Assembly (NCBI GenBank): GCA_964510375.1
Contig: CAZEBR010000001.1
Location: forward strand, 37,207 to 101,206
DNA from: Candidatus Hadarchaeota archaeon
Lineage (GTDB): Archaea > Hadarchaeota > Hadarchaeia > Hadarchaeales > JAGGTB01
Direction of reading: 5' to 3'
Length of the DNA stretch: 64,000 nucleotides
This document shows positions 1 to 64,000 of this stretch, one piece after another. The position numbers were made by a program, and so were the translations under genes. How positions within the stretch are numbered: the first letter of the stretch is position 1; each line of letters opens with the position of its first letter. The notes under the pieces were generated by a model. It worked only from the letters and a program-made list of their open reading frames with translations. It made no database searches and was not told the origin of the DNA.

Positions 1-325
1 TTACCGCGACTGGTTAGATGTTGACGGATAAATCTACTCCGTTCGTCGTATGGGTCTGAGCTGTGGTTTTCGGATATAAGCCGCGGATATGTGCGATTTT
101 CGGATACTGTAATGGGTCGGGTCGTGAAGTTTGAGGACGGTTTCGTGAAGGTATTGGCGGATCCTACGAGCGGAGAAATTTTGGGATGTGAAGTCACGGA
201 TGAGGATGCCTCAACGCTGATTCACGAAGTGATTGTTGCGGCAAGGAACGGTCTCAAAGCCCCCGAAGTTGCTGATTCCCCAATTTAAAATAAAAAGGGT
301 AGAGAAGCCCTTTTTTGGACTTCTC

Positions 326-1204
326 TCAGTATGGATCAGGTCCGGTTACGGTCGGATTGTCCGGATAGGCGGTCCACTCGGTGAACGAGCCCTCGTAGTT
401 CTTCACGTTGTCGAAACCGAAGTACCATTTGAGAAGGATGAACTCGTTGGTAGCTTCCCTCCCGGTACCGCAAGAACAGATGACCTTTTTATCCTTTGTC
501 ACGCCGTGTTCTTCAGGGATTTTCTCTAGTTCGTCCTCGGGCTTCAGAAGTTTTGGATTTTCGTCTGCCATGAGACTCTTCCATGGTAGGTTAACCGCCC
601 CCGGTATGTGCCCCGGTTTAGCCCATATGGCCTGGCCTTCGTACATCTCCGCAGGTCTCGCGTCGAGCAATATAACGTCGTCTTCATCCTTCGTTTTCTT
701 GACTTCCTCCATGTCTGCCTTGTATTCTTCGCGGACGTCGACGTCGAAATCCGATCCCTCGATTTCCGGGAATTCTTTGGTAAGTTCCTTTCCTTCATCC
801 TTCCACTTGTCGATCCCGCCGTCCAGCACGTAAACGTTATCGTGGCCAAATCGGGCTAAGGAGTAGGCTGCCATCGTCTGTTCTAGCCCGTCTCCCCATC
901 CCCGGAAGGCGCCTACGCCCGTGTAAACGACTACCGGAGTGTCCGGTTTCAACCCGACCCTCCCGGCAAGCGATTCTACCACGCTTGGAGGAACGTAAAC
1001 CCCGGGTCTGCCTTTGTAGGGGACTCTCCACAGCCTCTGATTGAAGTATACTGATCCCGGAATGTGTTCTTTTATGTAGTCGTGAATATCCGGTTGTACA
1101 TCGAGTATGTTTATTTCCTCATTGTCCAGATTATCCTCGAGCCAATCAGTGGAAACCCACTTGATTTTACCCTCTCCGGACGGATAAGGTCCTTTTTCTT
1201 TCAC
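326..1204 (-). CDS. Tandem-rhodanese sulfurtransferase (thiosulfate/3-mercaptopyruvate sulfurtransferase family)
   Basis: 292 aa with two rhodanese domains; active-site Cys loop CSCGTGREAT near C-terminus; GGAGGTGA SD 5 nt upstream of ATG. Confidence 0.8.
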   Translation of the reverse strand: MKEKGPYPSGEGKIKWVSTDWLEDNLDNEEINILDVQPDIHDYIKEHIPGSVYFNQRLWRVPYKGRPGVYVPPSVVESLAGRVGLKPDTPVVVYTGVGAFRGWGDGLEQTMAAYSLARFGHDNVYVLDGGIDKWKDEGKELTKEFPEIEGSDFDVDVREEYKADMEEVKKTKDEDDVILLDARPAEMYEGQAIWAKPGHIPGAVNLPWKSLMADENPKLLKPEDELEKIPEEHGVTKDKKVICSCGTGREATNEFILLKWYFGFDNVKNYEGSFTEWTAYPDNPTVTGPDPY

Positions 1205-1441
1205 ATTTTCACCTCCTATTGGAAAATATATAGTTAGCGGGAGAAACCGTCTCCGGTCGCCTCTCGATTTTTAGGTTACAGATTCGCTTCTTCCGAAATT
1301 CGAAATTTCTATTTAAATCTAAGAAGTTCGTCTCCCCCGTCAAATGTTTCCCATGAATGTATAAATGGGTTATAATAGTATAAATCTTCTCTGCGATTGA
1401 ATCGACGATAGAGGCCTGATCTTCGCAAGTTTTCAGATTGT

Positions 1442-2050
1442 TTAGTAGTGTACGATGTCGGCATTCTCCGGCGGCGAGAACAGGTTGTCCGGTAGGGTGG
1501 GATTGACGTCTTTCAACGTAATTGTCACGGACCAGTTTGCGTAGGAATAATCGTAGCTCCCTTCGCCTTTTTTTACCCATTCCTGTGCTTTCTCTGCGAT
1601 ATCCATGTAAACTTCACCTTGGGAAAGTGGAATTTCGGCCCAAGAATCTCCTCCCATATAAGCGTAGTAGGCGTTTTCGTCGCCGGGGTAAATCCAAATG
1701 CCCGTGCCGTCCGAACTCTCGATCCTCACTTTGGGAGTCTCGGTGTTGATTTCCTTGATCCAGTAGGAGATATCTCCTCCTAACTTTCCGTTTTCGAATC
1801 CTTTTATGTTGATTTTAGCGCTGGTTATTTCGTTTCTGCCGTTTCCTCCTCCGGAAAGAAGAAGATAACCTCCGATAAGCGCCGCAATCAGTAGTCCAAC
1901 AGTTAGTATCTTAATGGTAGGGGGTCCCGATTCCTGTTTTTCTTCTCTGGAAGAACTGCGTTTGGAGGAAAATTTACTATTTACGTTAATATATTTTCCA
2001 CACTTTGGATAGCGGATCAAACTAAAACCTGTTTTTCTATTATCTAGCAC
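1442..2050 (-). CDS. Hypothetical membrane-anchored extracytoplasmic protein
   Basis: Single N-proximal TM helix (ILTVGLLIAALIGGYLLL) followed by Gly-rich linker and soluble domain; no recognisable family; true start may be internal. Confidence 0.4.
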   Translation of the reverse strand: MLDNRKTGFSLIRYPKCGKYINVNSKFSSKRSSSREEKQESGPPTIKILTVGLLIAALIGGYLLLSGGGNGRNEITSAKINIKGFENGKLGGDISYWIKEINTETPKVRIESSDGTGIWIYPGDENAYYAYMGGDSWAEIPLSQGEVYMDIAEKAQEWVKKGEGSYDYSYANWSVTITLKDVNPTLPDNLFSPPENADIVHY

Positions 2051-2298
2051 ATAGTAATAAATATTAAAAGAAAATTCTATTTCTCAGCTCTCTTTTTTCA
2101 TATTGTGAGGGGAGATGCGAAATATTTTTTCTTGTTTCGAATGTGAAGAATAATTTCCGGAGTACGTTGATTTATCTCCCAAGTGTTGAGGGAGTTTGAG
2201 TAAGAGTTTCGAAAAAAGCTAACTTTAGATATTTTTGTCCGAAAGTGTGGAATCGATAAAAATGTAAAAGGATAAGGCACCATTGGGATTATAGAGAA

Positions 2299-3882
2299 AT
2301 GGGGGGTGATATTTTGGAAGAAAAAGTTGTAGCTAAGGTAGACGAACTTAGCGATGGCGGGATGAAGAAGGTTGAGTGCGGGGAAAAGGAGATTCTTTTG
2401 GTAAAGTTGGATGGCGAATTTCACGCACTCGGTCCGGAGTGTAGTCATTACGGAGCTCCTCTGGAAGAAGGTGTTCTAAACGAGGGAAGGATCAGGTGTC
2501 CTTGGCACCAAGCCTGCTTTGACGCTGTTTCCGGGGATATCGAAGAACCGCCTGCTTTGGATGCGATATCGGATTTCGAAACGAAGGTGAAGGGCGAGGA
2601 TGTGGTCGTCGTTCTCCCGGAGGAAGTCGAATATACCCGGGTCACCGATATGGTTTCTTATAATCCTGGAAAAGACGACAGGACTTTCTTAGTTCTGGGT
2701 GCCGGGTCTGCGGGAAATGCGGCTGCGGAGACGCTCAGACAGTCGGGCTACGAAGGGCGAATTGTGATGGTGACAAGGGAGGAGAACCTTCCTTATGATC
2801 GGCCGGATCTAAGCAAGAGGTATTTGAAAGAAAGAGTGAAACAGTCTCCGACTCTGAGGTCTAAAGAATTCTACGATAGGCACGATATAGAGGTTTTGAA
2901 GGGAAAGGAGGCAGTTGAGGTTGATTTTTCCGACAAGATAGTGGTATTCGAGGAGGGTCAAGAGTTGGAGTACGATAAGCTATTGTTGGCTACTGGAGGT
3001 AGACCCAGAAGGTTATCCGGTTCCGATCTGGATAGGATTTTCACACTCAGGACGGTCGAGGACGCCAATCGAATAAACGATGCCGCCGAGGATTCGACGA
3101 GGGTTTTGATCGTGGGTGCCAGTTTTATCGGGATGGAAACTGCCGCCAGCCTAAAGGAGAGCGGTCTTTCCGTGACCGTGGTCGCTCCCGAATCTACTCC
3201 TTTCGAGAGGACTCTCGGGAAGGAGGTTGGTCAGATGTTCGAGGAGATGCACAAGGAGAAAGGAGTCAATTTCCGACTCGGACAAAAAATCGAAAGGTTT
3301 GAAGGCGAAGAAAAGATCGAGTCCGCGGTTCTTGAGGGCGGTGAAGAGGTAAAAACCGATTTTGTGATAGCCGGGATAGGTGTAGAGCCCGCCACGGGTT
3401 TCTTGGAAGATGATGATTTGAATTCCGATGGTAGTCTTTCGGTAGATTTTAACCTGAGATTTAAGGAGGATGTCTACGCCGCTGGAGATATCGCAAGGTT
3501 TCCCGATTGGCGGACTGATGATGAGATAAGGATAGAGCACTGGAGACTCGCCCAGCAGCACGGTCGAATTGCTGCTAAAAACATGACTGGGGATGATGCT
3601 GATTATTCCAGTATTCCGTTTTTCTGGACGAGGCAGTTCGAAACGAGCTTGCAGTACGTGGGATATGTCGAGGAGTGGGACGAAGTGATATTCGACGGCG
3701 ATCCTTCGTCGCGTGACTTCGTCGGTTACTACGAAAAGGACGGAATGATTCTAGCCGCCGCTGGGCTCGGTAATTCCGCTAAGATGGTCGCTATCGCCGA
3801 GCTAATGCAGATGGATGAGATGCCTTCGCCTGAGGAGATAAAAACGGGTTCCACCGATATTACGGGTAAATTAAAGAGATAG
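2299..3882 (+). CDS. Rieske [2Fe-2S] domain fused to FAD/NAD(P)-dependent pyridine nucleotide-disulfide oxidoreductase (AIF/ferredoxin-reductase-like)
   Basis: N-terminal CSHYGAP...CPWHQACF Rieske box; two GxGxxG dinucleotide folds (LVLGAGSAGNAAAE, VLIVGASFIGMETAA); 527 aa. Confidence 0.75.
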   Translation: MGGDILEEKVVAKVDELSDGGMKKVECGEKEILLVKLDGEFHALGPECSHYGAPLEEGVLNEGRIRCPWHQACFDAVSGDIEEPPALDAISDFETKVKGEDVVVVLPEEVEYTRVTDMVSYNPGKDDRTFLVLGAGSAGNAAAETLRQSGYEGRIVMVTREENLPYDRPDLSKRYLKERVKQSPTLRSKEFYDRHDIEVLKGKEAVEVDFSDKIVVFEEGQELEYDKLLLATGGRPRRLSGSDLDRIFTLRTVEDANRINDAAEDSTRVLIVGASFIGMETAASLKESGLSVTVVAPESTPFERTLGKEVGQMFEEMHKEKGVNFRLGQKIERFEGEEKIESAVLEGGEEVKTDFVIAGIGVEPATGFLEDDDLNSDGSLSVDFNLRFKEDVYAAGDIARFPDWRTDDEIRIEHWRLAQQHGRIAAKNMTGDDADYSSIPFFWTRQFETSLQYVGYVEEWDEVIFDGDPSSRDFVGYYEKDGMILAAAGLGNSAKMVAIAELMQMDEMPSPEEIKTGSTDITGKLKR

Positions 3883-4323
3883 TTCCCACTGGCGAATAGA
3901 AAGTGCGTAAGTTGGAGAGTTGGCAATCGATATTCTGATCCAGATTAATGGGATTTCGTCGTGATTTCCATCCCCGTTTATTTTCTTTTCGTTTTTCACC
4001 ACTCCGGGATAAGTTCTCAGAAGAATCTTGAAATTTCTTGATCAAAATAAAATTGGACTAAGGAATGTTCTCTAACTGTGAATTGGCAATGTGAATATAA
4101 AGACTATTACTATTTCTGAAATTGCTTAGCTGAAATTGATAGATATTTTCGTTTCAGGTGCCAATTCGCTTATTTTTTTAAAATAAGTTTATAAAAAGGA
4201 CATAAAAGAAAATAGGGGGACGATGATAGGTTTTTCCACTTAATGTTTTTATTAAGAGCTTTCATTATCATTAGTATTAACGGAAATAGTTATTAATGAA
4301 AAACGGTAATTAAAAACGGTAGA

Positions 4324-5088
4324 ATGTCGGGGGGAGAGCAGAAAAAATTCCGTAATTTGAGGATTTTTAATGGGGCTATGGGTGTTTTGCACCTCTCTCA
4401 ATCCATTTTGATGTTTGTACTGAGTAGTGATTTTTCTTTACCTGTCCTGAATTCCTACCTCACGGGGGCTCCGGGCTCCGAGACCACGACCGAGGTGCTT
4501 TTTAATCTCAGAATTGGCCCGATGGTAGCTCTTTTTTTACTAATATCTGCGGTAGCTCATTTTCTGCTCGCTACCGTTCTGTACGAATGGTACGTGAAGA
4601 ATCTGAAAGATCATATCAATCCCCTGCGATGGGTCGAGTATTCTTTCAGTTCCTCTATAATGATAGTGGTCATCGCGATGTTGACGGGTATCCTGGAGAT
4701 AGCCGCTCTGGTTACAATCTTCATCGTCAATGCTTCGATGATTCTTTTCGGCTGGATGATGGAACTCTACAACCAGGAGACAGAGGAGACGAAGTGGACT
4801 CCGTTTGTGTTCGGGTGCATCGCCGGAATTGCCCCTTGGATAGCAATAGCTATAAGTCTCGTGACGGCACTAACGAGCGCCACGGTCAATGTTCCCACAT
4901 TTGTCATAGGAATTTTTGTCTCGATAGGTGTACTATTCAACGTATTCGCTCTGAATCAGGTCCTGCAGTACAAGAAGGTGGGGCCTTGGAGGGACTATCT
5001 TTTCGGCGAGAAAATGTACGTCGTCTTGAGCTTGGTGGCCAAATCTGCTTTGGCCTGGCAGGTCTTTGCCGGTACGCTGATAGGATAG
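4324..5088 (+). CDS. Heliorhodopsin (inverted-topology microbial rhodopsin)
   Basis: 254 aa, 7 TM. Near-identical blocks to heliorhodopsin 48C12 recalled from memory: FN..GV.HL.Q, RWVEYSxSSSxMIVxIA, NASMILFGW, FGCIAGIxPWI, YxVLSLVAKSALAWQxFxGxLI. Schiff-base Lys (K240, AAA at 5041-5043), counterion Glu in RWVEY, and both conserved His present. Confidence 0.85.
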   Translation: MSGGEQKKFRNLRIFNGAMGVLHLSQSILMFVLSSDFSLPVLNSYLTGAPGSETTTEVLFNLRIGPMVALFLLISAVAHFLLATVLYEWYVKNLKDHINPLRWVEYSFSSSIMIVVIAMLTGILEIAALVTIFIVNASMILFGWMMELYNQETEETKWTPFVFGCIAGIAPWIAIAISLVTALTSATVNVPTFVIGIFVSIGVLFNVFALNQVLQYKKVGPWRDYLFGEKMYVVLSLVAKSALAWQVFAGTLIG

Positions 5089-5173
5089 GATTATTTAAGT
5101 TTGATTTCTTTTTTTGCTAATAAAAAGGGATTTCTGTAAAGAGTTTTAAAGCCCATTTTTTCTAACTTTTTGT

Positions 5174-5959
5174 ATGCCTTCCGATAAAAAATGCGATATT
5201 GAGCTGAGAAACGTATCCAAAGTGATAGATGGAGAGACGATCATAGACGATATCAGTTGGGGAGTGGGGGAGGGCGAAAATTGGGCACTGATTGGAGCAA
5301 ACGGTGCCGGAAAGACGACCTTGATGGAGATAATCACTGGATACATGTGGCCCAGCGAGGGCCAAGTCAGGGTCCTGGGGCACGATTTTGGTGATGTGGA
5401 TTTGAGGGAGTTGCGGAAACGGATAGGATACGTGAATTCGGTTCTACTGAGTGAGGTCCCTCCCATGGACACGGTCCGGGAGATAGTACTATCCGGCAAG
5501 TTCGGCACCCTTGGTCTGTACGACGAGACTTCAGCCCGTGACCTCGATCGCGCGGAAGAGATGCTGGAAGTGATGGGATGCGCAGACCGCTCTGGGGAGA
5601 GGTTTGAGACGCTTTCTCAGGGAGAAAAACAGAAAACAATCATAGCCCGTTCCCTGATGCCCGATCCCGATCTCCTGATATTGGACGAGCCAGCCATGGG
5701 CCTCGACCCCGCCTCGAGAGAAAGTTTTCTAGAAAGAATCGAAAAAATTGCCATGATGGAAAATGGTCCCACGATGATTTACATTACGCATCATATAGAG
5801 GAGATAATCCCCGTATTTGCCCGCGTAATTGTTCTTAAGGGTGGGAGCGTTCTGACCTCAGGGGAGAGGTCGGAAGTTTTGACAGGGGAGATTTTGAGTG
5901 AAGCTTTCGACAGGGATATGGATGTCATCGAAAAGGAAGGAAGGTACGTACTTGCCTGA
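5174..5959 (+). CDS. ABC transporter ATP-binding protein
   Basis: Walker A GANGAGKTT, signature LSQGEKQ, Walker B LLILDEP, H-loop ITHH. Confidence 0.8.
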   Translation: MPSDKKCDIELRNVSKVIDGETIIDDISWGVGEGENWALIGANGAGKTTLMEIITGYMWPSEGQVRVLGHDFGDVDLRELRKRIGYVNSVLLSEVPPMDTVREIVLSGKFGTLGLYDETSARDLDRAEEMLEVMGCADRSGERFETLSQGEKQKTIIARSLMPDPDLLILDEPAMGLDPASRESFLERIEKIAMMENGPTMIYITHHIEEIIPVFARVIVLKGGSVLTSGERSEVLTGEILSEAFDRDMDVIEKEGRYVLA

Positions 5960-6057
5960 TTGTCTCTTCGCCCGTCTTTCGGCTCTTCTTTACTTTCATC
6001 TACCTCTGTCGGAAAGTCATTTTTTATTGAGAGGGAACCTTAGCCCGAAAACTTGGG

Positions 6058-8097
6058 GTGTACCCGATTAATCTGGATCCGCTTTATCTCGATTCTCTAG
6101 AATCCCTCCGCGACATTCCTGGGATAGGCCGGAAAACGGCGGAGAGGCTTAAAGATTCCTTCGGTTCCGAGGAGTCTGCTTTGGAGGAGATTCGGAATGG
6201 CGATGTCGTCTCCCTGTCCAGCGTTTCGGATCTTTCCGAGGGTGATGCCTCGAGGATCATAAAAAATGCGATTGCAGAGGAGTACCGTTCCGAGAACCCT
6301 TTGAAGACCGAATCTCTGTCGGATATTTATGGGGACTTGCTCAACAGAATCAAGGAAAGGGCAAGGACCAAGTACGGCAAAGCGAGGTTGGACATTTACT
6401 TCCCTGTGTCTTCTGAGGAGAGAATAGAGGAGGTCAGGGAGTGGGTTGACATGGCCTTGAGCGTACGGGTCGATGGAAGTATCGAGGAGAGCATGGAGCG
6501 CGTATCCACATTGAAAGTCCCCGATAGAATCCATGTGGACGACAGAATTATACTAACGGACGATCTGGGGGAGCTAGAGAGGATTCAGGAGGAGATTCCG
6601 GGGGCTCAGGTCGATCTCGTCGATGATTACAGGGAGCTGAGGGACTACGTCAGGGAGTACGAGACGATATTTGTTTTGGGTGATGAATTTTCTGGAATTG
6701 ATATCGACTCGGAGTCGATAGAAAGGATACCCGGGGGTCTAGAGGACCCCTTGGAGGTCTTCCCGGAGATAGTCCTAAATTTTTTTACCGAAAACCTGGA
6801 ATCCATCGAGAACGCCATCGAAGTCCGTAAGAGAGTTGAAGCGCCTTTTCTGGATGACATCGACGGGGAGAGAATCGAAAAAGTCGAGAATTTGCTGTCT
6901 AATCTGGCTCCCGACGGGACCGTGAAACGGGAGGAAAATATTCGAAGGCTCGAGAATGCTTTGGAAAGGATGGGTGACGTTATAGAAAGGGCGGAATCTC
7001 GGGCAAACGATAGATTCGAGAAGCTCCTCGACGATAAGGAGATAACGATCCGCGGAAGCGATCTTAGGGGCCTGGTCAAAAACGGCGGCGAGGCGGATGA
7101 CTTGATCCGATCGGAACTGGGTGATGATTTCGATCGAATAGTTGAAGAAGCCGTCGAAGAGATAGTATCAGAGCTTGATTTGGATTACGAGGAGGAGGCC
7201 ATCGCCCAAGATTTGTTTGTCCAGGGCTTGGAGCTACCCTTGGAGGCCGATAAAGAAACGGTTAGCAGGTTGAGGGACGAGCTGAGGAGAAAGCATTCGT
7301 GGAAATCCCTAGAGACGAAGACACAGGTCGCCAGAGAGCTGGAAGATTTGCAGGAGGGTGTCGAGGATTTGGTTGATAAGGTTCTCGAACTAGATGCCGC
7401 CTTGGCGGTGAAGGAGTTTACGGAGGAAAATTCTATGACGATGCCGGAGTTCGACGGTCGAGGGTTTGATTTGAAGAGTGGAAAGAACATCTTTATCGAT
7501 AATCCGGAGTCGATAGATTACAAAGTCGAGGGCGTCAGGCTATTAACGGGCGTAAACAGTGGAGGGAAAACATCGGCCTTGGATTTGGTCGCCCAGTCTT
7601 ACGTACTTGCTCATATGGGATTTCCGGTTCCGGCAGAGGAGGCCAGGATTGAGATGATGGAGGAGTTCTATTACTATAGAAATATCAAGAAGACGATGAG
7701 TAGCGGTGCGCTCGAAAATATACTGAAGAGATTTGAGCGCTTGCTAGATTCTGAAGGCTCGAAGATCGTCCTCGTGGATGAGTTGGAAAACATTACCGAA
7801 CCTGGGGCTAGCGCCAAGATAGTTTCCGGGATCCTGGATATTTTAAAGACAGACGGCAGCGTAGCGGTCTTCGTCTCCCACCTAGCGGACAAGATTATGG
7901 AGAAAGCGAACTTTGAGATTCCCGTGGACGGCATTGAACCTGAGGGTCTCGATGAGGATATGAATCTGGTCGTCGACAGGTCTCCCAAGAGGGACTTGCT
8001 TGCCACTAGCACTCCCGAACTCGTCGTGAAAAAGCTCGGTAGCCGAAGTAACTCGGAGTTTTACGACGAACTCCTAGAGAAGTTTGACGGGTCGTAG
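6058..8097 (+). CDS. MutS-family (MutS2-like) P-loop ATPase with N-terminal helix-hairpin-helix DNA-binding region
   Basis: GTG start; N-terminal IPGIGRKTAERL HhH; MutS domain-V type P-loop LTGVNSGGKTSALDLVAQSYVLAHMGFPVPA and Walker B IVLVDELE; no mismatch-recognition domain; very acidic. Confidence 0.6.
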   Translation: MYPINLDPLYLDSLESLRDIPGIGRKTAERLKDSFGSEESALEEIRNGDVVSLSSVSDLSEGDASRIIKNAIAEEYRSENPLKTESLSDIYGDLLNRIKERARTKYGKARLDIYFPVSSEERIEEVREWVDMALSVRVDGSIEESMERVSTLKVPDRIHVDDRIILTDDLGELERIQEEIPGAQVDLVDDYRELRDYVREYETIFVLGDEFSGIDIDSESIERIPGGLEDPLEVFPEIVLNFFTENLESIENAIEVRKRVEAPFLDDIDGERIEKVENLLSNLAPDGTVKREENIRRLENALERMGDVIERAESRANDRFEKLLDDKEITIRGSDLRGLVKNGGEADDLIRSELGDDFDRIVEEAVEEIVSELDLDYEEEAIAQDLFVQGLELPLEADKETVSRLRDELRRKHSWKSLETKTQVARELEDLQEGVEDLVDKVLELDAALAVKEFTEENSMTMPEFDGRGFDLKSGKNIFIDNPESIDYKVEGVRLLTGVNSGGKTSALDLVAQSYVLAHMGFPVPAEEARIEMMEEFYYYRNIKKTMSSGALENILKRFERLLDSEGSKIVLVDELENITEPGASAKIVSGILDILKTDGSVAVFVSHLADKIMEKANFEIPVDGIEPEGLDEDMNLVVDRSPKRDLLATSTPELVVKKLGSRSNSEFYDELLEKFDGS

Positions 8098-8199
8098 GCT
8101 GTTTTCTCTGAAAGTTTTTACTGCCGACGAAATGTTTAAATAGTAAATGAATATATATTCTTAACTGAAAAGAATAAATATTCAAAAAGGTGGTGAATC

Positions 8200-8565
8200 A
8201 TGCCAAGAGGAGATGGAACTGGACCGACTGGCTCAGGCCCTATGACAGGTAGATCTTTAGGCTACTGCACGGGTTCCAATACCCCAGGGTTTGCGAGTTC
8301 GGCCCCTAGGATGTCAAATGGTCCTCGTCAGGGAGCTAAAGCATCAGGTCGTGCTGATAATTCCGGTCGTGGAGCAGGTCGAGGAAGGTCGGCTGGAAGA
8401 GGATCCGGTAATTCCGGACGTGGAAGAGGACCTCGAGGACGGTCCCAGTCCCTCGGATCGGCGACCTCTCAAAGACAAGTTAACACTAATTCCAGGCAGA
8501 ATAATCCGGCCAATAATCAGCGTGCCGGGGTCGGTCGTCGTACAGGGTCGGATAACAGGAGGTGA
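8200..8565 (+). CDS. DUF5320-like protein, N-terminal part (MPRGDGTGP...GPMTGR...GYC motif plus Gly/Arg-rich low-complexity); terminated by in-frame TGA
   Basis: Conserved N-terminal motif of a family I recall as DUF5320; TTTAAATA TATA-like box and AAGGTGGTGA RBS upstream; stop TGA at 8563-8565 is immediately followed in the same frame by ATG of next ORF. Confidence 0.5.
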   Translation: MPRGDGTGPTGSGPMTGRSLGYCTGSNTPGFASSAPRMSNGPRQGAKASGRADNSGRGAGRGRSAGRGSGNSGRGRGPRGRSQSLGSATSQRQVNTNSRQNNPANNQRAGVGRRTGSDNRR

Positions 8566-8910
8566 ATGTCAATGGGACAACACGGACATAGAAACATGTT
8601 TTACGCAACCGGTTTACCCGGATGGATGAGGTTCGGATACAGTCCCGGATGGGGTGGAATGCCCCCTTGCGCGCAGTACTTAGAACGGACGGAAAGGTTG
8701 TCCGAGGCCGTAGATTGGTTTAATCAGCAGACGGATGTCCAACCCAATCAGACGATTCAGGCAGATGTTTCCTATTCTCCTGCGTCTCAATCCCGGAGTT
8801 CGGAGCAAACTTCGGCGGATCAAGGGATTCAAGAACTGGAAGGCCGACTGAACGCTCTCAAAGATCGGATCGAACAAATCAGGGAAAAGCTCGAACAGTT
8901 GAAAGAATGA
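8566..8910 (+). CDS. DUF5320-like protein, C-terminal part (Gly/Pro/aromatic-rich region plus C-terminal coiled coil)
   Basis: Same frame as 8200-8565 and contiguous with it; GLPGWMRFGYSPGWGG mid-region and ELEGRLNALKDRIEQIREKLEQLKE coiled coil match the usual C-terminal half of this family. Confidence 0.45.
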   Translation: MSMGQHGHRNMFYATGLPGWMRFGYSPGWGGMPPCAQYLERTERLSEAVDWFNQQTDVQPNQTIQADVSYSPASQSRSSEQTSADQGIQELEGRLNALKDRIEQIREKLEQLKE

Positions 8911-9025
8911 CACTGGGGGATTCGTGAATGATAAGATTAATTGTAGCCGGCCAGAATGGCCGTTTGAAGGAAAGGTCCGTTTGAATAGACATGAAAAATC
9001 GGGGATGGGCTGAAGAATTTGAAAA

Positions 9026-9430
9026 ATGTTCAATCTTGCAAAAGTTGGTGGTGTTGTGAAAGTAGCGAGTAGTGCGGAAGGGCAGAGCTTGGACAGCCAA
9101 GTAAGTCCGGTTTTTGGACGATGTCAATGTTTCGTCATAGTGGGCTTGGAGGACGACAAAATAAAAAATAGCTATTGTCTTGAAAATGCGGCTGCCAGCG
9201 AATATAGCGGAGCGGGGACTGAGGCCGCTCAGATTGTCGGTGATGAGGAAACGGATGTCGTGATTTCAGGCTCCGTGGGGCCCAAGGCCTTTTCTGCCTT
9301 GAAACAGCGAAATATCCGTGTGTATAGGGGCAAGCCGGGCACAGTGAGAGAGAACATCGATAAACTTTCCAGAGGGGAACTGGAGGTAGTGGATTCCCCC
9401 ACCGGGTCCCCCCACATGGGACTCGATTAG
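9026..9430 (+). CDS. Dinitrogenase FeMo-cofactor-binding domain protein (NifX/NafY/NifB-C-terminal-like, PF02579-type)
   Basis: Family pattern VKVASS.G...VSPVFGRC..FVIV...D......GAG...A.IV....DVVISGSVGPKA...L....I.VY; probable alternative GTG start at 9056 with GGTGGTG RBS. Confidence 0.7.
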   Translation: MFNLAKVGGVVKVASSAEGQSLDSQVSPVFGRCQCFVIVGLEDDKIKNSYCLENAAASEYSGAGTEAAQIVGDEETDVVISGSVGPKAFSALKQRNIRVYRGKPGTVRENIDKLSRGELEVVDSPTGSPHMGLD

Positions 9431-9495
9431 TAATAAATCGGAAGAATCTGATTTCAAATTAATTAAGGTGTAAACACCTTATATACTGGAGGTCG

Positions 9496-9792
9496 TTGGA
9501 AGGAATGCCTAGACGTAGGAGAAGGAGAAGAGTCGGTTTTCGACCCAATCGGAAATACTTTGGTCCCGGACGAGGAAGGGCCAGCGACGAGGTGGTGATG
9601 AGGGTGGAGGAGCTAGAAGCTATCAGACTGAAGGACGGAGAGGGGTTTTCCCAGGTCGAGTCCGCGGAAAAGATGGATGTCTCTCAGCCGACTTTTTCTA
9701 GGATACTGGAGTCTGCTAGGCAGAAGGTAGCGGACGCTCTGGTAAACGGCAAGGCCCTTCGGATAGAGGGCGGGGACTATGAGGTTGTTTGA
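9496..9792 (+). CDS. DUF134 (UPF0251) family putative DNA-binding protein
   Basis: N-terminal [24 protein letters not shown] motif and C-terminal sigma-70 region-4-like HTH ([51 protein letters not shown]). Confidence 0.65.
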
Positions 9793-9839
9793 ATCGAAGG
9801 GAAATCCAATTATTTATTAATCTGTATAAATAGTGCGAG

Positions 9840-10685
9840 TTGAATAAAGATATGAACGAAGAAATGATGGAAAAGGCTCAGAAGGAAATGAAGGAAAGAA
9901 ACGAAAAAGTCGCCCAAAACATCGAAAGAGTCGATAATACGATAGCCGTGATGAGCGGCAAGGGAGGCGTCGGTAAGAGTACAGTTGCGGCCAATCTCGC
10001 CACCGAGTTGGCGGTGCAGGGTTACGACGTGGGTCTCATGGACTGCGACATGCACGGGCCGAGCATTCCGAAAATCGTGGGGATCGATTACGATCAGAGG
10101 CCGGAGGGGACCGATTCAAATATGAATCCCGTATCCACGGACGTGGGGCTGAAAGTAATTTCTATGGGGTCCTTATTGCCAGAGAGCGACTCCCCGGTCG
10201 TCTGGAGGGGCCCACTGAAGATGAGGGCTATACAGCAGTTTTTAGGCGATGTTAAGTGGGGTGATCTGGATTACTTGATCTTTGACCTGCCTCCAGGAAC
10301 GGGCGACGAACCCCTGAGCATAGCACAGCTTTTGCCTGATCCGGATGGCGCTGTCATAGTCACGACACCTCAGGAGGTGGCTCTTCAGACGATAAGAAGG
10401 GCGGTAAACTTTGCCAAAAAGGTCGATTTGCCGGTTTTGGGGATAATAGAGAATATGAGCGGTTTTGTTTGTCCCCATTGTGGTGAAAAATCCGATATAT
10501 TTAGCTCGGGTGGTGGCAAGGATCTCTCAGAAGAATTGAACATCCCGTTCCTTGGTAGCATTCCCCTTGATCAGGAAATAGTCGAAAGTGGAGAAGAGGG
10601 AAGACCAATAGTTCTGAAGGAAGGGTCCGATGCTGCGAAGGCCTTCAAGGATATTGTTTCCGACATAAAGAAGGCGTTGAGCTGA
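9840..10685 (+). CDS. Mrp/NBP35/ApbC family Fe-S cluster carrier ATPase
   Basis: Deviant Walker A VMSGKGGVGKST; conserved CPHCG cluster-binding motif; 281 aa. Confidence 0.85.
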   Translation: MNKDMNEEMMEKAQKEMKERNEKVAQNIERVDNTIAVMSGKGGVGKSTVAANLATELAVQGYDVGLMDCDMHGPSIPKIVGIDYDQRPEGTDSNMNPVSTDVGLKVISMGSLLPESDSPVVWRGPLKMRAIQQFLGDVKWGDLDYLIFDLPPGTGDEPLSIAQLLPDPDGAVIVTTPQEVALQTIRRAVNFAKKVDLPVLGIIENMSGFVCPHCGEKSDIFSSGGGKDLSEELNIPFLGSIPLDQEIVESGEEGRPIVLKEGSDAAKAFKDIVSDIKKALS

Positions 10686-10810
10686 GATTATTAATCCCTC
10701 GTCCAGCAGCATGCCGGTTGATTCGGTCTCAGAATTTTGACACTATTTACTCAGGGGGACATGAGGAAATTTTGAAATAGTTAGCCGGTAGAAAATTGAT
10801 TGCGACTGGT

Positions 10811-11653
10811 CTAAATTGAGTCCGTCCGCTTTATGATTGCGCTACCTTCTTTCGCCCCGACTCGTCGGCTTACGTGGGGACATTTGACCATGAAAAGGAA
10901 AAAGATGTTCGCTTCGACTTCACTGAAAGCTTCGTAGTTTGCCTGCCCCTTGCTGACGACCACATCGGCGTTACTCAGCCTCGATTTGAACTCTTCCGAG
11001 ATTTTATTGAGCCCGATGTTCTCCTCCATCTCTTCGATTTCGGCTACCTTATCTATTCCCGCGAATTCGGCTTCAGGCCTCATGGCATCGTTCAGCATCG
11101 GAAAACCACGAACAAAGCACCTAACATTTTTTTCTGGCAGTTCTTCCAATAGGAGCCGGTCGAATACTATCTCTCCAGCGTTATCCAAAAGGTATACTAT
11201 ATTATCGGCTTCGCCTATTTCTTTCTTGAACTCTTTAAAATGGTCTATTTCGAAATTCCCGTTCAGATTATTTTCGATAGTTTTCTCTATGTCGAAGTCT
11301 CTGTCGGGGCCGAAATCTATGATGTTTCCGGCAATTGCTATTTTGGTGGCGGTAAGCATCCTATCTTCGGACTCTTCGATTTTTTCTTTCATGCTCGGAT
11401 ACAGGTTCATGGCTTTCTCGTTTGACTCCCTTTTCAGCTTGCGGTAGGGGTCCTGGGTGCTTGTTACCTCCCTTACGATTTTCAGTACCCTGTAAGAAAT
11501 CGAGAGGGGGATTCCATCCAAGCTGATTCTTCCGAGTTCTTTTGCTACTTCTTTTATGGCCTTTCTCTGCAGGGTTTCATCGTCCGTGGCCAGTTTGCTG
11601 GCCTCCAATGCACTTTTCATTATGCACGGTATACAGTCTGGACAAGCTTTCAA
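10811..11653 (-). CDS. DUF89 (ARMT1-like damage-control phosphatase) family protein
   Basis: 280 aa; N-terminal C-x-D-C-x-x-C, DNAGE and KGQANYE motifs typical of archaeal DUF89 proteins. Confidence 0.55.
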   Translation of the reverse strand: MKACPDCIPCIMKSALEASKLATDDETLQRKAIKEVAKELGRISLDGIPLSISYRVLKIVREVTSTQDPYRKLKRESNEKAMNLYPSMKEKIEESEDRMLTATKIAIAGNIIDFGPDRDFDIEKTIENNLNGNFEIDHFKEFKKEIGEADNIVYLLDNAGEIVFDRLLLEELPEKNVRCFVRGFPMLNDAMRPEAEFAGIDKVAEIEEMEENIGLNKISEEFKSRLSNADVVVSKGQANYEAFSEVEANIFFLFMVKCPHVSRRVGAKEGSAIIKRTDSI

Positions 11654-11822
11654 TTATTTCACCTACGAATGTGATGATTGAGGTTGTCTCGGTCTCGAGA
11701 TAAATCTTACCCTCGTTTCAGACTTGAATGACTTGACGGGACCTAATGGCTCCCTTCGGTTCCTTTCGCTCGGATTCGTTCCACTGTCTCGGCTATAAAG
11801 TTTTTCAGGATTTAAGGATCGT

Positions 11823-12167
11823 TCAATGTTTTCCATTCCCGGGTTCGCAAAGGTTTTCACCTGAGTCTATATCCCCTTCCAGGAACTGTTCGATCACATT
11901 TTCGACCTCACCGTTCACTCCGCTGATTACTTTTATGCCCAAATCGTCGAATATGTTAATGGCTTTTCTCCCGATACCGCCGGTGATTATACAGTCCACG
12001 TTATTCTCGCTCATGAATTGGGGGATGTATCCCGGTTTGTGTCCGGGATTTTCGACTACATCCTTACTTTTCACCTTATTTCCCTCGATTTCTACGAAGG
12101 TGAATTCGGGACATCTACCGAAATGAGTTGCTACCATTCCAGAGTCTGTCGGTATGCCAACTTTCAT
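11823..12167 (-). CDS. Dinitrogenase FeMo-cofactor-binding domain protein (NifX-like, second paralogue)
   Basis: MKVGIPTDSGMVATHFGRCPEFTFVEI...NPGHKPG...NVDCIITGGIGRKA...GIKVI family pattern. Confidence 0.7.
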   Translation of the reverse strand: MKVGIPTDSGMVATHFGRCPEFTFVEIEGNKVKSKDVVENPGHKPGYIPQFMSENNVDCIITGGIGRKAINIFDDLGIKVISGVNGEVENVIEQFLEGDIDSGENLCEPGNGKH

Positions 12168-12315
12168 CCGTTTTCACCTCCTAGAACCTGTCCGTTTTTT
12201 TAAATTTATATTCATAAAACTCCTTTCCCGGTCAAGCCTAAAAATCCGTACTTTAAAAATGTCCCCCTGTGTTCTAGAAACTCTTTGAGTTCACGTTACC
12301 GGTTTATTGTCGGCT

Positions 12316-13161
12316 CTATACCAACGAGCCTATAAGAAAGGCGATAAGGCCCGATCCCATCCCTATCTTGTAAACGAGCGAGGCTCTTTTTGCAGCCAGT
12401 TTTTCCTGACTTTTTGCAATGATTGCTATTCCTGTGAGGAAGGATAAAATCGGGACCGTTACGACGTAGAGGTACAGTCTTCCAAATATGTTCCACAGGT
12501 AAGGTAGTGGGGTCAGAATAATCGCTATAACGGTGAACGTGATAGCCAGCCCTGCTGCTTTTTTTCTGCCGTGTTCAAGAGGGAAGGACTTTGATCCGGA
12601 TTTTTTGTCCCCCTCGATGTCCTCGATATCCTTTATCAGTTCTCTACCTGCGGTCGAGAATGCGGCCATGGCGGCCATGATGCCGGCTGTTTGGAATCTA
12701 CCCACCGCAAGGCTTCCGAACAAGAAAGTAGATCCCACCAGGAAACTTATTGCAACATTTCCGACCAATCCCCTCTTCTTCAAGCTCCGAGCGTAATAAT
12801 AAAGCAAAATCGAGTTGGCGGAGGCGAGTATCAGACATGATAATCTCCACGTGAGAGCGGAGTAGACGATTCCGACCGCGAAGAGTATCCTGCTTATCGT
12901 GAGGGCGTCCGATGGACTAATTCTTCCTGATGGTATGGGCCTATCCGGATTGTTCACGGAGTCGAGTTCCCTGTCTGCGTAATCATTTACCGAGTTCCCA
13001 GCCCCTGCGATAAAGGCCGCGGCCACGAAGGCGAAGATGATTTCGAATGAGGGTATTCCTCCGGCCCCGATAATTCCGCCTATGAGAACCCCTATTCCCG
13101 CCAGAACGCAGTTATGCGGCCTTATTAGTTCCAGTGCTGCCTTTCCATTCATGTTGATCAC
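12316..13161 (-). CDS. UbiA-family prenyltransferase, likely digeranylgeranylglyceryl phosphate (DGGGP) synthase
   Basis: 281 aa, ~8 TM; Asp-rich motif GNSVNDYADRELDSVNNPDRPIP; size and pattern fit archaeal DGGGP synthase. Confidence 0.6.
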   Translation of the reverse strand: MINMNGKAALELIRPHNCVLAGIGVLIGGIIGAGGIPSFEIIFAFVAAAFIAGAGNSVNDYADRELDSVNNPDRPIPSGRISPSDALTISRILFAVGIVYSALTWRLSCLILASANSILLYYYARSLKKRGLVGNVAISFLVGSTFLFGSLAVGRFQTAGIMAAMAAFSTAGRELIKDIEDIEGDKKSGSKSFPLEHGRKKAAGLAITFTVIAIILTPLPYLWNIFGRLYLYVVTVPILSFLTGIAIIAKSQEKLAAKRASLVYKIGMGSGLIAFLIGSLV

Positions 13162-13305
13162 ATCGAACTCGGGTGTTAGAGTTCAGGATACCTAGATTTC
13201 CTTTCCCGTTCGTCGTCCAGCCTTTTTAGGTATGCCCCGCGCTGTTTGTGTTCCATTGATTCGAAAGATTTTTTATTTTAATGCTCCAACGTATTACCGG
13301 TATTT

Positions 13306-14145
13306 ATGGCAGGCGAAATCCTAGAGCACAAATCGAAAAAGGATTCTACCGTCAAATGGTTCGTTATCGGTTTGATTCCCATACTGAATTTGTATCTTCT
13401 GTGGAAATCTGCCGAAAACATCGCGGGTCACGAGGTAATAATAAAAAAGTACGAGTCGCTAAATCACATGCTACCTAAAGATGATACGCTGAAATGGTTC
13501 GCCATATTTTTTATACCCGTTATTCTCGGTACTCTAATGATTCCGTTGTTGGTATTATACTATCTTCTTGGAATGTCAGTAGCGGGAGCGTGGTTTTTTA
13601 TTACTATAATTCCGGTCTTTGCAGTAGTGACGATAGGAGTCGGGCTGTACATGCTCTATAAGCAGGCCATAGTGGTATCCGGCCACGAGAAGGTATACGA
13701 AACTCACGAAAAAATAGAACACATGAAAAAGAAAGAGTCGACCGGCAAATGGATGGTCTTTGGCATGATCCCGCCTCTAAGTTTTTACTTTCTATGGAAA
13801 CTGGCGGAAGTTATTGCCGGTCACGAGGTCACCTACGGCTCCGAGGAGGAACTTGAAGGTTCTTCCGGTCACGAACATGGACGGGCGGAGGAGGGTGAAA
13901 GACCTTACTGCCCCGAATGTGGAAATGAAATAAGTATGGGTTCCAGGTTCTGTACCGAGTGTGGTGCCGAAATTGGGGAAGAGGCCGAAGTACACGAGAG
14001 TGAAACTGTTGAGGAAGAAGAACACGAGCATGAAACTGTCGAGGAAGAAGAGATCAGGGAATGTCCCGTATGTGGTGCAGAAACCCCTGGTGACGCCAAA
14101 TATTGCCCGACCTGTGGACTAGAACTCGAAGAGGAAGAGGAGTAA
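13306..14145 (+). CDS. Membrane protein with three internal repeats and two C-terminal zinc-ribbon motifs
   Basis: Repeat unit (K/T)KW(F/M)V.G(L/M)IP.L..Y.LWK.AE.IAGHEV occurs three times; CPECGN..CTECGAEI and CPVCGAE..CPTCGLEL zinc ribbons; acidic EEEEHEHET linker. Confidence 0.5.
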   Translation: MAGEILEHKSKKDSTVKWFVIGLIPILNLYLLWKSAENIAGHEVIIKKYESLNHMLPKDDTLKWFAIFFIPVILGTLMIPLLVLYYLLGMSVAGAWFFITIIPVFAVVTIGVGLYMLYKQAIVVSGHEKVYETHEKIEHMKKKESTGKWMVFGMIPPLSFYFLWKLAEVIAGHEVTYGSEEELEGSSGHEHGRAEEGERPYCPECGNEISMGSRFCTECGAEIGEEAEVHESETVEEEEHEHETVEEEEIRECPVCGAETPGDAKYCPTCGLELEEEEE

Positions 14146-14283
14146 CTAGCGGTAGGATTTCTTTTGACAGTTCCAAATTTTTTCTTTTTTAATTTATTTT
14201 TCAATAGCCGTGTGAGTTTACTTTCACTGACCCCTCCCCGCTCTCCTTTAAAAACCTTTTAATCTTTTAAAGATGGAGGTTGC

Positions 14284-14532
14284 TTGATGCTGTCTTTGAC
14301 GTCCGAAACTGTCTCCTTGAACGACCGAAAGGACTTGGAATACAAGCTCGGCGAAATAGCGGAAAAGATCGAGGATCAAGGGAGAAAAAGACGCGTTCTG
14401 GCCGATATATTGAGAAAGGCCAAGGAAGATTTTAGGCTCCCAATGGACGATGAAGAGAAAAGCATAGTCGAGTCCGACTTGGTTTATAACGTCGAGAACT
14501 TACGGTCGCCGGCGTGGATGGCGGAGTCCTGA
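14284..14532 (+). CDS. Small hypothetical ORF overlapping start of NurA-like gene (possibly its frameshifted N-terminal segment)
   Basis: 82 aa helical ORF ending 19 nt inside the next gene in a different frame. Confidence 0.25.
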   Translation: MMLSLTSETVSLNDRKDLEYKLGEIAEKIEDQGRKRRVLADILRKAKEDFRLPMDDEEKSIVESDLVYNVENLRSPAWMAES

Positions 14533-15446
14533 GCAAACCTCTCCACGGGTTGGACCTGATTTTGGTCAGGGCCGTGGTCGCAATTTTTGATTATCGAGAC
14601 GGTCGCTTGGAAAACACCCATTACCACCCAAACGAAATGCCCGTCCCCGAACTCATCAACATACACGAACCCCTCGACACTAGGGAGTTGGAGGTACTGG
14701 TGGGAATGAAGAGACAACTCACGGAACTCGAGAGGGCTAAGGAGGTGGCGGCGGATGGAGGGATAGACGCCCTGATGTTGGACGGGTCAGTCGTACCGCA
14801 GTACTCCAGCCACGTTTCCGATGAGAGGACCCGCGAGCTCTACCGAAAGCTAATCGATTCTTTTACCGAGGTTTACCGTACCTGTGAAGAAAGGGACGTT
14901 CTGCTGATGGGTGCGATTAAGGATTCTAGGAGCACGCGGTTGGTGAACGTGTTCCGAAACAAGGTTCTTCCCGAATTTATGGAAGGAACGGACCTGCCTT
15001 ACCCCGATGTTTCCTCGGTGGATGAGACAAGAAACGTTCTTCAAAGCTCCCGTGACACCGCCTTTCTGGATTACCTGCTGGAAGCCGGCGAGAGGACGTT
15101 TACCTTCAAGTACGCGCAGGCTCCGGCGAACCTCTTGGAGGACCTCGGCGACTGGAGAAAGAGTATACACGCTTTTTACGTCAAGCCCGCACCCTACGAC
15201 AGGCCGGTCAGGGTCGAATTCGTGAGTGGTCTGGATGAGGTGGTCGAAAGGGTCGATAAGATCGCATCGCTAGTAAATACCCTCTCCTCCGGCCACGAAG
15301 CATGTGCCTTGCCTTCCGTACTAATCGAGGCCGATGCGAGGGCCCGGCTGGCCGAAGAGGAGATCGGCATGCTTCGGGATAACATAGCGGATAGACTTGA
15401 GCCTTCCACTATGATGGATTTGAGAAGGGAAAGGAGGCCTTTTTAA
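14514..15446 (+). CDS. nurA: NurA-like 5'-3' nuclease
   Basis: LMLDGSVVP Asp motif, AIKDSRSTRL (GxxKxS-like) motif, FYVKPA block; immediately upstream of and translationally coupled to HerA (stop TAA overlaps ATG at 15447). Confidence 0.5.
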   Translation: MDGGVLSKPLHGLDLILVRAVVAIFDYRDGRLENTHYHPNEMPVPELINIHEPLDTRELEVLVGMKRQLTELERAKEVAADGGIDALMLDGSVVPQYSSHVSDERTRELYRKLIDSFTEVYRTCEERDVLLMGAIKDSRSTRLVNVFRNKVLPEFMEGTDLPYPDVSSVDETRNVLQSSRDTAFLDYLLEAGERTFTFKYAQAPANLLEDLGDWRKSIHAFYVKPAPYDRPVRVEFVSGLDEVVERVDKIASLVNTLSSGHEACALPSVLIEADARARLAEEEIGMLRDNIADRLEPSTMMDLRRERRPF

Positions 15447-16991
15447 ATGGGACCCGAAGTCGGAACCGTGATATGCACCTCGGACGGTCCGTCCGCGGGC
15501 GATTTTTCCTTCGTCGTGACGGACAGCGGCGGCGAAGCCCCCATCCGGAGGGGTCAGTTCGTCGAACTCAGGGGATCCGAGGGAAAAGTCGTAGCACAGG
15601 TTCAGAATATACGTAAGACAAACCGTTACTTCATGCGTCCCGAGTCTGTCAAGGAGTACGAGACCGGAAAAGAATCCGTAAGCACGATTTTTCCGGCAGA
15701 TCGTTGGGAGTACGTCGTCGCGGAGGCCAAGAACTCGGGGGTACAGACCGATGAGGGACTCGAACAGGTCACATATCCCGTCTCACCGGGGGACAAGGTG
15801 TATGAAGCCGGACCCGACACGCTTTCCGGATTTCTAGGGATAGATGAGACCGGAGGCGTGAAGCTCGGACACGTCAAGCATCACGATTTACCCGCCCAAC
15901 TCAACCTCACGAAGCTATTGAGAAAGCATGTTGCCATCCTTGCGATGAGCGGCGCCGGAAAAAGCTACACCGCGACGGTTCTCTTGGAGGAACTCATGGA
16001 TCGTGATCCTGACGAGGGGCGAGTTGCGTCAGTCGTCGTAGACGTTCATGGAGAGTACACCTCTCTGGCGAAGTCGAACGGCGGTGGCGCGGATTACTCG
16101 GATAGGGCTTACATAGTCAGGGGGGAGAACGTCGAGATTGGCGTTCCAAACATGCACGCCTACAGGTTCAGGGAGTTTGTTCCTGACATGTCCGGTAGCC
16201 AAGTCAGGGAACTGGACAGGGTCCTGAAGGAACTGAGATCGGAGATGAGGTCAGGCCGGGGCGAGTATGATCTGGACGACGTGATCGCCAAGGTGGAGGA
16301 GAACGGAAAGTCCCACAAGCAGCTCAAGAGGGCTCTCCTCGATAGGCTCTACGATCTCAGATCATTGGACGTGTTCGGCAAGAGCGACTATCCCGACTGG
16401 AGGGCGCTGGTGGAGCCGGGAAAGACCGCAATTCTCGATCTCAGCAGGGTCTTCGATCAACGGAAAAAGAGGGTCATCTTTACCTACTTCGCTAGGAGAC
16501 TATTCAACAAGAGGAAGTCGGGCCAGGCTCCCCCCTTCGCTCTACTCTTGGAGGAGGCACACCAGTTCGCTCCATCCCAGATCTCTGCGATCTCCAGCTC
16601 CGTTCTGAAGAAGATAGCGAGGGAGGGACGGAAGTTCTATGCTTCACTCATCCTGGTAAGCCAGAGGCCCGTCAGGCTTTCCACGACGGTTCTCTCTCAG
16701 GCGAACACGAACATCCTACTCAGGGTCACGAACCCTCACGATCTGGACCATATCAAAAAGTCATCCGAGCGCATCACCAAGGACACGGCTAGCATGATAT
16801 CCTCGCTTCCGGTCGGACAGGCGCTAGTCGTTGGAGAGGCGGTAAACCATCCAATATTCGTGGACGTCAGGGAGAGGAGGTCGAAGGAACCGGATCACGG
16901 TACGAGCTTGGAGGAGGTGGCCCAGAAATATGAAGAAGAGCATGAAAAGAGCCCTGATCAGGGCCAGGAAGGAATTAAGGCCTTCGTTTAA
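15447..16991 (+). CDS. herA: HerA-family (DUF87) hexameric ATPase/helicase
   Basis: 514 aa; N-terminal HAS-barrel-like region; Walker A AILAMSGAGKSYTA; Walker B ALLLEEAHQFAP; typical HerA size. Confidence 0.75.
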   Translation: MGPEVGTVICTSDGPSAGDFSFVVTDSGGEAPIRRGQFVELRGSEGKVVAQVQNIRKTNRYFMRPESVKEYETGKESVSTIFPADRWEYVVAEAKNSGVQTDEGLEQVTYPVSPGDKVYEAGPDTLSGFLGIDETGGVKLGHVKHHDLPAQLNLTKLLRKHVAILAMSGAGKSYTATVLLEELMDRDPDEGRVASVVVDVHGEYTSLAKSNGGGADYSDRAYIVRGENVEIGVPNMHAYRFREFVPDMSGSQVRELDRVLKELRSEMRSGRGEYDLDDVIAKVEENGKSHKQLKRALLDRLYDLRSLDVFGKSDYPDWRALVEPGKTAILDLSRVFDQRKKRVIFTYFARRLFNKRKSGQAPPFALLLEEAHQFAPSQISAISSSVLKKIAREGRKFYASLILVSQRPVRLSTTVLSQANTNILLRVTNPHDLDHIKKSSERITKDTASMISSLPVGQALVVGEAVNHPIFVDVRERRSKEPDHGTSLEEVAQKYEEEHEKSPDQGQEGIKAFV

Positions 16992-17203
16992 TATGCTTAG
17001 AGATATATCCTAATCCTGAGCAGGTTTAAGGATTATAAAAATCATTTATTTTTCCTATAACTGGTTCGTGGTCAATCTAATTCCGATAGGCGGTATCAAG
17101 TTATTTGGATTGGGTTTGATTTATTGGTTGGTTCGCATTGCGGAGGAAGCCATGGACTCCAGTATAGATGACCTTTTTGCCTTTGAGGATGAAGAAGAGT
17201 GAT

Positions 17204-18475
17204 CTAATCAGTCCTTTCAAGTTTGAGAAGACAGGAGAGAGCTTCTTCCATGTCTTTGACTATGATGGCTTCTTTTTCCAGAGAAGAAAAGATTTCTTTT
17301 GCCTCACCGTCTGTGAAATCCTTTTCGTCTATGGGAGTGTTTTTGATAACTAAGGTGGGTTTGTGTTTTGCTATCTCCTCTGCCAGCTTCAGATTTTTTA
17401 AATTTCCTCTGCCGAAGGGCATCTCCGTGAGTACTACCGCATCCGACTTTTCGGCAAGTTCTCTGTTTTTTCGATTTTTGTTTTCCGGTATCGCCGCGAA
17501 CGGGGAACATTCAACCGTCTCGATTCCTAGTCGACGGGCTTCCGTGTAGTCGTCGTCCATGGGGGAGAGTACTCCAGCTGAAACTGTGAAACCCTTTCTC
17601 TTAAGAGAGTGCATCAATGAACTTCCGGTGCCGCCCCCGCATATAAAATGTACTCTGAAATCCTTTTTCGCTCCGGTTTTCGTGTCCGTCGCCCTAGAAA
17701 CCGGAGTTACGTAAAGGGAATTTGTTTCTGGGACCCTTCTTATTGATACTTCAGCTCCATAGACTTCTTTGATGTTCTCTTCGGTCAGGACTTCTGGGGG
17801 GTCGCCCTTGGCATATATTTTCCCGTCTTTGAGCAGAATTAGAAAATCACAGTATCTTCCTGCCGTGTTCAGGTCATGGAAGGTAGTTATGGTGCATTTA
17901 TCCTGTTCCTTTGTCAGATTTTTCAATAGGTCCAGGATCACCATTTGATTGCTGACGTCGAGGTGGTTCGTGGGTTCGTCAAGAAGGATTACCGACGGCT
18001 CCTGAGCAAGTGCCTTGGCGATTATGACCCTCTGCTTTTCCCCGCCCGATAGTTCGTTGAAGTCGCGCGAATGGAGCCGCCAGGTGTCGGTTATTTCCAT
18101 GGCCCTCTTTACTACGGACATGTCTTCCTCCCCTTCGTCTTCCAACGGACCGAGATGAGGCGTTCGACCTAAAGTAACCATTTCGAGTGCGGTAAAAGAG
18201 TAGTTGGAGTCGAATTCCTGAGGTACTGTGGCCATGTCCCGGGCGATTTCCTTCTGTTTTGCCCTGCCGATATCTTTTCCGTTTAAGTAGACGGCTCCTT
18301 TCATCGGATTTAGGATTTGGTTTATCGTTTTTAGAAGGGTAGTTTTTCCGGAGGCATTTGGACCTATTATACCGACAAAATCTCCCTTCTCGACGGAAAA
18401 ATCCGCTCCGCGGAGCACTTCGGTGTCCCCGTATCCAGAGGTCAGATTTTCGACTGACAGTCTATCTTCGGACAC
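17204..18475 (-). CDS. ABC transporter ATP-binding protein (FepC/BtuD-like) fused to ~170-aa C-terminal domain of unknown function
   Basis: Walker A GPNASGKTT, signature LSGGEKQR, Walker B ILLDEPTNHLD; C-terminal extension with Gly-rich loop VHFICGGGTGSS not found in canonical FepC/BtuD. Confidence 0.75.
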   Translation of the reverse strand: MSEDRLSVENLTSGYGDTEVLRGADFSVEKGDFVGIIGPNASGKTTLLKTINQILNPMKGAVYLNGKDIGRAKQKEIARDMATVPQEFDSNYSFTALEMVTLGRTPHLGPLEDEGEEDMSVVKRAMEITDTWRLHSRDFNELSGGEKQRVIIAKALAQEPSVILLDEPTNHLDVSNQMVILDLLKNLTKEQDKCTITTFHDLNTAGRYCDFLILLKDGKIYAKGDPPEVLTEENIKEVYGAEVSIRRVPETNSLYVTPVSRATDTKTGAKKDFRVHFICGGGTGSSLMHSLKRKGFTVSAGVLSPMDDDYTEARRLGIETVECSPFAAIPENKNRKNRELAEKSDAVVLTEMPFGRGNLKNLKLAEEIAKHKPTLVIKNTPIDEKDFTDGEAKEIFSSLEKEAIIVKDMEEALSCLLKLERTD

Positions 18476-18486
18476 TCATATCACCG

Positions 18487-19554
18487 TTAGAAAGAATATT
18501 TTTTCCTCCTCAAAAGGTAAATGAAGAAGGGAACTCCCGCCATCGCCGTTATTATCCCCACGGGCAGATCCTCGGGTTGTAGCGCGACGCGCGCGACCGC
18601 ATCAGCCCAGACCAGAAATATCCCGCCACCGAGTGCGGAAGCGGGTATCAGAATACGGTGATCCGAACCGATCAAAATCCTCATCATATGTGGTACGATA
18701 AGCCCCACGAATCCGATTATTCCGCTGACTGAAACCGCTGCCGATGTTATCAATGTTGAGAATATCAGTAAGGTCTTTTTCGTCCTTTCGACGTCGATAC
18801 CGAGTTGGTGGGCCTGTTCTTCGCCGAGCAACATGACGTTCAGTCCTCGGCTGAAGTAGTAGATTACTCCCGATCCCACGACGGTAAAGGGCGCGATTAT
18901 GAGGACGTGGGTCCAGTTTTTTGCCCACAGGCCCCCCATCGTCCAATAAACCATTCCGTGGAGGTCTTCTGCGCCCGTGTACATGATCAGACGCACGGTG
19001 GCGTTGAGGAAGAAGCTGACCGCTATTCCAGTTAGCAGGAGGACGCCTATCGGGAGTCTCCCTTTGATTTTGGCCACATTGTACACTAATAAAATGGCTC
19101 CCAGACCGAATAAGAAGCTCATAAATGGTTTGGTGTAAAAGCCGAAAAAGTTCAAATTAAAAGCAATCGATGATACCGCTCCGAGCGCGGCTCCCGATGA
19201 AACTCCGACCGTGTAGGGCTCCGCCATTGGATTTCTGAAAATTCCCTGAATCGTCGTTCCGGCAACTCCTAACGATGCTCCGACGAAGACACCGACGATT
19301 ACTCTAGGTAGTCTGACCTGTAGGACAATCGATTTAGCGCCCGCCGAAGAGGTTTCGGAAAAAAGGAGGTCCACGAGGGGGATCCGATTCAGTATAATTT
19401 TGGCTGAAAGAATCGGGGAGATTTCGTAAGGACCTATTGTAGTCGAGATCACTACAGTTAAGCAAAGAACTATAATTAGGGTTATGATTATCCAGCGCCA
19501 GTGGACCAGCCTTTGCCGCCAAATCTCCAGCGCGCTTTCCTTTTTTTGAGACAT
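18487..19554 (-). CDS. FecCD-family ABC permease (BtuC/FepD-like)
   Basis: 355 aa, ~9-10 TM, typical FecCD organisation; 11-nt gap to the downstream ATPase gene, same strand. Confidence 0.8.
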   Translation of the reverse strand: MSQKKESALEIWRQRLVHWRWIIITLIIVLCLTVVISTTIGPYEISPILSAKIILNRIPLVDLLFSETSSAGAKSIVLQVRLPRVIVGVFVGASLGVAGTTIQGIFRNPMAEPYTVGVSSGAALGAVSSIAFNLNFFGFYTKPFMSFLFGLGAILLVYNVAKIKGRLPIGVLLLTGIAVSFFLNATVRLIMYTGAEDLHGMVYWTMGGLWAKNWTHVLIIAPFTVVGSGVIYYFSRGLNVMLLGEEQAHQLGIDVERTKKTLLIFSTLITSAAVSVSGIIGFVGLIVPHMMRILIGSDHRILIPASALGGGIFLVWADAVARVALQPEDLPVGIITAMAGVPFFIYLLRRKKYSF

Positions 19555-19689
19555 TACAGTTCTTCCCTCTATTTTGATAATTTTCTGCTTCCCGAGCTTC
19601 GATCTGAATAAGAAGAGAGGAAAAGGGATACATTCTCATTGGCACCCCTTTCCGTCTCAATATGGAAGTAGTTGTTAGCAGTCATATGC

Positions 19690-20691
19690 CTACTCGCTCA
19701 CTTCTGGAATTTCTGTGTAGGAGAGAGAGGGTTTTTCGAACATGTCCGGGTGTAAGATATAACTCAGGACTTTAACCGCGTCTGCAAGCCTCGGTCCGGG
19801 CCGGCTGAAGATATTTTTTGGAACACTGTAGACTTGATTATCTTTAATTGCTTCGACCTCGCTGAAGCCGGGTGTATTTTTGACTTCTTCTACGGTCTTT
19901 CCGGAATGGGGAGGGACCATATAGAATTCTGGGTCCCGGCCGATCACTGTTTCCTTACTGACTGAAATATACCCTTTTTTGTCATCAAAGATGTTTTGGC
20001 CTCCACATATTTCGACTATACTGTCGATGAAGGTGTCGGAACCCATGGTGTAGATTGGGTCCCACCAGACTTGCCAGAATACTCCGGGTCTTTCGCTCGC
20101 GTCTAGATTCTCCGTTCTTTCTTCAACCTCTTGAATTTCCTCTCTCATGTTTTCAGCAATCTCTTTGGCGGTTTTCGAGGCCCCGATGGACTTTCCAATC
20201 GTTTCTATGTCGCTAATTGCATCGGGGATGTTTTCACCTTTGAAGCACAGGACCGGTATTCCGACCTGCTCGAGCTTCTGCACCCGAGATTTCGTGACCG
20301 ACTGGTATCCTCCTACGATGATCAGGTCCGGATTTGTACCGATGACCTTTTCGACGCTGGGCTTGGAATATTCCCCGATTATTTCCAAGCTGCCGTTTTC
20401 CTTTCCTTCTTCCACTTCCGGGGGATAGTCGGCGTAGCTATCCACTCCGACAACTCGGTCACCGGCTCCCAAAGCGAAGACTATCTCCGTGGTGACTGGA
20501 GTTATACAAACGATGTTTTCCGGCCTCCGAGTAATTTCGACGTTCTCTCCCCTGTCGTCCGTCACTGTTATCGGGAATTCAACACTCTTTTCCTCTTCAT
20601 TCTGCCCGCCGATAAGATTGTAAGCACCGACAGCTGAAACCACTAAAACGAGTACTATGGCGAGGTAGGCCGCTTTCTTTTTTCCGTCCAT
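19690..20691 (-). CDS. Periplasmic/extracytoplasmic substrate-binding protein (class III, BtuF/FepB-like) for iron-chelate or corrinoid ABC uptake
   Basis: N-terminal signal anchor AAYLAIVLVLVVSAVGA; binding-protein fold pattern; probable true start ATG at 20691 (ORF track extends to a TTG at 20724). Confidence 0.7.
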   Translation of the reverse strand: MDGKKKAAYLAIVLVLVVSAVGAYNLIGGQNEEEKSVEFPITVTDDRGENVEITRRPENIVCITPVTTEIVFALGAGDRVVGVDSYADYPPEVEEGKENGSLEIIGEYSKPSVEKVIGTNPDLIIVGGYQSVTKSRVQKLEQVGIPVLCFKGENIPDAISDIETIGKSIGASKTAKEIAENMREEIQEVEERTENLDASERPGVFWQVWWDPIYTMGSDTFIDSIVEICGGQNIFDDKKGYISVSKETVIGRDPEFYMVPPHSGKTVEEVKNTPGFSEVEAIKDNQVYSVPKNIFSRPGPRLADAVKVLSYILHPDMFEKPSLSYTEIPEVSE

Positions 20692-20718
20692 GCTGTTTGC
20701 CCTTTTGTTGGATTTTTT

Positions 20719-20734
20719 ATCCAACTAGTTGGAT
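20719..20734. promoter_or_regulatory. Perfect 16-bp palindrome ATCCAACTAGTTGGAT, candidate operator upstream of the ABC uptake operon
   Basis: Read directly; centred ~35 bp upstream of the ATG at 20691, in the only intergenic gap preceding the binding-protein/permease/ATPase operon. Confidence 0.35.
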
Positions 20735-20859
20735 AGTATGTCCAGCCTTTTTTAAGTTTTACCGGATTTATCCCGCGAAATTTGTTAAGTCACAAATTGA
20801 ATTTTCGACATCTGACTTCTTTGAAGCACGGAACAGAATCTCTGAGCTTTCGTTAAGGT

Positions 20860-21489
20860 TCAGAATCCGCGGGTTCTTCTCAAAACAAGGTAAAACCCAA
20901 GGGCTACAGGGATCATGACGAGCCCGATCATAATCCACTGAACTCCCGGAGAATCAATATTGGCAGAGGAGGGATCGGGATCATTTGTTGATCCTTCTGA
21001 ATTTTCTTTTCCGATCATGCTCAACAGCTCATTCTCGTGAATTATCCCAACATGGTAAGATTTGACTTGCCCGTTCTCGACCACGAAGGTTGTAGGCGTG
21101 CCCTCCACACCGTACTCTCGGGCAACTCCCGGGGCCTGAATTATAGGCCATTCGAACTGGTAGTCAGTTTTGAATTTTTCAAGATCTTCCCTCGAGTAGT
21201 ATGACCCTGTTTCCACAGAGAGAAAACTCACACCCCTACTTTCGGAAATTTCGTTCCTTGCCTTTTTCCATTCGTCGATCTCTCTCTGACAGGGCTCGCA
21301 CCCAATGTTCATAAAGTTTAGAATCAGAGTCTCGTTTTCATAATCCTCAAGACTTACCGACTCTTCCTGGGTCTTGACGGTGAACTCTGGAGCTTTTTCG
21401 CCGACCGATGGTTTTTCCAAAGCCCGCACGGTCGGAGTCGAGAGGAAAAGGACCACCATGGCCAAAACGCAAAAGATTCTTTTCTTCAA
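20860..21489 (-). CDS. TlpA/ResA-like thioredoxin-fold thiol-disulfide oxidoreductase with C-terminal membrane anchor
   Basis: CEPC active site in redoxin fold; signal peptide; C-terminal PGV + hydrophobic helix + RRTRGF tail; probable TTG start at 21489 with GGAGGA RBS (ORF track start 21540). Confidence 0.6.
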   Translation of the reverse strand: MKKRIFCVLAMVVLFLSTPTVRALEKPSVGEKAPEFTVKTQEESVSLEDYENETLILNFMNIGCEPCQREIDEWKKARNEISESRGVSFLSVETGSYYSREDLEKFKTDYQFEWPIIQAPGVAREYGVEGTPTTFVVENGQVKSYHVGIIHENELLSMIGKENSEGSTNDPDPSSANIDSPGVQWIMIGLVMIPVALGFYLVLRRTRGF

Positions 21490-21543
21490 AACTATTCCTC
21501 CTCTTTTTCTTAAACGAAACCTTTCTTTTAAACACCTCAATCC

Positions 21544-22692
21544 TTACAGGGTCGTGAAAAGGTACAGGCTCAAGGCAAGGATCACGAGGCCGGAGACGAG
21601 CTCCACACGCTCCCTGTTATCCCTCCACCATTTCTTCGCACGAACCCTCTTACCCGACAGGAAGCACGTCCCGAGCAAGATTGCTAGAAACGGAATTATG
21701 AAAATAAAATTGTAGAGGAGCAATAACGGCACTCCCAAGATGGGAGATTTTGAAATGAAGCTGATGGCCACGAAATAAGGTCCAGAGGTGCACGGGAGCA
21801 GTAACAGGGACGTGGCTAGGCCGAAAATGAAAGCTCCCAACATCCCCTCGTCAAATCTTTCAAGAAGACCTCCGGAACCCATCCCCTCTTTGGCCTTTTC
21901 GCTAAACGAGTCCGGAGTCAGTGTAATTCCGTGATTGAGGAAATAATTAGAAGCCTCCAACAGACCGACTGCAATTCCAAAAACCACGACGAGATACCTG
22001 ACTCCCGGAACCGTGGACACTATCTTCCTCAACCCGAACCCGAGGCCGAGATAGGTCAGGAAAACTCCAAAAACAAAACAAAGGCCAAGTTTCAGAGGGG
22101 AGGAGAGCCGGATGGCGACAACCGTGAGAAACACTAAGAACAGGGTTAGGGCGCACGGGTTTACAGAATCGGCGAAAGCAGCCGTCACCACGGGAAGGAG
22201 CAGACTCGTGAACGTAGGGCTTTCCGGATCCACTTCTCGAAGGAACAGTTTTTCCACGTACTCGGAATTCTTCAACCGGTTATTCTCCCTATTATAGTAG
22301 GCACGTTTTTGGTCGGTCGGTTGATTTTTCCAAAAATTTTCGTCAGAGAAAAGATCACAGTACCCGCCGGTCACAATCCTTAACTCCCCATCCTGAAACA
22401 CCCCAACTAGGGGTGTATCCCCCCGCCTTCCTGGAAAGACCGTCGAGTAGATCCCGTCAAAATATTTAGAATTTGCATTTTCCGAAAGGGAATAGAAAAC
22501 TATAGAACTCTCCCCGTACACGTCCTCCAACGTCTTTTCGACCCTCTCGCAAGAAGAGCAAAACTCGTCACCAAACACCACCACTTTCGAACCAGATTCA
22601 CCTCGAGATCCGGCCCCAGCGACAGGTAAAACGAGCAGAGAAACCAAGAAAACCAACATGAGAGTGGATACGATTTTTTCCCGATTTATCAT
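21544..22692 (-). CDS. CcdA/DsbD-family transmembrane thiol-disulfide transporter fused to N-terminal thioredoxin-like domain
   Basis: CSSC motif in N-terminal soluble domain; CcdA-type TM core with conserved NPC and LPCTSGP cysteines; start probably Met at 22692 (signal peptide MINREKIVSTLMLVFLVSLLVLPVAGAG). Confidence 0.6.
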   Translation of the reverse strand: MINREKIVSTLMLVFLVSLLVLPVAGAGSRGESGSKVVVFGDEFCSSCERVEKTLEDVYGESSIVFYSLSENANSKYFDGIYSTVFPGRRGDTPLVGVFQDGELRIVTGGYCDLFSDENFWKNQPTDQKRAYYNRENNRLKNSEYVEKLFLREVDPESPTFTSLLLPVVTAAFADSVNPCALTLFLVFLTVVAIRLSSPLKLGLCFVFGVFLTYLGLGFGLRKIVSTVPGVRYLVVVFGIAVGLLEASNYFLNHGITLTPDSFSEKAKEGMGSGGLLERFDEGMLGAFIFGLATSLLLLPCTSGPYFVAISFISKSPILGVPLLLLYNFIFIIPFLAILLGTCFLSGKRVRAKKWWRDNRERVELVSGLVILALSLYLFTTL

Positions 22693-22833
22693 TTTATCCC
22701 AGTTTATGTCCTCGAGTTTCTTTTCCAAAATGATACTAATAAGGTTACAAAAAATCGAAAAGAACTTTGTTTTTGTTATGGGTGTAACAAAAATTAGACT
22801 AGGCCTCAAACGAAAACTGTTTATCTCTCAATT

Positions 22834-23115
22834 CTATTTTTTGTATGCGTTTTTTCTGTGAAAAATGGATAAAAACCTGATCTCTCCACCCAAGATGTCG
22901 AAAAATGCTCGATAATCACCGATCCTTAATCTCCAGACACGCTTTTCGGGAATGTATTTTGTACTACCGTGCTGTCTCGGGTCGATAGAATAATCGTTCA
23001 CTTGTTTACCGAACTCTCGAAGTTTTTTCAGAACCCTCTCCCTGGTCTCGCTCGGCAGTTTTTCAAGATTTTCGTCAAATTTTTGAGTACGGGTGAGTTT
23101 AAAAGAGCTCGTCAA
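22834..23115 (-). CDS. RelE/ParE-family type II toxin
   Basis: C-terminal ..RVWRLRIGDYRAFFDILGGEIRFLSIFHRKNAY pattern; likely TTG start at 23115 overlapping antitoxin stop by 17 nt (ORF track start 23181). Confidence 0.5.
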   Translation of the reverse strand: MTSSFKLTRTQKFDENLEKLPSETRERVLKKLREFGKQVNDYSIDPRQHGSTKYIPEKRVWRLRIGDYRAFFDILGGEIRFLSIFHRKNAYKK

Positions 23116-23317
23116 GCGGTTTCCCCTCTTGCTTTCTAGCCTCTTCGATATCCCGTTTTGCCTTTTCAGAAAGCTCGGCATCTTCGACCTTTCGAAGTAG
23201 AGATCTTAGAAACTCGCCTCTAGAGGTAAACCTCCCCGATTCTACCGCCTTGTCGATCCGTTCGATCTGTTCTTCCGTCGCTTTAAAGCTCACGTTTTTC
23301 GTCTCGGACATTGCCAC
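23099..23317 (-). CDS. Ribbon-helix-helix (CopG/RHH) antitoxin
   Basis: 72 aa; N-terminal beta-strand plus two helices (VSFKATEEQIERIDKAVESGRFTSRGEFLRSLL); immediately upstream of and overlapping the RelE-like ORF. Confidence 0.55.
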   Translation of the reverse strand: MAMSETKNVSFKATEEQIERIDKAVESGRFTSRGEFLRSLLRKVEDAELSEKAKRDIEEARKQEGKPLDELF

Positions 23318-23454
23318 ACACCTTCAAGTATTCTATACGATACTTTAGTAATAAAATCTTTTTTTTGGTTTTTGTTGATCAAAAGTGTTCCACTTATACT
23401 ACACTTCTAAAAACACATATTGAAGAAAAAAGGACCGATAGGAGGTGAGACGCT

Positions 23455-24271
23455 TTTGGACAACAAAGTAACCTATGGAGTAATACTAACTATTGTAGTA
23501 ATGATAGCAGGAATTAGCACCTTTGTAATAATCCAAGGAAACAACCCCAACGACACCGAGGACCCTATCAAAGATCCTACAGACAACCAAAACCACATCG
23601 ATGATAATGAAAATGTTGAAAACGAGACCGTCCAGTTCAAATACGTCGTTTCCATGAAGTACACCGACAATAGAGAAAACATACCGAGAGAAGGTCTATC
23701 CATCTATACCCCAATGCCCTTTTTGTGGAGCCCCGATGAAAACATCTTTCAGCATGTTGTGAGGACTGTCGAAAAAAATGTGAAGAGAGTGAAGAGCATC
23801 ACTTGGAAGATTTGGAAAGATAACACTTTACAGATAGAGAATGGTCACGTTAAAGAACTCATAAGTCCGAGAGAACAGAACGTGGACAATTTTTTTAATG
23901 TAGTAGGGCTTGAATGGTCAGGACGGCTTGTATCTACTCTTGCCAAGGAAAACTCTCAAGTAATGTACGAAAATGAAGTACTTAGAGTGAAAATTCCTTT
24001 CAAGGTATCAAAAGAAAATTCAGACATAGTAAGAATACCAGGCGTATTCTTAAACGAAAACCCTAGTAAGATTTCAGGTGAAATTAAAACCTTCAACGTC
24101 AGAAAGGAAGATAATCATCTGACAAATGAGGAGCAGCTCTATCCAGGGAAATGCCGGTCGGTCGTAAAGTTGTGCAGAAAAGAAAACGGGATGTATAGGA
24201 CTATCGAAAAGTACGTTGGTAAACAAACCAGCTCAAATGAATCCACTTTTATACTAGAGAGAACCGAGTGA
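23455..24271 (+). CDS. Hypothetical N-terminally anchored extracytoplasmic protein
   Basis: GGAGGTGA RBS 6 nt before TTG at 23455; TM anchor VILTIVVMIAGISTFVIIQG; AT-rich coding relative to neighbours; no recognisable domain. Confidence 0.4.
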
Positions 24272-24349
24272 TAAACACCTTATTTTTGCCGTTTTTTTAT
24301 ATTGTTTCTTATTTTCGAGTTTAAAGAGGTAGTAGAAGACGGGGGCGTA

Positions 24350-27300
24350 CTAACGTTCGTATTCTGGAGTTGTAATCTTTTTATACTCTTTCCAATCGTA
24401 CTTCGCAGATCCCGGCCAGGGCGGACTGGGGGGAGTTCCTGGATCAGTAACGTACTCATCTGGATCCCCCCACATGTATCCCATGTCAACATCGTCATGT
24501 CCGTCAAGATTGTAATCGTTTACAATGTTCCAGAAGGATTCAAGCACTTTCTCGTTCGAAGCCTCGACAACCCACGGTGTCGGAACAGGGCTACTGTAGG
24601 AAAGCTCTCCTGACGAAATTGGGGTATGAGACTCATCCATAGATATCAACATGTAGCCTTTGTACGTGTGAGTGACGTTTTCGAGATCCTCAGTATAACC
24701 CATACTATTCGTCCTCATGTATCCTCTCGTTATACTCTCACCGAGACCCTTGTTGATCAATTCGATGATATCGGAGGCAGCCCCTTGTTCTGACAGTTCA
24801 TCTTCTGCTAAATTTGATTCGATATATCTTATTATTTTCACTTTTACGCCATCATAATCCCAATACTCGTAAATTTTCACATCACCCGAAATCGATCCAG
24901 GACTGTTGCACAGATAAAATGTGCGGCCTATAAGTTCTGAACTCGATCCTAAATTTGAGCTGCCTTCCCCATCCGTGCCATCTCCTTCTTTGAAGTGTGC
25001 GATTCTCGTCTCGTCTTTGACAATTTTGAAACTGATCGATTTTCGAGTGCTTTTATAGTCGCTGGTGGGGTTGCCGTCCGTCCACTTTTCCCACTCTCCC
25101 TGTGGGTGTGCGGTGAGTGTGACTTTGTTTCCGAATTTTACCTTGTAATTGTCTCCTGCGGCTTGGTTTATTGTCTCTCCCGTTTTGTGGTTCTGGTACT
25201 CTACAGTTCCCGGGCCTTTCTTTCCAAGCTCAAGCTCGTACTCGGCCTGGTAATAGGCGGTGAGGGTTGCTGATTCTCCATTATCGACCGTGACCGTATC
25301 ATCGACCTTTAAAAGTTCGTACTTGGTGCCGTTCATCGTGAACTTTTGGGGCGGGTTCAGCGTGTAAGATCCTGTCGGTACTGGGTAGGTTTGCCCGCTT
25401 TCACCCGTGAAGGGTTGTTCCCCGTTCACGTTCATGGCGTTAAGGCCGAGAGTTTCGCCGGTTCGATTGTCTTTCGCTAGAATGGTGAGGTCGGCGCTTC
25501 CCGGCATGGGTGCTTTGACCTGTCGAGTGTCCAAGATTTCGGTTGTCGTTTCCGGTGATGGTTTGTCGCTTTGAAGGTTCAGGTTGTAGTTTTTGGACTC
25601 GCTCCACACTGTACGGGACTGTGGCGGGTTTGAGGGTGTTCCGATGATCTCTACCGTGTGTGTCGATCCGGTCATTTCGGGATTGGGCTGTACCTTCACG
25701 GTTTTGGGGTTATAGCACGCGTCGCACACTTGGCGACAGTTTTCTTCGACAGTTTCTGTACACGTGTCGTAGCACGTTTCGCAAACTTGGTGACAGTTTT
25801 CGACGGTTTTTGTACAGTTATCGTAACACGTGTCGCACTCTTCGTGGTGGCTACAGCCATAAAGAGCGGAATTGCACTGCCGCCCGTCACAGTCACACTC
25901 CCAAGAATTAGGTCCCCAACTGCAAATGCACACTTCTTCACAGTTACAATCGTGCGGGTTGCACTCGTAAGTGACCGTGGTGTTTTCGCACTCTTCGTGA
26001 CAGCACTCGTGAGGGTTACAGTCATAGGTGCGCGTTGTAGTGTCGCACACCTGGTGACAGTTGCAGTCGTTCGGGGTATAGGTGGGTGTGTGTTCGATCT
26101 CCACCTGCATGCTTCCTTCCGAAACTTCCGAGAGATCGACCGTCCCGCTGTAATTGTTCTTGGAGACGACATCGACGGTGACGCTTTCCGAATTCCAGGG
26201 ACCCGCCTCGTATTCTTGTTCGTATTTTTTCCGCCTGACGAGGTTTTCTACCCTGCGCTTTATCACGCTCAAAGTTCCCGACTTTTCGATCACTGTAGCG
26301 TATTCGCCTCCATTGTTTTGGGCGAACTGTTCGGCTTCAGATTTGTCCAGGAAGGCTTCCGTCCGGAACCACGGGTCGAGAGAATCATATTCGAGGGTTC
26401 CCGAACCGTTCTCGGAGGATACGTGGAAAGTGACATTTTGAACTTCTTCGTGTTCTCTGGCGCTCTGATACTCGGAATAAGTGCCCGTTTTGGTGGTGGC
26501 TTCATCCCATTCTAACGCCCAGTCTCCAGTGCTTAAAACTTGGCGATTGTCGGTTATTTGCCCGGCGTTGCCAGCTTCGGATTTTTTATCGAACCATTCG
26601 GAGTGGTGTGTGCCTTCTTCCCATTCTACTCTGTAATCGTATCCTCCTTCCCAGTGGCCACCGGACACCCACTCGTACTTGTAATCGTAGGTCCAGTTAT
26701 TGCATTCGTCTTTTTCAGTTTTCACGAGATTTCCACTTACGACGCTGCTACTGTAACTGTCCTGCCACCAGGTATCGGTGCAAGTGTCATAACAGGTTTC
26801 ATAGCAGGTGTCGTAACAGGTATCATAGCAAGTCTCGCACTTTTCGTGACAGTTACATTCGTAGGATGAATAACAAGTGTCGTAGCAAGTATCGCAAACT
26901 TCGCCACAGTTACATGAGTAAGTAGAGCTGCACGTGTCGTAGCAGGTATCGCACTCTTCGTGACACTCTTCCTCCTGCCAACAAGTCGTGTATGCGCATT
27001 TGGTTACGGTTTCACAAACCTCGTGACAGTTACAATCGTGCGGATTACAGTCGTAATAGGTAGTACACGTGTCGCACTCGGAGTGACAGTTACAGTCGTG
27101 GGGATTGCAAGGGTATGATCGAGTGCACGTGTCGCACACTTCGTGACAGTTGCAGTCATGCGGGTTGCAATCGTGAGGGTTACAATTGTAAGGATTACAA
27201 TCGTGTGGATTGCACTGGTAGGATTCTTCGAATTTGTACTTGTAGTCCCATTCTGTGCACTCGTCTTTTCTAGTATTGACGAGCGTAAGGTCCGAATAAG

Positions 27301-28336
27301 GATTGTCCGAGTCTAATTTCTCGTCAAACCATTCTGTTTCTTTTTCCAGAATGTAATCGTGCCTTGAGTTCCAGAAACGCTCTATAGTAACATTTCTAAC
27401 GCCAGATTGACTTTGCAATGAGTTTTTCTTGTCCTCAGCAGCAGATTGCGTATCAAGCTCGGTCGAGTGATCACTCCAGGTGGCCCACTCGGCCTTGTAC
27501 TCGATCTCGGGTCTTGAAACGATCTCGCCGTCAAGATCATTATTTGTGGCGTAATTACTTGCAGCGTAGTAGGTGTCGTGTCTTTTACTCTTATGCTCGA
27601 CTTCCTCCCACTCTACCGTGGTCCTGTCCAGAACGTTTTGAGCATAATACTCGGCAAGGTAATAAGTCGCTGTATCCTCCTCAATCTCCCACCCGTCAGT
27701 TTCTTGGGCGGCGTTCTGAAATTTGTTAGTCCATTCGAAATCTTCAAAATCTAAGATGACCTCGTAATTTTCCCAAACTACTCTGTCCTCTATCCATTTA
27801 GTGCTGACAAGCTCTTCCCCTCCTAAAGTATAGTTTCGAGAGATCGAATCAGTAGTTTCTGAAAGTTCTATATCGAAAGGGTCGTAGGTTAGCGGTATCG
27901 AAAAACTGACCTTTCCACCCTTACCCACAGTTTTGGTTTTCGATTTTTCTCCAAACCCTCTCCATCCCCCATCTAGAGGACCGTCTGCCTTTTCGTTCCT
28001 GTTTTTATCACCCGCAATCACCGTCACCGAGTGTAATCCCCCGCTCAGATTGTCAATCTCTATACTAAAATGACCGCTATCGTCTGCAAAGACGTCATCC
28101 CGAACTCTCGTCTCCGAGTTTACCACTATGGTCACGGGGGCATTGCTTTCCGTATGCCCTTCTATTAAAGTGATATCGTCCTTGTCTATAGTAATCTCGT
28201 AGGCTCCATAATCTCTGGTGGCTTTGTCGTTATTTTCTGGAGCATGTACGTTGATTGGAAGGGAAGAAAGCAAAAGAAAAGCCAAAGAAATAGTCACTAA
28301 TACTTTCTTTAAAATTTTAAAATCCCTTTTTCTCAA
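24350..28336 (-). CDS. Giant (1328 aa) secreted protein with two arrays of Cys/His-rich CNPHDC-NCHEVC-DTC-type repeats; function unknown (putative surface/metal-binding protein)
   Basis: Uninterrupted 3987-nt ORF; signal peptide MRKRDFKILKKVLVTISLAFLLLSSLPINVHA; repeats such as CNPHDCNPYNCNPHDCNPHDCNCHEVCDTC and CYDTCYDTCYETCYDTC; no known domain recognised. Confidence 0.7.
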   Translation of the reverse strand: MRKRDFKILKKVLVTISLAFLLLSSLPINVHAPENNDKATRDYGAYEITIDKDDITLIEGHTESNAPVTIVVNSETRVRDDVFADDSGHFSIEIDNLSGGLHSVTVIAGDKNRNEKADGPLDGGWRGFGEKSKTKTVGKGGKVSFSIPLTYDPFDIELSETTDSISRNYTLGGEELVSTKWIEDRVVWENYEVILDFEDFEWTNKFQNAAQETDGWEIEEDTATYYLAEYYAQNVLDRTTVEWEEVEHKSKRHDTYYAASNYATNNDLDGEIVSRPEIEYKAEWATWSDHSTELDTQSAAEDKKNSLQSQSGVRNVTIERFWNSRHDYILEKETEWFDEKLDSDNPYSDLTLVNTRKDECTEWDYKYKFEESYQCNPHDCNPYNCNPHDCNPHDCNCHEVCDTCTRSYPCNPHDCNCHSECDTCTTYYDCNPHDCNCHEVCETVTKCAYTTCWQEEECHEECDTCYDTCSSTYSCNCGEVCDTCYDTCYSSYECNCHEKCETCYDTCYDTCYETCYDTCTDTWWQDSYSSSVVSGNLVKTEKDECNNWTYDYKYEWVSGGHWEGGYDYRVEWEEGTHHSEWFDKKSEAGNAGQITDNRQVLSTGDWALEWDEATTKTGTYSEYQSAREHEEVQNVTFHVSSENGSGTLEYDSLDPWFRTEAFLDKSEAEQFAQNNGGEYATVIEKSGTLSVIKRRVENLVRRKKYEQEYEAGPWNSESVTVDVVSKNNYSGTVDLSEVSEGSMQVEIEHTPTYTPNDCNCHQVCDTTTRTYDCNPHECCHEECENTTVTYECNPHDCNCEEVCICSWGPNSWECDCDGRQCNSALYGCSHHEECDTCYDNCTKTVENCHQVCETCYDTCTETVEENCRQVCDACYNPKTVKVQPNPEMTGSTHTVEIIGTPSNPPQSRTVWSESKNYNLNLQSDKPSPETTTEILDTRQVKAPMPGSADLTILAKDNRTGETLGLNAMNVNGEQPFTGESGQTYPVPTGSYTLNPPQKFTMNGTKYELLKVDDTVTVDNGESATLTAYYQAEYELELGKKGPGTVEYQNHKTGETINQAAGDNYKVKFGNKVTLTAHPQGEWEKWTDGNPTSDYKSTRKSISFKIVKDETRIAHFKEGDGTDGEGSSNLGSSSELIGRTFYLCNSPGSISGDVKIYEYWDYDGVKVKIIRYIESNLAEDELSEQGAASDIIELINKGLGESITRGYMRTNSMGYTEDLENVTHTYKGYMLISMDESHTPISSGELSYSSPVPTPWVVEASNEKVLESFWNIVNDYNLDGHDDVDMGYMWGDPDEYVTDPGTPPSPPWPGSAKYDWKEYKKITTPEYER
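25720..26100 (-). repeat. Coding tandem repeat block 2 (second Cys/His-rich array of giant protein)
   Basis: Same unit types repeated (gtcgcacacttggcgacagtt, gtcgcactcttcgtggtg, ttcgcactcttcgtgacagc). Confidence 0.6.
26760..27230 (-). repeat. Coding tandem repeat block 1 (Cys/His-rich repeat array of giant protein)
   Basis: Reiterated GCA/ACA-punctuated 9-15 nt units on plus strand (reverse complement of TGC/TGT codons), e.g. gtcgcactcttcgtgaca, gtcgtagcaagtatcgca. Confidence 0.6.
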
Positions 28337-28418
28337 ATAAAACCCAAAATATTGATTTTACGAATAATTATAAAATTATTCCTTCTTTGTCAGGGATATA
28401 TTCTATAAATTGCTTTTT

Positions 28419-29162
28419 TTATAAATCAGAATCCCCGTCCGTTTCCGGGATAGGTTCGGCAATTAACAAGACACATTTTTCGCATATATTTCGAATGGTC
28501 TCCTTTTCCAGTATGTTTTGTTCGAAATATTCGTGTATATCTGGCAATATGTTCCAAGTAAAGTAATGGAACTTGATCGTGTCCGAATTCTTTTTATCTT
28601 CGCTGTATTCTGTTACCGATTTCACTGTGTTTTCTATCGAACTTTTGCAACAGTTTCGGACATCATCCGTGGAATCGGAGAATGATGCTCCGTTTTTCAG
28701 ACAGTCTTGAAACTTTTTACCCGTTCTATAGATTAGTTCTCTGTAAAGCTCCAAGATGTCCCGGATGGTCAGCCAGCTCGAGCGAGCTTCAATACTTTCG
28801 ATTTTATTGATGCCTATCCCCTCCGATATTCTGTTTATTAGTTTGTCGTTTAATATCAAAATCGGCAGTTTCAAGTGTGCGCTCAGCATTAGTCCGCGGA
28901 GGTCCGTTAGTGCCACGTTGTGTTCGACTCTGAACATTATCTGTCTGCTTAATTCGTCGTAAATGTCGGGCAAATGGGCGGGGTAAACGTCCCCTTTTCT
29001 GACGAGCTTACTGATGAGGCTGTGCTTTACGGATTCCTTTCTAACCTCGATAAGCTTGGATCTCGATAGCCAAGAATACGTGGAGCTGGGTATGTAAAGG
29101 CCGGAATTTGGAAATAGCTTTTTGGCTTTTTCGAGCGATGTCCTGTCGGTCAAGGCACTCAC
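28419..29162 (-). CDS. Hypothetical protein (247 aa), no recognisable domain
   Basis: Long ORF, AT-rich, located between the giant Cys-rich gene and the cyclophilin-like gene. Confidence 0.4.
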   Translation of the reverse strand: MSALTDRTSLEKAKKLFPNSGLYIPSSTYSWLSRSKLIEVRKESVKHSLISKLVRKGDVYPAHLPDIYDELSRQIMFRVEHNVALTDLRGLMLSAHLKLPILILNDKLINRISEGIGINKIESIEARSSWLTIRDILELYRELIYRTGKKFQDCLKNGASFSDSTDDVRNCCKSSIENTVKSVTEYSEDKKNSDTIKFHYFTWNILPDIHEYFEQNILEKETIRNICEKCVLLIAEPIPETDGDSDL

Positions 29163-29283
29163 GTCACAGACGGTCCCGAAATCCTGTATCGTCAGTTTTA
29201 ATCCCGTTTCCGTTTTCCGGCAAGATGGTTTTTAAGCTCGAAACAATCCGCATTTTTTAAAAGATATTTCCCCAATTTCCCTT

Positions 29284-29646
29284 TTGAGCATGTCACGAAA
29301 AATCAAGATCGAGACGGACGATTTCGAGGTCGTGGCGACATTACTCGAAGAAGAACGTCCCGAAACCTGCGATGCCGTCTGGGATGCCCTGCCGTTTGAG
29401 GGTAAAGCCTCTCAGTACAAGGAAGAAATCTACTTTGACATACCCATGGACATGGGTCCGGAGGACGCTACCCCCCAGACGGAGAGGGGCGACGTTTCCT
29501 ACTGGCCCGAGGGCCCGGCCTTCTGCGTCTTCTACGGCGATTCACAGCCGGTCAGCCCCGTCAACACCTTCGCCGAGATAGAGGGAGGATTGGAGAAATT
29601 TCGCGAAGTCCAGAGCGGCGATGTGGTGAGGGTAAGCAGAGCGTGA
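29284..29646 (+). CDS. Cyclophilin-like superfamily small protein (PF04126/DUF3830-like)
   Basis: 120 aa; pattern ..A..L.....P..WGDE.YF..P.....GDVSYWPEGPAFCVFYG........FAEIEGGLEKF....GD.V.V. Confidence 0.4.
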   Translation: MSMSRKIKIETDDFEVVATLLEEERPETCDAVWDALPFEGKASQYKEEIYFDIPMDMGPEDATPQTERGDVSYWPEGPAFCVFYGDSQPVSPVNTFAEIEGGLEKFREVQSGDVVRVSRA

Positions 29647-29786
29647 TGCGTTGTCCTATCGCTGTCTCTCCGAAAAAATCTCCAAATAGGGCCGTTATAA
29701 TCGATTAGGTGTATAATTCTTCCACGATTTCTCCGATTCGGCAAACATAAATTGGTGAAGCCGAGAAATAAATAAAAGGTGCATTT

Positions 29787-30209
29787 ATGTCGGGTGACTC
29801 GGACGAGCTGGACGAGCTTCTCGAGGATGAAGATATCGAAGTGGACAGGGATAGCATAAGCGACATCAGCGACACCATTCAGTACGTAGAGGAGGAGCTG
29901 GAGAGGGTATCGGACCTTCAGATGACCTATACCGGGAACCTTCTTAAGATCGGTCTTCTCGCCTGGATTTTCGGTTTCTCCGTGTTTGTCTGGGAGCTCT
30001 TGATACTGGGCGGACCGGGCTTCGAGTTCATCGATCCCACCATTTCTATCCCTCTCCTGGTGGCAACGGGTGCCGCACCGGTCGTGATCATGATTTTCCT
30101 GATCCAGAGCAACCGGAAGAGGCTGAGCAGATTGCGTAGGATTCGGAAGAAACTCCAGTCCGAGTACCACTCGACCGTCATGGACAAGGTGGAGAGAGAG
30201 GTAGCGTGA
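29787..30209 (+). CDS. Hypothetical membrane protein with acidic N-terminus and two TM helices
   Basis: 140 aa; DELDELLEDEDIEVD acidic head, two hydrophobic helices, basic C-terminal RKRLSRLRRIRKK. Confidence 0.35.
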   Translation: MSGDSDELDELLEDEDIEVDRDSISDISDTIQYVEEELERVSDLQMTYTGNLLKIGLLAWIFGFSVFVWELLILGGPGFEFIDPTISIPLLVATGAAPVVIMIFLIQSNRKRLSRLRRIRKKLQSEYHSTVMDKVEREVA

Positions 30210-30763
30210 AGTCGCTCGATTTTCTGTATCGGTCATTTTGAAGCTATCTGAGGTATTCTAAACATTGATATCTCTCGTTCGGTTCATTTTCCGGGAGAGT
30301 TGTAGTCAGCAATTATTTCAAGCAAACATATTGACAAACCTTATGGGACAAATGGGAACTAAATAAATAATTTTTACTTCAAAAAAGAATTTTTAGTCTA
30401 TATCGTCCTATTTTAATGTCATATATTGGTTTTTTTGATATATATTGAGATAAAAAACTATATATTTTCTTTTTTGGTTCATTCTTTCTTTTTCATGCGA
30501 AGCTTTAACACACTTTGTCTTGTTTAGATACTGGAAGCAAGAGGTCTATTTTCAAATATTTCTGAGGGGGAACGCCTTTTGGTAGATGTCTGATTTCGAA
30601 TTAGCGTTGAATCGGGCCTAGAAGAAAATGAAAATTGACTTTTAGTTTCTGGGAGCGAAGAATGATTATGAAAATTTGTGGTCATATCGAAATTGGATTT
30701 AACATTCCCCCCGTGATATCGGGTTACCAGAGCCGAGGTACTGATTGTGGTGAGGTGATTTAA

Positions 30764-31033
30764 ATGGATGGAGGAAACGGTGCGGAACTACTCGAGCGTT
30801 TCATGATTATACTGTCGGATCGAGATTGGCACACGATAGAGGATATCGCAGACGAGCTTTCCCTGTCCTTAGATAGCCTCAATGAGTTTCTGATTGAACT
30901 GGAGGATGCGGAGATAGTTCTTGTCGAAGGGGATAAGTATAAGAAAACCAATCTCGTCAAGGGCACGGATTTTGTCGACAGATTTTTAGAACTTCCGGTC
31001 GAGGAAGACTTTCAAGGTATGGATGGTAAGTAA
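30764..31033 (+). CDS. Small winged-helix (HTH_45-like) protein, paralogue 1
   Basis: 89 aa; ..IL.....W.TIEDIA.EL..S...L.EFLIELEDAEIV... pattern shared with the two following ORFs. Confidence 0.4.
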   Translation: MDGGNGAELLERFMIILSDRDWHTIEDIADELSLSLDSLNEFLIELEDAEIVLVEGDKYKKTNLVKGTDFVDRFLELPVEEDFQGMDGK

Positions 31034-31071
31034 ATATTACGGTATCATCGGTTTTAGCAAGGGGAGTTTTA

Positions 31072-31332
31072 ATGACAAAAATAAGGAGCCAGATTACAAG
31101 AGAGATACTCCAGATCGTCCAAGAGGCCGATGAATGCCATGAGGAAGACATTGATAAAGGGGTTGATCTTGATCGGGATACCCTCCAAGAATATGTTTCA
31201 ATTTTGATTGACGAAGGGTTCTTGAAAGAACATCATAGCAAAGCGAGGTACGAACTTACGGACAAAGGAGAGGCGATGATGAGGGCTTTTGGAAAATTGG
31301 ATGATATTACTTCCATTTCTATTGTTCTTTGA
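31072..31332 (+). CDS. Small winged-helix (HTH_45-like) protein, paralogue 2
   Basis: 86 aa; I.REILQIV.E...C.EEDI........TLQEYVSILIDEGFLKE......YELTDKGEAMM. Confidence 0.45.
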   Translation: MTKIRSQITREILQIVQEADECHEEDIDKGVDLDRDTLQEYVSILIDEGFLKEHHSKARYELTDKGEAMMRAFGKLDDITSISIVL

Positions 31333-31429
31333 ATACTTGTGGTTAATTGCGAACAATTAATACGTAATGAATCCGTAACACATTTGGAATGTTAATCAAA
31401 TAATTAAAATTCTAAGCAAGGTTCGAATA

Positions 31430-31696
31430 ATGACTAGATCTAAAACTGAGATTGTTAAAGATATTCTTGAAACTATAAAGGAGAATGAATCTTGTAAAAA
31501 GACCAGTATAGTTAGACTAGCTAATTTAGATTGGGATATGGCTGAAAGATATCTTAGCACGCTTTTAGAAGAGGGATTCGTGGATAAAAAAACGGAGGAA
31601 GGGTCTAGAGGGAAGGAATCCTATTTTCTGACTGAGAAGGGCGAGAGTCTTTTAAAAACTGTGAAGAAGATGAGTAAAATAAGTTCAATTTTTTGA
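31430..31696 (+). CDS. Small winged-helix (HTH_45-like) protein, paralogue 3
   Basis: 88 aa; IVKDILETIKENESCKKTSIVRLANLDWDMAERYLSTLLEEGFVDKK......YFLTEKGESLL. Confidence 0.45.
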   Translation: MTRSKTEIVKDILETIKENESCKKTSIVRLANLDWDMAERYLSTLLEEGFVDKKTEEGSRGKESYFLTEKGESLLKTVKKMSKISSIF

Positions 31697-31915
31697 ACTG
31701 TAGTTGTTAATAAATACAGATAATTATCTGAATATGGGAACGAAGAGGAGAAAGGGGGCTAACGGGTGAGCAGGTTTTTCGTCAGGCTGGCTACTGTATG
31801 GATTTTCGAAGTGAAATTCTGAGGGGAAAGCCTAATTCGACATTGAGTCTATTCTGAAAAGCTCCTTTGGCCAAAATTTTATTGGTTCTGCGAAAGAGTT
31901 AGACCTGCGATTCAA

Positions 31916-32761
31916 ATGGGAAAGCCGAAAAACCTCAAAGAGGCCCTGGAGGGAGAGTTCACGCAGGAGGAGTTGGAAAAAGTAGGGACTTCCTTCGACG
32001 TCGTGGGTGACATCGCCGTAATTAAGCTCCCTGATGAGCTCCTGGAAAGGAAGGGGATCGTGGGTGAGGCGCTGATGGAGGTTCATGGAAACGTCAAGAC
32101 CGTTTTGCTCCAGACAGGTCCCGTGGACGGCGAGTTCAGGATCAGGGAGCTGGAAGTGATCGCCGGTGAGGATAGGACCGAAACCGTGCATAAGGAGTAC
32201 GGTTGTTCATTCGAGGTTGACTTGGCCGAGGTCTATTTCTCCCCTCGTCTGGCCAACGAGAGGTTTCAGGTAGCCAAGAAGGTGGAGCCCGACGAGGTGG
32301 TTACTAACATGTTCGCAGGAGTTGGCTGCTATTCCATTCTTATGGCGAAACATGCCGATCCCGAAAAGGTCTACTCGATAGACAAGAATCCAAAGGCCGT
32401 CGAATACATGAAACGGAACGTCAGGACCAACAAGGTTAGCGGCACAGTGGTCCCTGTGGAAGGGGACGCCCGCGAAATGATAGAGAAGTACTTTGAGGAC
32501 AAGTCCGACCGCGTCCTCATGCCCTTGCCGGAGTTCGGCAGGGATTTTTTCGGTGACGCCCTCAAGGCGCTGAAGCCGGAGGGGGGGATAATTCACTTCT
32601 ACGACTACGGAGAGGACCCCGATCTGTTCGGACCATCGCTGGATTTCGTTAGAGATGAGGCTTCCGGCAAGAGTGTGGAGCTGAGGGACAAGCGAGTCGT
32701 CCGATCTTACGCTCCGAATCTATATCACGTCGTCTTGGACCTTCAGATAGAGCCGAAATGA
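31916..32761 (+). CDS. Trm5/Tyw2-family class I SAM-dependent tRNA methyltransferase (Met-10+ like; tRNA m1G37 methyltransferase)
   Basis: 281 aa; D1-like N-terminus then VVTNMFAGVGCYSILMAKH SAM-binding motif and acidic loops typical of archaeal Trm5. Confidence 0.7.
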   Translation: MGKPKNLKEALEGEFTQEELEKVGTSFDVVGDIAVIKLPDELLERKGIVGEALMEVHGNVKTVLLQTGPVDGEFRIRELEVIAGEDRTETVHKEYGCSFEVDLAEVYFSPRLANERFQVAKKVEPDEVVTNMFAGVGCYSILMAKHADPEKVYSIDKNPKAVEYMKRNVRTNKVSGTVVPVEGDAREMIEKYFEDKSDRVLMPLPEFGRDFFGDALKALKPEGGIIHFYDYGEDPDLFGPSLDFVRDEASGKSVELRDKRVVRSYAPNLYHVVLDLQIEPK

Positions 32762-32827
32762 CGTCCTATCCCTTATGGTTATACTTTTAAAGTCAGACGC
32801 CTCACAAATTATTGCGGAGGAAAAAGT

Positions 32828-33100
32828 TTGTCGAGGATACTTGCGAGCAGTCTGCGCGATATGAGGATTCTGACCGACAAGGGCTTGAGAGTAGGCACTA
32901 TTTTCGACTTGGATGTGGATGAAGAAACTGGTGAGGTCGAAACTCTCGTCGTCAAGCCTGAATCCCAGGATATTGCTCAGAACCTTTCCACTGACGAGGA
33001 TGGAAACGCCCTGGTCCCATTTGATGCCGTAGTGGCCATTCGCGATTATATAGTTATTGCCGAGAAAAATCTGGCTGTTCAGCAATTGAAGGGCCGCTGA
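32828..33100 (+). CDS. PRC-barrel domain protein
   Basis: 90 aa; L.DMRILTDKGLRVGTIFDLDVDEETGEVETLVV pattern. Confidence 0.55.
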   Translation: MSRILASSLRDMRILTDKGLRVGTIFDLDVDEETGEVETLVVKPESQDIAQNLSTDEDGNALVPFDAVVAIRDYIVIAEKNLAVQQLKGR

Positions 33101-33790
33101 TTACCAACCGAAATGCAACCTAGTTGCGAATTTTTCGGGAAGTCCAGCTTCCTTTATCATTTTTTCGACTTTCTCCACGTCGTAGGAGACCCGCTTCGTG
33201 GATACCTCCCTCTCGTCACCTAGCTCCAAAACCATATAGCTGGCTTTCGGTTCTCTGTCCCTCGGCTGTCCCACGCTCCCCGGGTTTATGACGAGTTTTC
33301 CCTGAATCATTTCCTCGAGCGGAACGTGAGTGTGTCCCAGCACGATCACATCGGAGTTTGCGGTTTGGGTCATCTTTGCGAGTGCCTTTTTTGAAGTCCC
33401 CGGATACAGATATTCGTTCAAAGGATTTCTGGGAGTTCCGTGTGCTATCGAGATTTTGTGGCCTTCTACTTGGATATCCTCGATCTCGTCGAGCTTCTTC
33501 AAAAAATTCAGGTTCTTGTTCTTGAGTTCCTTCCGGTTCCACCGGTCGGCCTCGGTGGCCAGTTCGTCGTAAGAGTGGTAGTCTCCGGTGATCACGGCGT
33601 GGTCGTGATTTCCAAGAACGGATAATATGTTCCTCGTTCTTACCGTCTCGATCACCTCGTTAGGCTGAGGACCATATCCGACGAGGTCTCCGGCACAGAG
33701 GATCCTGTCCACCTCAGGCATGTCCTCTAAAACGGCATGAAGGGCAACTGCATTGGAGTGAGGATCGGCTATCACGCCAATTTTTTTCAT
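33101..33790 (-). CDS. Metallophosphoesterase (MJ0936/YfcE-like phosphodiesterase)
   Basis: MKKIGVIADPHSN, CAGDLVGYGP, GNHD, VLGHTH calcineurin-like motifs. Confidence 0.7.
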   Translation of the reverse strand: MKKIGVIADPHSNAVALHAVLEDMPEVDRILCAGDLVGYGPQPNEVIETVRTRNILSVLGNHDHAVITGDYHSYDELATEADRWNRKELKNKNLNFLKKLDEIEDIQVEGHKISIAHGTPRNPLNEYLYPGTSKKALAKMTQTANSDVIVLGHTHVPLEEMIQGKLVINPGSVGQPRDREPKASYMVLELGDEREVSTKRVSYDVEKVEKMIKEAGLPEKFATRLHFGW

Positions 33791-33805
33791 AAAAATCAGC
33801 CCGGG

Positions 33806-36800
33806 TTATTCGGTACGTCCCAGAGAGATTTTGAAATCTTGATCGTTGATTTCCCACTTCTTTTTGTAATCTTTTTTATCAACTTTTCTGGGGTTTACTA
33901 TCTCGAGGTTATCGACTCTGACCTCCTGTTTTATGTAATCGCTCTTGCTTTTCAACGACTGCTTGCTCTCTTTGCTTTCCACCCCGATCGCGGCGTTGAC
34001 TCTTTCCTCCATCTCGAGGTCCATCTCCTTTCTCATCTCCTGCATTCTCCTGACCACGTCCCTCGTGACTCTTTCCGTCTTTAGTTCCGGGGTAACCGTG
34101 GTATCGATAATCACGTCTCCGTAGGAGGACTCCGCGCTGACTAGTTCTTCCGGTAATTGGTCCAGCGAAAGGTCGTTCAGACCGACCTTGACCTTTTCTC
34201 CCTTGACGGTGAGACCGACAAACCCCTGAGACTCAACCTGACTTCTGATCTGGGTGAGGTCCATATTCTTGATCACGTTTTGAATCGAAGGAGCTAGGTC
34301 ATCAAATCGATCTTTCAGTGATTCCATGTTGACCTCGCACCTCAGGTCCACCTCGTCCCGAAACTCTTCTTCCGTGAGGACTTCCACCTCCTTGCAATTT
34401 AGCTGGTCGGTCAGAATCTTTTCCAGTCTTCTCGCGGATTCCTTCAAATCCTCGCTGTCCGCCTTTATTATCACCCTTTTTACCGGCCAGCGACGCTTCA
34501 GGTCCGCTCGCTGTCGCGCCTTTGCTCCGGCCTTCACGTATTCTCTTACCGCTTCCATGTCATTCTCCAGCTGTTCGTCGACCCTCGACTCGTCGAACTC
34601 GGGCCATGATAGCTGATGGACGCTTTCTGGTCTCGAGGGCTCGGCGGCCATGCCCATCTTTTGATACATTTCCTCGGCCGCATGCGGCATGAGGGGGGAT
34701 AATAGTCTGAATAGGATATCGAAAACCCGATAAAGCGTCTGGTATGCGACTTCCTTTCGAGGGTCCTTTTCCTCGATCCAAGTCCTCCTCCTTATGAGCT
34801 TGATGTACCATCTGCTGAGATCTTCCAGTATGAAAGACTCGAGTTCCCTCGTCGCCTTGTGGAAGTTTCTTTCTTCCAGATGCCTCGTGACGGTTTGTAT
34901 GGTATCGTGGATTCTCGATAGGATCCATCTGTCCTCAACCATCAGGTTCTCTTCAATCTCCTCTTCGCTCATTTCCCGCGGGTCGAACTCGTCTAGGCTC
35001 ATGTAAGTAGTAGCGAACTTGAAGCTGTTCCAGAGGACCTTTAGTAGCCTGTCGGCCACCTCAACCTCGTCCCAGCTGAACCTCAGGTCCTCCCACACTG
35101 GACTCGTGTGGAGCATGTAGAATCTGAGGACATCTGACCCGTATTCCTCCACCACCTCCGAAGGTTCCACTACGTTTCCCAAGGATTTTGACATCTTTCT
35201 TCCTTCCTCGTCCAGAGTGAATCCGTGCATCAATGCCTCCCGATATGGCAAATCGTCGAAGGCTATCATCGAGGCGACCTGCTGACCGTAGAACCACTTT
35301 GTAACCTGATCCTCCCCTTCCGTTATGAATTGGCTCGGCCAGAGTTCCTCGATCGTTTCCTCGTCCCTCGGATAGTCCAAACTGGCCCATCCGGCGACGC
35401 TAGAGTCGAACCAAACGTCGAGCACGTCCGGAATACGTTTCATTTTTCCGTTGCAAGAGGGGCAGTCAATAGTTACTTTGTCCACATCGGGCCTGTGGAG
35501 GTCGATATCTTCGAATTCTTTGTCGGAGTTCTGCAGCAACTCCTCCTTGCTTGAGATAAGTTTCTTTTCCTCGCACTCCTCGCAGGACCATATGGGGATA
35601 GGCACTCCCCAGAACCGCTGTCTCGAGATGCACCAATCGCCCACTGATTCCACGCCGTCGTTGAACCTTTTTTGGGCCCAGTCGGGCACCCATTTGACTT
35701 TTTCAGTGTTTTGCTCTATTATGTCGGACTTGATCTGGCTCGTGTCCACGAACCACTGACCGGTCGCGCGGAAAATCAGCGGAGTTCCGCATCTCCAGCA
35801 GTGAGGATAAGAGTGTCGGATCTTTCCGCTCTTGAGCAGAACGTTCTTCTGATCCAGGTCTTCTAGGACGACATCGTCCGCGTCCTTTACGTATATGCCC
35901 TCGTATTTACCGGCCTCTTCGGTGAATTTTCCGTCCGGTCCCACTGGACTGAAAACCGGCAGATCGTATTCCTTTCCGATTTCAAAGTCCTCTTCTCCGT
36001 GTCCCGGTGCAGTATGTACGCATCCGGTTCCCTCCTCGATGGTGACGTGCTCTGCGGTTATCACCTTGTGATATGGTTTGAAGTCGTTCTGCTTGGGTAC
36101 TTCCTTCAGCATCGGGTGTTCGTATCTCAGGCCCTCCAGCTCCTCGCCTTTAACGATATCCACCAACTTGTAGTCGTAGATACCTAGCTCTCCCATCACC
36201 TTGGAAACGAGCGCTTCGGCAAGGATGTAGGTATCGTCACCGACCTCGACCTTGGCATAGTTCAAGTCGGGATTGACGGCGACCGATATGTTCGAGGGTA
36301 TAGTCCAGGGGGTGGTGGTCCAGACGAGTAAGTATTCGTCTGACGTGTAGGTAAGCTTGAAGCGAGCGTAAAGTGAAGGATCTTTTACTTGCCTATATTC
36401 GCCCCTTATTTCGTGTTCCGCAAGGGCCGTTTCGCATCTGGGACACCACTGTATGACCTGTGACCTTTTTTCCATCAGTCCCTTTTCTTCCGCCTGTTTC
36501 AAAGTCCACCATACCGTCTCTATGTAGTCGTCCTTGAAGGTGAGATAGGGATCCTCCCAGTCCATCCAAACGCCGAGCCTTTTGAACTGATCGCTCATTA
36601 TGTCCACGTGTTCGGTGGCCCAGTTCTTACATTCCTCTATAAAGTTCCCGATACCGTACTCTTCCTCTATGTCCTTCTTCGAGTCTATGTTCAGCTTCTC
36701 CTCGACTTTCACCTCAATTGGGAGGCCGTGACAGTCCCATCCTGGCTGTCTTCTCACGTCGTGACCTTGCATGGTCTTGAAGCGCAGGACGGTGTCCTTT

Positions 36801-36991
36801 ATCAGTTTGTTCCATGCGGTCCCGAGATGTATCGTCCCACTTGCGTAGGGCGGGCCATCCAGGAAGTACCAGTTCGGGTCATCCTCGTGGACCTCCTTTA
36901 CCTTTTCGTAGATTTTTTCGGAGTTCCACCACTCCTGGATCTCTCCTTCTTTTTCTTCCGCCTTGTACTCTTTCGGAGCTTCTTCTATCAT
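33806..36991 (-). CDS. ileS: Isoleucyl-tRNA synthetase
   Basis: 1061 aa; HIGH-type PYASGTIHLGTAWN motif; KMSKS; editing CP1 domain; archaeal-type C-terminus. Confidence 0.95.
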   Translation of the reverse strand: MIEEAPKEYKAEEKEGEIQEWWNSEKIYEKVKEVHEDDPNWYFLDGPPYASGTIHLGTAWNKLIKDTVLRFKTMQGHDVRRQPGWDCHGLPIEVKVEEKLNIDSKKDIEEEYGIGNFIEECKNWATEHVDIMSDQFKRLGVWMDWEDPYLTFKDDYIETVWWTLKQAEEKGLMEKRSQVIQWCPRCETALAEHEIRGEYRQVKDPSLYARFKLTYTSDEYLLVWTTTPWTIPSNISVAVNPDLNYAKVEVGDDTYILAEALVSKVMGELGIYDYKLVDIVKGEELEGLRYEHPMLKEVPKQNDFKPYHKVITAEHVTIEEGTGCVHTAPGHGEEDFEIGKEYDLPVFSPVGPDGKFTEEAGKYEGIYVKDADDVVLEDLDQKNVLLKSGKIRHSYPHCWRCGTPLIFRATGQWFVDTSQIKSDIIEQNTEKVKWVPDWAQKRFNDGVESVGDWCISRQRFWGVPIPIWSCEECEEKKLISSKEELLQNSDKEFEDIDLHRPDVDKVTIDCPSCNGKMKRIPDVLDVWFDSSVAGWASLDYPRDEETIEELWPSQFITEGEDQVTKWFYGQQVASMIAFDDLPYREALMHGFTLDEEGRKMSKSLGNVVEPSEVVEEYGSDVLRFYMLHTSPVWEDLRFSWDEVEVADRLLKVLWNSFKFATTYMSLDEFDPREMSEEEIEENLMVEDRWILSRIHDTIQTVTRHLEERNFHKATRELESFILEDLSRWYIKLIRRRTWIEEKDPRKEVAYQTLYRVFDILFRLLSPLMPHAAEEMYQKMGMAAEPSRPESVHQLSWPEFDESRVDEQLENDMEAVREYVKAGAKARQRADLKRRWPVKRVIIKADSEDLKESARRLEKILTDQLNCKEVEVLTEEEFRDEVDLRCEVNMESLKDRFDDLAPSIQNVIKNMDLTQIRSQVESQGFVGLTVKGEKVKVGLNDLSLDQLPEELVSAESSYGDVIIDTTVTPELKTERVTRDVVRRMQEMRKEMDLEMEERVNAAIGVESKESKQSLKSKSDYIKQEVRVDNLEIVNPRKVDKKDYKKKWEINDQDFKISLGRTE

Positions 36992-37150
36992 TCGATCACC
37001 GATTTTTATGGTAGGATATTAATTCTTTTTTAGTTTATAGTGCTGTGTGGATAAAAATTTCAACCTTTCTAGCCTTCAATCCTTGTCTTTACTACACCGG
37101 GAGTACTTATAAACGGAATGAAGGGAAACGGAATTTGAGGTTGTCTAGAT

Positions 37151-38122
37151 ATGACCAAAAATCATGAGGTCTGGGTTGAAAGGTATCGTCCCCAACGACT
37201 TTCCGAGATAGTCGGTCAGGATCACATAGTTGAGAGGCTTCAGACTTTCGTAGAAAAGGAATCGCTCCCTCATTTGCTCTTTGCAGGCCCGCCCGGGAAC
37301 GGAAAGACTACCGCGGCTCTGTCGATAGCACGAGAGCTTTTTGGAGATAGTTGGAACAGGAACTTTTTGGAACTGAATGCCTCAGACGAGCGTGGGATAG
37401 ACACGATTAGAACCAGAGTCAAGGAGAATGCGAGGACCAGACCGGTAGGGGAGGTTCCGTACAAGATAATCTATCTGGACGAATCCGATGCCCTCACTTC
37501 GGACGCGCAGAACGCCCTTCGCCGAACGATGGAGATGTATTCAGACACCTGCAGGTTCATCTTGGCCTGCAACTATTCGAGCAAAATTATCGAACCGATC
37601 CAGTCGAGATGTGCCGTGTTCAGATTCAGGAGACTGGCTGACGAGGATATTCAGGGGGTTCTGGAAAGAATTGCGGATGAGGAGGATATTGATTTGACTG
37701 GTGAGGGTGTAGAGGCCATAATATACGTGTCCGAGGGGGATATGCGCAGGGCCATAAACGTCCTGCAAGCAGCCTCCGCTTTAAAAGAGAGAATAGATGA
37801 AGATGTAATTTATCAGGTAAGCGCGACTGCCAGTCCGGGCGAGGTCAAGGAAATGATGGATCTCGCTCTGAACGGGGAATTTGAGAAATCCAGAAAGAAG
37901 CTGATGGATCTTCTAATAAATCAGGGACTGGCCGGTGACGATGTGCTCCAGCAGATGCATAAGGAAGTATCTAACTTGGATATACCGGACCCCATGAAGG
38001 TCAAGCTAATAGATCGGATAGGGGAGTTCGACTTCAGGATGGTCGAGGGTGCGAGCGAGCGGATACAATTGGAGGCGGCCTTGGCCCACCTATCTCGATT
38101 GGGAAACCGTATGAGATCATAG
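37151..38122 (+). CDS. rfcS: Replication factor C small subunit
   Basis: 323 aa; RYRPQRLSEIVGQ, GPPGNGKTT, DESDAL, SRC motif (QSRCAVFRF); no intein. Confidence 0.9.
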   Translation: MTKNHEVWVERYRPQRLSEIVGQDHIVERLQTFVEKESLPHLLFAGPPGNGKTTAALSIARELFGDSWNRNFLELNASDERGIDTIRTRVKENARTRPVGEVPYKIIYLDESDALTSDAQNALRRTMEMYSDTCRFILACNYSSKIIEPIQSRCAVFRFRRLADEDIQGVLERIADEEDIDLTGEGVEAIIYVSEGDMRRAINVLQAASALKERIDEDVIYQVSATASPGEVKEMMDLALNGEFEKSRKKLMDLLINQGLAGDDVLQQMHKEVSNLDIPDPMKVKLIDRIGEFDFRMVEGASERIQLEAALAHLSRLGNRMRS

Positions 38123-38271
38123 CTTTCGCTATTTCTTTATACGAAAAACACTTTTTCACGCAATATCCCTGTTAAGATTGTTTTTTTGCTGATATCTTGA
38201 TGAACAAAAAATATTATTAGATTCACTATAGAATATAACAGGATAATAGCATTGTTGAGGGAGGTGAAATT

Positions 38272-38943
38272 ATGAATGAAGAAGATGGCATGCCGCTTAT
38301 TGGGGACAAGTTCCCGGAAATGGAAGTTAAAACGACCTTCGGGGATAAGAAGCTTCCCGACGACTACGAGGGGAAGTGGCTCTTGCTATTCTCGCATCCG
38401 GGTGATTTTACGCCCGTCTGCACTACGGAATTCTACTCTTTCCAGAAGAGGTACGAGGACTTCAAAGATCTTAATACGGAACTGATAGGGCTCAGTATAG
38501 ATCAGGTACACAGTCATATGAAGTGGGCCGAGTGGATCGAAGACAATCTAGGAGAGGAAATCAAGTTTCCAATAATTGCTGATGACCGGGGAAAAGTGGC
38601 CGAAAAATTGGGCCTTATTCATCCCGGGGCAGGAACAGCAACCGTCAGGGCCGTATTTATCGTCGATCCGGAGTCTACCATCAGGGCGATACTTTACTAT
38701 CCCGCGGAGCTCGGAAGAAACATGGACGAGTTTATCAGGATGATTAAGGGTTTCCAAGTGTCAGACGAACAAGGCGTGGCTATTCCTGCGAATTGGCCGG
38801 AGAACGAGCTTATGGTTGATGACGTTATTATTCCGCCAGCCAGCGACGTTGAAACTGCAAAGGATCGTCTTGAAAAGGCGGATGCTGGCGAGTTTGACTG
38901 TTACGACTGGTGGCTCTGTCACAAGAAGCTCGATGCTGACTGA
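38272..38943 (+). CDS. Peroxiredoxin (Prx6-type thioredoxin peroxidase)
   Basis: FTPVCTTE peroxidatic Cys motif; 223 aa; C-terminal CHKKLD-type region. Confidence 0.85.
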
Positions 38944-39050
38944 TCTCGTAGAAAAGCAACTAGTTTGTGTAGGTGCCGGAATAGGATTGAGTAAATTAAC
39001 TGTTAGTAAAAGCAGGGAATACCCTATCTCTTTTATTTATTACTAATTCT

Positions 39051-39884
39051 CTAGGAGTAATAGTCCCTAAGGTTTACTGTAACAACTTTTCCCATTTCCA
39101 GATTTGCCAGCTCCGCCGCTTTTGAAACGGCTTCCTTATATCCTCCGATATTGTCTATCAGTTTGTATTGGATGGCCTTTTTCCCGGTTATTGTTGAACC
39201 GTCCTTTACGAGGTCGATATAGTTTTCCGTTCTAGGCCGGTTCTTGGTTACTATTTGAAAGAGTTCTTGTTCGTAGCTTTCCACTATGTTTTGTATTATT
39301 TGATTTTCTTCGGCCGTGGGTTTACGGTAAGGTGCGAACATGTCCTTTTCCTCCCCTGTTTTCCAGACGAAGTAATCTATCCCCTGATCGTCGTAGTAAT
39401 CCTCGTAACTGATCCACGTTGCTATTACTCCCAAACCGGCTGTGGTTGTCTGCTCGTAGGCGTAGACTTCGTCCGATGCCGAAGCTATTACGTATGCTCC
39501 CGACGTCGCATATTCTTGGAGGCTAGTCACCACGGGTTTCTTGTTTTCGAGCTTCGAAATTGATGTTTCAGTCTGGAATGTTCCTTTGACGGAACCCCCT
39601 GGACTGTTTATTCTCAGAACTACCGCCTCTATCGAAGGGTCTGTTCTAGCTTTTTCTGCCAGTTTAGCGTAGTCAAATCCATTTATTTCTCCTCCTATGT
39701 TTATGACCCCTACCTTTGAAGGCGCCGACGGTTGGCTGGAATAAAAAACAAAAGCCCCTACAACGATTATCATAGCCGCGGCAAATAACGCTGCTATTTT
39801 CATATTTCCGGTTTTGCTCTTTTCCTTTGTCTCGATCTTTTCCGGTTCTCTCTTTCTGCTTGGAATGCCCTTTCTACTCATCAT
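39051..39884 (-). CDS. sppA: Signal peptide peptidase SppA (S49 family, 36K type)
   Basis: N-terminal TM anchor then S49 fold with NSPGGSV catalytic-Ser region. Confidence 0.7.
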   Translation of the reverse strand: MMSRKGIPSRKREPEKIETKEKSKTGNMKIAALFAAAMIIVVGAFVFYSSQPSAPSKVGVINIGGEINGFDYAKLAEKARTDPSIEAVVLRINSPGGSVKGTFQTETSISKLENKKPVVTSLQEYATSGAYVIASASDEVYAYEQTTTAGLGVIATWISYEDYYDDQGIDYFVWKTGEEKDMFAPYRKPTAEENQIIQNIVESYEQELFQIVTKNRPRTENYIDLVKDGSTITGKKAIQYKLIDNIGGYKEAVSKAAELANLEMGKVVTVNLRDYYS

Positions 39885-39977
39885 TTCCTCCGTTTTGAGT
39901 ATGGCGAAAAGGAAGTAAATAATTTCGGCCTAGGAAGATTTTAACTTACATGATTCCGATTTTTCTTAGGGATCGAA

Positions 39978-42401
39978 ATGCGTGGGCTGTTGCTGGATAC
40001 TGATTACCTGAAAAGACGAGATCCTCCCTCCATGAGATTGTTCATAAAGAAGGACGGGGAAGTAATAACTGCTCTCGACCCTAATTATCGGGATTACTTC
40101 TACGTTTTGACTGAAGACCCCGAGGCTCTGAAAGGAGCGATAGAGAAGATTGAGGCGGACAGGCGCGGCGAAAAGGTTGAACCCTCGAAGGTGGAGATAG
40201 TTGAAAAAAATTTGCTTGGACAGCCCAGGGAAGTAATCAAAGTTGTCGCCAGTAATCCGCTGGAGGTAAATCCCCTCAAGGAGGAGATTTGGGACCTTCC
40301 GAAGGTCGAAGATGTTCTTGAACACGATATCACCACTGCGAAAAAGTATCTAATCGATCATGAGCTGAAGCCGATGACCGGCGTGAAAGTTGAGGGCCAA
40401 GTAAAGGAGGATGATAATGGCAAAAAGATAATTTTGGGGAAACCTCCCGAGCCCGTCGACGACGTGGATGAGGAACTGAATCTCGTGGCCTTCGATATCG
40501 AGACCTATAACCCGGAAGGGAACCCCAGGCCCGAGGAGGATCCCATTATCATGCTAAGCCTCGTTGACGACGAGGGTTTTGAAAAGGTCCTTACTTGGAG
40601 GGATTTCGACTCGGACCACGACTATGTCGAGGTTGTAGAGGACGAGCGAGAATTGCTCGAAAGGTTCATTCAAATCGTGAGGGAGAAGGATTTCGATATA
40701 ATTATGGGGTATAACACGGATCTTTTCGATTTTCCATATCTGAGGGAGAGGGCCGATAATCTTAATATCAGCCTTGAGCTTGGCAGGAACGGCGAAGAAG
40801 TAAAGTCTCACAGGCGCCGTTTTGAAACCGTTACTAGGGTACCGGGAAGACCCCACATTGATGTTTATGCTTTGGTGGACTTTCTCTCGAAAATAGGTGC
40901 GATAAGGTTGATCGATTACTCGCTGGAGAACGTTTACGAGCATATGATAGGGGAAACTAAACCCGATTTGGAGGGCAGCGAGATTTCTGTGGCTTGGGAC
41001 GAGGGCGAGAGTAGGGGTAGAGAACTCTTGGAGTATTCGCTGTCGGATTCCGGGGGGACTCTGGAACTCGGAATAGAGATTTTTCCGCTCGTCAGAGAAC
41101 TCAGTCGAACCGTCCATCAGTCTCTGTTTGATGTCAGCAGGATGACCTCCGGCCAGCTAGTGGAATGGCTTCTCATCTACAAAGCTCATCAAATCGACGA
41201 GCTCGTTCCGACTCGCCCGGTTGGTGACGAGTATCAAAGGAGGCGTAGGCAGAGTTATATTGGGGGCTACGTGATGGAGCCTGAGAAGGGGCTTTACGAG
41301 AACTTGGTCGTTTTCGACTTCAGGTCCCTGTACCCTACTATAATAGTCACTCATAACATCGATCCGGCGGCGCTGAATTGTGATTGTTGCGACTCCGACG
41401 AGACGGTAAAGGCTCCAAACCTCGAGTACGAATTCTGCCAAAAAGAGAGGGGTTTCATCCCCGAAACTCTGAAAGAACTCGTAAAGAGCAGGGCGGACCT
41501 AAAGGAGCAGATGAGTCAGATCGAGGAGGGGACGAAAGAATATCAATCCGTCTACAATCGCCAGTGGGCGCTCAAGATAATCGCAAATTCATTCTACGGA
41601 ATGTTGGGTTACGCCAGAGCGAGGTGGTACTCGAAAGAATGTGCGGAAAGCGTTACGAGCTTCGGCCGTCACTACATTAAGAATACTATAGAAAGGGCCG
41701 AGGACGAGGGATTTGAGGTGGTTTATGGGGATACGGACAGTCTCCTCTGCAAGGTCGGCGATAAGAGCAGGGATGAAGTGGAGGAATTTCTAGAGAAGGT
41801 AAACGACGACATGCCCGGAATGATGGAGCTGGAATTGGAAGATTACTTCAAGAGGGGGGTTTTCATCGCAAAGAAGCGCTACGCTATGGTCAGCGAGGAA
41901 GGAAAAATGGAGGTGAAGGGTTTGGAGTTCGTCAGGAGAGATTGGGCGGCTCTAGCAAAGAGGACTCAGGAGGAAGTGCTTAAGGCAATATTGCACGACG
42001 GCTCACCGGAAAAGGCCGCCGAGATCGTCCAAGAGGTAACGAAGGACGTGGAGCAGGGGAGGGTTGACTTGGAGGATCTTATTATCCATACCCAGCTGAA
42101 AAAACCAATCGAGGATTACAAGTCGGAAGGTCCTCACGTCGTCGCCGCTAAGAGGCTGAAGGAGAGGGGGAAGGAGATAGAGCCGGGAATGACGATCCGG
42201 TATATAGTAGAGAAGGGTTCCGGAAACGTGAGCGATCATGCGATTCCGGTTTCAATGTTTGGCGATAGGGAGTACAGTCCGGATTATTATATCGAGCACC
42301 AGATTTTGCCGGCCGTCATGAGGGTTATGGAGGTTCTGGGCTACACCGAAGAAGAATTGAGGTACGAGGAAACTAAACAGACGAAGTTGGGAACCTTTTG
42401 A
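39978..42401 (+). CDS. polB: Family B DNA polymerase
   Basis: 807 aa; exonuclease motifs (FDIET), polymerase motifs DFRSLYPTII, KIIANSFYG, YGDTDS; no inteins. Confidence 0.95.
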   Translation: MRGLLLDTDYLKRRDPPSMRLFIKKDGEVITALDPNYRDYFYVLTEDPEALKGAIEKIEADRRGEKVEPSKVEIVEKNLLGQPREVIKVVASNPLEVNPLKEEIWDLPKVEDVLEHDITTAKKYLIDHELKPMTGVKVEGQVKEDDNGKKIILGKPPEPVDDVDEELNLVAFDIETYNPEGNPRPEEDPIIMLSLVDDEGFEKVLTWRDFDSDHDYVEVVEDERELLERFIQIVREKDFDIIMGYNTDLFDFPYLRERADNLNISLELGRNGEEVKSHRRRFETVTRVPGRPHIDVYALVDFLSKIGAIRLIDYSLENVYEHMIGETKPDLEGSEISVAWDEGESRGRELLEYSLSDSGGTLELGIEIFPLVRELSRTVHQSLFDVSRMTSGQLVEWLLIYKAHQIDELVPTRPVGDEYQRRRRQSYIGGYVMEPEKGLYENLVVFDFRSLYPTIIVTHNIDPAALNCDCCDSDETVKAPNLEYEFCQKERGFIPETLKELVKSRADLKEQMSQIEEGTKEYQSVYNRQWALKIIANSFYGMLGYARARWYSKECAESVTSFGRHYIKNTIERAEDEGFEVVYGDTDSLLCKVGDKSRDEVEEFLEKVNDDMPGMMELELEDYFKRGVFIAKKRYAMVSEEGKMEVKGLEFVRRDWAALAKRTQEEVLKAILHDGSPEKAAEIVQEVTKDVEQGRVDLEDLIIHTQLKKPIEDYKSEGPHVVAAKRLKERGKEIEPGMTIRYIVEKGSGNVSDHAIPVSMFGDREYSPDYYIEHQILPAVMRVMEVLGYTEEELRYEETKQTKLGTF

Positions 42402-42519
42402 TAGCATCGATTTCCAGCTTTACGGCTCCGAATGATGAATGACCCCACCTTGGTCGATTTTTTCCTGCTTTTTCCGGAGACCATATACTTTTATTGTAGA
42501 TAAATAGTAACAGAATTCG

Positions 42520-43548
42520 ATGTCGAAAAAATTGAGCGATGAAGAAATCGAAAAGTATCGAGAAGCTGGCAGGATAGTATCTCAGGCTCTGGAGCATGCC
42601 CGGGAGATGATAGAGCCCGGAAAAAAACTGATTACGATAGCCGAAGAAGTGGAGAATCTAATAGAAGAGGAAGGTGCCAGACCGGCATTTCCTTGTAATA
42701 TTTCAATAAACGAAAAAGCCGCTCATTATACCCCTCCTATGGAGGATGACACGGAAGTGCAAGCTGGAGATATGGTTAAAGTGGACGTGGGTGCCCACGT
42801 CGACGGTTACATCGGCGATTCGGCGATAACGGTCAAAGCAGGTGTTTCTGAAAGCGAGGATTCTGAGCCCGAAGGGGAAGAACCGGAATCCGTAAATGAT
42901 CAAACCGATACCGAAGGTGAAGAGTCGGAAGTATCTGAAGAGGAATCCGAGGAGGAACCAGGTTCCGAGAAGGATGATATGATAGAAGTCGTCGAGGAAG
43001 TTTTGGAGGAGGCTCTCGATATGGTGGAGCCCGGTGTCGGAGTGAATGAAATAGGGAAAAAGATCGAAGAGACTGCTGAAAATTTGGGATATAGACCGAT
43101 TAGTAACTTGACGGGTCACAATCTCAAACGTGGATCCTTGCATGGAGGTAAAACGATACCGAATGTCGAGAAGGAAGATTCGGACGAAGAACTAGAAGAG
43201 GGCGAGGTTGTGGCGATAGAACCTTTTATAACTACTGGGGAGGGGGAAGTTGAAGATATGCCAGAAGTGTATATATTTAGATATTTGGGAAGCAAGAACG
43301 TCTCCGGGCGGATGGCTCGGCGCACGCTCAAACAGATTCGTAACAAGTACGGAAATCTTCCCTTCGCCGAAAGATGGCTCGCCGAGGACTTGTCAAGGAT
43401 TTGGTTACAGATGACCTTGCGGGAGCTCTTATCTTCAGAGGCCTTACATCCGTATTACGTTTTGAAGGAAGTCGAGGATGGAGTGGTTGCTCAGGCCGAG
43501 CATACTGCAATCGTGACCGAGGACGGTTGCGAAATAACGACGCGATAA
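42520..43548 (+). CDS. map: Methionine aminopeptidase type 2 with ~45-aa acidic insertion
   Basis: Pita-bread fold motifs (FPCNISINEKAAHYTP, DMVKVDVGAHVDGY, EHTAIVTEDG); 342 aa versus ~295 typical because of SESEDSEPEGEEPES...EEESEEEPGSEKDD insert. Confidence 0.85.
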   Translation: MSKKLSDEEIEKYREAGRIVSQALEHAREMIEPGKKLITIAEEVENLIEEEGARPAFPCNISINEKAAHYTPPMEDDTEVQAGDMVKVDVGAHVDGYIGDSAITVKAGVSESEDSEPEGEEPESVNDQTDTEGEESEVSEEESEEEPGSEKDDMIEVVEEVLEEALDMVEPGVGVNEIGKKIEETAENLGYRPISNLTGHNLKRGSLHGGKTIPNVEKEDSDEELEEGEVVAIEPFITTGEGEVEDMPEVYIFRYLGSKNVSGRMARRTLKQIRNKYGNLPFAERWLAEDLSRIWLQMTLRELLSSEALHPYYVLKEVEDGVVAQAEHTAIVTEDGCEITTR

Positions 43549-43558
43549 AAAGAGATTT

Positions 43559-44245
43559 TTACCCGGTTTTTTCGAGTAGTATCATTGCGTGGTCTTCTTC
43601 GTAAGGGTCCAACAGTTTTGAATCGATAATTTTCATTTCTTTTTCGAGCCTTTCTATTTCCTCTTCGAAGATTTCTTGAGGGTCCTTTGTTACATTTATG
43701 CTTCGGGCCTTCAATGCAAGTAACACGTAGCCTTTTTCCCTGAGAAAAGCTTCCGCGTTTTTCAGCACGATACTCGTCTGTTCCGGATGAGCGATGTCCT
43801 GATACAAGACGTCCACCTGTTCCACCATAGTCCGATATTCCTGTATGTTTTGGGCGTCTGCCAAGATAGGCGCTATATTGGGTCGCTCCTTACAAGTTGC
43901 CAGAAGGTCCCTGACGGGGCGCGACGATATTTCGACGCCGTAAACGATTCCGTCTCCCCCGACTATATCGGAGACGTGGCTGGGGGTCGTTCCGCTCGCG
44001 GCACCCAGGTAAAGTACTTTGGAGCCTATATTTATAGGGACTCTTTCGATTTCTTCAAAAATAGCAGCTGCCAGTTTGCTCCTGTAAGGGTTCCATATTC
44101 TGTACTCTTCCCCATCGAACTCGATCAGCTTTTCGTCGTAAACTTGATGACCCGGGGCAAGATTTTTTGTGGCTAGCCGAGTTTCCTCCCCCTCGAGATT
44201 TACCCAGTATACGCCTTCGAACTTTTCGTGAGTTTCTACATTCAT
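43559..44245 (-). CDS. flpA: Fibrillarin (C/D box sRNP 2'-O-methyltransferase)
   Basis: 228 aa; VLYLGAASGTTPSHVSD SAM motif; adjacent to nop5. Confidence 0.9.
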   Translation of the reverse strand: MNVETHEKFEGVYWVNLEGEETRLATKNLAPGHQVYDEKLIEFDGEEYRIWNPYRSKLAAAIFEEIERVPINIGSKVLYLGAASGTTPSHVSDIVGGDGIVYGVEISSRPVRDLLATCKERPNIAPILADAQNIQEYRTMVEQVDVLYQDIAHPEQTSIVLKNAEAFLREKGYVLLALKARSINVTKDPQEIFEEEIERLEKEMKIIDSKLLDPYEEDHAMILLEKTG

Positions 44246-44252
44246 CTTCCTG

Positions 44253-45392
44253 TCACCCTTCCTGCTTTATGGATTCTATTCTCTCGTCAAGCTCTTCCTT
44301 AAGCCTTTCACCGATATATCTGCCTGACGTGGAATCAACTCTGGCAGCGATACTCAGCTTTCCGGCCAGTGCTCTGGCTATTTTTCCCCTTATCGACTTT
44401 GGAGAGTTCCGTATATCGGGATGTTGGAATATTACACCATGTTTTGGGGGTTTGGAGCCCGTCTTGAGTGACCTGAATAGGGCTTTTTCCGCTCCGAGAA
44501 CTTGAACCGTACTGGACGGCATCTTGGCCAAGTCCTCCAACCCCCCGGCGATGGAGATTAGCCTGGCTCCTATCAAACTCCCGACGAGTTTCTTTATATT
44601 TGGGGCGACTTTTTCCATCAGTTCTTCCACGTAGTCCGAGGTCTCCTCACGGGCTTTTTCCAATTCACGAATTTTTTCTGCAGTTCTTTGGATGGTTTCG
44701 ATATCCGTCTCATCGAAGTCGGCACCGATGGAGTCCTGCGAGTCTCTCTCTAATTCGCTGGCGTCCTCCTCGGAAATTCCGATATCCGTTAGTTTCTCTT
44801 TTGTAAAGTTTTCTCTCCCGCCAAGCTTTCCCACTAACTCTAAGTATTTGGATGGCTCATCGATTTTTCTTTGTAGCTCGGGGAAGTGTATTCCGTACCA
44901 ATCCCTTATTTTCTCAAAGAGGGTGTTAATTGATTTGTCCAATTCGTCGATTGTGTTAATGGCTTCCATGATTATTTTGTCCTTCTCAGAGACCTCTTTC
45001 TTTACTCTATTTCTGGTTATCAACACGTTTACGTCCCTGAGAAATCTAGTCATGTCTTCTATTGAGGATCCCTTCGATATCTTACGCATGGATTCTCGAA
45101 GTTTTTTCCCCGCCCTGCTTGGGACTTCGACTACGAAGGAAATTCCTTCAAAATCTTTGCTTAACTCCGAGGCCATTTTTTCCGATTCTACGATGAATTC
45201 TTCGTGACCTTCTGCAATGAGTTTCTCTATAAGCTCCTTTTGTTCGCTAACTGGAACTTCGTTTCTCAATGTCATGAGTTTTTCTGAAACTTCCTTTGGA
45301 TTATTTGGGAACAGTTTTGAATTTACTATCTTCTCACAGTTTTCGTCGTAAGCAAAAACTCCCAAAGGACATTCGCTTATATATAATGCCAT
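44253..45392 (-). CDS. nop5: Nop56/58 (Nop5) C/D box sRNP protein
   Basis: 379 aa; NOP domain (KALFRSLKTGSKPPKHGVIFQHP...); coiled-coil middle; operon with fibrillarin. Confidence 0.85.
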   Translation of the reverse strand: MALYISECPLGVFAYDENCEKIVNSKLFPNNPKEVSEKLMTLRNEVPVSEQKELIEKLIAEGHEEFIVESEKMASELSKDFEGISFVVEVPSRAGKKLRESMRKISKGSSIEDMTRFLRDVNVLITRNRVKKEVSEKDKIIMEAINTIDELDKSINTLFEKIRDWYGIHFPELQRKIDEPSKYLELVGKLGGRENFTKEKLTDIGISEEDASELERDSQDSIGADFDETDIETIQRTAEKIRELEKAREETSDYVEELMEKVAPNIKKLVGSLIGARLISIAGGLEDLAKMPSSTVQVLGAEKALFRSLKTGSKPPKHGVIFQHPDIRNSPKSIRGKIARALAGKLSIAARVDSTSGRYIGERLKEELDERIESIKQEG

Positions 45393-45542
45393 AACTTTTC
45401 ATCCTCCACTTATTTTCTAGCTCGTAACATAAAAAGAATCTGTGCCTGGTGTCTTGGAAGAAAATGAGAAAATTATTAAAAAATGTGGAATTTTTGCGTT
45501 CTACCTATTGAAATCCTCGATTGTCGATATTAAAAGACGATT

Positions 45543-46556
45543 TTACAGTTTTTCGGATCTTAAGTCCACCGTGTCTTCGATTTCTGGCCCCGTGGATACC
45601 AGGGTGATGGGAACTTCCAATTCTTTTTCTACCTTCTCCATGAATTTTTTGGCTTCATCGGTCAGATTTTCTTTTTCTTGGACTCCCTCGTTTCCGTCGA
45701 AAAGCCTGTCGACGTTGGTCATCGCTATTTGGGTAGCACCGTTTATCATGACGGATCTTTTCGCCAGTTCGAAATCGAACTCTCCTATTCTTCTTTTTCG
45801 ACCGGTCACCGTCGCGTATTCCGCGATACCTTTTTCCTCTGCTTTCTCTTGAGATATTTCGGTCGGGAAGGGCCCCTCTCCGACCCTACTTACGTAAGGT
45901 TTCATGACCACTATTACGTCGTCGATGTTTGTAGGTCCCACTCCAACGTCGGCGGCGAGTGAACTAGCAGCTACGTCCTTACTGGTAACGTAAGGATAGG
46001 TTCCGAAGTAAAGCGATAATCCAAAGCCTTGGGAGCCTTCTATGAGTACTTTTTCTCCGTTTTCAATGGCATCGTTCATAGTTTTTGGAACGTCCTTGAT
46101 GTAGTCTTCGAGTTCTTCGATCTCTCTAGCAAGTTTAATAGATCTATTTGCTCTCTCGGCGTTAGCTGGACCGCAACCAGTTCCTGTGGTTCCGATTTCG
46201 TCCTCCAGGTGTTCTGAACTCCGGTCTTCTTCGATATGTTTCTGTTCGATGATTGCGCACTGAGGATCTATCCCCACGCGGTCCTCGATACCTGTTTTTT
46301 CGATTTCCTCCAGAACTACCTCCGGATTTACGAGTACGCCGGGCCCGATGAGAATCTCCGCTTTCTCTTGGACGAATCCACAGGAGATTTCTCTAAGCCC
46401 GAGCTCTTCGCCTTTCCAGAAAACGGTGTGTCCAGCATTTGGGCCGACTCCGCTACGTCCAACTTTAGTTGGTTCGTCTTCTAGGGCTAAATAGGAGGAT
46501 AGTTTTCCCTTTCCTTCGTCACCCCATTGTCCACCGGTTATGATTGTACAGGGCAA
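45543..46556 (-). CDS. purA: Adenylosuccinate synthetase (short archaeal type)
   Basis: [12 protein letters not shown]-loop, GTTGTGCGP; GGAGGTG RBS 7 nt upstream of TTG at 46556 (ORF track start 46595 is probably an N-terminal over-extension). Confidence 0.9.
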
Positions 46557-46869
46557 ATTATGACACCTCCAAATCCGTATATACCGACCCTTCAACTGTT
46601 TTAACTGTTTTTCCTTTCTCAGTTTAAACTCATCCCCTGATGGGTATTCTAACGTCCCCTGATTTTTCTAGAAATGGAAAGAGTAATAAGGCATGATAAC
46701 ATTATTTGAGTTTTTACTATCGTTTGTTTTTGCACATTATACAGCAAGTTTTCGTTCTTTTTAGATATCTGCTAATAATTTAGATATAAAAAGGAAAGAC
46801 TTAAAAACTATCTCTAAAGACTAATTTTAACTGTAAAAAGAATCTACAAATTAAAAAGGAGGAGATAAA

Positions 46870-47070
46870 GTGACTGAATTACCAATTGCTGCAGTTGATC
46901 GGATTATAAGAAAGGCAGGCGCAAGAAGAGTTAGTGAAAGTGCTGCTGAAGAATTGGCAGAAGTACTCGAAGACCAAGCACTAGAAATAGCTGGCGAAGC
47001 AACGGAACTAGCAGACCACGCTGGCAGAAAGACTGTGAGAGATACGGATATACGCCTAGCATCCAAATAG
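46870..47070 (+). CDS. Archaeal histone (HMf-like histone fold)
   Basis: 66 aa; [31 protein letters not shown]...[14 protein letters not shown]; GTG start with GGAGATAAAG RBS; long AT-rich promoter upstream. Confidence 0.85.
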
Positions 47071-47162
47071 CTAAATTCTTCCTAACATATTTTTTCTCTT
47101 TTATTTTTCTGAATAGATTAATTCTAAATACGAGTTTGTAAAAGTGTATTCTAGGGTAAGAG

Positions 47163-47480
47163 ATGGCGGAAGGAAATCCTCCCTCTATGGACATGCCGCG
47201 ACTTTTCAATATTTTCGACATACCCGAGGTTAAGTCCGTCCGTGCCGCGTCCTCTTTGAGGTCCGATGTCGATTTGGAGGAAGTCTGGGGCAGGTTGTCT
47301 AGGGCTAGGAAGATTCGGACCTCCGGAAAGGAGGTTGTAAAGTTCGAGATTGGAAAAGGAAAATATTTGCTTCTCTTTCCTTCTGGTTATATCCAGATTT
47401 CGGCACCCGACGAGGACAGTATAAGGGAGATACTGAGGGCCTTCCGAAACGAGCTGTATGAAAATGGGCTCTTGAAATAA
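47163..47480 (+). CDS. Single-repeat TBP-like fold protein (mini-TBP?)
   Basis: 105 aa; KYLLLFPSGYIQISAPDEDSIREILRAFRNELYENGLL resembles the C-terminal strand-helix of one TBP repeat (..LLIFSSGK.VVTGAKS.E.I..A..), preceded by IFDIPEVKSV...DVDLEEV resembling the start of a repeat. Confidence 0.35.
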   Translation: MAEGNPPSMDMPRLFNIFDIPEVKSVRAASSLRSDVDLEEVWGRLSRARKIRTSGKEVVKFEIGKGKYLLLFPSGYIQISAPDEDSIREILRAFRNELYENGLLK

Positions 47481-47600
47481 TCTGACATTTGTAATCAGTC
47501 TACATATGAGAGAAAATATTTTGCCGGATTGATTATAAAATTTTTCTAAAAGGTATTTTTTCTTTAACAATTCTTCGAAAAAGTAAACGTTTATATAATC

Positions 47601-48089
47601 ATGCTCGATGTTAGTGGTTATGAGGAAAATATGTCAAATATTGATGAAACCGACAAGGAGATTATAAGAGCCTTAGAGACGGATGGTAGAGCCTCCTTCA
47701 GAGAAATAGCGGAGGATCTTGAAGTTTCTGAGGGGACTGTTTACAATCGAGTAAAGAAAATGGAAGAGGAGGGTATAATCAAAGGATTTTCAGTTCGAGC
47801 CGATTCGATGAAGCTCGGGAAGACGTTAGAGGCCGTGATAGGTCTTAAAGTCGATGGGGGTCATCTCGTTGAAGTTGAAGAAAAGCTTTCGGAGGAAGAG
47901 CCGGTTCGATGCGTTTACGATGTTACGGGGCAGTATGATGTAATCCTGATAGGAAGATTTGAAACAAGAGCAGAGTTAAATGAGTTCGTCAAAAAAACGC
48001 TTTCTCTAGAGCACGTGGAAAGATCTTCTACCCATTTGGTCTTGAACGTGGTAAAAGAAGACTTTAGGACCTTTGACCCGTTAGAGTGA
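47601..48089 (+). CDS. lrp: Lrp/AsnC family transcriptional regulator
   Basis: N-terminal HTH (DKEIIRALETDGRASFREIAEDLEVSEGTVYNRVKKMEEEGII) plus C-terminal RAM domain. Confidence 0.8.
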   Translation: MLDVSGYEENMSNIDETDKEIIRALETDGRASFREIAEDLEVSEGTVYNRVKKMEEEGIIKGFSVRADSMKLGKTLEAVIGLKVDGGHLVEVEEKLSEEEPVRCVYDVTGQYDVILIGRFETRAELNEFVKKTLSLEHVERSSTHLVLNVVKEDFRTFDPLE

Positions 48090-48099
48090 AATTTTGGAT

Positions 48100-50775
48100 C
48101 TATCTTAACCTTAGTTCCGCTCGGACTGTTTCGTCGCTTTCCTCTTCTATCTCGAAGCCCATTTTTTCTACTAGATTTATCATCCGTGTGTTTTCTTTCA
48201 TAATGGTACCGTAGATATAGTCTAACTCTTTATCTTCAGCGACTCCGATTATGGCATCGGTTAGTTTCTCGCCCAATCCTAGTCCTTGCCAAGGGTCTCC
48301 CACGACTACGGCGTATTCGCCGGCATTTTTGTCCGGATCTATTATGAGCCTGCCAACCCCGATCATTTTTCTTTCTCCTTCTTCCTCCAACACGCCAATA
48401 ATGGCCATTTCCCTCCGATAGTCGATGTTTGTAAACCTGACCATATCCTCGTGAGTTACATCCTTCATCGGGCCGAAAAATCTGTATCGCCAAGTTTCCT
48501 TTGAGAAGGTCTCGAAGAGCTCGAATTCTAGAGGTTCGTCCTCCGGCCTGATAGGACGGAGGGTAACGGGTCTTCCGTCATCCAGCTGCCATTCTTCAAT
48601 GTACTTTCGGGGATAGGATTCAAAGACCAAATGGTCCCTGTATTCCGAACCCTCTGTGACTTTGTCTTTATCGATAATCACCCTGGCGTCCAAGGCAAGG
48701 TACTCGTCCCCTGAACTCGCCAGAGGATTTATGTCGAGTTCCCTGATCTCCGGGAAGTCTATTATGAGTTGGGATAGCCTGACCAGGTGTTCTTCGATCA
48801 ACCTTAGTTGCTCATGAGAGTATTCGTCCGAATCCTTCATCTGTCGGTAGACCCTAGTGTCTTCCATGAGATGACGAGCCAAGCTTTGGTTGAGAGGGGG
48901 TAGGCCAACAGCGATATCTTGATAGTATTCTACGTCCGAACCTCCCTTCCCAAACACGATTGTGGAGCCGAAGGTTGGGTCAGTTTTCGAACCTAAGATT
49001 AGTTCAATGCGCTGATCTTGAATCATTTTTTGAACGGTTACTCCTTCTATCTCAGCGGAGGGGCGATTTTCTTTGACTCTCTCCATTATTTCTTCGTATT
49101 TCTCCTTTACTTCGTCCTTGGAGTTTATGTTAAGGGCAACACCGCCCACTTTTCTTTTATGAGTTATGTCCTCCGAGTATACCTTCAGAACTATCGGAAA
49201 ACCAAGTTTAGAGGCGTACTTTACAGCTTCTCTGGATGTGGATGCTATGTGCGTCGTCGGGGTTGGGATACCGTAGGTTCTCAAAATTTTCTTGGACTCC
49301 GTTTCCGTGAGGATTTCTCTGTCGTTTCTGGCGATCCTCCGAATCATCGCTTTAAGGTTGTATTTTGGAGGTGTTCTGTCGACTGGAAGCTCTTCGGGAG
49401 TTTCGAGAAGGCGTTCTAGATTCCTGGCGTATCGGTTCAGGTACATGTAAGCCTTTATAGACTGTTCGGGTGCCGATTGGACTGATAGGCCTCCTTGGCG
49501 TAGGATTTTACGGCCTTCTCCGACCTTTTCTCCACCCATCCAACACGCCAGGAGAGGCTTTTTCACGTTTTCCTTCAAGCCTTCTATGGCGTCAGCTGCG
49601 GAGGTAGGGGATAGAGTGCCGACGGGAGCGTAAATACAGAGGACGCCGTCCACATTCCCGTCCTCCAAACAGATTTCCGTGGCTTTTCTATACTGATTTG
49701 CGTTTGCGCCCCCGGTGACGTCGATGGGATTTGCTAAACTGGCCGTTGATGGTAGGGCCTCCTCTAGATCACTAACCGTAGAATCGGAAAGAGTGGCCAG
49801 ATCACCGCCCAGATCTATTAGGGCGTCCGTTGCCATTGCCCCGGGTCCGCCCGCATTAGTGACGATTGCAATTTGTGATCCCTCCGGTAGATCCTGCTTC
49901 GCTAGAGTCTCGGAGCAGGTGAAGAGATCATCTATTGTATCCACTCGGGTTACCCCGCATCTTTTGAAAACAGCATCATATACCTCATCGGCTCCGGCTA
50001 GAGATCCAGTGTGCGAAGCGACTGCCTGTGCACTTTTCTTATGCTTACCGGATTTCACAGCCATGATTGGTTGAGTTCTTGCAAAGCCTCTGGCGGCGCT
50101 TACGAATTCCTTGGCATCCTTGATCGCTTCGATGTACATGAGAATGCTGCCGGTTCTTGGGTCTCTACCAAAGTAGTCTATTAGGTCCGAGAAGTCGACG
50201 TCGACCATGTTACCGACCGAGACGAAACTGCTGAAGCCAAACTGGGCGGAAATGGCCCAGTCAAGTGTAGCGGAAGCAAGGGCTCCGCTCTGGGAAAGAA
50301 AGGCAATTTCTCCGGAATCGGGCATCTGGTTCGTAAAAGAAGCGTTCAAATCTTGGGAGGGGTTTATTATTCCCAAGCAGTTTGGCCCGATGATCCTCAT
50401 ATCATATTCTTTATTTGCCTCTGAGATTTCCTGTTCGAGTTTTTTTCCTTCTTTACCAGTCTCGCTGAATCCGGCGGATATAATTACTAGTCCTCCGATT
50501 CCCGATTCGCCGCACTCCTCCACCACTTGGGGTACCGTCGGAGCGGGCGTGGCTATCACCCCGAGATCTACGGATTCTGGGATTTCGGTTACTTTCGATT
50601 TCGACTTCAATCCTAATACTTCGTCACGGTTTGGGTTTACCGGATATAATTCGCCCTTTGGCCTTTCCATTAGATTCTCCATAATGGTACGCCCGATGGA
50701 GTCTTTCTCTTCGGATGCGCCCACAACTGCGATATTTTCTGGCTTGAAAATGTTATCTAATCCGTGAGATGGCAT
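48100..50775 (-). CDS. Pat-like protein acetyltransferase: ADP-forming acyl-CoA synthetase (alpha+beta, NDP-forming) fused to C-terminal GNAT domain
   Basis: 891 aa; CoA-binding/SCS-like N-terminus, ATP-grasp middle, C-terminal GNAT (..AIIGV....MIGVGRLI...EYAVVVGDPWQGLGLGEKL); domain order as bacterial Pat/YfiQ. Confidence 0.75.
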   Translation of the reverse strand: MPSHGLDNIFKPENIAVVGASEEKDSIGRTIMENLMERPKGELYPVNPNRDEVLGLKSKSKVTEIPESVDLGVIATPAPTVPQVVEECGESGIGGLVIISAGFSETGKEGKKLEQEISEANKEYDMRIIGPNCLGIINPSQDLNASFTNQMPDSGEIAFLSQSGALASATLDWAISAQFGFSSFVSVGNMVDVDFSDLIDYFGRDPRTGSILMYIEAIKDAKEFVSAARGFARTQPIMAVKSGKHKKSAQAVASHTGSLAGADEVYDAVFKRCGVTRVDTIDDLFTCSETLAKQDLPEGSQIAIVTNAGGPGAMATDALIDLGGDLATLSDSTVSDLEEALPSTASLANPIDVTGGANANQYRKATEICLEDGNVDGVLCIYAPVGTLSPTSAADAIEGLKENVKKPLLACWMGGEKVGEGRKILRQGGLSVQSAPEQSIKAYMYLNRYARNLERLLETPEELPVDRTPPKYNLKAMIRRIARNDREILTETESKKILRTYGIPTPTTHIASTSREAVKYASKLGFPIVLKVYSEDITHKRKVGGVALNINSKDEVKEKYEEIMERVKENRPSAEIEGVTVQKMIQDQRIELILGSKTDPTFGSTIVFGKGGSDVEYYQDIAVGLPPLNQSLARHLMEDTRVYRQMKDSDEYSHEQLRLIEEHLVRLSQLIIDFPEIRELDINPLASSGDEYLALDARVIIDKDKVTEGSEYRDHLVFESYPRKYIEEWQLDDGRPVTLRPIRPEDEPLEFELFETFSKETWRYRFFGPMKDVTHEDMVRFTNIDYRREMAIIGVLEEEGERKMIGVGRLIIDPDKNAGEYAVVVGDPWQGLGLGEKLTDAIIGVAEDKELDYIYGTIMKENTRMINLVEKMGFEIEEESDETVRAELRLR

Positions 50776-50953
50776 TTTATACCTCTAACTTTCATAGTTC
50801 TATTTTAATTTTTGATATGTGATTAATCTTTTTATATCCGGGGACTTTTTTTATAAAGATGTTTTATACAGCTCTGGAATTACTCCTTTAGTCTATACAC
50901 CGTTAATAGGGATGATGGAAAATAATAGGGCCTTTATTTTGTTATAAGGAATT

Positions 50954-51295
50954 TTATGTATCTAATTCATTCAAAAGGCTCTTATATATCTCGTAAAGCC
51001 CGCCTTTGCTTATGCCAAGAGCTTGAGAGATTTCTACTTGGCTTCTCCAGTCACCCGTTTCATTTACTGCGATGTAAATAGCGGCGGCGAGTAAACTGTT
51101 CGGATTTTTGTCTTCTGCTATTCCCTTTTCGTCCGCTTTCTTGATTATTTCAATTGCCTTCTCTTGGGTCTCTTCCGACAGGCCGAGTTCCTCGGCCGCT
51201 TTTGGCATGAGATTCGATAAAATGCTCATCAGATCTGATTTTACCATTTTTCTGTCATCGTTCATCATGTTTTCACTTCGATTGTTTACTCTCAT
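50954..51295 (-). CDS. Stand-alone TFIIB/TFB cyclin-fold-like small protein (mini-TFB?)
   Basis: 113 aa; LSEETQEKAIEIIKKADEKGIAEDKNPNSLLAAAIYIAVNETGDWRSQVEISQALGISKGGLYEIYKSL parallels one TFB core cyclin repeat (AAAIYIA.R....T..EI........EI...Y..I). Confidence 0.4.
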   Translation of the reverse strand: MRVNNRSENMMNDDRKMVKSDLMSILSNLMPKAAEELGLSEETQEKAIEIIKKADEKGIAEDKNPNSLLAAAIYIAVNETGDWRSQVEISQALGISKGGLYEIYKSLLNELDT

Positions 51296-51375
51296 CTAAC
51301 GGACCATCGTCTTATAAGCTTTCGTAATTGATTTTTGAAGCTCGCTACTTTCTTTTAGAATAGATTAGAATTTTT

Positions 51376-53265
51376 CTAGGAAATTTTTTCTTTTATTTTT
51401 TCCTCTAAAATGGCATGAACAGTTTTTCCGTCTGCTTTTCCTCCAACTTCCTGCATTGCCAATCCCATAAGAGCATCTATTGATTTTTCTCCTCTTTCTT
51501 CTATTAAATCTTCTTTATCTTCAACTATTTCCGATATTATATCGGATATCTTTTTCTCATCCATCTTTTGTATTCCTAAATCTTCGATTGACTCTTTTAC
51601 GGATGATCCCTTTCCAACCTCTTTTAGGATGTTAATCAGGGAGTCTTTCGGTATTTTATCTTCGGATATGAGCTTGAATAGTTTTTTTATCGAGGATTCG
51701 TTGATATTTTCCACTGGGATTCCTTCTCCCTTTAATTGGATCATCGTTTGTTCAAGGGTCGAAGCAACTAGGGTTGGATTCACATCGTATTCTTCTACAA
51801 TTTCTTCGAATAATCCGGATTTATTGGAAGTGCTCATTTGTTTGGCAAGGTCCTCGCTGAGCCCGAATTCTTTTAGGTATCTCTTTCTTTTCGCATCTGG
51901 CCTTTCCGGTAGTCCATCCTTTATCTCTTCTATCTTGTCCTCCGAGATATTGGTCGGCGGAACGTCGGTTTCAACGTACATCCGCGCAGCTCCGGGGAGA
52001 GGTCTCATATACTGAGTGTCGCCATCGGGCAAGGCTCTCCTAGTTTCTTCCGGAATACCCTCGAAGGCTTTGTTTGCTCTATTGATGACGGCTTCCAGTC
52101 CCTTCTCGGCCCTGTCTCTCTCGTCAGCAATCATGACTATTGCATCGTCCTTAGAAGTTTCTAGTTCGCTCTTTAGTTCTCTTATTTCACCCTCGGTAAT
52201 TCCATAGTCCGGAAGTTCGTCCGTGTGGAAAAGGCCCCCAACCCCTCCGTAAACTTGTGCGTAATCCGACAACTCGGTTCCGAATCTTCTGTCGGGGGAT
52301 AGTTCCTTTCCGAGAAGTCCCGCAAATCCCGAAAGCGTGACGGCATAGACGCCACCACCCTCAGATATAGTTTTTTTCAGAAGATTTGAGTCGGTATCGG
52401 AGAATATTTCGGTGACATCGTGGATTTCTTTATTCGGTCTTTTTACATCTCTCTCTTCCAACTCTTCTTTTATCTCCAACAACTTTGCCTGCCTGCTTAC
52501 CTCCCTCTCGATTACTGTTTTGATAAGAGATAGTTCCTGAACTCCTTTGATTTCCTGTCTGGCTCCATCCTCGATCGAGACGTTAACGTCCTGACGGATA
52601 GTTCCGATTCCCCTTTTTACCTTTCCCGTCGCTCTGAGGATTTTACCGATTTTTTCCGCAGCTTTTGCAGTTTCTTCCGGACTGTTAAAATCGGGTGCCG
52701 TTGCGATTTCCAGTAGTGGAATACCGAGTCGATCCAATCTGTATTTCACGAAATCGGACCCTTCGTCTATTTTTCTTGCGGCGTCTTCCTCAAGGCAGAT
52801 TGTGGGTAGGCCTATCCTTTTTCCGTTTATTTCCATCTGTCCGTCCGTGGCTATCAGGATTGTCCGCTGGAACCCCGCCGTATTGCTCCCGTCGATTACC
52901 GTTTTTCTCATTACGTGGGCTTCGTCAATGGGAGTGGCATCAAGCAGCAGCGAAGCTTCCAAGGCAATATCCCTCGCCTCCTCGTTTACGGTATGTGGTG
53001 GCTCTTCGTCCAGTTCGACAAGGCAGACGTTGTCGGGATGGACTTCGTATTTGAATCTTTTGCTCTTTTCGGCTTCGGCGAGTGCCGCGCGGTCTATTTC
53101 CCCGAGCTCGCTTTCAGTCGGTCTAAGTTCCCTATTTACGGTTATTGAGGGATCCTCGTCCCGAAGTTCGGAAGGACAGTCACAGAATAGCTTGTGAGTG
53201 TCGAGTTCTTGGTGAATTTCAAAGCCGGCTTTCAAACCGAGTTCTTCGTAATCCAATTTCTCCAT
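51376..53265 (-). CDS. gatE: Glutamyl-tRNA(Gln) amidotransferase subunit E
   Basis: 629 aa; GatB/E catalytic core plus archaea-specific insertion and C-terminal YqeY-like tail. Confidence 0.9.
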   Translation of the reverse strand: MEKLDYEELGLKAGFEIHQELDTHKLFCDCPSELRDEDPSITVNRELRPTESELGEIDRAALAEAEKSKRFKYEVHPDNVCLVELDEEPPHTVNEEARDIALEASLLLDATPIDEAHVMRKTVIDGSNTAGFQRTILIATDGQMEINGKRIGLPTICLEEDAARKIDEGSDFVKYRLDRLGIPLLEIATAPDFNSPEETAKAAEKIGKILRATGKVKRGIGTIRQDVNVSIEDGARQEIKGVQELSLIKTVIEREVSRQAKLLEIKEELEERDVKRPNKEIHDVTEIFSDTDSNLLKKTISEGGGVYAVTLSGFAGLLGKELSPDRRFGTELSDYAQVYGGVGGLFHTDELPDYGITEGEIRELKSELETSKDDAIVMIADERDRAEKGLEAVINRANKAFEGIPEETRRALPDGDTQYMRPLPGAARMYVETDVPPTNISEDKIEEIKDGLPERPDAKRKRYLKEFGLSEDLAKQMSTSNKSGLFEEIVEEYDVNPTLVASTLEQTMIQLKGEGIPVENINESSIKKLFKLISEDKIPKDSLINILKEVGKGSSVKESIEDLGIQKMDEKKISDIISEIVEDKEDLIEERGEKSIDALMGLAMQEVGGKADGKTVHAILEEKIKEKIS

Positions 53266-53267
53266 CT

Positions 53268-54623
53268 TCAGTCTTCCTCCGGTAAATTGCTCTTAAGATA
53301 GGTATCGGCTCGACTGCGGTCGGAAATCTCTCCGGCGAGGTTCTCTTTCATTAGGGATTCGACCTCATCGGGTTCTTGTGTTTTGTCGAGAACCCACATC
53401 ATTTTCACGTAAGCGGTTTCGGGCAACATATCCTCCAGTGAAAATACCCCTTTGTCCAGCAAATCCCGACCCGTGGAGTAAACTCTCATGTTGGTCCTCC
53501 CCCATAGGCACTGAGAGGTCATGGCGACGGGAATATCTTCGTTTATTGCTTCTTCGATCCCGTCCTGCAAGGACTTTGGAGCGTGTCCTAATCCTGTGCC
53601 CTCCAAAACAATTCCTTTGTAACCGTCCTCGATTAATTTCCTTATAATGTCAGATTGAATATTTGGATATACTTTGAGTAAAGCCACTTTTTCCTCGAAT
53701 CCGTTTCTGAGTTTCAATTTTTCTTTTTCCTCTCCATCATTAATTTCCTCTCGGAATAGTTCTATCTCCCCTTTCCTGTTCACTCGTCCGATCGGGGTTT
53801 CATTGATAGTCTGGAAAGCGTCTCTCCGGCTGGTATGGCACTTTCTCACTTTTGTCCCCGGGTGAATTAGACAGAACTCGTCCTCGGTCGATCCGTGCAT
53901 TACCGTGTAGACTCCCGAGAGATTTGAAGACGCAGTGGATACGGCACCTATTAAGTTCAGTGCGGCGTCGCTGCTGGGCCGATCTGAAGACCTCTGAGAT
54001 CCGACTAGGACGACAGGCTTGTTCAAGTTTTCAAGCATAAAACTGAGCGCGGAGGCCGTGTATCCCATGGTGTCGGTCCCGTGTGCTATCACGACACCTT
54101 CTGCATCATTCCTGAGTTCCTCCACGGTTTTTTCTCCTATTTCCGACCAGAGCTCAGGAGTCATATTTTCGCTGAGAACGTTGCACGCGGTTTTTGCCCT
54201 GATATTTGCTATTTCGGCTATTTCCGGACTCATGTTGTAAATCTCGGCGGTAGAAAATGCGGGATGGACGGCTCCAGTTCTGTAATCAATTTTGGAAGCT
54301 ACGGTCCCTCCTGTTCCTATGATGGTAACATCGGGCTTGTCGGGATCGGGTTCCACCTCTACGGGCGTTTTTCCCATCTCTGGCTCTTTTCCTTCCTTTA
54401 TCTTTTCTATTCGTGTTTCTTCAGAAACCTGCAGACCGACATTGTAACCGTTGTCCAGTTTTAGTACTATGTGGTCGGGTTCCCTCCCCTCAGTTCTGGG
54501 CATGAGTAACCCTTCGAAAGTTTGTTCCTTTTTTTCGACCCTGACTCTGTCTCCTATCTCGGCTTTTGCTGATTTAATCAGGCCTTCAGCTTTGCCTTGA
54601 TAGCTATTCATGTGAATGACCAA
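53268..54623 (-). CDS. gatD: Glutamyl-tRNA(Gln) amidotransferase subunit D (asparaginase-like)
   Basis: 451 aa; asparaginase motifs (IIGTGGTVASK, HGTDTM); 2-nt gap to gatE on same strand. Confidence 0.9.
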   Translation of the reverse strand: MVIHMNSYQGKAEGLIKSAKAEIGDRVRVEKKEQTFEGLLMPRTEGREPDHIVLKLDNGYNVGLQVSEETRIEKIKEGKEPEMGKTPVEVEPDPDKPDVTIIGTGGTVASKIDYRTGAVHPAFSTAEIYNMSPEIAEIANIRAKTACNVLSENMTPELWSEIGEKTVEELRNDAEGVVIAHGTDTMGYTASALSFMLENLNKPVVLVGSQRSSDRPSSDAALNLIGAVSTASSNLSGVYTVMHGSTEDEFCLIHPGTKVRKCHTSRRDAFQTINETPIGRVNRKGEIELFREEINDGEEKEKLKLRNGFEEKVALLKVYPNIQSDIIRKLIEDGYKGIVLEGTGLGHAPKSLQDGIEEAINEDIPVAMTSQCLWGRTNMRVYSTGRDLLDKGVFSLEDMLPETAYVKMMWVLDKTQEPDEVESLMKENLAGEISDRSRADTYLKSNLPEED

Positions 54624-54677
54624 TTGGCAATAGTGCTGGTCCGATTTAAAATTTCATATCGGAAAGAAAAAGGGGAT

Positions 54678-56630
54678 TCATGCCATTTGGTTGGGGGATA
54701 CGTAGTCTCCGTATTTCTCTCTGGCTTCTTCTAACCGTTGTTCCTGTTTTTCAAGCTCTTCGAAGAGTTCCTTGGGGGGATTCTCAACTTTTTCTCTGTA
54801 AATTTTCCTTATCCGCTCGATTTTAGCTAGGTGTTCCGGTATTCTTAGGGTGAACTGTTCTTCGTATTCCTTTCTGGTGTACTCTTTGTCCAGAACTTCG
54901 GAAAACAATCGTTTTAAGTCCTCGTACTTCGGGATGTAACCGGTAGGAGTTTTAATTGCTTTCACGTCTCGGTTGGCTCGAAGATCCATCCACTTGAGCC
55001 AGACCTTTTTGTCATGCATATCGTTCAGGTATTCACCGCACTCGTCTTTGAGGAAATAGTTCGCCGAAAATATCGAGGGTCTTTCATCCAGTTTTTTTCC
55101 GAATCTTAGTTGATGAGCGATGTAATCTCCGATCGGTATCGATAGGAAGTCCAGATTTGACATCGGATTAAATCTCCTCTCTCCGGACTTGCCGAGGGTC
55201 GCCGACGTGGTTTCTGATTCGAGGGTGGCCCCTTTGGTAAGGATACCGTGTTTCCAGTTGAATGCTTCTTCTATCGGGACACAGGTGTCGGAATCTCTAC
55301 CCCCATAGATTATACCGTCAAGTGAAACCCCTTCAGTATTTTCGAGATTTGGGTCTGCGTTCTCCAAATCCGATATTCTCAGCGTGTATCTCGCGTTCCT
55401 GTGGGAGGGGTCGATCAGGTTTCCGTCCGAATCTCTCTTGCCCTTCCACCACTTGCCCGAGTGGTTGATTCCCTCCTCCGGAGTTTCTTGTCCCATCCCC
55501 ATCCAGTACGGTTTGCCATCATTTACCAAAACGTTGGAGAAGATTACCTCTCCGGGCGTGGTGACGGAATTCCATATTAATGGATCGTCCTCCGGGTTTA
55601 CGTCTCTTATGATTCCAAAAATTCCGTTTTCCGGATTAGCTGCTCTTACCTCCCCATCTATTTCCCGAAGATATGCAATATCATCACCAATCAGATTTTC
55701 ATCCTTAATCATCGAGGTGGAAGTTTTTCCGCATCCAGAGGGATATGCTCCGGTAAAGTAAGAGGTTCTTCCCTTGGGACCGTTTACTCCCATTATAAAC
55801 ATGTGTTCGGTCAACCAGCCCTCTTCATATCCTTTTTTAATCGCCAATCTCATGGCTAGTTTTTTTGCGCCGATGGTGTTTCCACCGTATTGAGTATTTG
55901 TAGAATATACTACGTTTGAGTCAAGATCCGTGTAAACTCTTCTCTTGTCGATCTCTTTCGAAACGCCATCTTCAAGGGTCCCGGCTGAGTGCACGAATTT
56001 AAAAAAGTCTTCCTTCCTATCAAAATTTCTTCTTTTGAAGAGGTCATATCCATCCCTATAGAGTATATCTTCGGAGTGAGCAACATATGTGGAGTCCGTG
56101 ATTTGAAGCACTGGCATCGAGAATGGGGATTTTTTCGGACCGAGACAGAAGAAGCATATGTAAGCTTCCTTTCCTTCCATGATGTTTTTTAAGTATCCGT
56201 GGACCTCTTCCAGACCTTTTTCTCGGTCTATGCTATTGAACTGAGGACCTATTTCTTCTTGGGGTGATGTGAGGAATTTTGTATTTCCTTTATCCCTAGC
56301 TTGATCGTTATATCCATCATAATGGACGGTATGTCCTTCCATTTCCAGAGGTTTCTCTTCTGCCTTTTCGATGGATCTATTTCTGATGTATTTCGCATCC
56401 TCGTCGCTATTAGCCCTGACAAAAGCGGAGTCCGGGTTGCAGAGCTTGAGGTATTTTGCAACAAATTCAGTTACGGCCGGGTTGTTTAACTTAACTAGTT
56501 TTTGATATCCCTCTTCTCCGCATTTCTCCTTTAGTACTTTTTCTTTGTCGGCAACTCTGGGTAGAAACTCTTCTGCTTTCATTTCAGGGGCCGTGCCTTC
56601 TGTTTTCTTTCGGGTTAACTTTTCACTCAT
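54678..56630 (-). CDS. pckG: Phosphoenolpyruvate carboxykinase (GTP)
   Basis: 650 aa; GTP-PEPCK kinase motifs (AYPSGCGKTSTSM, FGGRDSD..). Confidence 0.9.
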   Translation of the reverse strand: MSEKLTRKKTEGTAPEMKAEEFLPRVADKEKVLKEKCGEEGYQKLVKLNNPAVTEFVAKYLKLCNPDSAFVRANSDEDAKYIRNRSIEKAEEKPLEMEGHTVHYDGYNDQARDKGNTKFLTSPQEEIGPQFNSIDREKGLEEVHGYLKNIMEGKEAYICFFCLGPKKSPFSMPVLQITDSTYVAHSEDILYRDGYDLFKRRNFDRKEDFFKFVHSAGTLEDGVSKEIDKRRVYTDLDSNVVYSTNTQYGGNTIGAKKLAMRLAIKKGYEEGWLTEHMFIMGVNGPKGRTSYFTGAYPSGCGKTSTSMIKDENLIGDDIAYLREIDGEVRAANPENGIFGIIRDVNPEDDPLIWNSVTTPGEVIFSNVLVNDGKPYWMGMGQETPEEGINHSGKWWKGKRDSDGNLIDPSHRNARYTLRISDLENADPNLENTEGVSLDGIIYGGRDSDTCVPIEEAFNWKHGILTKGATLESETTSATLGKSGERRFNPMSNLDFLSIPIGDYIAHQLRFGKKLDERPSIFSANYFLKDECGEYLNDMHDKKVWLKWMDLRANRDVKAIKTPTGYIPKYEDLKRLFSEVLDKEYTRKEYEEQFTLRIPEHLAKIERIRKIYREKVENPPKELFEELEKQEQRLEEAREKYGDYVSPNQMA

Positions 56631-56695
56631 TTTCTATCCTTCTTTTTCCCTAAATGGTAAGGTTTATAAGGTTTTCTGTTAACAAAATGTTAAGC

Positions 56696-57178
56696 ATGAA
56701 GGAACTTGATAAGAAGATAATTTATCAACTTTTGAAGAATGCGGATCAACCTATAGTGGAGATCGCAGAGAAGGTAGGAGCATCCAGACAGACTGTTTCG
56801 AAGAAGATTAACAAGTTCAAGGATGACGGCGTGATAAAAGGAATCACCGCCAAACTCGACCCTGAAAAGTTCGGTTTGTCCGTCAGGGCTTACGTTTTTC
56901 TTCAGGAGGAACCCGAGGATGAAATTAGAAAGGAGAACGAGGATAAAATCAACGAATTTCCTCAGGTTTCGAAATTCTTCCGGCTTTTTGGAAGATACAG
57001 TGGAGTGCTGGAGGTCTGGAGCGAAGATAGGGACGAATTGACTTCTTTAGTAAAAGAAATTCACGAGCTGGATGGGGTAAAGGAGACGGAAACTTTCCTT
57101 ATCCATAGTACGGTTAAAGAGGAACCGGAAGTACCGTTTTTTAATGAGTTGGAGATTGGTCAGGAATCAAATCTTTAA
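56696..57178 (+). CDS. Lrp/AsnC family transcriptional regulator (second copy)
   Basis: HTH KKIIYQLLKNADQPIVEIAEKVGASRQTVSKKINKFKDDGVI; TTTATAA TATA-like box at 56663-56669 lies inside the longer ORF-track call (56654), so start is probably ATG 56696 on a leaderless transcript. Confidence 0.7.
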   Translation: MKELDKKIIYQLLKNADQPIVEIAEKVGASRQTVSKKINKFKDDGVIKGITAKLDPEKFGLSVRAYVFLQEEPEDEIRKENEDKINEFPQVSKFFRLFGRYSGVLEVWSEDRDELTSLVKEIHELDGVKETETFLIHSTVKEEPEVPFFNELEIGQESNL

Positions 57179-58769
57179 CCATGTAGGGGCCTTCCAACCT
57201 GTAATCGAACTTTCTATAATACGGTCTGGTTCCGACACCGGATAGTATGGATATTTTTTTACAGTCGTATTTCTCTCGGGCGATTTTTTCTCCTTCCTCA
57301 AGCATCTTCCTGCCAAGCCCCTCGTGTTGCCATCCCAGTTTTGATGAATCTCCCCCCACGGAAACAAGTTCTCCAAACACGTAGAGCATCCTAACTAGGG
57401 CAGTTTCCTCGTCTATCTCTGGTCGATGTGGATTTGGTGAGGGTATTCTCAGCCTTAGGTGACCAAATATTACGTCTTTCTCCAGGTCTTCGATGGAGAT
57501 AAAGATTTCTTTTCCTCCCGAAGCGTCGTACTCTTGAGTTAGAAGCTCTGCATTTTCCAAAGCCGGTTCTATACCCTCCTTTAACATTCGATGTCCCACT
57601 TCCCGACATCGGATGCAACTGCATTTTTCTCCCTTTTCTTCCAGCCTGTTTTGAACGATGCTTCTGAAGTTTCCCTTCCAGACTCCGGCCTCGATTAGGT
57701 CGGACGGAATGTCCCGCTGAATTCTTTGGATTCTTACCCATTTCGGCACCCTCTTTTTCATTTCGCTCACTAGTTCCACCGCTTCTTCTCCTTCCAATGG
57801 TTCGAACTCTCCTCGTTTCCAGATATCGTACAGCTCGGTATCTTCAGTTACTAGGCAGGGGTAGATTTTCAGCATGTCCGGCCTGAATCTCGAATCGTCA
57901 AAAATGGTTTCGAAAGCTTTGAGATCCCTTTCCCGATCGGAACCCGGAAGTCCAGGCATCATATGATACACTATTGCGAGTCCCGAGTCCTTCGCCTGTT
58001 GAGTTGCCTCGACGACATCCTCTACGGTATGTTCTCGCTTTACAAGGTCGTATATGTCCTGATATACGGTCTGAACTCCGATTTCTACTCTAGTACCGCC
58101 ATAATCGAGAATTTTATCTATGTGATCGCGTTTGCAGTAATCCGGTCGAGTCTCGAAAGTTATCCCGATAATCTTGGTGTCTGAAGTTTCCGCTTTTTCT
58201 TTCGCAGTCTTCAAGTCGGTGGTGTTGTTATTTGCGATCGTGTCTATACATGAGTGGACGAATTTTTTCTGATACTCTGGTGGCTGGTTTAGAAAGGTCC
58301 CCCCAAATACGATCAGTTCGACTTTGTCGACCTCGTGACCTATGGCCTCAAGCTGTGTCTTTCTGGCTTCTACCTGCTCTACGGGGTCGTAGTTTGCCTG
58401 TTTCGCCCTCGCCGATGCGGGTTCTTCCCCGGTGTAGCTTTGCGGAGTTTCCCAGTCCGGGCCGCCGGGACAGTAAATACACGGTTCGTCCTTCGGACAG
58501 GAGTGGGGCTTTGGCATTACGGTGATCACCGATACTCCTGAAATCGATCTCACGGGCTTCCTTCTCAAGAGTGGCAATACTTTTTCCTCTTCTCCTTCTT
58601 CGGCAAGTTCGAGAATCTCGGCATTGCTGGGAACTTTTGATAGGTTATGTTTCTTGCTCGTTTTTCTTTTGATTTTTTCCAATTCTTTTTTGTCCGAGAT
58701 CTTTCCGGATTTTATTTTTTCTAGTATCTCTCTCCGAGCTTTTTTGGATAAGGGACTCATTTTCATCAC
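57141..58769 (-). CDS. elp3: Elongator Elp3 homologue (radical-SAM + GNAT tRNA wobble-uridine modification enzyme)
   Basis: 542 aa; CIYCPGG radical-SAM cluster motif, central SAM domain, C-terminal acetyltransferase fold. Confidence 0.85.
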   Translation of the reverse strand: MMKMSPLSKKARREILEKIKSGKISDKKELEKIKRKTSKKHNLSKVPSNAEILELAEEGEEEKVLPLLRRKPVRSISGVSVITVMPKPHSCPKDEPCIYCPGGPDWETPQSYTGEEPASARAKQANYDPVEQVEARKTQLEAIGHEVDKVELIVFGGTFLNQPPEYQKKFVHSCIDTIANNNTTDLKTAKEKAETSDTKIIGITFETRPDYCKRDHIDKILDYGGTRVEIGVQTVYQDIYDLVKREHTVEDVVEATQQAKDSGLAIVYHMMPGLPGSDRERDLKAFETIFDDSRFRPDMLKIYPCLVTEDTELYDIWKRGEFEPLEGEEAVELVSEMKKRVPKWVRIQRIQRDIPSDLIEAGVWKGNFRSIVQNRLEEKGEKCSCIRCREVGHRMLKEGIEPALENAELLTQEYDASGGKEIFISIEDLEKDVIFGHLRLRIPSPNPHRPEIDEETALVRMLYVFGELVSVGGDSSKLGWQHEGLGRKMLEEGEKIAREKYDCKKISILSGVGTRPYYRKFDYRLEGPYMVKDLIPDQSPTH

Positions 58770-58869
58770 TCGTTTTATGACTAAAGTTTAGTTTGCAAGT
58801 TAAAGCATCTTGTTCGAATAACGGCTGATTATAAATAAAAAAGAAAGGTGAGAAATTGAGGATTGTTAG

Positions 58870-59958
58870 TTATTTATCTATCGGTTCCCACCTGTCTTCT
58901 AGTCTGTCCAGAACTTCACCTATAGTAGTGTACTCCATTTCTTCAGAGGGAAGTCTATGAGGTTCGAACGGACCGTTTCTCCGCATGTCGTCTGCCATCT
59001 GTGATGCTTTTTCTCTGGCGCGGTCGAACGCTGGATCGTCAAATAAATCCTGTGGTCCTATAAGTTTTCCATCGGAAATTTGGAATCCAGCGGCAATGAC
59101 GCGGGGCGGTCCATCAAATCTGGTTGCTTTTGCGTTGTCAAAGGACACCGGCATCAATGGTGCGTTATGGGAACCCCTCATCCACCCTCCGACTAAATGG
59201 GGATTCGAAAAGGGTTCTAAAATTTCCCCTACTGCGGGAAAACCATGCTGGGCTCTGATGATACAGACCGGATCGTCCTTCCCGACGTATTCCCCGGCTA
59301 TTTGATTCAATCGTTCCGTAGAAGACGCCGAAATTTTAGTATCGTCCTTCCAAATTCTGTTGATGCAGTATCTCCCGATCGTTCCTATAAGCGCTAGGAG
59401 GTCATAGCTTTCCTCGGGCGTCTTAAGGGTTATTTTCCTTCCCTCTTCCACGTCGTGTACCTCAAACTTGAATCCCTCGCTCATCGAGGGACTAATCACT
59501 AGACCGGGGGTATTGAAGGGATCAGCGAAGATTTTGTACAGCGGGAGATTCCACGCGCCGGGTTCGGTCTTGTCCCCCATGAGTATTACCATGGGATCCG
59601 ATTCACGTTCTTCAAATTCTATTTCTGCGCTTCCCGGTCCGGCACCTTTTACGTTTCCCGAAAAAGCATCCGCTAGTAAGTCTTGACCCGCCCCGTATAA
59701 TTTCATTTCTTTTGCTACTTCGGTGCATTCTTCGAATACATCCCAAGCTAGTTTATGTATCTCTTCCGAATCTTCGCCTTCGCGGTGGGTCATAAGGAGC
59801 TCTAGATCGTCTCCGCAATGAGTGACCCAATGATCCACGAGAAGGTCCGAGTCTTTCAACATCTGTTCCGCTTGTTCCATCAGTTTGGGGTGGGTGTTTG
59901 CGTGTCCTGGACATCCACCTACATCTGCCTTTATAATGGAAACGGTTATTTTCGACAT
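58870..59958 (-). CDS. fbp: Fructose-1,6-bisphosphate aldolase/phosphatase (class V FBPase)
   Basis: MSKITVSIIKADVGGCPGH N-terminus and overall pattern diagnostic for FBP A/P; 362 aa. Confidence 0.9.
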   Translation of the reverse strand: MSKITVSIIKADVGGCPGHANTHPKLMEQAEQMLKDSDLLVDHWVTHCGDDLELLMTHREGEDSEEIHKLAWDVFEECTEVAKEMKLYGAGQDLLADAFSGNVKGAGPGSAEIEFEERESDPMVILMGDKTEPGAWNLPLYKIFADPFNTPGLVISPSMSEGFKFEVHDVEEGRKITLKTPEESYDLLALIGTIGRYCINRIWKDDTKISASSTERLNQIAGEYVGKDDPVCIIRAQHGFPAVGEILEPFSNPHLVGGWMRGSHNAPLMPVSFDNAKATRFDGPPRVIAAGFQISDGKLIGPQDLFDDPAFDRAREKASQMADDMRRNGPFEPHRLPSEEMEYTTIGEVLDRLEDRWEPIDK

Positions 59959-60138
59959 TTTTCCATCACTTCCTATTATCTCGAATCTTTAAAAGTCTGT
60001 TTTCAGGATTTTTCTCATTTCATAGTGTCTGTTGACTATCTACGGAAGTATAATGGAGCATTCCATAAGTACTGTATCTACTCTGGAGCCATTTGAGCGA
60101 GCAAAAGATTTTTATTTAAAACTTTTTAAGCGAAAGAG

Positions 60139-61359
60139 GTGACTACAATGGGAAAAAGGCTCGTGGACTACCGGGACTTCGTTGGGGAATCAAAAATATC
60201 CAAGATATACAGGAAGGGGAGCAAGCTATCCAAGTACCATATTCTACATATAAATTCCACTTATTATGGGGGAGGGGTAGCCGAGATTCTGCGAAACATG
60301 ACCCTGCTTTTGAACGAGATAGGTGTCGATGTCGGGTGGCGAGCCGTTATTGGAAATCAAGATTTCTTTAGGGTGACCAAGGAGTTCCATAACGCATTAC
60401 AGGGTGACGACAGTATTGATCTAACTGAATTTAAAAAGAAGGTTTATGAGGAGGTCAACGAGGATTTTGCTTCTTTTACTCACGTTGACCATGACTTAGT
60501 GATCGTTCACGATCCTCAACCTCTATCGCTGATTACCTTTTATAGAAAGCATCAGCCCTGGATTTGGAGATGCCACATAGACCTTTCGCAGCCGAATGGA
60601 GGGGTTTGGGAGTATTTGAAATCTTTTGCTTTGGCTTATGATCAGACCATTTTCCATATGGACGAGTTCGCTTCGAGCGGATTTACCAACGATTACAAAA
60701 TTATCAGGCCGTCTATTGATCCTCTGACGACGAAGAATCAAGATATCGATGAAGAGACGATAGAGAAGTATCTAAGCAAGATTGGAGTGGATTCCTCCAG
60801 ACCTATAATTTCGCAAATTTCGAGATTTGACAAATGGAAGGATCCCAAGGGGGTAATAGAGGTCTATAAGAGAGTTAAAGAGGAGATGGACTGTCAACTC
60901 GTTCTGCTCGGGTCGATGGCGACCGATGATCCCGAAGGACAAGAGATATACGATGAGGTAACTAGGCTGACGGATGACCTTGACGACGTTAGAATCGTAG
61001 TCGATGCTAGGGATATAACCGTAAATGCCGTTCAAAGGGCCTCGGACGTGGTTTTGCAGAAGTCACTGAGGGAGGGATTTGCATTGACGGTTTCGGAGGC
61101 ACTGTGGAAGGAAACTCCGGTGGTGGGCTCCGATAGGGGTGGAATACCCACGCAAATCGTCGACGGGGAAAATGGTTACTTGGTAGATCCCGAAGATTAC
61201 GACGAGGTAGCTAAAAAGGTATTGGATATCCTTTCCGATGAAAATCTCCGCGAAGAGATGGGCAAAAAAGGTCGGGAGAGGGTAAGGAAGAAGTTTCTTA
61301 TTACCCGCCACATAGAGGACTGGATAGATTTGTGGTTGGACTTTCTAGGTACCAGATAA
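60139..61359 (+). CDS. treT: Trehalose glycosyltransferring synthase TreT-like GT4 glycosyltransferase
   Basis: 406 aa; blocks HINSTYYGGGVAEIL, FFRVTKEFHNALQG, VHDPQP, WRCHIDLS, PSIDPL, ISQISRFDKWKDP, DDPEG, QRASDVVLQKSLREGF, ITRH match TreT of Thermococcales as recalled. Confidence 0.75.
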   Translation: MTTMGKRLVDYRDFVGESKISKIYRKGSKLSKYHILHINSTYYGGGVAEILRNMTLLLNEIGVDVGWRAVIGNQDFFRVTKEFHNALQGDDSIDLTEFKKKVYEEVNEDFASFTHVDHDLVIVHDPQPLSLITFYRKHQPWIWRCHIDLSQPNGGVWEYLKSFALAYDQTIFHMDEFASSGFTNDYKIIRPSIDPLTTKNQDIDEETIEKYLSKIGVDSSRPIISQISRFDKWKDPKGVIEVYKRVKEEMDCQLVLLGSMATDDPEGQEIYDEVTRLTDDLDDVRIVVDARDITVNAVQRASDVVLQKSLREGFALTVSEALWKETPVVGSDRGGIPTQIVDGENGYLVDPEDYDEVAKKVLDILSDENLREEMGKKGRERVRKKFLITRHIEDWIDLWLDFLGTR

Positions 61360-61398
61360 AATTATCCATGTCACTTTTGTGATAGTGGTCGGACCAGT

Positions 61399-62211
61399 AT
61401 GAAAAAAAGAATATCCGATTTGGTAGAAAGTCAAAAGCTAATAAGTTTGGATGAAAGGCCCAATGCGATTTTTGTCGGCGATACTCACGGAGATCTTGAG
61501 GCCAGCGAGATTGTCTGGAATAGATTCGGAGAAGAAGTCAGGAACGGCCAGACCTATCTCGTCTTCTTGGGTGATTATGTGGACAGAGGTTCTAAATCGA
61601 AGAAAAATATAGATTTTCTTCTTTCTAAGAAGGAAGAGTGTCCGGAGGGTTTAATTCTGTTGCTGGGAAATCACGATGCCTACTCGAAACGGGAGTTGAG
61701 GCCAGCAGATTTCTGGCAGAGCCTTAGCAGCGATGAGTACGAGTACTATAAGGACCTATCTTCCCTCCCTTGGATGGCGACCGCCGAGGGTTTAGTTGCG
61801 ACTCACGGGTGTTTGCCGTTCATACCGGATCTAGAAGAGTTGAAAACGGCCTCTGAAGATGTTTTTGATATTAAAAACGAGTTTGATATTCCAGCTTGGG
61901 TCTCTACCGTTTGGGGAGATATAAACGAGAGAATATCTGGTGCCCAAATGGACCCACTTACGGGCCGACCCCAGTTCGGGGAAGAGGCCGTAATGGAATA
62001 CATGCACGATCATGACTGGAATGTTTTGATACGAGCTCACCAGCCGGGAATGCAGGGATGGAGTTTTTCTAGAAACGTTTTGACTATCTTCACTTCCGAG
62101 GTCTACGTTAGAATGGATCGGGCTAGAGAAAGAAGCGTCGCCTCGTTGAACCTCGAGGGGGGAGTGGAGAGTCATAACGATGTCAGGGTTATGGGGCTGA
62201 ACGAGCTTTAG
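61399..62211 (+). CDS. PPP-family serine/threonine protein phosphatase (calcineurin-like metallophosphoesterase)
   Basis: GDTHGD, GDYVDRG, GNHD, RAHQ motifs. Confidence 0.7.
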   Translation: MKKRISDLVESQKLISLDERPNAIFVGDTHGDLEASEIVWNRFGEEVRNGQTYLVFLGDYVDRGSKSKKNIDFLLSKKEECPEGLILLLGNHDAYSKRELRPADFWQSLSSDEYEYYKDLSSLPWMATAEGLVATHGCLPFIPDLEELKTASEDVFDIKNEFDIPAWVSTVWGDINERISGAQMDPLTGRPQFGEEAVMEYMHDHDWNVLIRAHQPGMQGWSFSRNVLTIFTSEVYVRMDRARERSVASLNLEGGVESHNDVRVMGLNEL

Positions 62212-62295
62212 ATAACACCTTTTTCGTTACGCCCATTTTCAGCAAAGGTTTATTGTCATTTCTATCCTTATCAATACCATGATGCGGGTGTGCTG

Positions 62296-64000
62296 ATGAA
62301 AGTCGGAAAGCTAAACGAGGATTACGGTTTACCGGAAGAAGTCATAGAGATTCTGAGGGAGGAGGGTATAGAGGAGCTGTATCCTCCTCAGGCCGAGGCC
62401 GTGAGGAAGGGGGCTTTGGATGGAAGGAACCTAGTTTTAGCGATTCCTACGGCGGCCGGCAAAACCTTGGTCGCAGAACTTTGCATGTTGAAGTCCATAT
62501 TTAGAGAGGGTGGAAAGTGCCTCTACATAGTCCCGTTGAGGGCTTTGGCCAACGAAAAGTACGAGGAGTTCAAGAATAAGTACGAGTCTATAGGTATCGA
62601 CGTGGGTATTGCCACTGGCGATTACGAGGCCTCCGGCTCCGACTTGGCTGACAAGGACATCCTGATCGCTACTTCGGAAAAGGTCGACTCCCTTCTCAGG
62701 CATAAGGCAAAGTGGCTGGCTGACCTCACAACGACCTCCGTTTTTGATGAAATACATCTGATCGATGATTCCGGCAGGGGTCCTACGCTCGAAGTGTTGG
62801 CTGCTAGGCTCAGGCAACTTAATCCCGATATGCAAGTTTTGGGTCTCAGTGCCACGATTAGCAATTCTGAAGGAATAGCCGATTGGTTGGATGCAGAACA
62901 TCTGAAGAGCGATTGGCGCCCCGTCCCTTTGAAAGAGGGAGTGTACCTTAGAGACAGAATAATTTTTGAAGATCTCACCGAGAAGGAGATCAAATCCTCC
63001 GCCAATGATGACGTTTCCAAGATAGTGGTGGATACCATCAAAAATAACGATGGTCAAGCCCTGGTTTTCGTGAGTACCAGGAAATCGACACAGGTAGCGG
63101 CTAGAAAGACTTCCAAGGAGGTCGGGCAGCTGATATCTGACGAAGAAGAAGAAAGGTTGGAGGAAGTCGCTCAGGAGGTAGAGAGCGCTTTGGGGGAGCC
63201 GACTGAGACGTGTAAAAAGCTGGCTAGATACGTACGCCGAGGTACCGCTTTTCACCATGCAGGGCTTCATCATGAACAGCGCTCTGCGGTCGAGGACGCG
63301 TTCAGGGAAGACCTGATTAAGGTCGTCTCGGCCACTCCGACTCTGGCGGCTGGGGTAAATATGCCCTCCCAGAGGTCGATTATTCGTGATTATAAACGCT
63401 ATTCTCCTCCCTACGGTATGAAACCTATTCCCGTGTTAGAGTACAAGCAGATGGCCGGGAGGGCAGGCAGACCGGGGTTCGACGATCAAGGGGAATCAGT
63501 GCTTATTTCGAGCAGTGAGTCCGAAAAGGAAGAATTGCTGGATAATTATGTGAGAGCCGAACCGGAGAGGATCGAATCCAAACTTTCTTCCGAGCCTGCA
63601 ATTAGGACGCACGTTCTGGGTTCTATAGCGGCGGGGTACGTGAACAGTCTAGACTCGATGTTGGAATTTGTAGGGCAAACCTTTTTCGCCTACCAGTATT
63701 CGACCTCAAGGGTCTCCAATACTGTCGAGAAGGTCCTTGATTTTCTGGTGGAAGAGGGCATGGTTTCCGAGGAGGGTGAATGGCTCAGCGCGACGAAATT
63801 CGGTAAAAAGATTTCGAGTCTGTACATAGATCCGCTCTCGGGGGTTACGATAAGGAATGGAATCAAAAAAGCGAAATCCCGCGAGCCATCGGAACTTGGC
63901 CTTCTCCACGTAGTATGCTCTACTCCTGACATGAATAATCTCTATCTCAGGAAGGGTGACGATGCCGATCTGGATGTTCTGGTTTCTGACTATCTGGAAG
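62296..64000 (+). CDS. hel308: Hel308/Hjm-type Ski2-like DNA helicase (5' partial; runs off window end)
   Basis: ATG 62296; Walker A IPTAAGKT, DEAH-type (FDEIH) box, SAT, QRAGRAGR motif VI; not in ORF track because no stop within window. Confidence 0.8.
   Translation, partial: MKVGKLNEDYGLPEEVIEILREEGIEELYPPQAEAVRKGALDGRNLVLAIPTAAGKTLVAELCMLKSIFREGGKCLYIVPLRALANEKYEEFKNKYESIGIDVGIATGDYEASGSDLADKDILIATSEKVDSLLRHKAKWLADLTTTSVFDEIHLIDDSGRGPTLEVLAARLRQLNPDMQVLGLSATISNSEGIADWLDAEHLKSDWRPVPLKEGVYLRDRIIFEDLTEKEIKSSANDDVSKIVVDTIKNNDGQALVFVSTRKSTQVAARKTSKEVGQLISDEEEERLEEVAQEVESALGEPTETCKKLARYVRRGTAFHHAGLHHEQRSAVEDAFREDLIKVVSATPTLAAGVNMPSQRSIIRDYKRYSPPYGMKPIPVLEYKQMAGRAGRPGFDDQGESVLISSSESEKEELLDNYVRAEPERIESKLSSEPAIRTHVLGSIAAGYVNSLDSMLEFVGQTFFAYQYSTSRVSNTVEKVLDFLVEEGMVSEEGEWLSATKFGKKISSLYIDPLSGVTIRNGIKKAKSREPSELGLLHVVCSTPDMNNLYLRKGDDADLDVLVSDYLE

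What the first reader, a model, noticed from the sequence alone, without database searches (positions are those of the whole stretch)
4324..5088. Heliorhodopsin in an archaeal chromosome, next to a Rieske-flavoprotein oxidoreductase
The 254-aa product aligns block-for-block with heliorhodopsin 48C12. The retinal Schiff-base Lys sits in SLVAKSALAWQ (K240, AAA at 5041-5043), the counterion Glu in RWVEY, and both conserved His are present. This is a light sensor/photoreceptor-family protein, not an ion pump. Heliorhodopsin function is still unresolved, so an archaeal copy with its own AT-rich promoter (TTTATAAA-like element near 4187) and T-rich terminator (5095-5115) is worth follow-up. The adjacent Rieske-FAD oxidoreductase (2299-3882) hints at a possible redox partner.
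Basis: partly seen in the sequence, partly recalled or inferred. Interest (0 to 1): 0.7.

Follow-up and report, generated by a model that had tools for sequence, protein, structure and literature searches.

The report
Ordinary stand-alone archaeal heliorhodopsin gene
This is an intact, textbook heliorhodopsin (a retinal-binding light-sensor membrane protein) in a salt-loving Hadarchaeota/MSBL1-like archaeon; it belongs to an already well-described family, and the neighbouring Rieske-flavoprotein is not its partner.

Summary
ORF 4324-5088 (+) encodes a 254-aa heliorhodopsin. It matches Pfam PF18761 (342 bits, cut-off 26.7) and the NCBIfam HeR equivalog (349 bits, cut-off 100). It is 58% identical to the crystallised archaeal TaHeR, and its AlphaFold model superimposes on TaHeR at TM 0.92-0.93. 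All hallmark residues are present: K240 (AAA 5041-5043), E105 in RWVEY, H23 and H79. So are the residues of the lateral fenestration.

The host is archaeal, probably a halophilic Hadarchaeota/MSBL1-like organism. The exact protein is already in NCBI, and relatives at 70-76% identity are annotated "heliorhodopsin HeR".

The proposed Rieske-FAD "redox partner" is not supported. That gene belongs to a conserved backbone (rhodanese, Rieske-FAD, MutS-like, UbiA, NurA) which a related genome has without a heliorhodopsin. That same genome keeps its heliorhodopsin elsewhere, next to two sensor histidine kinases.

The downstream orphan ABC ATPase shares a ~2-kb window-specific segment with the heliorhodopsin. 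However, it is unlinked from the heliorhodopsin in another relative that has both genes.

No retinal or carotenoid biosynthesis genes were found in the 64 kb. The most likely function is a self-contained, slow-cycling, light-sensing regulatory rhodopsin that uses exogenous retinal. Its partner is unidentified. This is a known kind, of low interest.

The parts
4324..5088 (+). Heliorhodopsin gene (254 aa, ATG...TAG), intact and full-length
   Evidence: It matches Pfam PF18761 over 1-242/242 at 342 bits and the NCBIfam NF038020 equivalog at 349 bits against a cut-off of 100. PDB 6IS6 matches at E = 9e-84. The AF2 model (pLDDT 89.4) superimposes on TaHeR at TM 0.92-0.93.
5041..5043 (+). Codon AAA for K240, the retinal Schiff-base lysine (equals K241 of 48C12 and K238 of TaHeR)
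   Evidence: Three-way alignment. The column is invariant in a 40-sequence alignment.
4636..4638 (+). Codon GAG for E105, the Schiff-base counterion in the RWVEY motif (equals E107 of 48C12 and E108 of TaHeR)
   Evidence: R102, W103, E105 and Y106 are all invariant.
4390..4392 (+). Codon CAC for H23, the first conserved histidine of the proton-accepting group
   Evidence: invariant column.
4558..4560 (+). Codon CAT for H79, the second conserved histidine (equals H80 of 48C12 and H82 of TaHeR)
   Evidence: invariant column.
4004..4323 (+). AT-rich (31-36% GC) upstream region with no counterpart in the syntenic relative; the presumed heliorhodopsin promoter
   Evidence: TATA-like candidates lie at 4290-4297 (ttattaat, 27-34 nt before the ATG, which would suit a leaderless mRNA) and at 4188-4195 (tttataaa). 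Absence from L081 is shown. Which element is used is not determined. No Shine-Dalgarno sequence is evident.
5095..5115 (+). T-rich tract with a T7 run at 5109-5115, 20 nt after the stop codon; a candidate archaeal oligo-T terminator
   Evidence: Similar T-runs follow the heliorhodopsin stop codon in L001, L003, L014 and L075. Caveat: the same T7 motif occurs inside the CDS at 4533-4539 (repeat D5).
5174..5959 (+). Neighbour, not shown to be a partner: stand-alone YlmA/ModF-like ABC ATPase (nucleotide-binding domain only, 261 aa) with no permease gene beside it
   Evidence: Pfam ABC_tran. The best NCBIfam hit is ModF, below its cut-off. The homolog family is described. It lies with the heliorhodopsin inside the window-specific ~2-kb segment. 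It is unlinked from the heliorhodopsin in GCA_964384105.1.
2299..3882 (+). Neighbour, rejected as a partner: Rieske [2Fe-2S] + FAD/NAD(P) pyridine-nucleotide-disulfide oxidoreductase + Reductase_C fusion (AIF3-like)
   Evidence: Domain content. The family is widespread and mostly bacterial. The gene is part of a conserved backbone that lacks a heliorhodopsin in L081. Its own T-rich terminator at 3971-4000 aligns with that of L081.
4004..5994 (.). Window-specific segment (promoter region + heliorhodopsin + ABC ATPase) relative to the syntenic locus L081 of GCA_964565155.1
   Evidence: blastn and MAFFT show that L081 aligns to the window up to about 4000 and again from about 5995.

Best explanation
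The gene encodes a canonical heliorhodopsin: a 7-TM retinal protein with the N-terminus in the cytoplasm.

Inferred mechanism, by homology to the characterised TaHeR and 48C12:
- All-trans retinal, most probably scavenged from the environment through the conserved lateral fenestration, forms a protonated Schiff base with K240, stabilised by the single counterion E105.
- Green light isomerises the retinal.
- The Schiff-base proton moves to the internal H23/H79/water cluster rather than across the membrane.
- A seconds-long O-like state then changes the cytoplasmic surface.
- That long-lived state acts as a light switch on one or more partner proteins by direct protein-protein contact, most plausibly within a response to photo-oxidative or UV stress. 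It does not pump ions.

In this genome the gene is a self-contained, probably monocistronic module. It moves between loci in related archaea, so its partner is not encoded by either flanking gene.

Shown here: family membership, fold, the full catalytic constellation, the topology signal, and the lack of conserved neighbours. Inferred: retinal binding, the photocycle, the absence of transport, the regulatory mode, and the nature of the partner.
For: Identity:
- Pfam 342 bits and the NCBIfam equivalog 349 bits, both full-length.
- 58% identity to TaHeR and 50% to 48C12.
- AF2 pLDDT 89.4. TM 0.92-0.93 and rmsd 1.5-1.7 A to TaHeR, against TM ~0.65 and 10-16% identity to type-1 rhodopsins.

Catalytic and retinal-pocket residues:
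- H23, S75, H79, N99, R102, W103, E105, Y106, S110, N136, M139, E147, W172, Q212, Y225, E229, S236, K240 and W245 are all identical to 48C12.
- Most of these are invariant in 40 relatives.
- Fenestration residues F161, C165, G168, F205, N206 and A209 equal 48C12 F162, C166, G169, F206, N207 and A210.

Topology: K+R count is 12 in the N-terminus and the predicted cytoplasmic loops, against 1 in the external loops and C-terminus.

Stand-alone module:
- A different neighbourhood was found in every close relative examined.
- Nucleotide homology to relatives is confined to the CDS, 4345-5088.
- There is a 441-nt spacer upstream and a T7 run downstream.
- An integrase gene lies 820 nt upstream of the closest relative.

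Sensory role:
- The heliorhodopsin of the syntenic sister genome lies directly downstream of PAS and GAF histidine kinases. This matches the histidine-kinase association reported across phyla (bioRxiv 10.1101/2021.02.01.429150).
- Published work reports no transport and a seconds-long O state for TaHeR and 48C12 (10.1101/2025.11.27.691015).
- Published regulatory partners of bacterial heliorhodopsins are photolyase (PMC9769723), glutamine synthetase (PMC9529153, as cited in PMC11109279) and an ABC exporter (PMC11109279).

Exogenous retinal:
- No crt, blh or brp family was found in any scanned ORF of the 64 kb.
- Genomes with only a heliorhodopsin mostly lack the de novo pathway.
Against: - Nothing here demonstrates chromophore binding, a photocycle or a partner.
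- Only 64 kb of the genome was visible, so retinal, carotenoid and photolyase genes elsewhere cannot be excluded.
- No histidine kinase or known heliorhodopsin partner class lies within the window.
- Hadarchaeota/MSBL1 lineages are typically from dark or anoxic habitats, where both light and O2-dependent retinal formation are limited.
- Some viral heliorhodopsins do transport protons, and a light-harvesting (carotenoid antenna) role has recently been proposed for the family.
Confidence: 0.7

Rival explanations
1. The heliorhodopsin and the adjacent orphan YlmA/ModF-like ABC ATPase (5174-5959) form a two-gene light-regulated module. The photoactivated heliorhodopsin binds the soluble ATPase and modulates its activity, by analogy with OcHeR activating the ABC exporter OmrDE.
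For: - The two genes are on the same strand, 85 nt apart.
- Together with the AT-rich promoter region they make up exactly the ~2-kb segment (about 4004-5994) that is absent from the syntenic locus L081.
- 'ABC transporter' is one of ten recurrent heliorhodopsin neighbour classes, and OcHeR-OmrDE binding is experimentally shown (PMC11109279).
Against: - GCA_964384105.1 has both a heliorhodopsin (72% identity) and the ABC ortholog (59% identity), on different contigs and in unrelated contexts.
- The Hadesarchaea ortholog (54% identity) also has no heliorhodopsin nearby.
- In SRR31824751 the ortholog follows an ABC-2 transporter pair, not a heliorhodopsin.
- None of 74 heliorhodopsin loci has an ABC hit above 31% identity.
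- The protein is a nucleotide-binding domain only, unlike the fused TMD-NBD exporter OmrDE.
- A T7 run and a TATA-like 'ttttaaag' about 28 nt before the ABC start codon suggest separate transcription.
- The indel rests on a single genome comparison and could be two separate events.
Confidence: 0.08
2. One reading: the upstream Rieske-FAD oxidoreductase is a redox partner of the heliorhodopsin.
For: Only adjacency on the same strand, 441 nt apart. The heliorhodopsin literature also has a general 'oxidative-stress' theme.
Against: - A homolog lies near the heliorhodopsin in 1 of 74 loci, and only at 29% identity in a bacterium.
- It is absent from all close relatives' heliorhodopsin loci.
- None of the three nearest Rieske-FAD homolog loci has a heliorhodopsin.
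- In GCA_964565155.1 both genes exist but are unlinked.
- The family is huge (6972 hits at E < 1e-20), and its named relatives are mostly bacterial phyla such as Poribacteria, Planctomycetota and Bipolaricaulia. Heliorhodopsins are reported to be restricted to monoderms.
- It has its own T-rich terminator, conserved with L081.
Confidence: 0.02
3. The protein is not a sensor. It has an energetic or catalytic role instead: light harvesting with an exogenous xanthophyll antenna, proton or ion transport as in the viral V2HeR3, or an enzymatic activity in the E147 cavity.
For: - The fenestration, or 'carotenoid-binding site', residues are fully conserved.
- The preprint 10.1101/2025.11.27.691015 proposes that heliorhodopsins are two-antenna proteins, and notes that the E149/E193 cavity could be an active site.
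- Viral heliorhodopsins transport protons (cited).
Against: - The closest characterised relatives (TaHeR at 58%, 48C12 at 50%) show no transport.
- Conservation of the fenestration is shared by all heliorhodopsins and is equally explained by retinal uptake.
- An antenna does not by itself define an output.
- No enzymatic activity has been demonstrated for any heliorhodopsin.
Confidence: 0.1
4. The gene is carried but is effectively light-blind in its host: an apoprotein without retinal in a dark, anoxic niche, or a recently transferred passenger gene. Any role it has is light-independent.
For: - No retinal pathway was found in the window.
- The host lineage is typically subsurface or brine-dwelling and anaerobic.
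- The gene is positionally mobile, and an integrase lies next to the closest relative.
Against: - The ORF is intact and every functional residue is preserved. Sixty-eight columns are invariant across 40 relatives at 57-76% identity to this protein, which indicates purifying selection on the photochemistry.
- Related anaerobic lineages carrying heliorhodopsins come from sunlit surface sediments.
- Heliorhodopsins capture exogenous retinal efficiently.
Confidence: 0.07

Closest known systems
TaHeR, heliorhodopsin of Thermoplasmatales archaeon SG8-52-1 (PDB 6IS6, 7CLJ, 7U55)
   Same: Both are archaeal, stand-alone proteins of about 250 aa. They are 58% identical, with model-to-crystal TM 0.92-0.93 and rmsd 1.5-1.7 A. 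They share the Schiff-base Lys, the Glu counterion, the His pair, and the S75/S236, E147 and E229 network.
   Different: At four pocket or cavity positions the window protein follows 48C12 rather than TaHeR: S110 (TaHeR A113), N136 (T139), W144 (L147) and Q212 (M210). ECL1 is 3 residues shorter and the TM5-TM6 loop is 5 residues longer. The host is a different phylum (Hadarchaeota-like rather than Thermoplasmatota).
48C12, the founding bacterial (actinobacterial) heliorhodopsin (PDB 6SU3, 6SU4, 6UH3, 9LJJ)
   Same: All 20 inspected functional residues and all six fenestration residues are identical. TM is 0.90.
   Different: Identity is only 50%. The host is bacterial rather than archaeal.
Annotated heliorhodopsins of MSBL1, Hadarchaeia, Thermoplasmatota and Natronoplasma MAGs (P0003, P0009, P0014, P0023, P0031 and others)
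   Same: They are 64-76% identical and the same length, with the same single-domain architecture (no Zn-ribbon or MORN fusion). They come from hypersaline or sediment anaerobes.
   Different: The genomic neighbourhood differs in every case.
Experimentally defined heliorhodopsin-partner systems: TfHeR-photolyase, AbHeR-glutamine synthetase, OcHeR-OmrDE ABC exporter
   Same: The presumed mode of action is the same: a slow-cycling heliorhodopsin binds and modulates a cytoplasm-facing partner (PMC9769723; PMC11109279).
   Different: None of those partner genes (photolyase, glutamine synthetase, fused TMD-NBD exporter) is adjacent here. The adjacent ABC protein is a nucleotide-binding domain only, and the adjacency is not conserved.

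Membership tests
Heliorhodopsin (Pfam PF18761 / NCBIfam NF038020) | Full-length match to the curated family profiles above their cut-offs | tested here: met
   PF18761 scores 342 bits against 26.7, covering profile positions 1-242/242. The NF038020 equivalog scores 349 bits against 100, covering 1-244/244.
Heliorhodopsin (Pfam PF18761 / NCBIfam NF038020) | Seven-helix rhodopsin fold with the long beta-hairpin ECL1, superimposable on solved heliorhodopsins | tested here: met
   The AF2 model has pLDDT 89.4 and pTM 0.85. It shows seven long helices, strands at 38-46 and 54-63, and the short helix 87-95. Foldseek gives TM 0.92-0.93 to 6IS6/7CLJ and 0.90 to 6SU3.
Heliorhodopsin (Pfam PF18761 / NCBIfam NF038020) | Retinal Schiff-base lysine in TM7 (48C12 K241) | tested here: met
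   K240 aligns with K241 of 48C12 and K238 of TaHeR. The column is invariant.
Heliorhodopsin (Pfam PF18761 / NCBIfam NF038020) | Single glutamate counterion in TM3 within the RWxEY motif (48C12 E107) | tested here: met
   R102-W103-V104-E105-Y106. R, W, E and Y are invariant in 40 sequences.
Heliorhodopsin (Pfam PF18761 / NCBIfam NF038020) | Conserved histidine pair of the proton-accepting group (48C12 H23, H80) | tested here: met
   H23 and H79, both invariant columns.
Heliorhodopsin (Pfam PF18761 / NCBIfam NF038020) | Inverted membrane topology (N-terminus cytoplasmic) | tested here: met
   By the positive-inside rule, there are 12 K/R in the N-terminus, ICL1, ICL2 and ICL3, against 1 in the ECLs and C-terminus. 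This is a sequence-based inference, not an experimental determination.
Heliorhodopsin (Pfam PF18761 / NCBIfam NF038020) | Binds all-trans retinal, absorbs in the green, has a seconds-long photocycle, and shows no ion transport | not testable with these tools
   This requires expression, spectroscopy and transport assays. It is expected by homology to TaHeR and 48C12.
Type-1 microbial rhodopsins (pumps, channels, sensory rhodopsins; Pfam Bac_rhodopsin) | Profile match to Bac_rhodopsin; fold and sequence closer to type-1 rhodopsins than to heliorhodopsins | tested here: not met
   There is no Bac_rhodopsin hit at E <= 0.01. The best type-1 structures give TM ~0.65, E ~1e-3 and 10-16% identity, against TM 0.92 and E 1e-21 for heliorhodopsins.
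Heliorhodopsin-ABC transporter operon group (OcHeR-OmrDE type, PMC11109279) | The heliorhodopsin is co-operonic with fused TMD-NBD ABC exporter gene(s), and the adjacency recurs among relatives | tested here: not met
   The adjacent ABC protein is a 261-aa nucleotide-binding domain with no transmembrane domain or permease gene. The 85-nt spacer contains a T7 run. Orthologs are unlinked from the heliorhodopsin in relatives, and no ortholog lies near the heliorhodopsin in 74 loci.
   Adjacency is seen in 1 of 74 loci, and that is a 29%-identical hit. None of 3 Rieske-FAD homolog loci has a heliorhodopsin. The two genes are unlinked in GCA_964565155.1, which has both.

The most novel reading that the evidence does not exclude
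The heliorhodopsin and the orphan YlmA/ModF-like ABC ATPase were gained (or, in the relative, lost) together as a 2-kb two-gene cassette. On this reading the heliorhodopsin gates the ATPase by light. That would be the first effector identified for an archaeal heliorhodopsin, and the first case in which the target is a soluble protein consisting only of a nucleotide-binding domain rather than a membrane exporter.
Probability: 0.07. Interest if true: 0.55.

Novelty: already known. Interest (0 to 1): 0.2.

Why it matters
The biological output of heliorhodopsins is still largely unresolved, so any locus that pins down a partner would be valuable. This one does not. It is a canonical family member that NCBI's HeR equivalog model matches far above its cut-off. 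The sequence is already deposited, it lies in a clade whose members are already labelled heliorhodopsin, and it has no conserved neighbour.

Two modest points have value:
- Comparative genomics shows the gene behaving as a relocating single-gene module in halophilic Hadarchaeota/MSBL1-like archaea. It has a different context in each genome, once beside sensor kinases and once beside an integrase. This argues against reading function from adjacency in this clade.
- It adds to the evidence that lineages thought of as dark-habitat anaerobes keep an intact light sensor without a visible retinal pathway.

Tried and rejected
- **Source contig:** an exact look-up of the window's heliorhodopsin returned no gene on record, so the rest of the 145-kb contig could not be read. 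Cluster look-ups gave no name or accession.
- **RNA genes:** tRNA and Rfam scans of the window found nothing useful for taxonomy or regulation.
- **Bacterial motif scan:** the sigma-70 and intrinsic-terminator scan found fewer sites than in shuffled sequence. It is not appropriate for an archaeon anyway.
- **Mobile-cassette ends:** a 16-nt inverted repeat (3937-3952 / 6064-6079, 15/16 complementary) brackets the heliorhodopsin-ABC segment and was considered as terminal repeats. I rejected it as evidence for three reasons. Chance expectation is about 0.13. The right arm lies inside the conserved MutS-like coding sequence and is partly conserved in L081, which lacks the cassette. The left arm lies outside the refined indel boundary.
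- **'DNA repair' neighbourhood theme:** the window has HhH-MutS-like, MSBL1 has PolX and LigA, and L079 has a pyrimidine-dimer glycosylase. I noted this but did not pursue it statistically, because the genes differ in each case and the MutS-like gene belongs to the heliorhodopsin-free backbone in L081.
- **Recurrent neighbours:** clustering of heliorhodopsin neighbours across 74 loci gave only lineage-specific synteny blocks within Thermoplasmata, and none includes the window.
- **Flanking homology:** nucleotide homology beyond the CDS was sought in 11 relatives and none was found.
Full report
**1. Observation**

The ORF is exactly as described: 4324..5088 on the + strand, ATG to TAG, 254 aa. 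The peptide SLVAKSALAWQ is present and its lysine is residue 240, encoded by AAA at 5041-5043. RWVEY carries E105 (GAG 4636-4638). H23 (CAC 4390-4392) and H79 (CAT 4558-4560) are both present. The TTTATAAA element (4188-4195) and the T-rich tract 5095-5115, with a T7 run at 5109-5115, are also in the sequence. The upstream ORF 2299-3882 is Rieske + Pyr_redox_2 + Reductase_C.

**2. Family membership**

- Pfam PF18761 (Heliorhodopsin) matches over its whole length at 342 bits, against a cut-off of 26.7 (E = 2e-102). There is no Bac_rhodopsin hit.
- NCBI's equivalog model NF038020 'heliorhodopsin HeR' scores 349 bits against a cut-off of 100.
- Against PDB sequences, the best match is the archaeal TaHeR (6IS6/7U55, E = 9e-84), ahead of 48C12 (E = 6e-69). 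In a three-way alignment, identity is 58% to TaHeR and 50% to 48C12.
- All 20 functional positions I checked are identical to 48C12: H23, S75, H79, N99, R102, W103, E105, Y106, S110, N136, M139, W144, E147, W172, Q212, Y225, E229, S236, K240 and W245.
- In an alignment of 40 relatives (57-76% identity to this protein), 68 columns are invariant. They include H23, H79, E105 and K240.
- The six residues that a 2025 preprint defines as the lateral fenestration or carotenoid-binding site are also identical: F161, C165, G168, F205, N206 and A209.
- An AlphaFold2 model (pLDDT 89.4, pTM 0.85) has seven long helices and the ECL1 beta-hairpin. It superimposes on TaHeR at TM 0.92-0.93 and rmsd 1.5-1.7 A. 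The best type-1 rhodopsins reach only TM ~0.65 at 10-16% identity.
- Lys and Arg are distributed 12 to 1 in favour of the N-terminus and alternate loops, as expected for the inverted, N-in topology.

Every sequence-testable defining feature of the family is met.

**3. Host and habitat**

The window is an archaeal chromosome. It carries fibrillarin and Nop5, GatD/GatE, RFC small subunit, family-B DNA polymerase, NurA/HerA, Elp3, class-V FBPase, DGGGP-synthase-like UbiA and IleRS.

Window genes are 59-72% identical at the protein level to genes on a contig labelled Candidatus Hadarchaeota (L012). The nearest named heliorhodopsin relatives are from MSBL1 single cells (76%, 73%), Hadarchaeia/Hadarchaeota MAGs (70-73%) and Thermoplasmata/Natronoplasma (63-67%). 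The median predicted pI of 31 window proteins is 4.9, which indicates a halophile.

From my own knowledge, MSBL1 ('Persephonarchaea') is grouped with Hadesarchaea in GTDB's Hadarchaeota. The exact protein is already held in NCBI on a 145,029-bp contig.

**4. The Rieske-FAD 'redox partner'**

This protein belongs to a very large family of Rieske-flavoprotein fusions ('AIF3-like'), with 6972 hits at E < 1e-20. Its named relatives are mostly bacteria: Poribacteria, Planctomycetota, Phycisphaerae and Bipolaricaulia.

In 74 heliorhodopsin loci from species-representative genomes, a homolog lies within 10 kb in only one, a Tissierellaceae bacterium at 29% identity.

Its closest homolog (P0123, 61%) lies on L081 of GCA_964565155.1, which is syntenic with the window. 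The order there is rhodanese(-), Rieske-FAD(+), MutS_V-like(+), UbiA(-), Zn-ribbon(+), NurA(+), at 77, 61, 68, 65 and 43% identity for the first five (NurA aligns at 65% over the part on the locus), with no heliorhodopsin in between. The same assembly carries a heliorhodopsin 72% identical to ours on another contig (L091). There it lies directly downstream of a PAS-HATPase kinase and a GAF-HisKA-HATPase sensor kinase.

So both genes exist in the relative but are unlinked. The Rieske-FAD gene belongs to a backbone that is independent of the heliorhodopsin. It also has its own T-rich terminator, conserved with L081. The partner idea is therefore rejected.

**5. The ABC ATPase**

Alignment with L081 shows that window ~4004-5994 is a window-specific segment. 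It contains exactly three things: the AT-rich upstream region, the heliorhodopsin, and the 261-aa ABC ATPase. This makes the ABC gene a better candidate than the Rieske gene. Heliorhodopsin-ABC coupling also has a precedent in OcHeR-OmrDE (PMC11109279).

The evidence against it is stronger:
- The protein is a stand-alone YlmA/ModF-like nucleotide-binding domain with no permease gene beside it.
- In GCA_964384105.1 the ortholog (59%) and a heliorhodopsin (72%) lie on different contigs.
- The Hadesarchaea ortholog (54%) and another at 59% have no heliorhodopsin upstream.
- No heliorhodopsin locus in the 74 has an ABC hit above 31% identity.
- The 85-nt spacer carries a T7 run and a TATA-like box correctly placed for the ABC gene.

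I keep this as the most novel reading not excluded, at a probability of about 0.07.

**6. The heliorhodopsin as a relocating single-gene module**

Each close relative has a different context:

| Relative | Context of the heliorhodopsin |
|---|---|
| MSBL1 | HeR, MFS, hypothetical, PolX, LigA |
| Hadarchaeia type | ACD, DRTGG protein, HeR, then NifU and cysteine desulfurase on the opposite strand |
| GCA_964384105.1 | Pyrimidine-dimer glycosylase, HeR, hydrogenase-like complex |
| Closest relative (76%) | A Phage_integrase gene 820 nt upstream |
| GCA_964565155.1 | Two histidine kinases, then HeR |

Nucleotide homology between the window and 11 relatives is confined to the CDS, 4345-5088. T-runs immediately after the stop codon recur in several relatives. 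However, the same T7 motif also occurs inside this CDS at 4533-4539, so termination is inferred, not shown.

A TATA-like 'ttattaat' at 4290-4297 lies 27-34 nt before the ATG. With no Shine-Dalgarno sequence, it would suit a leaderless transcript better than the element at 4188. Which one is used cannot be decided here.

**7. Retinal supply**

I scanned the greedy non-overlapping ORF set of 70 aa or more, apart from four short ORFs of 72-80 aa, against Pfam or NCBIfam. No phytoene synthase or desaturase, lycopene cyclase, Blh/Brp, photolyase or type-1 rhodopsin was found. Only 64 kb is visible, so this says nothing definite about the genome. It does agree with the published finding that heliorhodopsin-only genomes mostly lack de novo retinal synthesis and are thought to capture exogenous retinal.

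**8. Mechanism**

By homology to TaHeR and 48C12, the steps below are inferred:
- All-trans retinal binds K240 as a protonated Schiff base, with E105 as counterion.
- Light isomerises the retinal.
- The proton is accepted within the H23/H79/water cluster.
- A seconds-long O state persists, and no ion is transported. These are properties reported for TaHeR and 48C12.
- The long-lived state is read out by protein-protein contact.

Three lines of evidence fit a sensory or regulatory role tied to light stress. The first is the kinase-adjacent copy in the sister genome. The second is the published association with histidine kinases, oxidative-stress genes and UV-repair genes. The third is the three experimentally defined bacterial partners. 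The partner in this organism remains unidentified.

**9. Comparison and novelty**

This is a canonical member of a family with several crystal structures, one of them archaeal. Close relatives in the same lineages are already annotated as heliorhodopsin. I found no paper in the searchable library that discusses heliorhodopsins specifically in Hadarchaeota or MSBL1, but the database annotations exist.

Nothing in the sequence departs from the family, and no fused domain is present. I rate it 'already known' with low interest (0.2). The general open question of heliorhodopsin function is not made more testable by this locus, apart from the low-probability ABC-ATPase lead.

Noticed in passing
window 3937-3952 and 6064-6079: A 16-nt inverted repeat (GATCCAGATTAATGGG / CCGATTAATCTGGATC, 15/16 complementary) brackets the heliorhodopsin-ABC segment. 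These are the only two matches in the 64 kb, with a chance expectation of about 0.13. The right arm lies inside the MutS-like CDS and is partly conserved in L081, so this is probably coincidence.
   Followed up: partly
window 8200-12126: A second block is absent from the syntenic locus L081: DUF5320, a Nitro_FeMo-Co (NifB/X-like) protein, DUF134, an Mrp/NUBPL-type ParA ATPase, an ARMT1-like damage-control phosphatase, and two ORFs with no Pfam family. It looks like an inserted or deleted cassette related to Fe-S or metal-cofactor handling.
   Followed up: no
window 1205-2298 (ORF 1442-2050, minus strand): The spacer between the rhodanese and Rieske-FAD genes is about 1.1 kb here, against 192 nt in L081. 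It holds a 202-aa ORF with no Pfam or NCBIfam match, which makes a third window-specific insertion in this backbone.
   Followed up: no
window 6058-8097: A 679-aa protein has N-terminal helix-hairpin-helix motifs and a weak MutS domain V ATPase. Its best NCBIfam hit, below cut-off, is the KamC-like reactivase ATPase. It is conserved at 68% identity in L081. It appears to be an uncharacterised archaeal MutS-like protein.
   Followed up: partly
window 48100-50775 (minus strand): An 891-aa fusion of ADP-forming acyl-CoA synthetase domains (CoA_binding, Succ_CoA_lig, ATP-grasp_5) with a C-terminal GNAT acetyltransferase. This is the architecture of bacterial Pat/YfiQ-type protein lysine acetyltransferases, here in an archaeon.
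   Followed up: no
window 50954-51295 (minus strand): A 113-aa ORF with a single TFIIB cyclin repeat. It is either a truncated or stand-alone TFB fragment, or an ORF whose true start was missed.
   Followed up: no
window 22834-23181 (minus strand), with the small ORF 23099-23317: A ParE-family toxin gene with an overlapping upstream small ORF, likely a type II toxin-antitoxin pair. It lies next to a 1328-aa protein (24350-28336) that has only a weak Ig-like domain hit.
   Followed up: no
window 4533-4539: A T7 run lies inside the heliorhodopsin coding sequence (GCT CTT TTT TTA CTA). It is the same 16-nt motif (15/16) as the presumed terminator at 5107-5122. Oligo-T tracts are archaeal termination signals, so either this is tolerated or the T-run downstream is weaker evidence of termination than it looks.
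   Followed up: partly
L091 2431-5903 (GCA_964565155.1 contig 65): In the sister genome, the heliorhodopsin lies 419 nt downstream of two tandem sensor histidine kinases on the same strand (PAS-HATPase, and GAF-HisKA-HATPase). This is a candidate signalling context for this heliorhodopsin clade.
   Followed up: partly
L089 1444-4047 (Logan SRR31824751): The closest heliorhodopsin relative (76% identity) has a Phage_integrase-family gene 820 nt upstream. This hints that the heliorhodopsin travels on or next to mobile DNA in this clade. Bacterial-labelled MAGs (Paceibacterota at 73%, Halanaerobiales at 60%) carry very similar heliorhodopsins, which suggests inter-domain transfer or mis-binning.
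   Followed up: no

Follow-up and report, generated by a model that had tools for sequence, protein, structure and literature searches.

The closest described system to the locus analysed here is the orange protein (ORP) locus of Desulfovibrio vulgaris Hildenborough, which comprises orp3-4-5 and orp7-8-9. It encodes an ORP-type PF02579 protein (Orp8), a second PF02579 protein, a protein combining an Mrp/NBP35 P-loop with a NifX-type domain (MrpORP, which is Orp9), and two MinD-like ATPases with two [4Fe-4S] motifs (Orp3 and Orp4). Orp7 (DVU2107) is probably a DUF134 protein. MrpORP binds Fe-S on both its Mrp and NifX domains and transfers it in vitro to Orp3/Orp4 and to aconitase, and Orp8 carries a non-covalent [S2MoS2CuS2MoS2] cluster (PMC6345978). 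Another relevant protein is IssA of Pyrococcus furiosus, a thioferrate store that forms nanoparticles, in which a NifX domain is followed by a cationic tail rich in Gly and aromatic residues, and which rebuilds [4Fe-4S] ferredoxin (PMC5524996). The protein MTH1175 was assigned to the IssA clade by Vaccaro et al. (PMC5524996). PF02579, the NifX-fold family (IPR003731), is found in 65% of anaerobes versus 7.6% of aerobes (PMC13386939).

We analysed a 64 kb stretch of archaeal DNA (hereafter the window) that carries genes of the DUF5320, PF02579 (two genes), DUF134, Mrp/NBP35 and DUF89 families, all as assigned by the first-pass annotation and all borne out by Pfam matches. The gene cluster is real and conserved in anaerobes and is a trimmed archaeal counterpart of the bacterial ORP locus, and is therefore already partly known. 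Like the ORP locus, it combines an ORP-type PF02579 protein, a second PF02579 protein, an Mrp/NBP35 P-loop and a NifX-type domain, and both the ORP locus and this type of cluster are restricted to anaerobes. Operons with an Mrp+NifX gene of the MrpORP kind open with a DUF134-containing gene in loci L064 and L084, and close homologues of the Mrp+NifX fusion of these loci bear NCBI's MrpORP name. Unlike the ORP locus, the window lacks Orp3 and Orp4, the only demonstrated MrpORP clients, has MrpORP split between two genes, and contains a pair of DUF5320 genes, of which we found no mention in the available ORP literature. It also lacks sigma-54/OrpR control, because the host is an archaeon. The first-pass annotation had proposed an uncharacterised neighbourhood of co-localised metal-cluster-handling genes unrelated to nitrogenase. 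The co-localisation, the part in metal-cluster handling and the independence from nitrogenase are borne out, and the neighbourhood is statistically conserved in anaerobic archaea and bacteria. It is not uncharacterised, since its genes correspond to those of the Desulfovibrio orp locus and the NifX-fold clade of NifX-fold protein 1 includes IssA. To call its cargo and target unknown is still fair for this archaeon, as the in vitro targets Orp3 and Orp4 are missing from the window. We give a probability of about 50% to the reading that this is a pared-down archaeal version of an ORP/IssA-type system, in which anaerobes would use small NifX-fold carriers to handle Fe-S or related metal-sulfide species.

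Both small PF02579 proteins have the NifX fold by sequence, matching the solved structures of MTH1175, D. gigas ORP, TM1816 and PH0822 with E-values of 1e-13 to 1e-21. NifX-fold protein 1 (9026-9430, forward strand; PF02579 71.5 bits, E = 7e-20) is of the ORP/MTH1175 (IssA-clade) type, acidic (pI 5.0) and tail-less, with an FGRCQC motif. Its true start is probably the GTG at 9056; it is 63% identical to the 129-residue NifX protein of locus L082 in an alignment that begins at residue 11. Its PDB matches place it closest to MTH1175 (1EO1, 75 bits), followed by D. gigas ORP (2WFB, 54 bits, E = 2e-13) and TM1290 (52 bits). NifX-fold protein 2 (11823-12167, reverse strand; PF02579 80.7 bits, E = 1e-22) is of the TM1816/PH0822 type (PDB matches of 76 and 78 bits, respectively), is also acidic (pI 4.7) and has an HFGRC motif. 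It shares 68% identity with a reverse-strand NifX protein at the equivalent relative position in L082. Because it lies on the opposite strand and has its own promoter-like region, it may not be co-regulated with the cluster. Both proteins fall outside the published definition of IssA (pI of at least 9; a Gly content of 20% or more over the final 40 residues). They share PF02579 and the fold with the nitrogenase cofactor carriers NifX, NafY and NifB-C. Unlike those carriers, they have no nif genes nearby, and the solved structures closest to them belong to stand-alone COG1433 proteins (MTH1175, TM1290, TM1816, PH0822 and MJ0327); no NifX or NafY structure was among the PDB matches at E < 0.01 for either protein. 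The two genes had been described as far from any nifHDK, and no nitrogenase-like genes were found anywhere in the 64 kb.

The Mrp/NBP35 Fe-S carrier ATPase (9852-10685, forward strand; PF10609 333 bits, E = 1e-99) resembles Mrp/NBP35/ApbC carriers in its full-length PF10609 domain, deviant Walker A motif (SGKGGVGKST) and CxxC motif (CPHC). An alignment of orthologues favours the ATG at 9852 over the start at 9840 chosen earlier. The protein is 76-78% identical to Mrp of L082 and L087, and its PDB matches are the solved archaeal Mrp (2PH1/3KB1) and CFD1 (217-234 bits). Unlike Mrp/NBP35/ApbC carriers, it forms part of an ORP-type cluster, and it scores 361 bits as a MrpORP P-loop versus 241 bits as ApbC. 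Against the NCBIfam MrpORP model (NF041136, cut-off 450 bits), Mrp scores 361.5 bits over model positions 2-250 and NifX-fold protein 2 scores 98 bits over positions 265-364, so that the two jointly span the model while each stays below its cut-off. The window Mrp corresponds to the P-loop domain of MrpORP, and NifX-fold protein 2 to its C-terminal 'Di-Nase' domain, which here has a gene of its own on the other strand. The Mrp gene could also be a general-purpose Mrp.

In place of the single DUF5320-like gene annotated previously, we found a split pair (8200-8565 and 8572-8910), the second member of which had been missed. The N-half (8200-8565, forward strand) matches PF17253 with 43.6 bits (E = 7e-11) over profile positions 1-63 of 99 and is collinear with residues 1-71 of the intact 183-residue L082 protein. 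It is Gly/Arg-rich and cationic (pI 12.0, 22% Gly, 17% Arg, one Cys, which is conserved) and contains a conserved MPxxDGTGPxGxGPMTGRGxGxC motif (consensus from 48 homologues). The seventh gene (8572-8910, forward strand) is in the same frame, separated by a single TGA (8563-8565); GGAGGTGA lies just upstream of this TGA, and the ATG of the second gene is at 8572. In this arrangement the two halves are translationally coupled. By sequence, the second gene is the C-terminal half of a full-length DUF5320 protein: it shares 53-54% identity with the C-half that stands alone in L087 and with residues 68-180 of the DUF5320 protein of L082. Alone it has no Pfam match. Its features are an almost invariant HRNMFYATGLPGWMRFGYSPGWGG motif, a linker rich in Q and P, and a coiled-coil helix at the C-terminus, and its AF2 model is confident for the helix only (residues 81-111). 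Only 81 representative relatives were found among 1.84 billion proteins. The two-gene split recurs in L086-L088, which are independent assemblies of relatives. As described, the IssA tail resembles the N-half in being cationic, Gly-rich and probably unstructured. Aromatic residues are scarce in the N-half (2%), the aromatic motif being located in the C-half. Unlike IssA, the window NifX proteins are acidic and tail-less and the cationic segment is a separate polypeptide. In sister lineages the NifX domain continues into a fused tail rich in Gly, Arg and Met, which in the relatives ends in a coiled coil, whereas the IssA tail ends Gly-rich.

The DUF134 (UPF0251) protein (9505-9792, alternative start 9496, forward strand; PF02001 83 bits, E = 2e-23) is of a small HTH DNA-binding type with an Arg-rich N-terminus, and a 95-residue product starting at the ATG at 9505 is already on record as an exact match. 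Besides PF02001 it has weak matches to sigma-70 region 4 and HTH profiles, and the family profile matches the DeoR DNA-binding domain (7BHY, E = 7e-6). In the AF2 model (pLDDT 84), the HTH core superposes on a DeoR-operator complex (0.8 A over 40 residues) and also on ECF sigma region 4. DUF134 is the presumed regulator of the locus. No biochemistry is known for DUF5320 or DUF134; a full-text literature search gave only two incidental mentions of DUF5320.

Conservation of the neighbourhood was assessed in 80 DUF134-anchored loci from other species. As these are the top tblastn matches out of at least 579 candidates, the rates apply to the DUF134 subfamily nearest to the query. In these best 80 of at least 579 loci, a partner lies within 3 kb of DUF134 in 39 (DUF5320) and 38 (PF02579), partner density is about 15-30 times lower at 7.5-10 kb than at 0-1.5 kb, and of the partners located within 5 kb more than 90% are on the same strand. 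DUF5320 (42 within 3 kb versus 3 at 5-10 kb, p = 3e-11), NifX (48 versus 10, p = 2e-8) and MinD+Fer4 proteins (26 versus 3, p = 2e-6) are all concentrated near DUF134 in the same sample. True Mrp shows no enrichment within 3 kb there (12 near versus 11 far), and those copies within 5 kb are all on the same strand (19/19), where they usually close the cluster at its distal end. The first-pass proposal that these families recur together is thus upheld for DUF134, DUF5320, PF02579 and P-loop ATPases, but not for DUF89. The complete cluster of L082 has the order DUF5320, tailed NifX, NifX, DUF134, Mrp, two CbiA+Fer4 genes and a reverse-strand NifX; L086-L088 have the same cluster with DUF5320 as two genes. 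The window proteins share 53-78% identity with orthologues in the complete clusters of these closest relatives. Compared with this full set, the window lacks both Orp3/4-like MinD-ferredoxin ATPases and the tailed NifX. Domain fusions join DUF134 to NifX (L062, L064 and L084), DUF134 to the DUF5320 N-motif (L031 and L050), NifX to DUF5320 (L009 and L072; tails scoring 35 and 42 bits against Pfam DUF5320, cut-off 27 bits), and Mrp to NifX (L064, a MrpORP).

From these comparisons we infer the cargo and physiological role of the window locus, together with a mechanism that involves loading by Mrp, a DUF5320 tail acting in trans and regulation by DUF134. Mrp would load Fe-S or metal-sulfide species onto both acidic NifX-fold proteins: an Mrp/NBP35 dimer would use its CxxC motif to build a bridging [4Fe-4S] cluster and hand this on in an ATP-dependent manner. 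The DUF5320 pair may serve in trans as the tail that is fused to the NifX domain in sister lineages and present in cis in IssA; its two halves together would neutralise or stabilise an anionic metal-sulfide cargo and oligomerise the carriers. The N-half (pI 12.0) and the NifX proteins (pI 4.7-5.0) are complementary in charge. DUF134 would bind DNA through its DeoR/sigma-region-4-like HTH and regulate the locus, coupling transcription to the loading state of a NifX or DUF5320 partner. Because the Orp3/Orp4-like MinD-ferredoxin ATPases have been lost from the window locus, the cargo would have to reach other clients.

It is possible, if doubtful, that the core is instead a regulatory switch, with DUF134 and DUF5320 forming a metal- or sulfide-responsive transcription factor pair rather than serving storage or transfer. 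DUF5320 would then resemble an anti-sigma-type partner or co-sensor, and the NifX-fold, Mrp and MinD-ferredoxin proteins would either provide input to the sensor or be targets of the regulation. In the best 80 of at least 579 loci, no link is tighter than that between DUF5320 and DUF134, and 27 of the 38 archaeal loci among them have the pair. In at least 13 loci of archaea, mostly DPANN, the pair occurs with neither NifX nor Mrp in the available flanks, so its core function may not need these carriers. The several fusions of DUF134 to NifX or the DUF5320 N-motif are consistent with a switch, as is the superposition of its HTH on ECF sigma region 4, to which anti-sigma partners typically bind. 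Genes related to metals are frequent neighbours of the pair, namely those for ZIP transporters (6 loci), DsbD_2-like membrane proteins (13 loci) and single VIT1-like and ArsP_1 permeases, and the L089 cluster has FUR and CsoR-like regulators nearby. However, the transporter associations concern a minority of loci and are raw counts without a background comparison. No DNA target of DUF134 is known, and the sole palindrome near its promoter in the window is unique, unconserved and within chance expectation. A switch also leaves the NifX fusions to DUF5320-like tails unexplained, and it overlaps the ORP/IssA-type reading instead of excluding it.

The homology of NifX-fold protein 1 to D. gigas ORP and Orp8 raises the question of whether the cargo is a Mo/W(-Cu) thiometallate cluster, the locus buffering or trafficking Mo or W sulfide for Mo/W enzymes. 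XdhC and DUF364 genes follow the L084 MrpORP operon, DUF364 follows the L086 cluster, and the A. fulgidus homologues AF2378-AF2380 were proposed to serve molybdopterin enzymes (PMC3949148). We nevertheless regard this cargo as unlikely: the protein is nearer to MTH1175 than to ORP (75 versus 54 bits), the MrpORP domains bind Fe-S and not Mo-Cu (PMC6345978), and near the window's cluster we found no genes for Mo/W transport or cofactors. Somewhat less likely still is a role in cell division or positioning, as proposed for the Desulfovibrio ORP complex, in which ParA/MinD-like ATPases and small partners would influence division-site placement. Desulfovibrio without the activator OrpR is defective in morphology, MrpORP has a polar localisation, and Orp3/4 contain amphipathic helices like those of MinD (PMC6345978, PMC8359166, PMC4672049); DUF134 also adjoins FtsZ in the MSBL1 locus L083. 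That single adjacency is anecdotal, however, the role is a hypothesis even for Desulfovibrio (PMC8359166), and the window has no MinD-like Orp3/4 genes, its ATPase being a canonical CxxC Mrp/NBP35. Chance adjacency of unrelated small genes, or a remnant of nitrogenase cofactor maturation, is highly improbable: NifX-fold protein 2 is on the other strand and some neighbours are truly unrelated, but this reading is already contradicted by the gene order kept in L082 and L086-L088, the distance-dependent clustering in the best 80 of at least 579 loci and several independent domain fusions, and the exclusively stand-alone COG1433-type PDB matches (E < 0.01), the 64 kb free of nif genes and the bias of PF02579 towards anaerobes (PMC13386939) also stand against it.

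One such neighbour is the DUF89/ARMT1-type metal-dependent phosphatase (10811-11653, reverse strand; PF01937 215 bits, E = 2e-63; PDB matches AF1104, 2FFJ, and PH1575, 2G8L), an unrelated bystander outside the conserved cluster. In the best 80 of at least 579 loci, DUF89 lies within 10 kb of DUF134 in three and within 5 kb in one, and it is missing from the L082 and L086-L088 clusters. It sits where the relatives have the two MinD-ferredoxin (Orp3/4-like) genes. The cluster is flanked in the window by DGGGP synthase and MutS-like genes, which are likewise unrelated neighbours.

ORF listing and profile searches recovered every gene family that the first-pass annotation had named in this neighbourhood. 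The forward strand carries a DUF5320 gene at 8200–8565 (PF17253, E 7e-11, matching profile positions 1–63 of 99 only), a NifX-fold gene at 9026–9430 (NifX protein 1; PF02579, E 7e-20), a DUF134 gene at 9505–9792 (PF02001, E 2e-23) and an Mrp/NBP35 gene at 9852–10685 (PF10609, E 1e-99). A DUF89/ARMT1 gene at 10811–11653 (PF01937, E 2e-63) and a second NifX-fold gene at 11823–12167 (NifX protein 2; PF02579, E 1e-22, 80.7 bits) lie on the reverse strand. The earlier description of the locus was largely right and required correction on three points: DUF5320 is split, DUF89 is a bystander, and start codons needed revision. No further copies of any cluster family were detected in the 64-kb window, and no nif-like ORF was found anywhere in the 64 kb, in agreement with the reported remoteness from nitrogenase. 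The flanking genes are unrelated to the cluster and encode an HhH/MutS-like ATPase (6058–8097, +), a DGGGP synthase (12316–13161) and NurA/HerA (14514–16991). The first of these, directly upstream of the cluster, encodes a 679-aa protein with helix-hairpin-helix motifs at its N-terminus and an ATPase of the MutS domain V type; among NCBIfam models it is best matched by the KamC reactivase ATPase, with a score (82 bits) far under the cut-off. A heliorhodopsin gene (4324–5088, +; PF18761, E 2e-102) is located 3 kb upstream of the cluster; the host is an uncultured archaeon, seemingly anaerobic and MSBL1/Hadarchaeia-like. Further away, a 1328-aa ORF with a signal-peptide-like N-terminus (24350–28336, −) and two nearby ORFs (28419–29162, − and 29532–30236, −) match no Pfam family at a threshold of E 1e-5.

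A single DUF5320-like gene had been described, but there are two, the second being a seventh ORF that was overlooked (8566/8572–8910, +). It encodes the remainder of DUF5320 and by itself has no Pfam match. The features of PF17253 (the MPxxDGTGP...C motif at the N-terminus, an RG-rich stretch and a coiled coil at the C-terminus) are hence divided between two polypeptides. Both ORFs share one frame and are separated by a single TGA (junction at 8563–8572); a Shine-Dalgarno sequence, GGAGGTGA, lies at this junction, with an ATG at 8572 6 nt after it. The two halves are in-frame, translationally coupled genes. The intact 183-aa DUF5320 of L082, a DUF134-anchored locus from the closest relative with genomic context, is collinear with both ORFs. 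Two loci from independent assemblies of related organisms (L087 and L088) likewise encode DUF5320 in two genes: the N-half (129 aa) ends in TAA, and a spacer of 16 nt lies before the C-half (117 aa; L087:1290–1345). Because L087 and L088 show the same two-gene layout, we interpret the split as a conserved gene fission, neither an error nor a case of recoding. Selenocysteine insertion or readthrough at the TGA is unlikely, given the Shine-Dalgarno sequence and ATG directly at the stop and the TAA and spacer of the L087 orthologue. Exact-sequence look-ups of the two halves returned no match on record. The N-half bears the family motif MPxxDGTGPxGxGPMTGRGxGxC and is extremely basic (pI 12.0, 22% Gly, 17% Arg). 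The family of the C-half is small, with 81 representative clusters in a set of 1.84 billion proteins, and its alignment reveals HRNMYYATGLPGWMRFGYSPGWGG as a nearly invariant motif, together with a coiled coil at the C-terminus; the AF2 model of the C-half is poor (pLDDT 58.5) and confident for helix 81–111 only.

The Mrp/NBP35 protein matches PF10609 over profile positions 2–245 of 246 (333 bits) and retains the deviant Walker A motif SGKGGVGKST and the conserved CxxC (CPHC). The fused MrpORP (an Mrp/NBP35 P-loop domain with a NifX-type Di-Nase domain at its C-terminus) is not encoded here, as the corresponding genes are separate and on opposite strands. When compared with the MrpORP model NF041136, the window Mrp covers positions 2–250 (361.5 bits; cut-off 450) and NifX protein 2 covers positions 265–364 (98 bits). 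Together the two proteins span the model, and MrpORP is therefore present in a split, unfused form.

NifX protein 1 is homologous to the orange protein (ORP) of D. gigas (2WFB; 54 bits, E 2e-13, 114 residues aligned) but is outscored there by MTH1175 (75 bits), its best solved relative among the PDB matches. MTH1175 was assigned to the IssA clade by Vaccaro et al. (PMC5524996). IssA is a thioferrate store whose cationic Gly/aromatic tail was proposed to bind the anionic polymer (PMC5524996). Published criteria for IssA describe a cationic tail in cis (pI >=9, <5 Cys and >=20% Gly in the last 40 residues). Both window NifX proteins fall outside this definition, being acidic and untailed. NifX protein 1 has a pI of 5.0 and 3 Cys, and Gly makes up 12% of its last 40 residues; for NifX protein 2 the values are pI 4.7, 3 Cys and 18% Gly. 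Whereas IssA carries its cationic tail in cis, the window has a cationic Gly-rich polypeptide in trans only, the DUF5320 N-half. All PDB matches of the NifX-fold proteins at E <0.01 are stand-alone COG1433-type proteins, with no NifX/NafY structure among them, which places them outside the nitrogenase NifX/NafY group. The alignment of NifX protein 1 to the 129-aa NifX of L082 begins at residue 11, and GTG 9056 is therefore favoured as its start.

The neighbourhood had been considered uncharacterised. Its reading as a system for metal-cluster handling holds, but the gene set is that of the Desulfovibrio orp locus, where Orp3/4 are MinD-like with two [4Fe-4S] motifs, Orp5/8 have the NifX fold and Orp9 is MrpORP (PMC6345978, PMC8359166, PMC4672049). 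MrpORP binds Fe-S on both domains and passes it to Orp3/4 in vitro (PMC6345978, PMC8359166, PMC4672049). The ORP locus includes Orp5 as a second small PF02579 protein; NifX protein 2 also belongs to this family but best matches the MrpORP C-terminus and the PDB entries TM1816 and PH0822. The Orp3/Orp4 MinD-like ATPases, with two [4Fe-4S] ferredoxin motifs each, are absent from the window, where a P-loop HMM gives only one match in 64 kb; they may be encoded elsewhere in the genome. Archaea are not known to have sigma-54 or enhancer-binding proteins of the bacterial kind, so ORP-type sigma-54 promoters and the activator OrpR are not expected in the window. The A. fulgidus homologues AF2378–AF2380 show constitutive high expression (PMC3949148).

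Clusters of the closest relatives clarify what the window has kept. L082, whose DUF134 is 78% identical to that of the window, encodes DUF5320, a tailed NifX (202 aa), a NifX (129 aa), DUF134, Mrp, two CbiA+Fer4 proteins and a reverse-strand NifX. The related loci L086–L088 have the same order with a split DUF5320, followed by DUF364, metallo-beta-lactamase and radical SAM genes. Orp3/4-like MinD ATPases are present in L082 and L086/L087. Window proteins are 53–78% identical to their orthologues in these loci; the 129-aa NifX is the counterpart of NifX protein 1, and the reverse-strand NifX that of NifX protein 2. As the orthologues occur in matching order, the framework of the cluster is preserved in the window. 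The tailed NifX gene has been lost, as have the two MinD-ferredoxin genes, and DUF89 occupies the place of the lost genes. The locus is thus a pared-down version of a system that is already known, though not functionally solved, and is not exceptional in itself.

We examined conservation of the neighbourhood in 80 loci from distinct species, retrieved with a DUF134 alignment; their ORFs were annotated with iterative HMMs that started from the window proteins. Among the taxa represented are DPANN archaea, Hadarchaeia, Methanosarcinales, Methanoregula, Bathyarchaeia, Dehalococcoidia and Clostridia. At least one partner gene lies within 5 kb of DUF134 in 63 of the 80 loci, and within 3 kb DUF5320 is found in 39/80 and PF02579 in 38/80; being the best 80 of at least 579 matches, these rates describe the DUF134 subfamily nearest the window. 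Partner genes are concentrated around DUF134: DUF5320 (42 within 3 kb versus 3 at 5–10 kb, p 3e-11), PF02579 (48 versus 10, p 2e-8) and MinD-like ATPases with two [4Fe-4S] motifs (26 versus 3, p 2e-6; 50 Orp3/4-like ORFs among the 80 loci). Within 5 kb these are mostly on the same strand as DUF134 (42/44, 53/58 and 43/47, respectively). True Mrp is further away, usually at the cluster's distal end, with no significant enrichment (12 versus 11) and 19/19 on the same strand. The proposed co-occurrence of the core families is therefore borne out as a distance-dependent association. DUF89 does not share this pattern and is a bystander: it lies within 10 kb of DUF134 in three loci and within 5 kb in one, shows no distance dependence (1 within 3 kb versus 2 at 5–10 kb, not significant; 1/1 on the same strand), and is absent from the clusters of L082 and L086–L088. 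DUF89 adjoins cluster genes in L039 and L052, a weak hint of membership.

Gene fusions connect the same families. DUF134 is fused to NifX in three loci (L062, L064 and L084), in the last as the 253-aa first gene of an MrpORP operon, and to the DUF5320 N-terminal motif and a zinc ribbon in two (L031 and L050). Two Hadarchaeia proteins (L009 and L072) are NifX+DUF5320 fusions whose tails match Pfam DUF5320 with 35 and 42 bits (cut-off 27 bits), and the Mrp+NifX fusion in L064 is MrpORP. In L084 (2935–15416), from a 5.5-Mb bacterial genome, the MrpORP operon that opens with the DUF134+NifX fusion is followed by two DUF364 genes, XdhC, NifU_N and rhodanese, and is preceded by a gene of PF27306 (AF_2379 family).

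The closest named relatives of the window DUF134 are from an MSBL1 archaeon (66% identity) and Hadarchaeia (65%). In its AF2 model (pLDDT 84) the HTH core fits the operator-bound DeoR DNA-binding domain (0.8 A over 40 residues) and also superposes on ECF sigma region 4, and RG-rich C-terminal extensions occur in 31 of 84 DUF134 proteins. A search for a DUF134 operator identified one palindrome, the perfect AAGGTGTAAACACCTT at 9465–9480 (+), which is unique in the window and directly precedes a TATA-like TTATATAC, ~25 nt ahead of the start of DUF134. It is at chance level, with at least one match in 71 of 100 shuffles, was not found upstream of DUF134 in L082, L009, L072 or L021, and was rejected as an operator. 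In L083 (8643–10245), from MSBL1 archaeon SCGC-AAA382N08, a lone DUF134 is directly upstream of FtsZ without DUF5320, NifX or Mrp, and SufBD/SufC genes are 3 kb away.

The most likely mechanism, to which we assign a probability of about 0.5, is that Mrp would assemble Fe-S clusters and hand them over to the acidic NifX-fold carriers, with the DUF5320 pair serving in trans as tail and coiled-coil oligomeriser for an anionic metal-sulfide cargo. DUF134 would then regulate the locus according to the loading state of its partners. Within this model the gene identities, orthology, clustering and fusions have been demonstrated; the cargo, its transfer, DNA binding and regulation are inferences. The main rival is that DUF134 and DUF5320 are primarily a metal- or sulfide-responsive regulatory pair. 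The pair occurs alone in at least 13 archaeal loci, mostly DPANN, and several pair-only loci adjoin genes for ZIP transporters (six loci) or for membrane proteins of DsbD_2-like type (13 loci); these raw counts hint at a possible link to metal homeostasis. Handling of Mo/W-Cu thiometallates by the locus is less likely, as is a role in cell division, one suggested physiological role for the Desulfovibrio ORP system (PMC6345978, PMC8359166, PMC4672049). Chance adjacency and a nitrogenase remnant are both contradicted by the clustering, orthology and fusions and by the lack of nif genes in the 64 kb.

PF02579 is carried by 65% of anaerobes and 7.6% of aerobes (PMC13386939) and, outside nitrogenase, ranks with the strongest genetic markers for an anaerobic lifestyle (PMC13386939). 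ORP-type clusters holding PF02579 proteins were described over a decade ago. The tightest-linked members of the neighbourhood are DUF134, an HTH protein, and the unstudied DUF5320, both tied to the NifX fold by fusions, and the cationic tail known from IssA can come as a separate, even split, polypeptide. This wider pattern, a DUF134–DUF5320 core with tails in trans, is a more interesting lead than the window locus, and with its relatives the locus yields concrete hypotheses on the storage, trafficking and sensing of Fe-S or metal-sulfide species in anaerobic archaea. A more tentative proposal is that DUF5320 might be a free-standing IssA-type cationic tail or coiled-coil adaptor, and that DUF134–DUF5320 might form the ancestral core of a widespread, anaerobe-specific module for metal-sulfide sensing and regulation, and hence a new metalloregulator family. 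This core would have been retained in tiny DPANN genomes beside ZIP-type transporters, and ORP/IssA-type carriers would have repeatedly joined or fused to it.

ZIP-family genes are beside or between DUF5320 and DUF134 in L037, L010, L004, L038, L002 and L061, ~0.5–2.7 kb from DUF134, in DPANN and other archaea; single VIT1-like (L055) and ArsP_1 permease (L067) neighbours also occur. In the window, a probable operon at 17204–22809 (−) encodes a FecCD-type ABC transporter (ATPase, permease and Peripla_BP_2 binding protein) together with a protein resembling thioredoxin/AhpC and a membrane protein of 421 aa that is DsbD_2/CcdA-like but has no direct Pfam match; homologues of this membrane protein adjoin DUF5320–DUF134 in 13 archaeal loci. 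A ParE-family toxin gene (22834–23181, −; PF05016, E 3e-10) adjoins the DsbD_2-like gene.

What the first reader, a model, noticed from the sequence alone, without database searches (positions are those of the whole stretch)
8200..8910. DUF5320-like gene split by a single in-frame TGA (8563-8565) with the next ATG abutting in the same frame
ORF 8200-8565 carries the family's N-terminal MPRGDGTGP..GPMTGR..GYC motif and Gly/Arg-rich region. ORF 8566-8910 carries the Gly/Pro/aromatic mid-region and the C-terminal coiled coil that normally complete the same protein. They are in the same reading frame, separated only by TGA, so together they form one canonical full-length member. Possible explanations are a recent nonsense mutation (pseudogene or split gene), a sequencing error, or stop-codon readthrough/recoding. 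No other gene in the window shows in-frame TGA, so a genome-wide code change is unlikely.
Basis: seen in the sequence. Interest (0 to 1): 0.5.

Follow-up and report, generated by a model that had tools for sequence, protein, structure and literature searches.

The report
Naturally split DUF5320 two-gene pair
The "gene broken by a TGA" is an ordinary, evolutionarily conserved pair of adjacent small genes (the two halves of a DUF5320-type protein). The first gene's stop codon sits inside the ribosome-binding site of the second, so this is not a pseudogene, a sequencing error or a recoding event.

Summary
ORF1 (8200-8565) carries the DUF5320 N-terminal motif, ends at TGA 8563-8565, and the same frame continues into ORF2 (to 8910).

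The anomaly reading is not supported. All seven closest lineages found (Hadarchaeota genomes L015-L017, metagenome and read-assembly loci L095/L096, L102, L103) have the same two-gene layout:
- An N-half ORF of 106-129 aa.
- A stop (TGA in three, TAA in three; the window's own is TGA).
- A 13-16 nt spacer holding a Shine-Dalgarno sequence (GAGGTGA).
- A C-half gene starting MGQHGHRNMFYATGLPGW.

That start matches the window's second ATG (8572). Three relatives are out of frame or have a second in-frame stop, so readthrough cannot be the conserved mechanism.

In the window the stop is the TGA of AGGAGGTGA (8557-8565), 6 nt before ATG 8572. That spacing is typical of translationally coupled genes.

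Stand-alone C-halves are the majority among ORF2's relatives. Fused forms also occur, including one in an equally close relative (P0001). TGA is a normal stop in this window (14 of 48 long ORFs).

Verdict: ordinary, low interest. In passing, I found a conserved TATA box plus palindrome (GAATATATATTC) upstream of ORF1 that recurs across archaeal loci.

The parts
8135..8142 (+). TATA-box-like TTTAAATA of the operon promoter
   Evidence: Invariant in the alignment of regions upstream of ORF1 and of its homologues in L001, L015, L016, L017 and L095. Coordinates read.
8149..8160 (.). Perfect 12-nt palindrome GAATATATATTC, a candidate operator just downstream of the TATA box
   Evidence: Invariant in all six aligned promoters. 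The pattern GAATAWATATTC occurs in 45 of 101 fetched loci, usually 4-5 nt after a TATA-like box.
8172..8183 (.). Second, imperfect palindrome GAATAAATATTC
   Evidence: Present in the window, L001, L015, L016 and L095; absent in L017.
8188..8196 (+). Shine-Dalgarno-like AGGTGGTGA for ORF1. Its TGA (8194-8196) also closes the frame upstream of ATG 8200.
   Evidence: There are 3 nt between GGTGA and the ATG.
8200..8565 (+). ORF1: N-half of DUF5320. It holds the MPRGDGTGP..GPMTGR..GYC motif, an RG-rich region and a polar tail. It is 121 aa and very basic (K+R 21, D+E 3).
   Evidence: Pfam PF17253 at 7e-11. It keeps all 23 invariant columns of the N-half alignment and has a length like the relatives' N-half ORFs of 95-129 aa.
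8557..8565 (+). Shine-Dalgarno AGGAGGTGA for ORF2. Its last three bases are the ORF1 stop codon TGA (8563-8565).
   Evidence: Other genes in the window show the same GGAGGTGA 4 nt before their start codons (326-1204 minus strand; 38272-38943). Relatives have GAGGTGA 5 nt before the C-half ATG.
8572..8910 (+). ORF2: C-half gene (112 aa, MGQHGHRNMFYATGLPGWMRFGYSPGWGG ... Q/P-rich linker ... C-terminal helix). An alternative start, ATG 8566, would add Met-Ser.
   Evidence: The first 37 residues are identical to the L015 C-half. The exact 112-aa product from 8572 is in the public protein collection. 63 of 81 related cluster representatives match from their first 16 residues. The AF2 model shows a helix at 80-111 and little other order.
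9026..9430 (+). Downstream operon gene: NifX/NifB-like Nitro_FeMo-Co ('Di-Nase') domain protein
   Evidence: Pfam PF02579 at 7e-20. Syntenic in L001, L015-L017 and L095.
9496..9792 (+). Downstream operon gene: DUF134 helix-turn-helix protein, the candidate regulator
   Evidence: Pfam PF02001 at 2e-23. Syntenic, at 65-78% identity in relatives.
9840..10685 (+). Downstream operon gene: Mrp/NBP35-type P-loop ATPase (an Fe-S cluster carrier family). It ends with TGA.
   Evidence: Pfam PF10609 at 1e-99. Syntenic, at 63-78% identity in relatives.

Best explanation
ORF1 and ORF2 are two real, separately translated genes, and together they are the conserved 'split' form of a DUF5320 protein. They are the first two cistrons of an operon (DUF5320-N, DUF5320-C, NifX-like, DUF134, Mrp/NBP35). 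The operon is driven by a conserved archaeal promoter with a palindromic operator.

ORF1 terminates at the TGA that forms the 3' end of the Shine-Dalgarno sequence AGGAGGTGA. ORF2 starts 6 nt later at ATG 8572, or possibly at the abutting ATG 8566.

I infer from this spacing that ribosomes finishing ORF1 re-initiate on ORF2, or that new ribosomes are recruited by the Shine-Dalgarno sequence. Either route would give roughly matched amounts of the two halves. The halves would then presumably associate to do what the single-chain protein does in other organisms.

That function is unknown. Gene context links it to Fe-S/metal-cluster handling proteins of the ORP (orange protein) type.

Shown: the conserved two-gene architecture, start, Shine-Dalgarno sequence, synteny and promoter.
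Inferred: translational coupling, physical association of the halves, and the functional link to metal-cluster proteins.
For: 1. All seven closest lineages are split. L015, L016, L017 (Hadarchaeota), L095/L096, L102 and L103 each have an N-half ORF of 106-129 aa, then a stop, a 13-16 nt spacer containing GAGGTGA or GGGGTGA, and a C-half gene beginning MGQHGHRNMFYATGLPGW (in L103, TTG-GRHGHRNMYNLTGLPGW).
2. Stop identity and frame vary: TGA in frame (L015, L016, L095), TAA out of frame (L017, L103), and TAA plus a second in-frame TAG (L102). What is conserved is two ORFs, not a readable junction.
3. N-halves align over their whole length with ORF1. They are annotated as separate proteins in public records, for example MFP4005678.1.
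4. All 80 best C-half loci among GTDB species representatives are stand-alone ORFs. 63 of 81 related cluster representatives match from residues 1-16.
5. Shine-Dalgarno use and spacing in the window fit ATG 8572.
6. Operon synteny is conserved. The TATA box, palindrome, Shine-Dalgarno sequence and start upstream of ORF1 are conserved too, so ORF1 is set up for expression.
7. TGA is a normal terminator here, used by 14 of 48 long ORFs including Mrp and ORF2 itself.
8. Intergenic distances of -8 to +10 nt predict termination-reinitiation coupling and are enriched for subunits of heteromeric complexes (PMC10666635).
Against: - There are no expression, read-level or proteomic data for this locus. 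The only independent assembly found (L014) covers 8990-10589, not the TGA.
- ORF1's exact product is absent from the public protein collection while ORF2's is present, so a gene caller probably skipped ORF1.
- ORF1's tail has lost the Tyr/Pro/Trp-rich character seen in most relatives. Its GC3 (0.38) is lower than its neighbours' (0.52-0.61).
- A fused version exists in an equally close relative (P0001/L001), so single-chain and split states interconvert.
- Four of the seven lineages plus the window keep the halves in frame with a single TGA. This does not formally exclude some readthrough.
Confidence: 0.85

Rival explanations
1. Recent nonsense mutation: a formerly single DUF5320 gene was truncated, and the locus is a pseudogene or a freshly broken gene.
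For: - Canonical family members are single chains of about 130 aa (P0009 matches Pfam positions 1-99).
- A fused 183-aa version sits in the same operon context in relative L001.
- The two ORFs are in frame with only one stop between them.
Against: - Seven related lineages have the same two-ORF layout, with a Shine-Dalgarno sequence and a conserved start for the C-half.
- ORF1 carries a tail of about 45 aa, homologous in position to the relatives' N-half tails, that fused forms lack. A point mutation in a fused gene cannot produce this structure.
- The stop is part of a perfect Shine-Dalgarno sequence.
- The N-terminal motif, promoter and operator are intact.
Confidence: 0.03
2. Sequencing or assembly error created the TGA in what is really one ORF.
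For: - The region encodes low-complexity Gly/Arg repeats.
- The window appears to come from a metagenome-assembled contig. The exact ORF2 product is recorded from one NCBI contig of 145,029 bp.
- No independent assembly covering the site was found.
Against: - A stop just before the C-half start is what every close relative has. L016's N-half product is recorded from both an NCBI and a Logan assembly.
- There is no tandem repeat at DNA level.
- The TGA lies within a canonical Shine-Dalgarno sequence identical to those of other genes in the window.
Confidence: 0.03
3. Programmed recoding: the TGA is read through (as selenocysteine, Trp or a near-cognate amino acid) at some frequency, giving a fused 236-aa isoform in addition to, or instead of, the two halves.
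For: The window and three relatives (L015, L016, L095) keep the halves in frame with a single TGA. In L095 the first two spacer codons differ from L015/L016 only synonymously.
Against: - L017 and L103 are out of frame with TAA, and L102 has TAA plus an in-frame TAG.
- L015, L016 and L095 share the 15-nt spacer, probably by common descent (inferred), so they are not independent.
- No Cys or Sec is aligned at this position in fused homologues.
- There is no tRNA in the window and no Rfam hit even at E<=1 across 8100-9100.
- The 3' UTR has only a 6-bp hairpin.
- TGA terminates 14 of 48 long ORFs.
Confidence: 0.05
4. Only ORF2 is functional. ORF1 is a decaying remnant of the N-half gene that is still open by chance.
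For: - ORF1 is missing from the public gene calls while ORF2 is present.
- Its tail is compositionally divergent, with no aromatic residues, and its GC3 is atypical.
- Most stand-alone C-half genes in other phyla have no MPRGD-type gene immediately upstream (73 of 80 loci).
Against: - ORF1 retains every invariant residue of the N-terminal motif (23 columns).
- It passes the Pfam threshold.
- It keeps a Shine-Dalgarno sequence, its ATG and a fully conserved promoter and operator.
- It stays open for 121 codons, with a length matching the relatives' N-halves.
- The low GC3 follows from Gly/Arg codon choice.
Confidence: 0.06

Closest known systems
Pfam PF17253 (DUF5320), canonical single-chain members (e.g. 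P0009, 135 aa)
   Same: - Same N-terminal MPRGDGTGP-GPMTGR-GYC motif, Gly/Arg-rich linker, aromatic ATGLPGW segment and C-terminal coiled-coil helix.
- Same neighbourhood of Nitro_FeMo-Co, DUF134 and Mrp/MinD-type ATPase genes.
   Different: - Here the modules lie on two polypeptides.
- ORF1 has an extra polar tail of about 45 aa.
- ORF2 alone does not reach the Pfam threshold.
Split DUF5320 pairs of Hadarchaeota and relatives (L015, L016, L017, L095, L102, L103; e.g. MFP4005678.1 plus the downstream gene)
   Same: - Same gene order, and the same C-half start (the first 37 residues are identical to L015).
- A Shine-Dalgarno sequence before the C-half.
- Same promoter with TATA box and GAATATATATTC palindrome, and same downstream operon.
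   Different: - The spacer is 13-16 nt in relatives, but 0 or 6 nt in the window, where the stop codon is embedded in the Shine-Dalgarno sequence.
- The window's N-half tail is Ser/Asn/Gln/Arg-rich instead of Tyr/Pro-rich ending in Trp.
- The window has one NifX-like gene where relatives have two.
Translationally coupled gene pairs (termination-reinitiation; Huber et al., PMC6728339 and PMC10666635)
   Same: - The two genes are co-directional, with an intergenic distance inside the -8 to +10 nt range that predicts coupling.
- The Shine-Dalgarno sequence lies within the upstream coding region.
- The products plausibly form a complex.
   Different: - The commonest coupled arrangements are 4-nt or 1-nt overlaps (ATGA, TGATG), whereas here stop and start abut or are 6 nt apart.
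- Coupling is not demonstrated for this pair.
ORP (orange protein) gene cluster of Desulfovibrio (MrpORP, Orp3/4, Orp8; PMC6345978)
   Same: The cluster combines an Mrp/NBP35 ATPase with Nitro_FeMo-Co ('Di-Nase') domain proteins. In relatives L001 and L003 it also has two CbiA-ferredoxin ATPases like Orp3/Orp4.
   Different: - No DUF5320 component of the ORP complex is described in the papers I could read.
- The window lacks the Orp3/4-type genes next to this operon.
- The functional link is by context only.
Archaeal selenoprotein genes (in-frame TGA plus 3'-UTR SECIS)
   Same: A single in-frame TGA between two conserved protein segments.
   Different: - No Cys/Sec homology at the site.
- Relatives use TAA or are out of frame.
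- No SECIS-like element or tRNA-Sec was found.
- TGA is a regular stop here.

Membership tests
Pfam DUF5320 (PF17253) | N-terminal MPRGDGTGP..GPMTGR..G.C motif scoring above the gathering threshold | tested here: met
   ORF1 scores 43.6 bits against a cut-off of 27, at profile positions 1-63. All 23 invariant alignment columns are kept.
Pfam DUF5320 (PF17253) | The whole profile (positions 1-99: motif, aromatic segment and C-terminal coiled coil) present in one polypeptide | tested here: not met
   ORF1 stops at profile position 63. ORF2 gives no DUF5320 hit at E<=0.1, and the concatenated sequence still matches only positions 1-63. Orthologous C-halves score 20-26 bits, below the cut-off of 27, over positions 23/35-99.
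Split DUF5320 pair (Hadarchaeota type, defined here from relatives) | A separate N-half ORF of about 105-130 aa that ends just before a Shine-Dalgarno sequence | tested here: met
   ORF1 is 121 aa and its stop lies inside AGGAGGTGA. Relatives' N-halves are 106-129 aa.
Split DUF5320 pair (Hadarchaeota type, defined here from relatives) | C-half gene starting MGQHGHRNMFYATGLPGWMRFGYSPGWGG and ending in a coiled-coil helix | tested here: met
   From ATG 8572 the first 37 residues are identical to L015. The AF2 model shows a helix at 80-111.
Split DUF5320 pair (Hadarchaeota type, defined here from relatives) | Operon context (NifX-like, DUF134, Mrp) and a promoter with TATA box plus GAATATATATTC | tested here: met
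Selenoprotein gene (archaeal type) | The in-frame TGA aligns with Cys or Sec in homologues | tested here: not met
   The position falls in a non-conserved tail/spacer. Fused homologues have no Cys there, and relatives have TAA or a different frame.
Selenoprotein gene (archaeal type) | SECIS stem-loop in the 3' UTR | tested here: inconclusive
   Only a 6-bp hairpin at 8948-8962, and no Rfam hit at E<=1. I do not know whether Rfam holds an archaeal SECIS model.
Selenoprotein gene (archaeal type) | tRNA-Sec, SelB and SelD encoded in the genome | not testable with these tools
   Only 64 kb are available. There is no tRNA of any kind in the window.
Genome with TGA reassigned to a sense codon | TGA not used as a terminator of conserved genes | tested here: not met
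   TGA ends 14 of 48 long non-overlapping ORFs. These include the Mrp ATPase, whose Pfam domain is complete 5 residues before the stop.
Termination-reinitiation coupled gene pair | Co-directional genes with an intergenic distance of -8 to +10 nt | tested here: met
   The distance is 0 nt to ATG 8566 or 6 nt to ATG 8572. The criterion comes from PMC10666635.
Termination-reinitiation coupled gene pair | Translation of the downstream gene depends on translation of the upstream gene | not testable with these tools
   This needs reporter fusions or ribosome profiling.

The most novel reading that the evidence does not exclude
The in-frame single-TGA junction, kept in the window and in three related lineages, is exploited for low-level or regulated UGA readthrough. 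The operon would then make three products from two cistrons: the N-half, the C-half and a minor fused full-length DUF5320 isoform. This would tune the ratio of split to single-chain protein.
Probability: 0.04. Interest if true: 0.5.

Novelty: new member of a known kind. Interest (0 to 1): 0.15.

Why it matters
For the finding itself the value is mostly in annotation. The locus should be annotated as two genes, with ORF2 starting at 8572. It should not be flagged as a pseudogene, a frameshift/stop artefact or a selenoprotein candidate. ORF1, which public gene calls apparently miss, should be added.

More broadly, DUF5320 turns out to be a modular, low-complexity family whose halves are repeatedly fused, split, deleted or paired with other Gly/Arg-rich partners. 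That is useful to know before anyone studies the function of these proteins in the ORP-like metal-cluster operons of anaerobes.

The by-product may be of more interest than the finding. It is a strongly conserved promoter-proximal palindrome shared by DUF134, NifX-like, Mrp and DUF5320 genes across archaeal phyla. It offers a directly testable hypothesis for the function of DUF134.

Tried and rejected
- Exact-sequence look-ups of ORF1 and of ORF2 from both starts found no gene positions. The only independent assembly of the same organism (Logan contig L014, 100% identical) starts at 8990 and misses the TGA, so the base call could not be checked.
- tRNA and Rfam scans were empty, both at gathering thresholds on the whole window and at E<=1 on 8100-9100.
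- Folding of the 3' UTR and of the junction showed nothing SECIS-like.
- NCBIfam gave no family for either ORF.
- The AlphaFold2 model of ORF2, built on a 17-sequence alignment, had low confidence (pLDDT 58). It showed only a C-terminal helix, so I ran no fold search.
- The literature holds nothing functional on DUF5320 (2 incidental mentions) and nothing relevant on the palindrome.
- The original ORP-complex paper (PMC3133258) is not held. I could not check whether any ORP-cluster small protein is a DUF5320.
- The sigma-70 promoter/terminator scan and the tandem-repeat scan were uninformative.
- The alternative-frame ORF 8291-8629 that crosses the junction was considered and dismissed as a by-product of stop-poor Gly/Arg codons. 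It is not in the protein collection either.

Full report
**1. Observation**

The sequence is as described.
- ATG 8200 opens a 121-codon ORF: MPRGDGTGPTGSGPMTGRSLGYC..., followed by RG-rich repeats and a polar tail.
- It ends at TGA 8563-8565. The next codon is ATG 8566 in the same frame, and that frame runs to TGA 8908-8910.
- ORF1 passes Pfam DUF5320 (43.6 bits, cut-off 27), but only over profile positions 1-63 of 99.
- ORF2 holds the aromatic segment ATGLPGWMRFGYSPGW, a Q/P-rich linker and a C-terminal helix (AF2 helix at 80-111; the model is otherwise low-confidence and disordered).
- ORF2 alone does not hit DUF5320 at E<=0.1, and joining the two ORFs does not extend the Pfam match.
- Homology of ORF2 to the C-terminal part of the family is nevertheless clear. 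The fused 183-aa homologue P0001 is 54% identical to it, with E=4e-45 for the joined query. Orthologous C-halves match profile positions 23/35-99 just below threshold.

**2. The junction**

The DNA reads ...GAT AAC AGG AGG TGA ATG TCA ATG GGA CAA CAC...
- The stop codon is the last three bases of AGGAGGTGA (8557-8565), a full Shine-Dalgarno (SD) sequence.
- Other genes in the window carry the same GGAGGTGA 4 nt before their start codons. ORF1 has AGGTGGTGA 3 nt before its ATG.
- ATG 8572 lies 6 nt after the SD; ATG 8566 lies 0 nt after it.
- The 112-aa product from 8572 is the one present in the public protein collection.

**3. Relatives**

A scan of GTDB species-representative genomes with a C-half alignment returned 362 relatives.
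- In all 80 best loci the C-half is a stand-alone ORF (classification by motif regex).
- The three closest are Hadarchaeota MAGs (L015, L016, L017; 53-58% identity).
- A metagenome scan added L095/L096 at 57%.
- A profile search with the N-halves added L102 and L103.

All of these have the same layout:
- An MPRGD-type N-half ORF of 106-129 aa.
- A stop codon.
- A 13-16 nt spacer containing GAGGTGA (GGGGTGA in L103), 5 nt before the start.
- A C-half gene beginning MGQHGHRNMFYATGLPGW. In L103 it has a TTG start and begins GRHGHRNMYNLTGLPGW.

| Locus | Stop of N-half | Spacer | Frame relative to C-half |
|---|---|---|---|
| L015, L016, L095 | TGA | 15 nt | in frame |
| L017 | TAA | 16 nt | out of frame |
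| L103 | TAA | 13 nt | out of frame |
| L102 | TAA | 15 nt | in frame, but the spacer ends in an in-frame TAG |

Sources for the table are. What is conserved is two ORFs with an internal ribosome-binding site, not a junction that can be read through.

Further points:
- The N-halves align with ORF1 along their whole length.
- They are present as separate proteins in public collections, one named 'DUF5320 domain-containing protein', MFP4005678.1.

**4. Wider family**

- An exhaustive phmmer search of 1.84 billion cluster representatives with ORF2 gave 81 hits. In 63 of them the match starts within the first 16 residues, meaning a stand-alone C-half. In 18 it starts at residue 25 or later, meaning fused forms or spurious hits.
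- Fused forms occur among close relatives too. P0001 (L001) sits in the same operon behind the same promoter. Its Mrp and DUF134 neighbours are 74% and 78% identical to the window's, as close as those of the split-gene genomes.
- Further variants fuse the N-half tail directly to the Q/P-rich linker and lack the GLPGWMRFGYSPGW segment (P0206, P0208, P0178, P0213, P0215).
- The family is therefore modular and plastic. The split state is old and widespread, and the window is one more member of it.

**5. Rival readings**

- Recent nonsense mutation or pseudogene. This is contradicted by the conserved layout, by the ~45-aa N-half tail that fused forms lack, and by the intact motif, SD, promoter and operator.
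- Sequencing error. It cannot be checked at read level, because L014 covers only 8990-10589. It is also unnecessary, since a stop here is the expected state.
- Code change. TGA ends 14 of 48 long ORFs, including Mrp, whose Pfam domain is complete just before the stop.
- Selenocysteine or readthrough.
  - Homologues have no Cys/Sec at the site.
  - Three lineages cannot be read through.
  - No tRNA, Rfam hit or SECIS-like fold was found.
  - A minor readthrough isoform in the in-frame lineages is not formally excluded; I put it at about 4-5%.
- Decaying ORF1.
  - Points in favour: it is absent from public gene calls, its tail is divergent and its GC3 is low.
  - Against this, its invariant residues and expression signals are intact.

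**6. Mechanism**

Shown:
- A conserved archaeal promoter (TTTAAATA, 8135-8142).
- A perfect palindrome GAATATATATTC (8149-8160) and a second half-conserved copy (8172-8183).
- An SD sequence and ORF1.
- An SD-embedded stop and ORF2.
- Downstream, NifX-like (9026-9430), DUF134 (9496-9792) and Mrp/NBP35 (9840-10685), syntenic with relatives.

Inferred:
- The 0/6-nt distance lies in the range (-8 to +10 nt) shown experimentally in Haloferax and E. coli to support termination-reinitiation coupling. That range is enriched for subunits of heteromeric complexes (PMC10666635). The two halves are therefore probably made in matched amounts and associate.
- The biochemical role is unknown. The context resembles the Desulfovibrio ORP cluster: an Mrp-type Fe-S carrier plus Di-Nase domain proteins, and in L001/L003 the Orp3/4-like ferredoxin-ATPases (PMC6345978).

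**7. Verdict**

- It is a new member of an existing, though undescribed, split subfamily of DUF5320.
- Interest is low.
- The side observation on the conserved palindromic operator is potentially more valuable and is listed separately.

Noticed in passing
window 8135-8183; also L001 1590-1633, L015 2565-2613, L016, L017, L095 and many ANME-1/Methanophagales loci (e.g. L024 1881-1892, L033 1597-1608 and 2037-2048): A TATA-like box is followed 4-5 nt later by the perfect palindrome GAATATATATTC. The pair is invariant upstream of ORF1 and its homologues. The pattern GAATAWATATTC occurs in 45 of 101 fetched loci from Hadarchaeota, ANME-1, Syntropharchaeia and others (my estimate of chance is about 0.001 per locus). 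It sits directly in front of DUF134 genes (MPGRRRCRCVGF...), NifX-like genes (MKICVTATAGDLNAQVDPRFGRCQYF...), an Mrp gene, small Gly/Arg-rich genes and the DUF5320 genes. It looks like the operator of a conserved regulon, with the autoregulated DUF134 HTH protein as the obvious candidate repressor. The held literature has nothing relevant.
   Followed up: partly
L020-L091 (ANME-1/Methanophagales and relatives), e.g. L024 2770-2973: In these loci the stand-alone C-half gene is preceded not by an MPRGD N-half but by a 51-72 aa protein. That protein has a Gly/Arg-rich N-terminus and a four-Cys zinc-ribbon (…GPGGECRCPNCGYTMPHQ.GVPCYQQTCPKCGSKMTRP). This suggests the C-half pairs with interchangeable Gly/Arg-rich, Cys-containing partners.
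   Followed up: partly
L008 3686-4531: Another stand-alone C-half (P0023) lies 6 nt after a 102-aa Gly/Arg/Phe/Tyr-rich ORF that has no Pfam hit. The two are in the same frame but separated by two consecutive stops (TGA TAG).
   Followed up: partly
proteins P0206, P0208, P0178, P0213, P0215; P0007, P0017, P0095, P0209, P0211: Two further architectures occur in the same family. In one, the N-half with its tail is fused directly to the Q/P-rich linker and coiled coil, without the ATGLPGWMRFGYSPGW segment. In the other, proteins carry two tandem MPxxDGTGP motifs. The family evolves by frequent module fusion, fission, deletion and duplication.
   Followed up: no
window 8200-8565 versus the rest of the window: ORF1 is extremely basic (K+R 21, D+E 3 in 121 aa; RGG-like repeats). 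Neighbouring proteins look very acidic on reading, for example the MutS-like 6058-8097 (not quantified). One related contig's name (SL_8KL_010_SED...) looks like a soda-lake sediment sample (my reading of the name only). ORF1's exact product is absent from the public protein collection, although ORF2, the NifX-like and the MutS-like products of the same contig are present.
   Followed up: partly
window 8911-9025: Relatives have two NifX-like genes between the C-half and DUF134. The window has only the second, leaving a 115-nt gap after ORF2 with a small GC hairpin at 8948-8962.
   Followed up: no
window 12201-12214: A weaker (2-mismatch) palindrome-like site, TAAATTTATATTC / TGAATATAAATTT, lies in the intergenic region between ORFs 11746-12126 (+) and 12316-13161 (-). 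It may be another operator or just chance: 7 matches were observed against 1.8 expected, and 4 of 100 shuffles reached 7.
   Followed up: no
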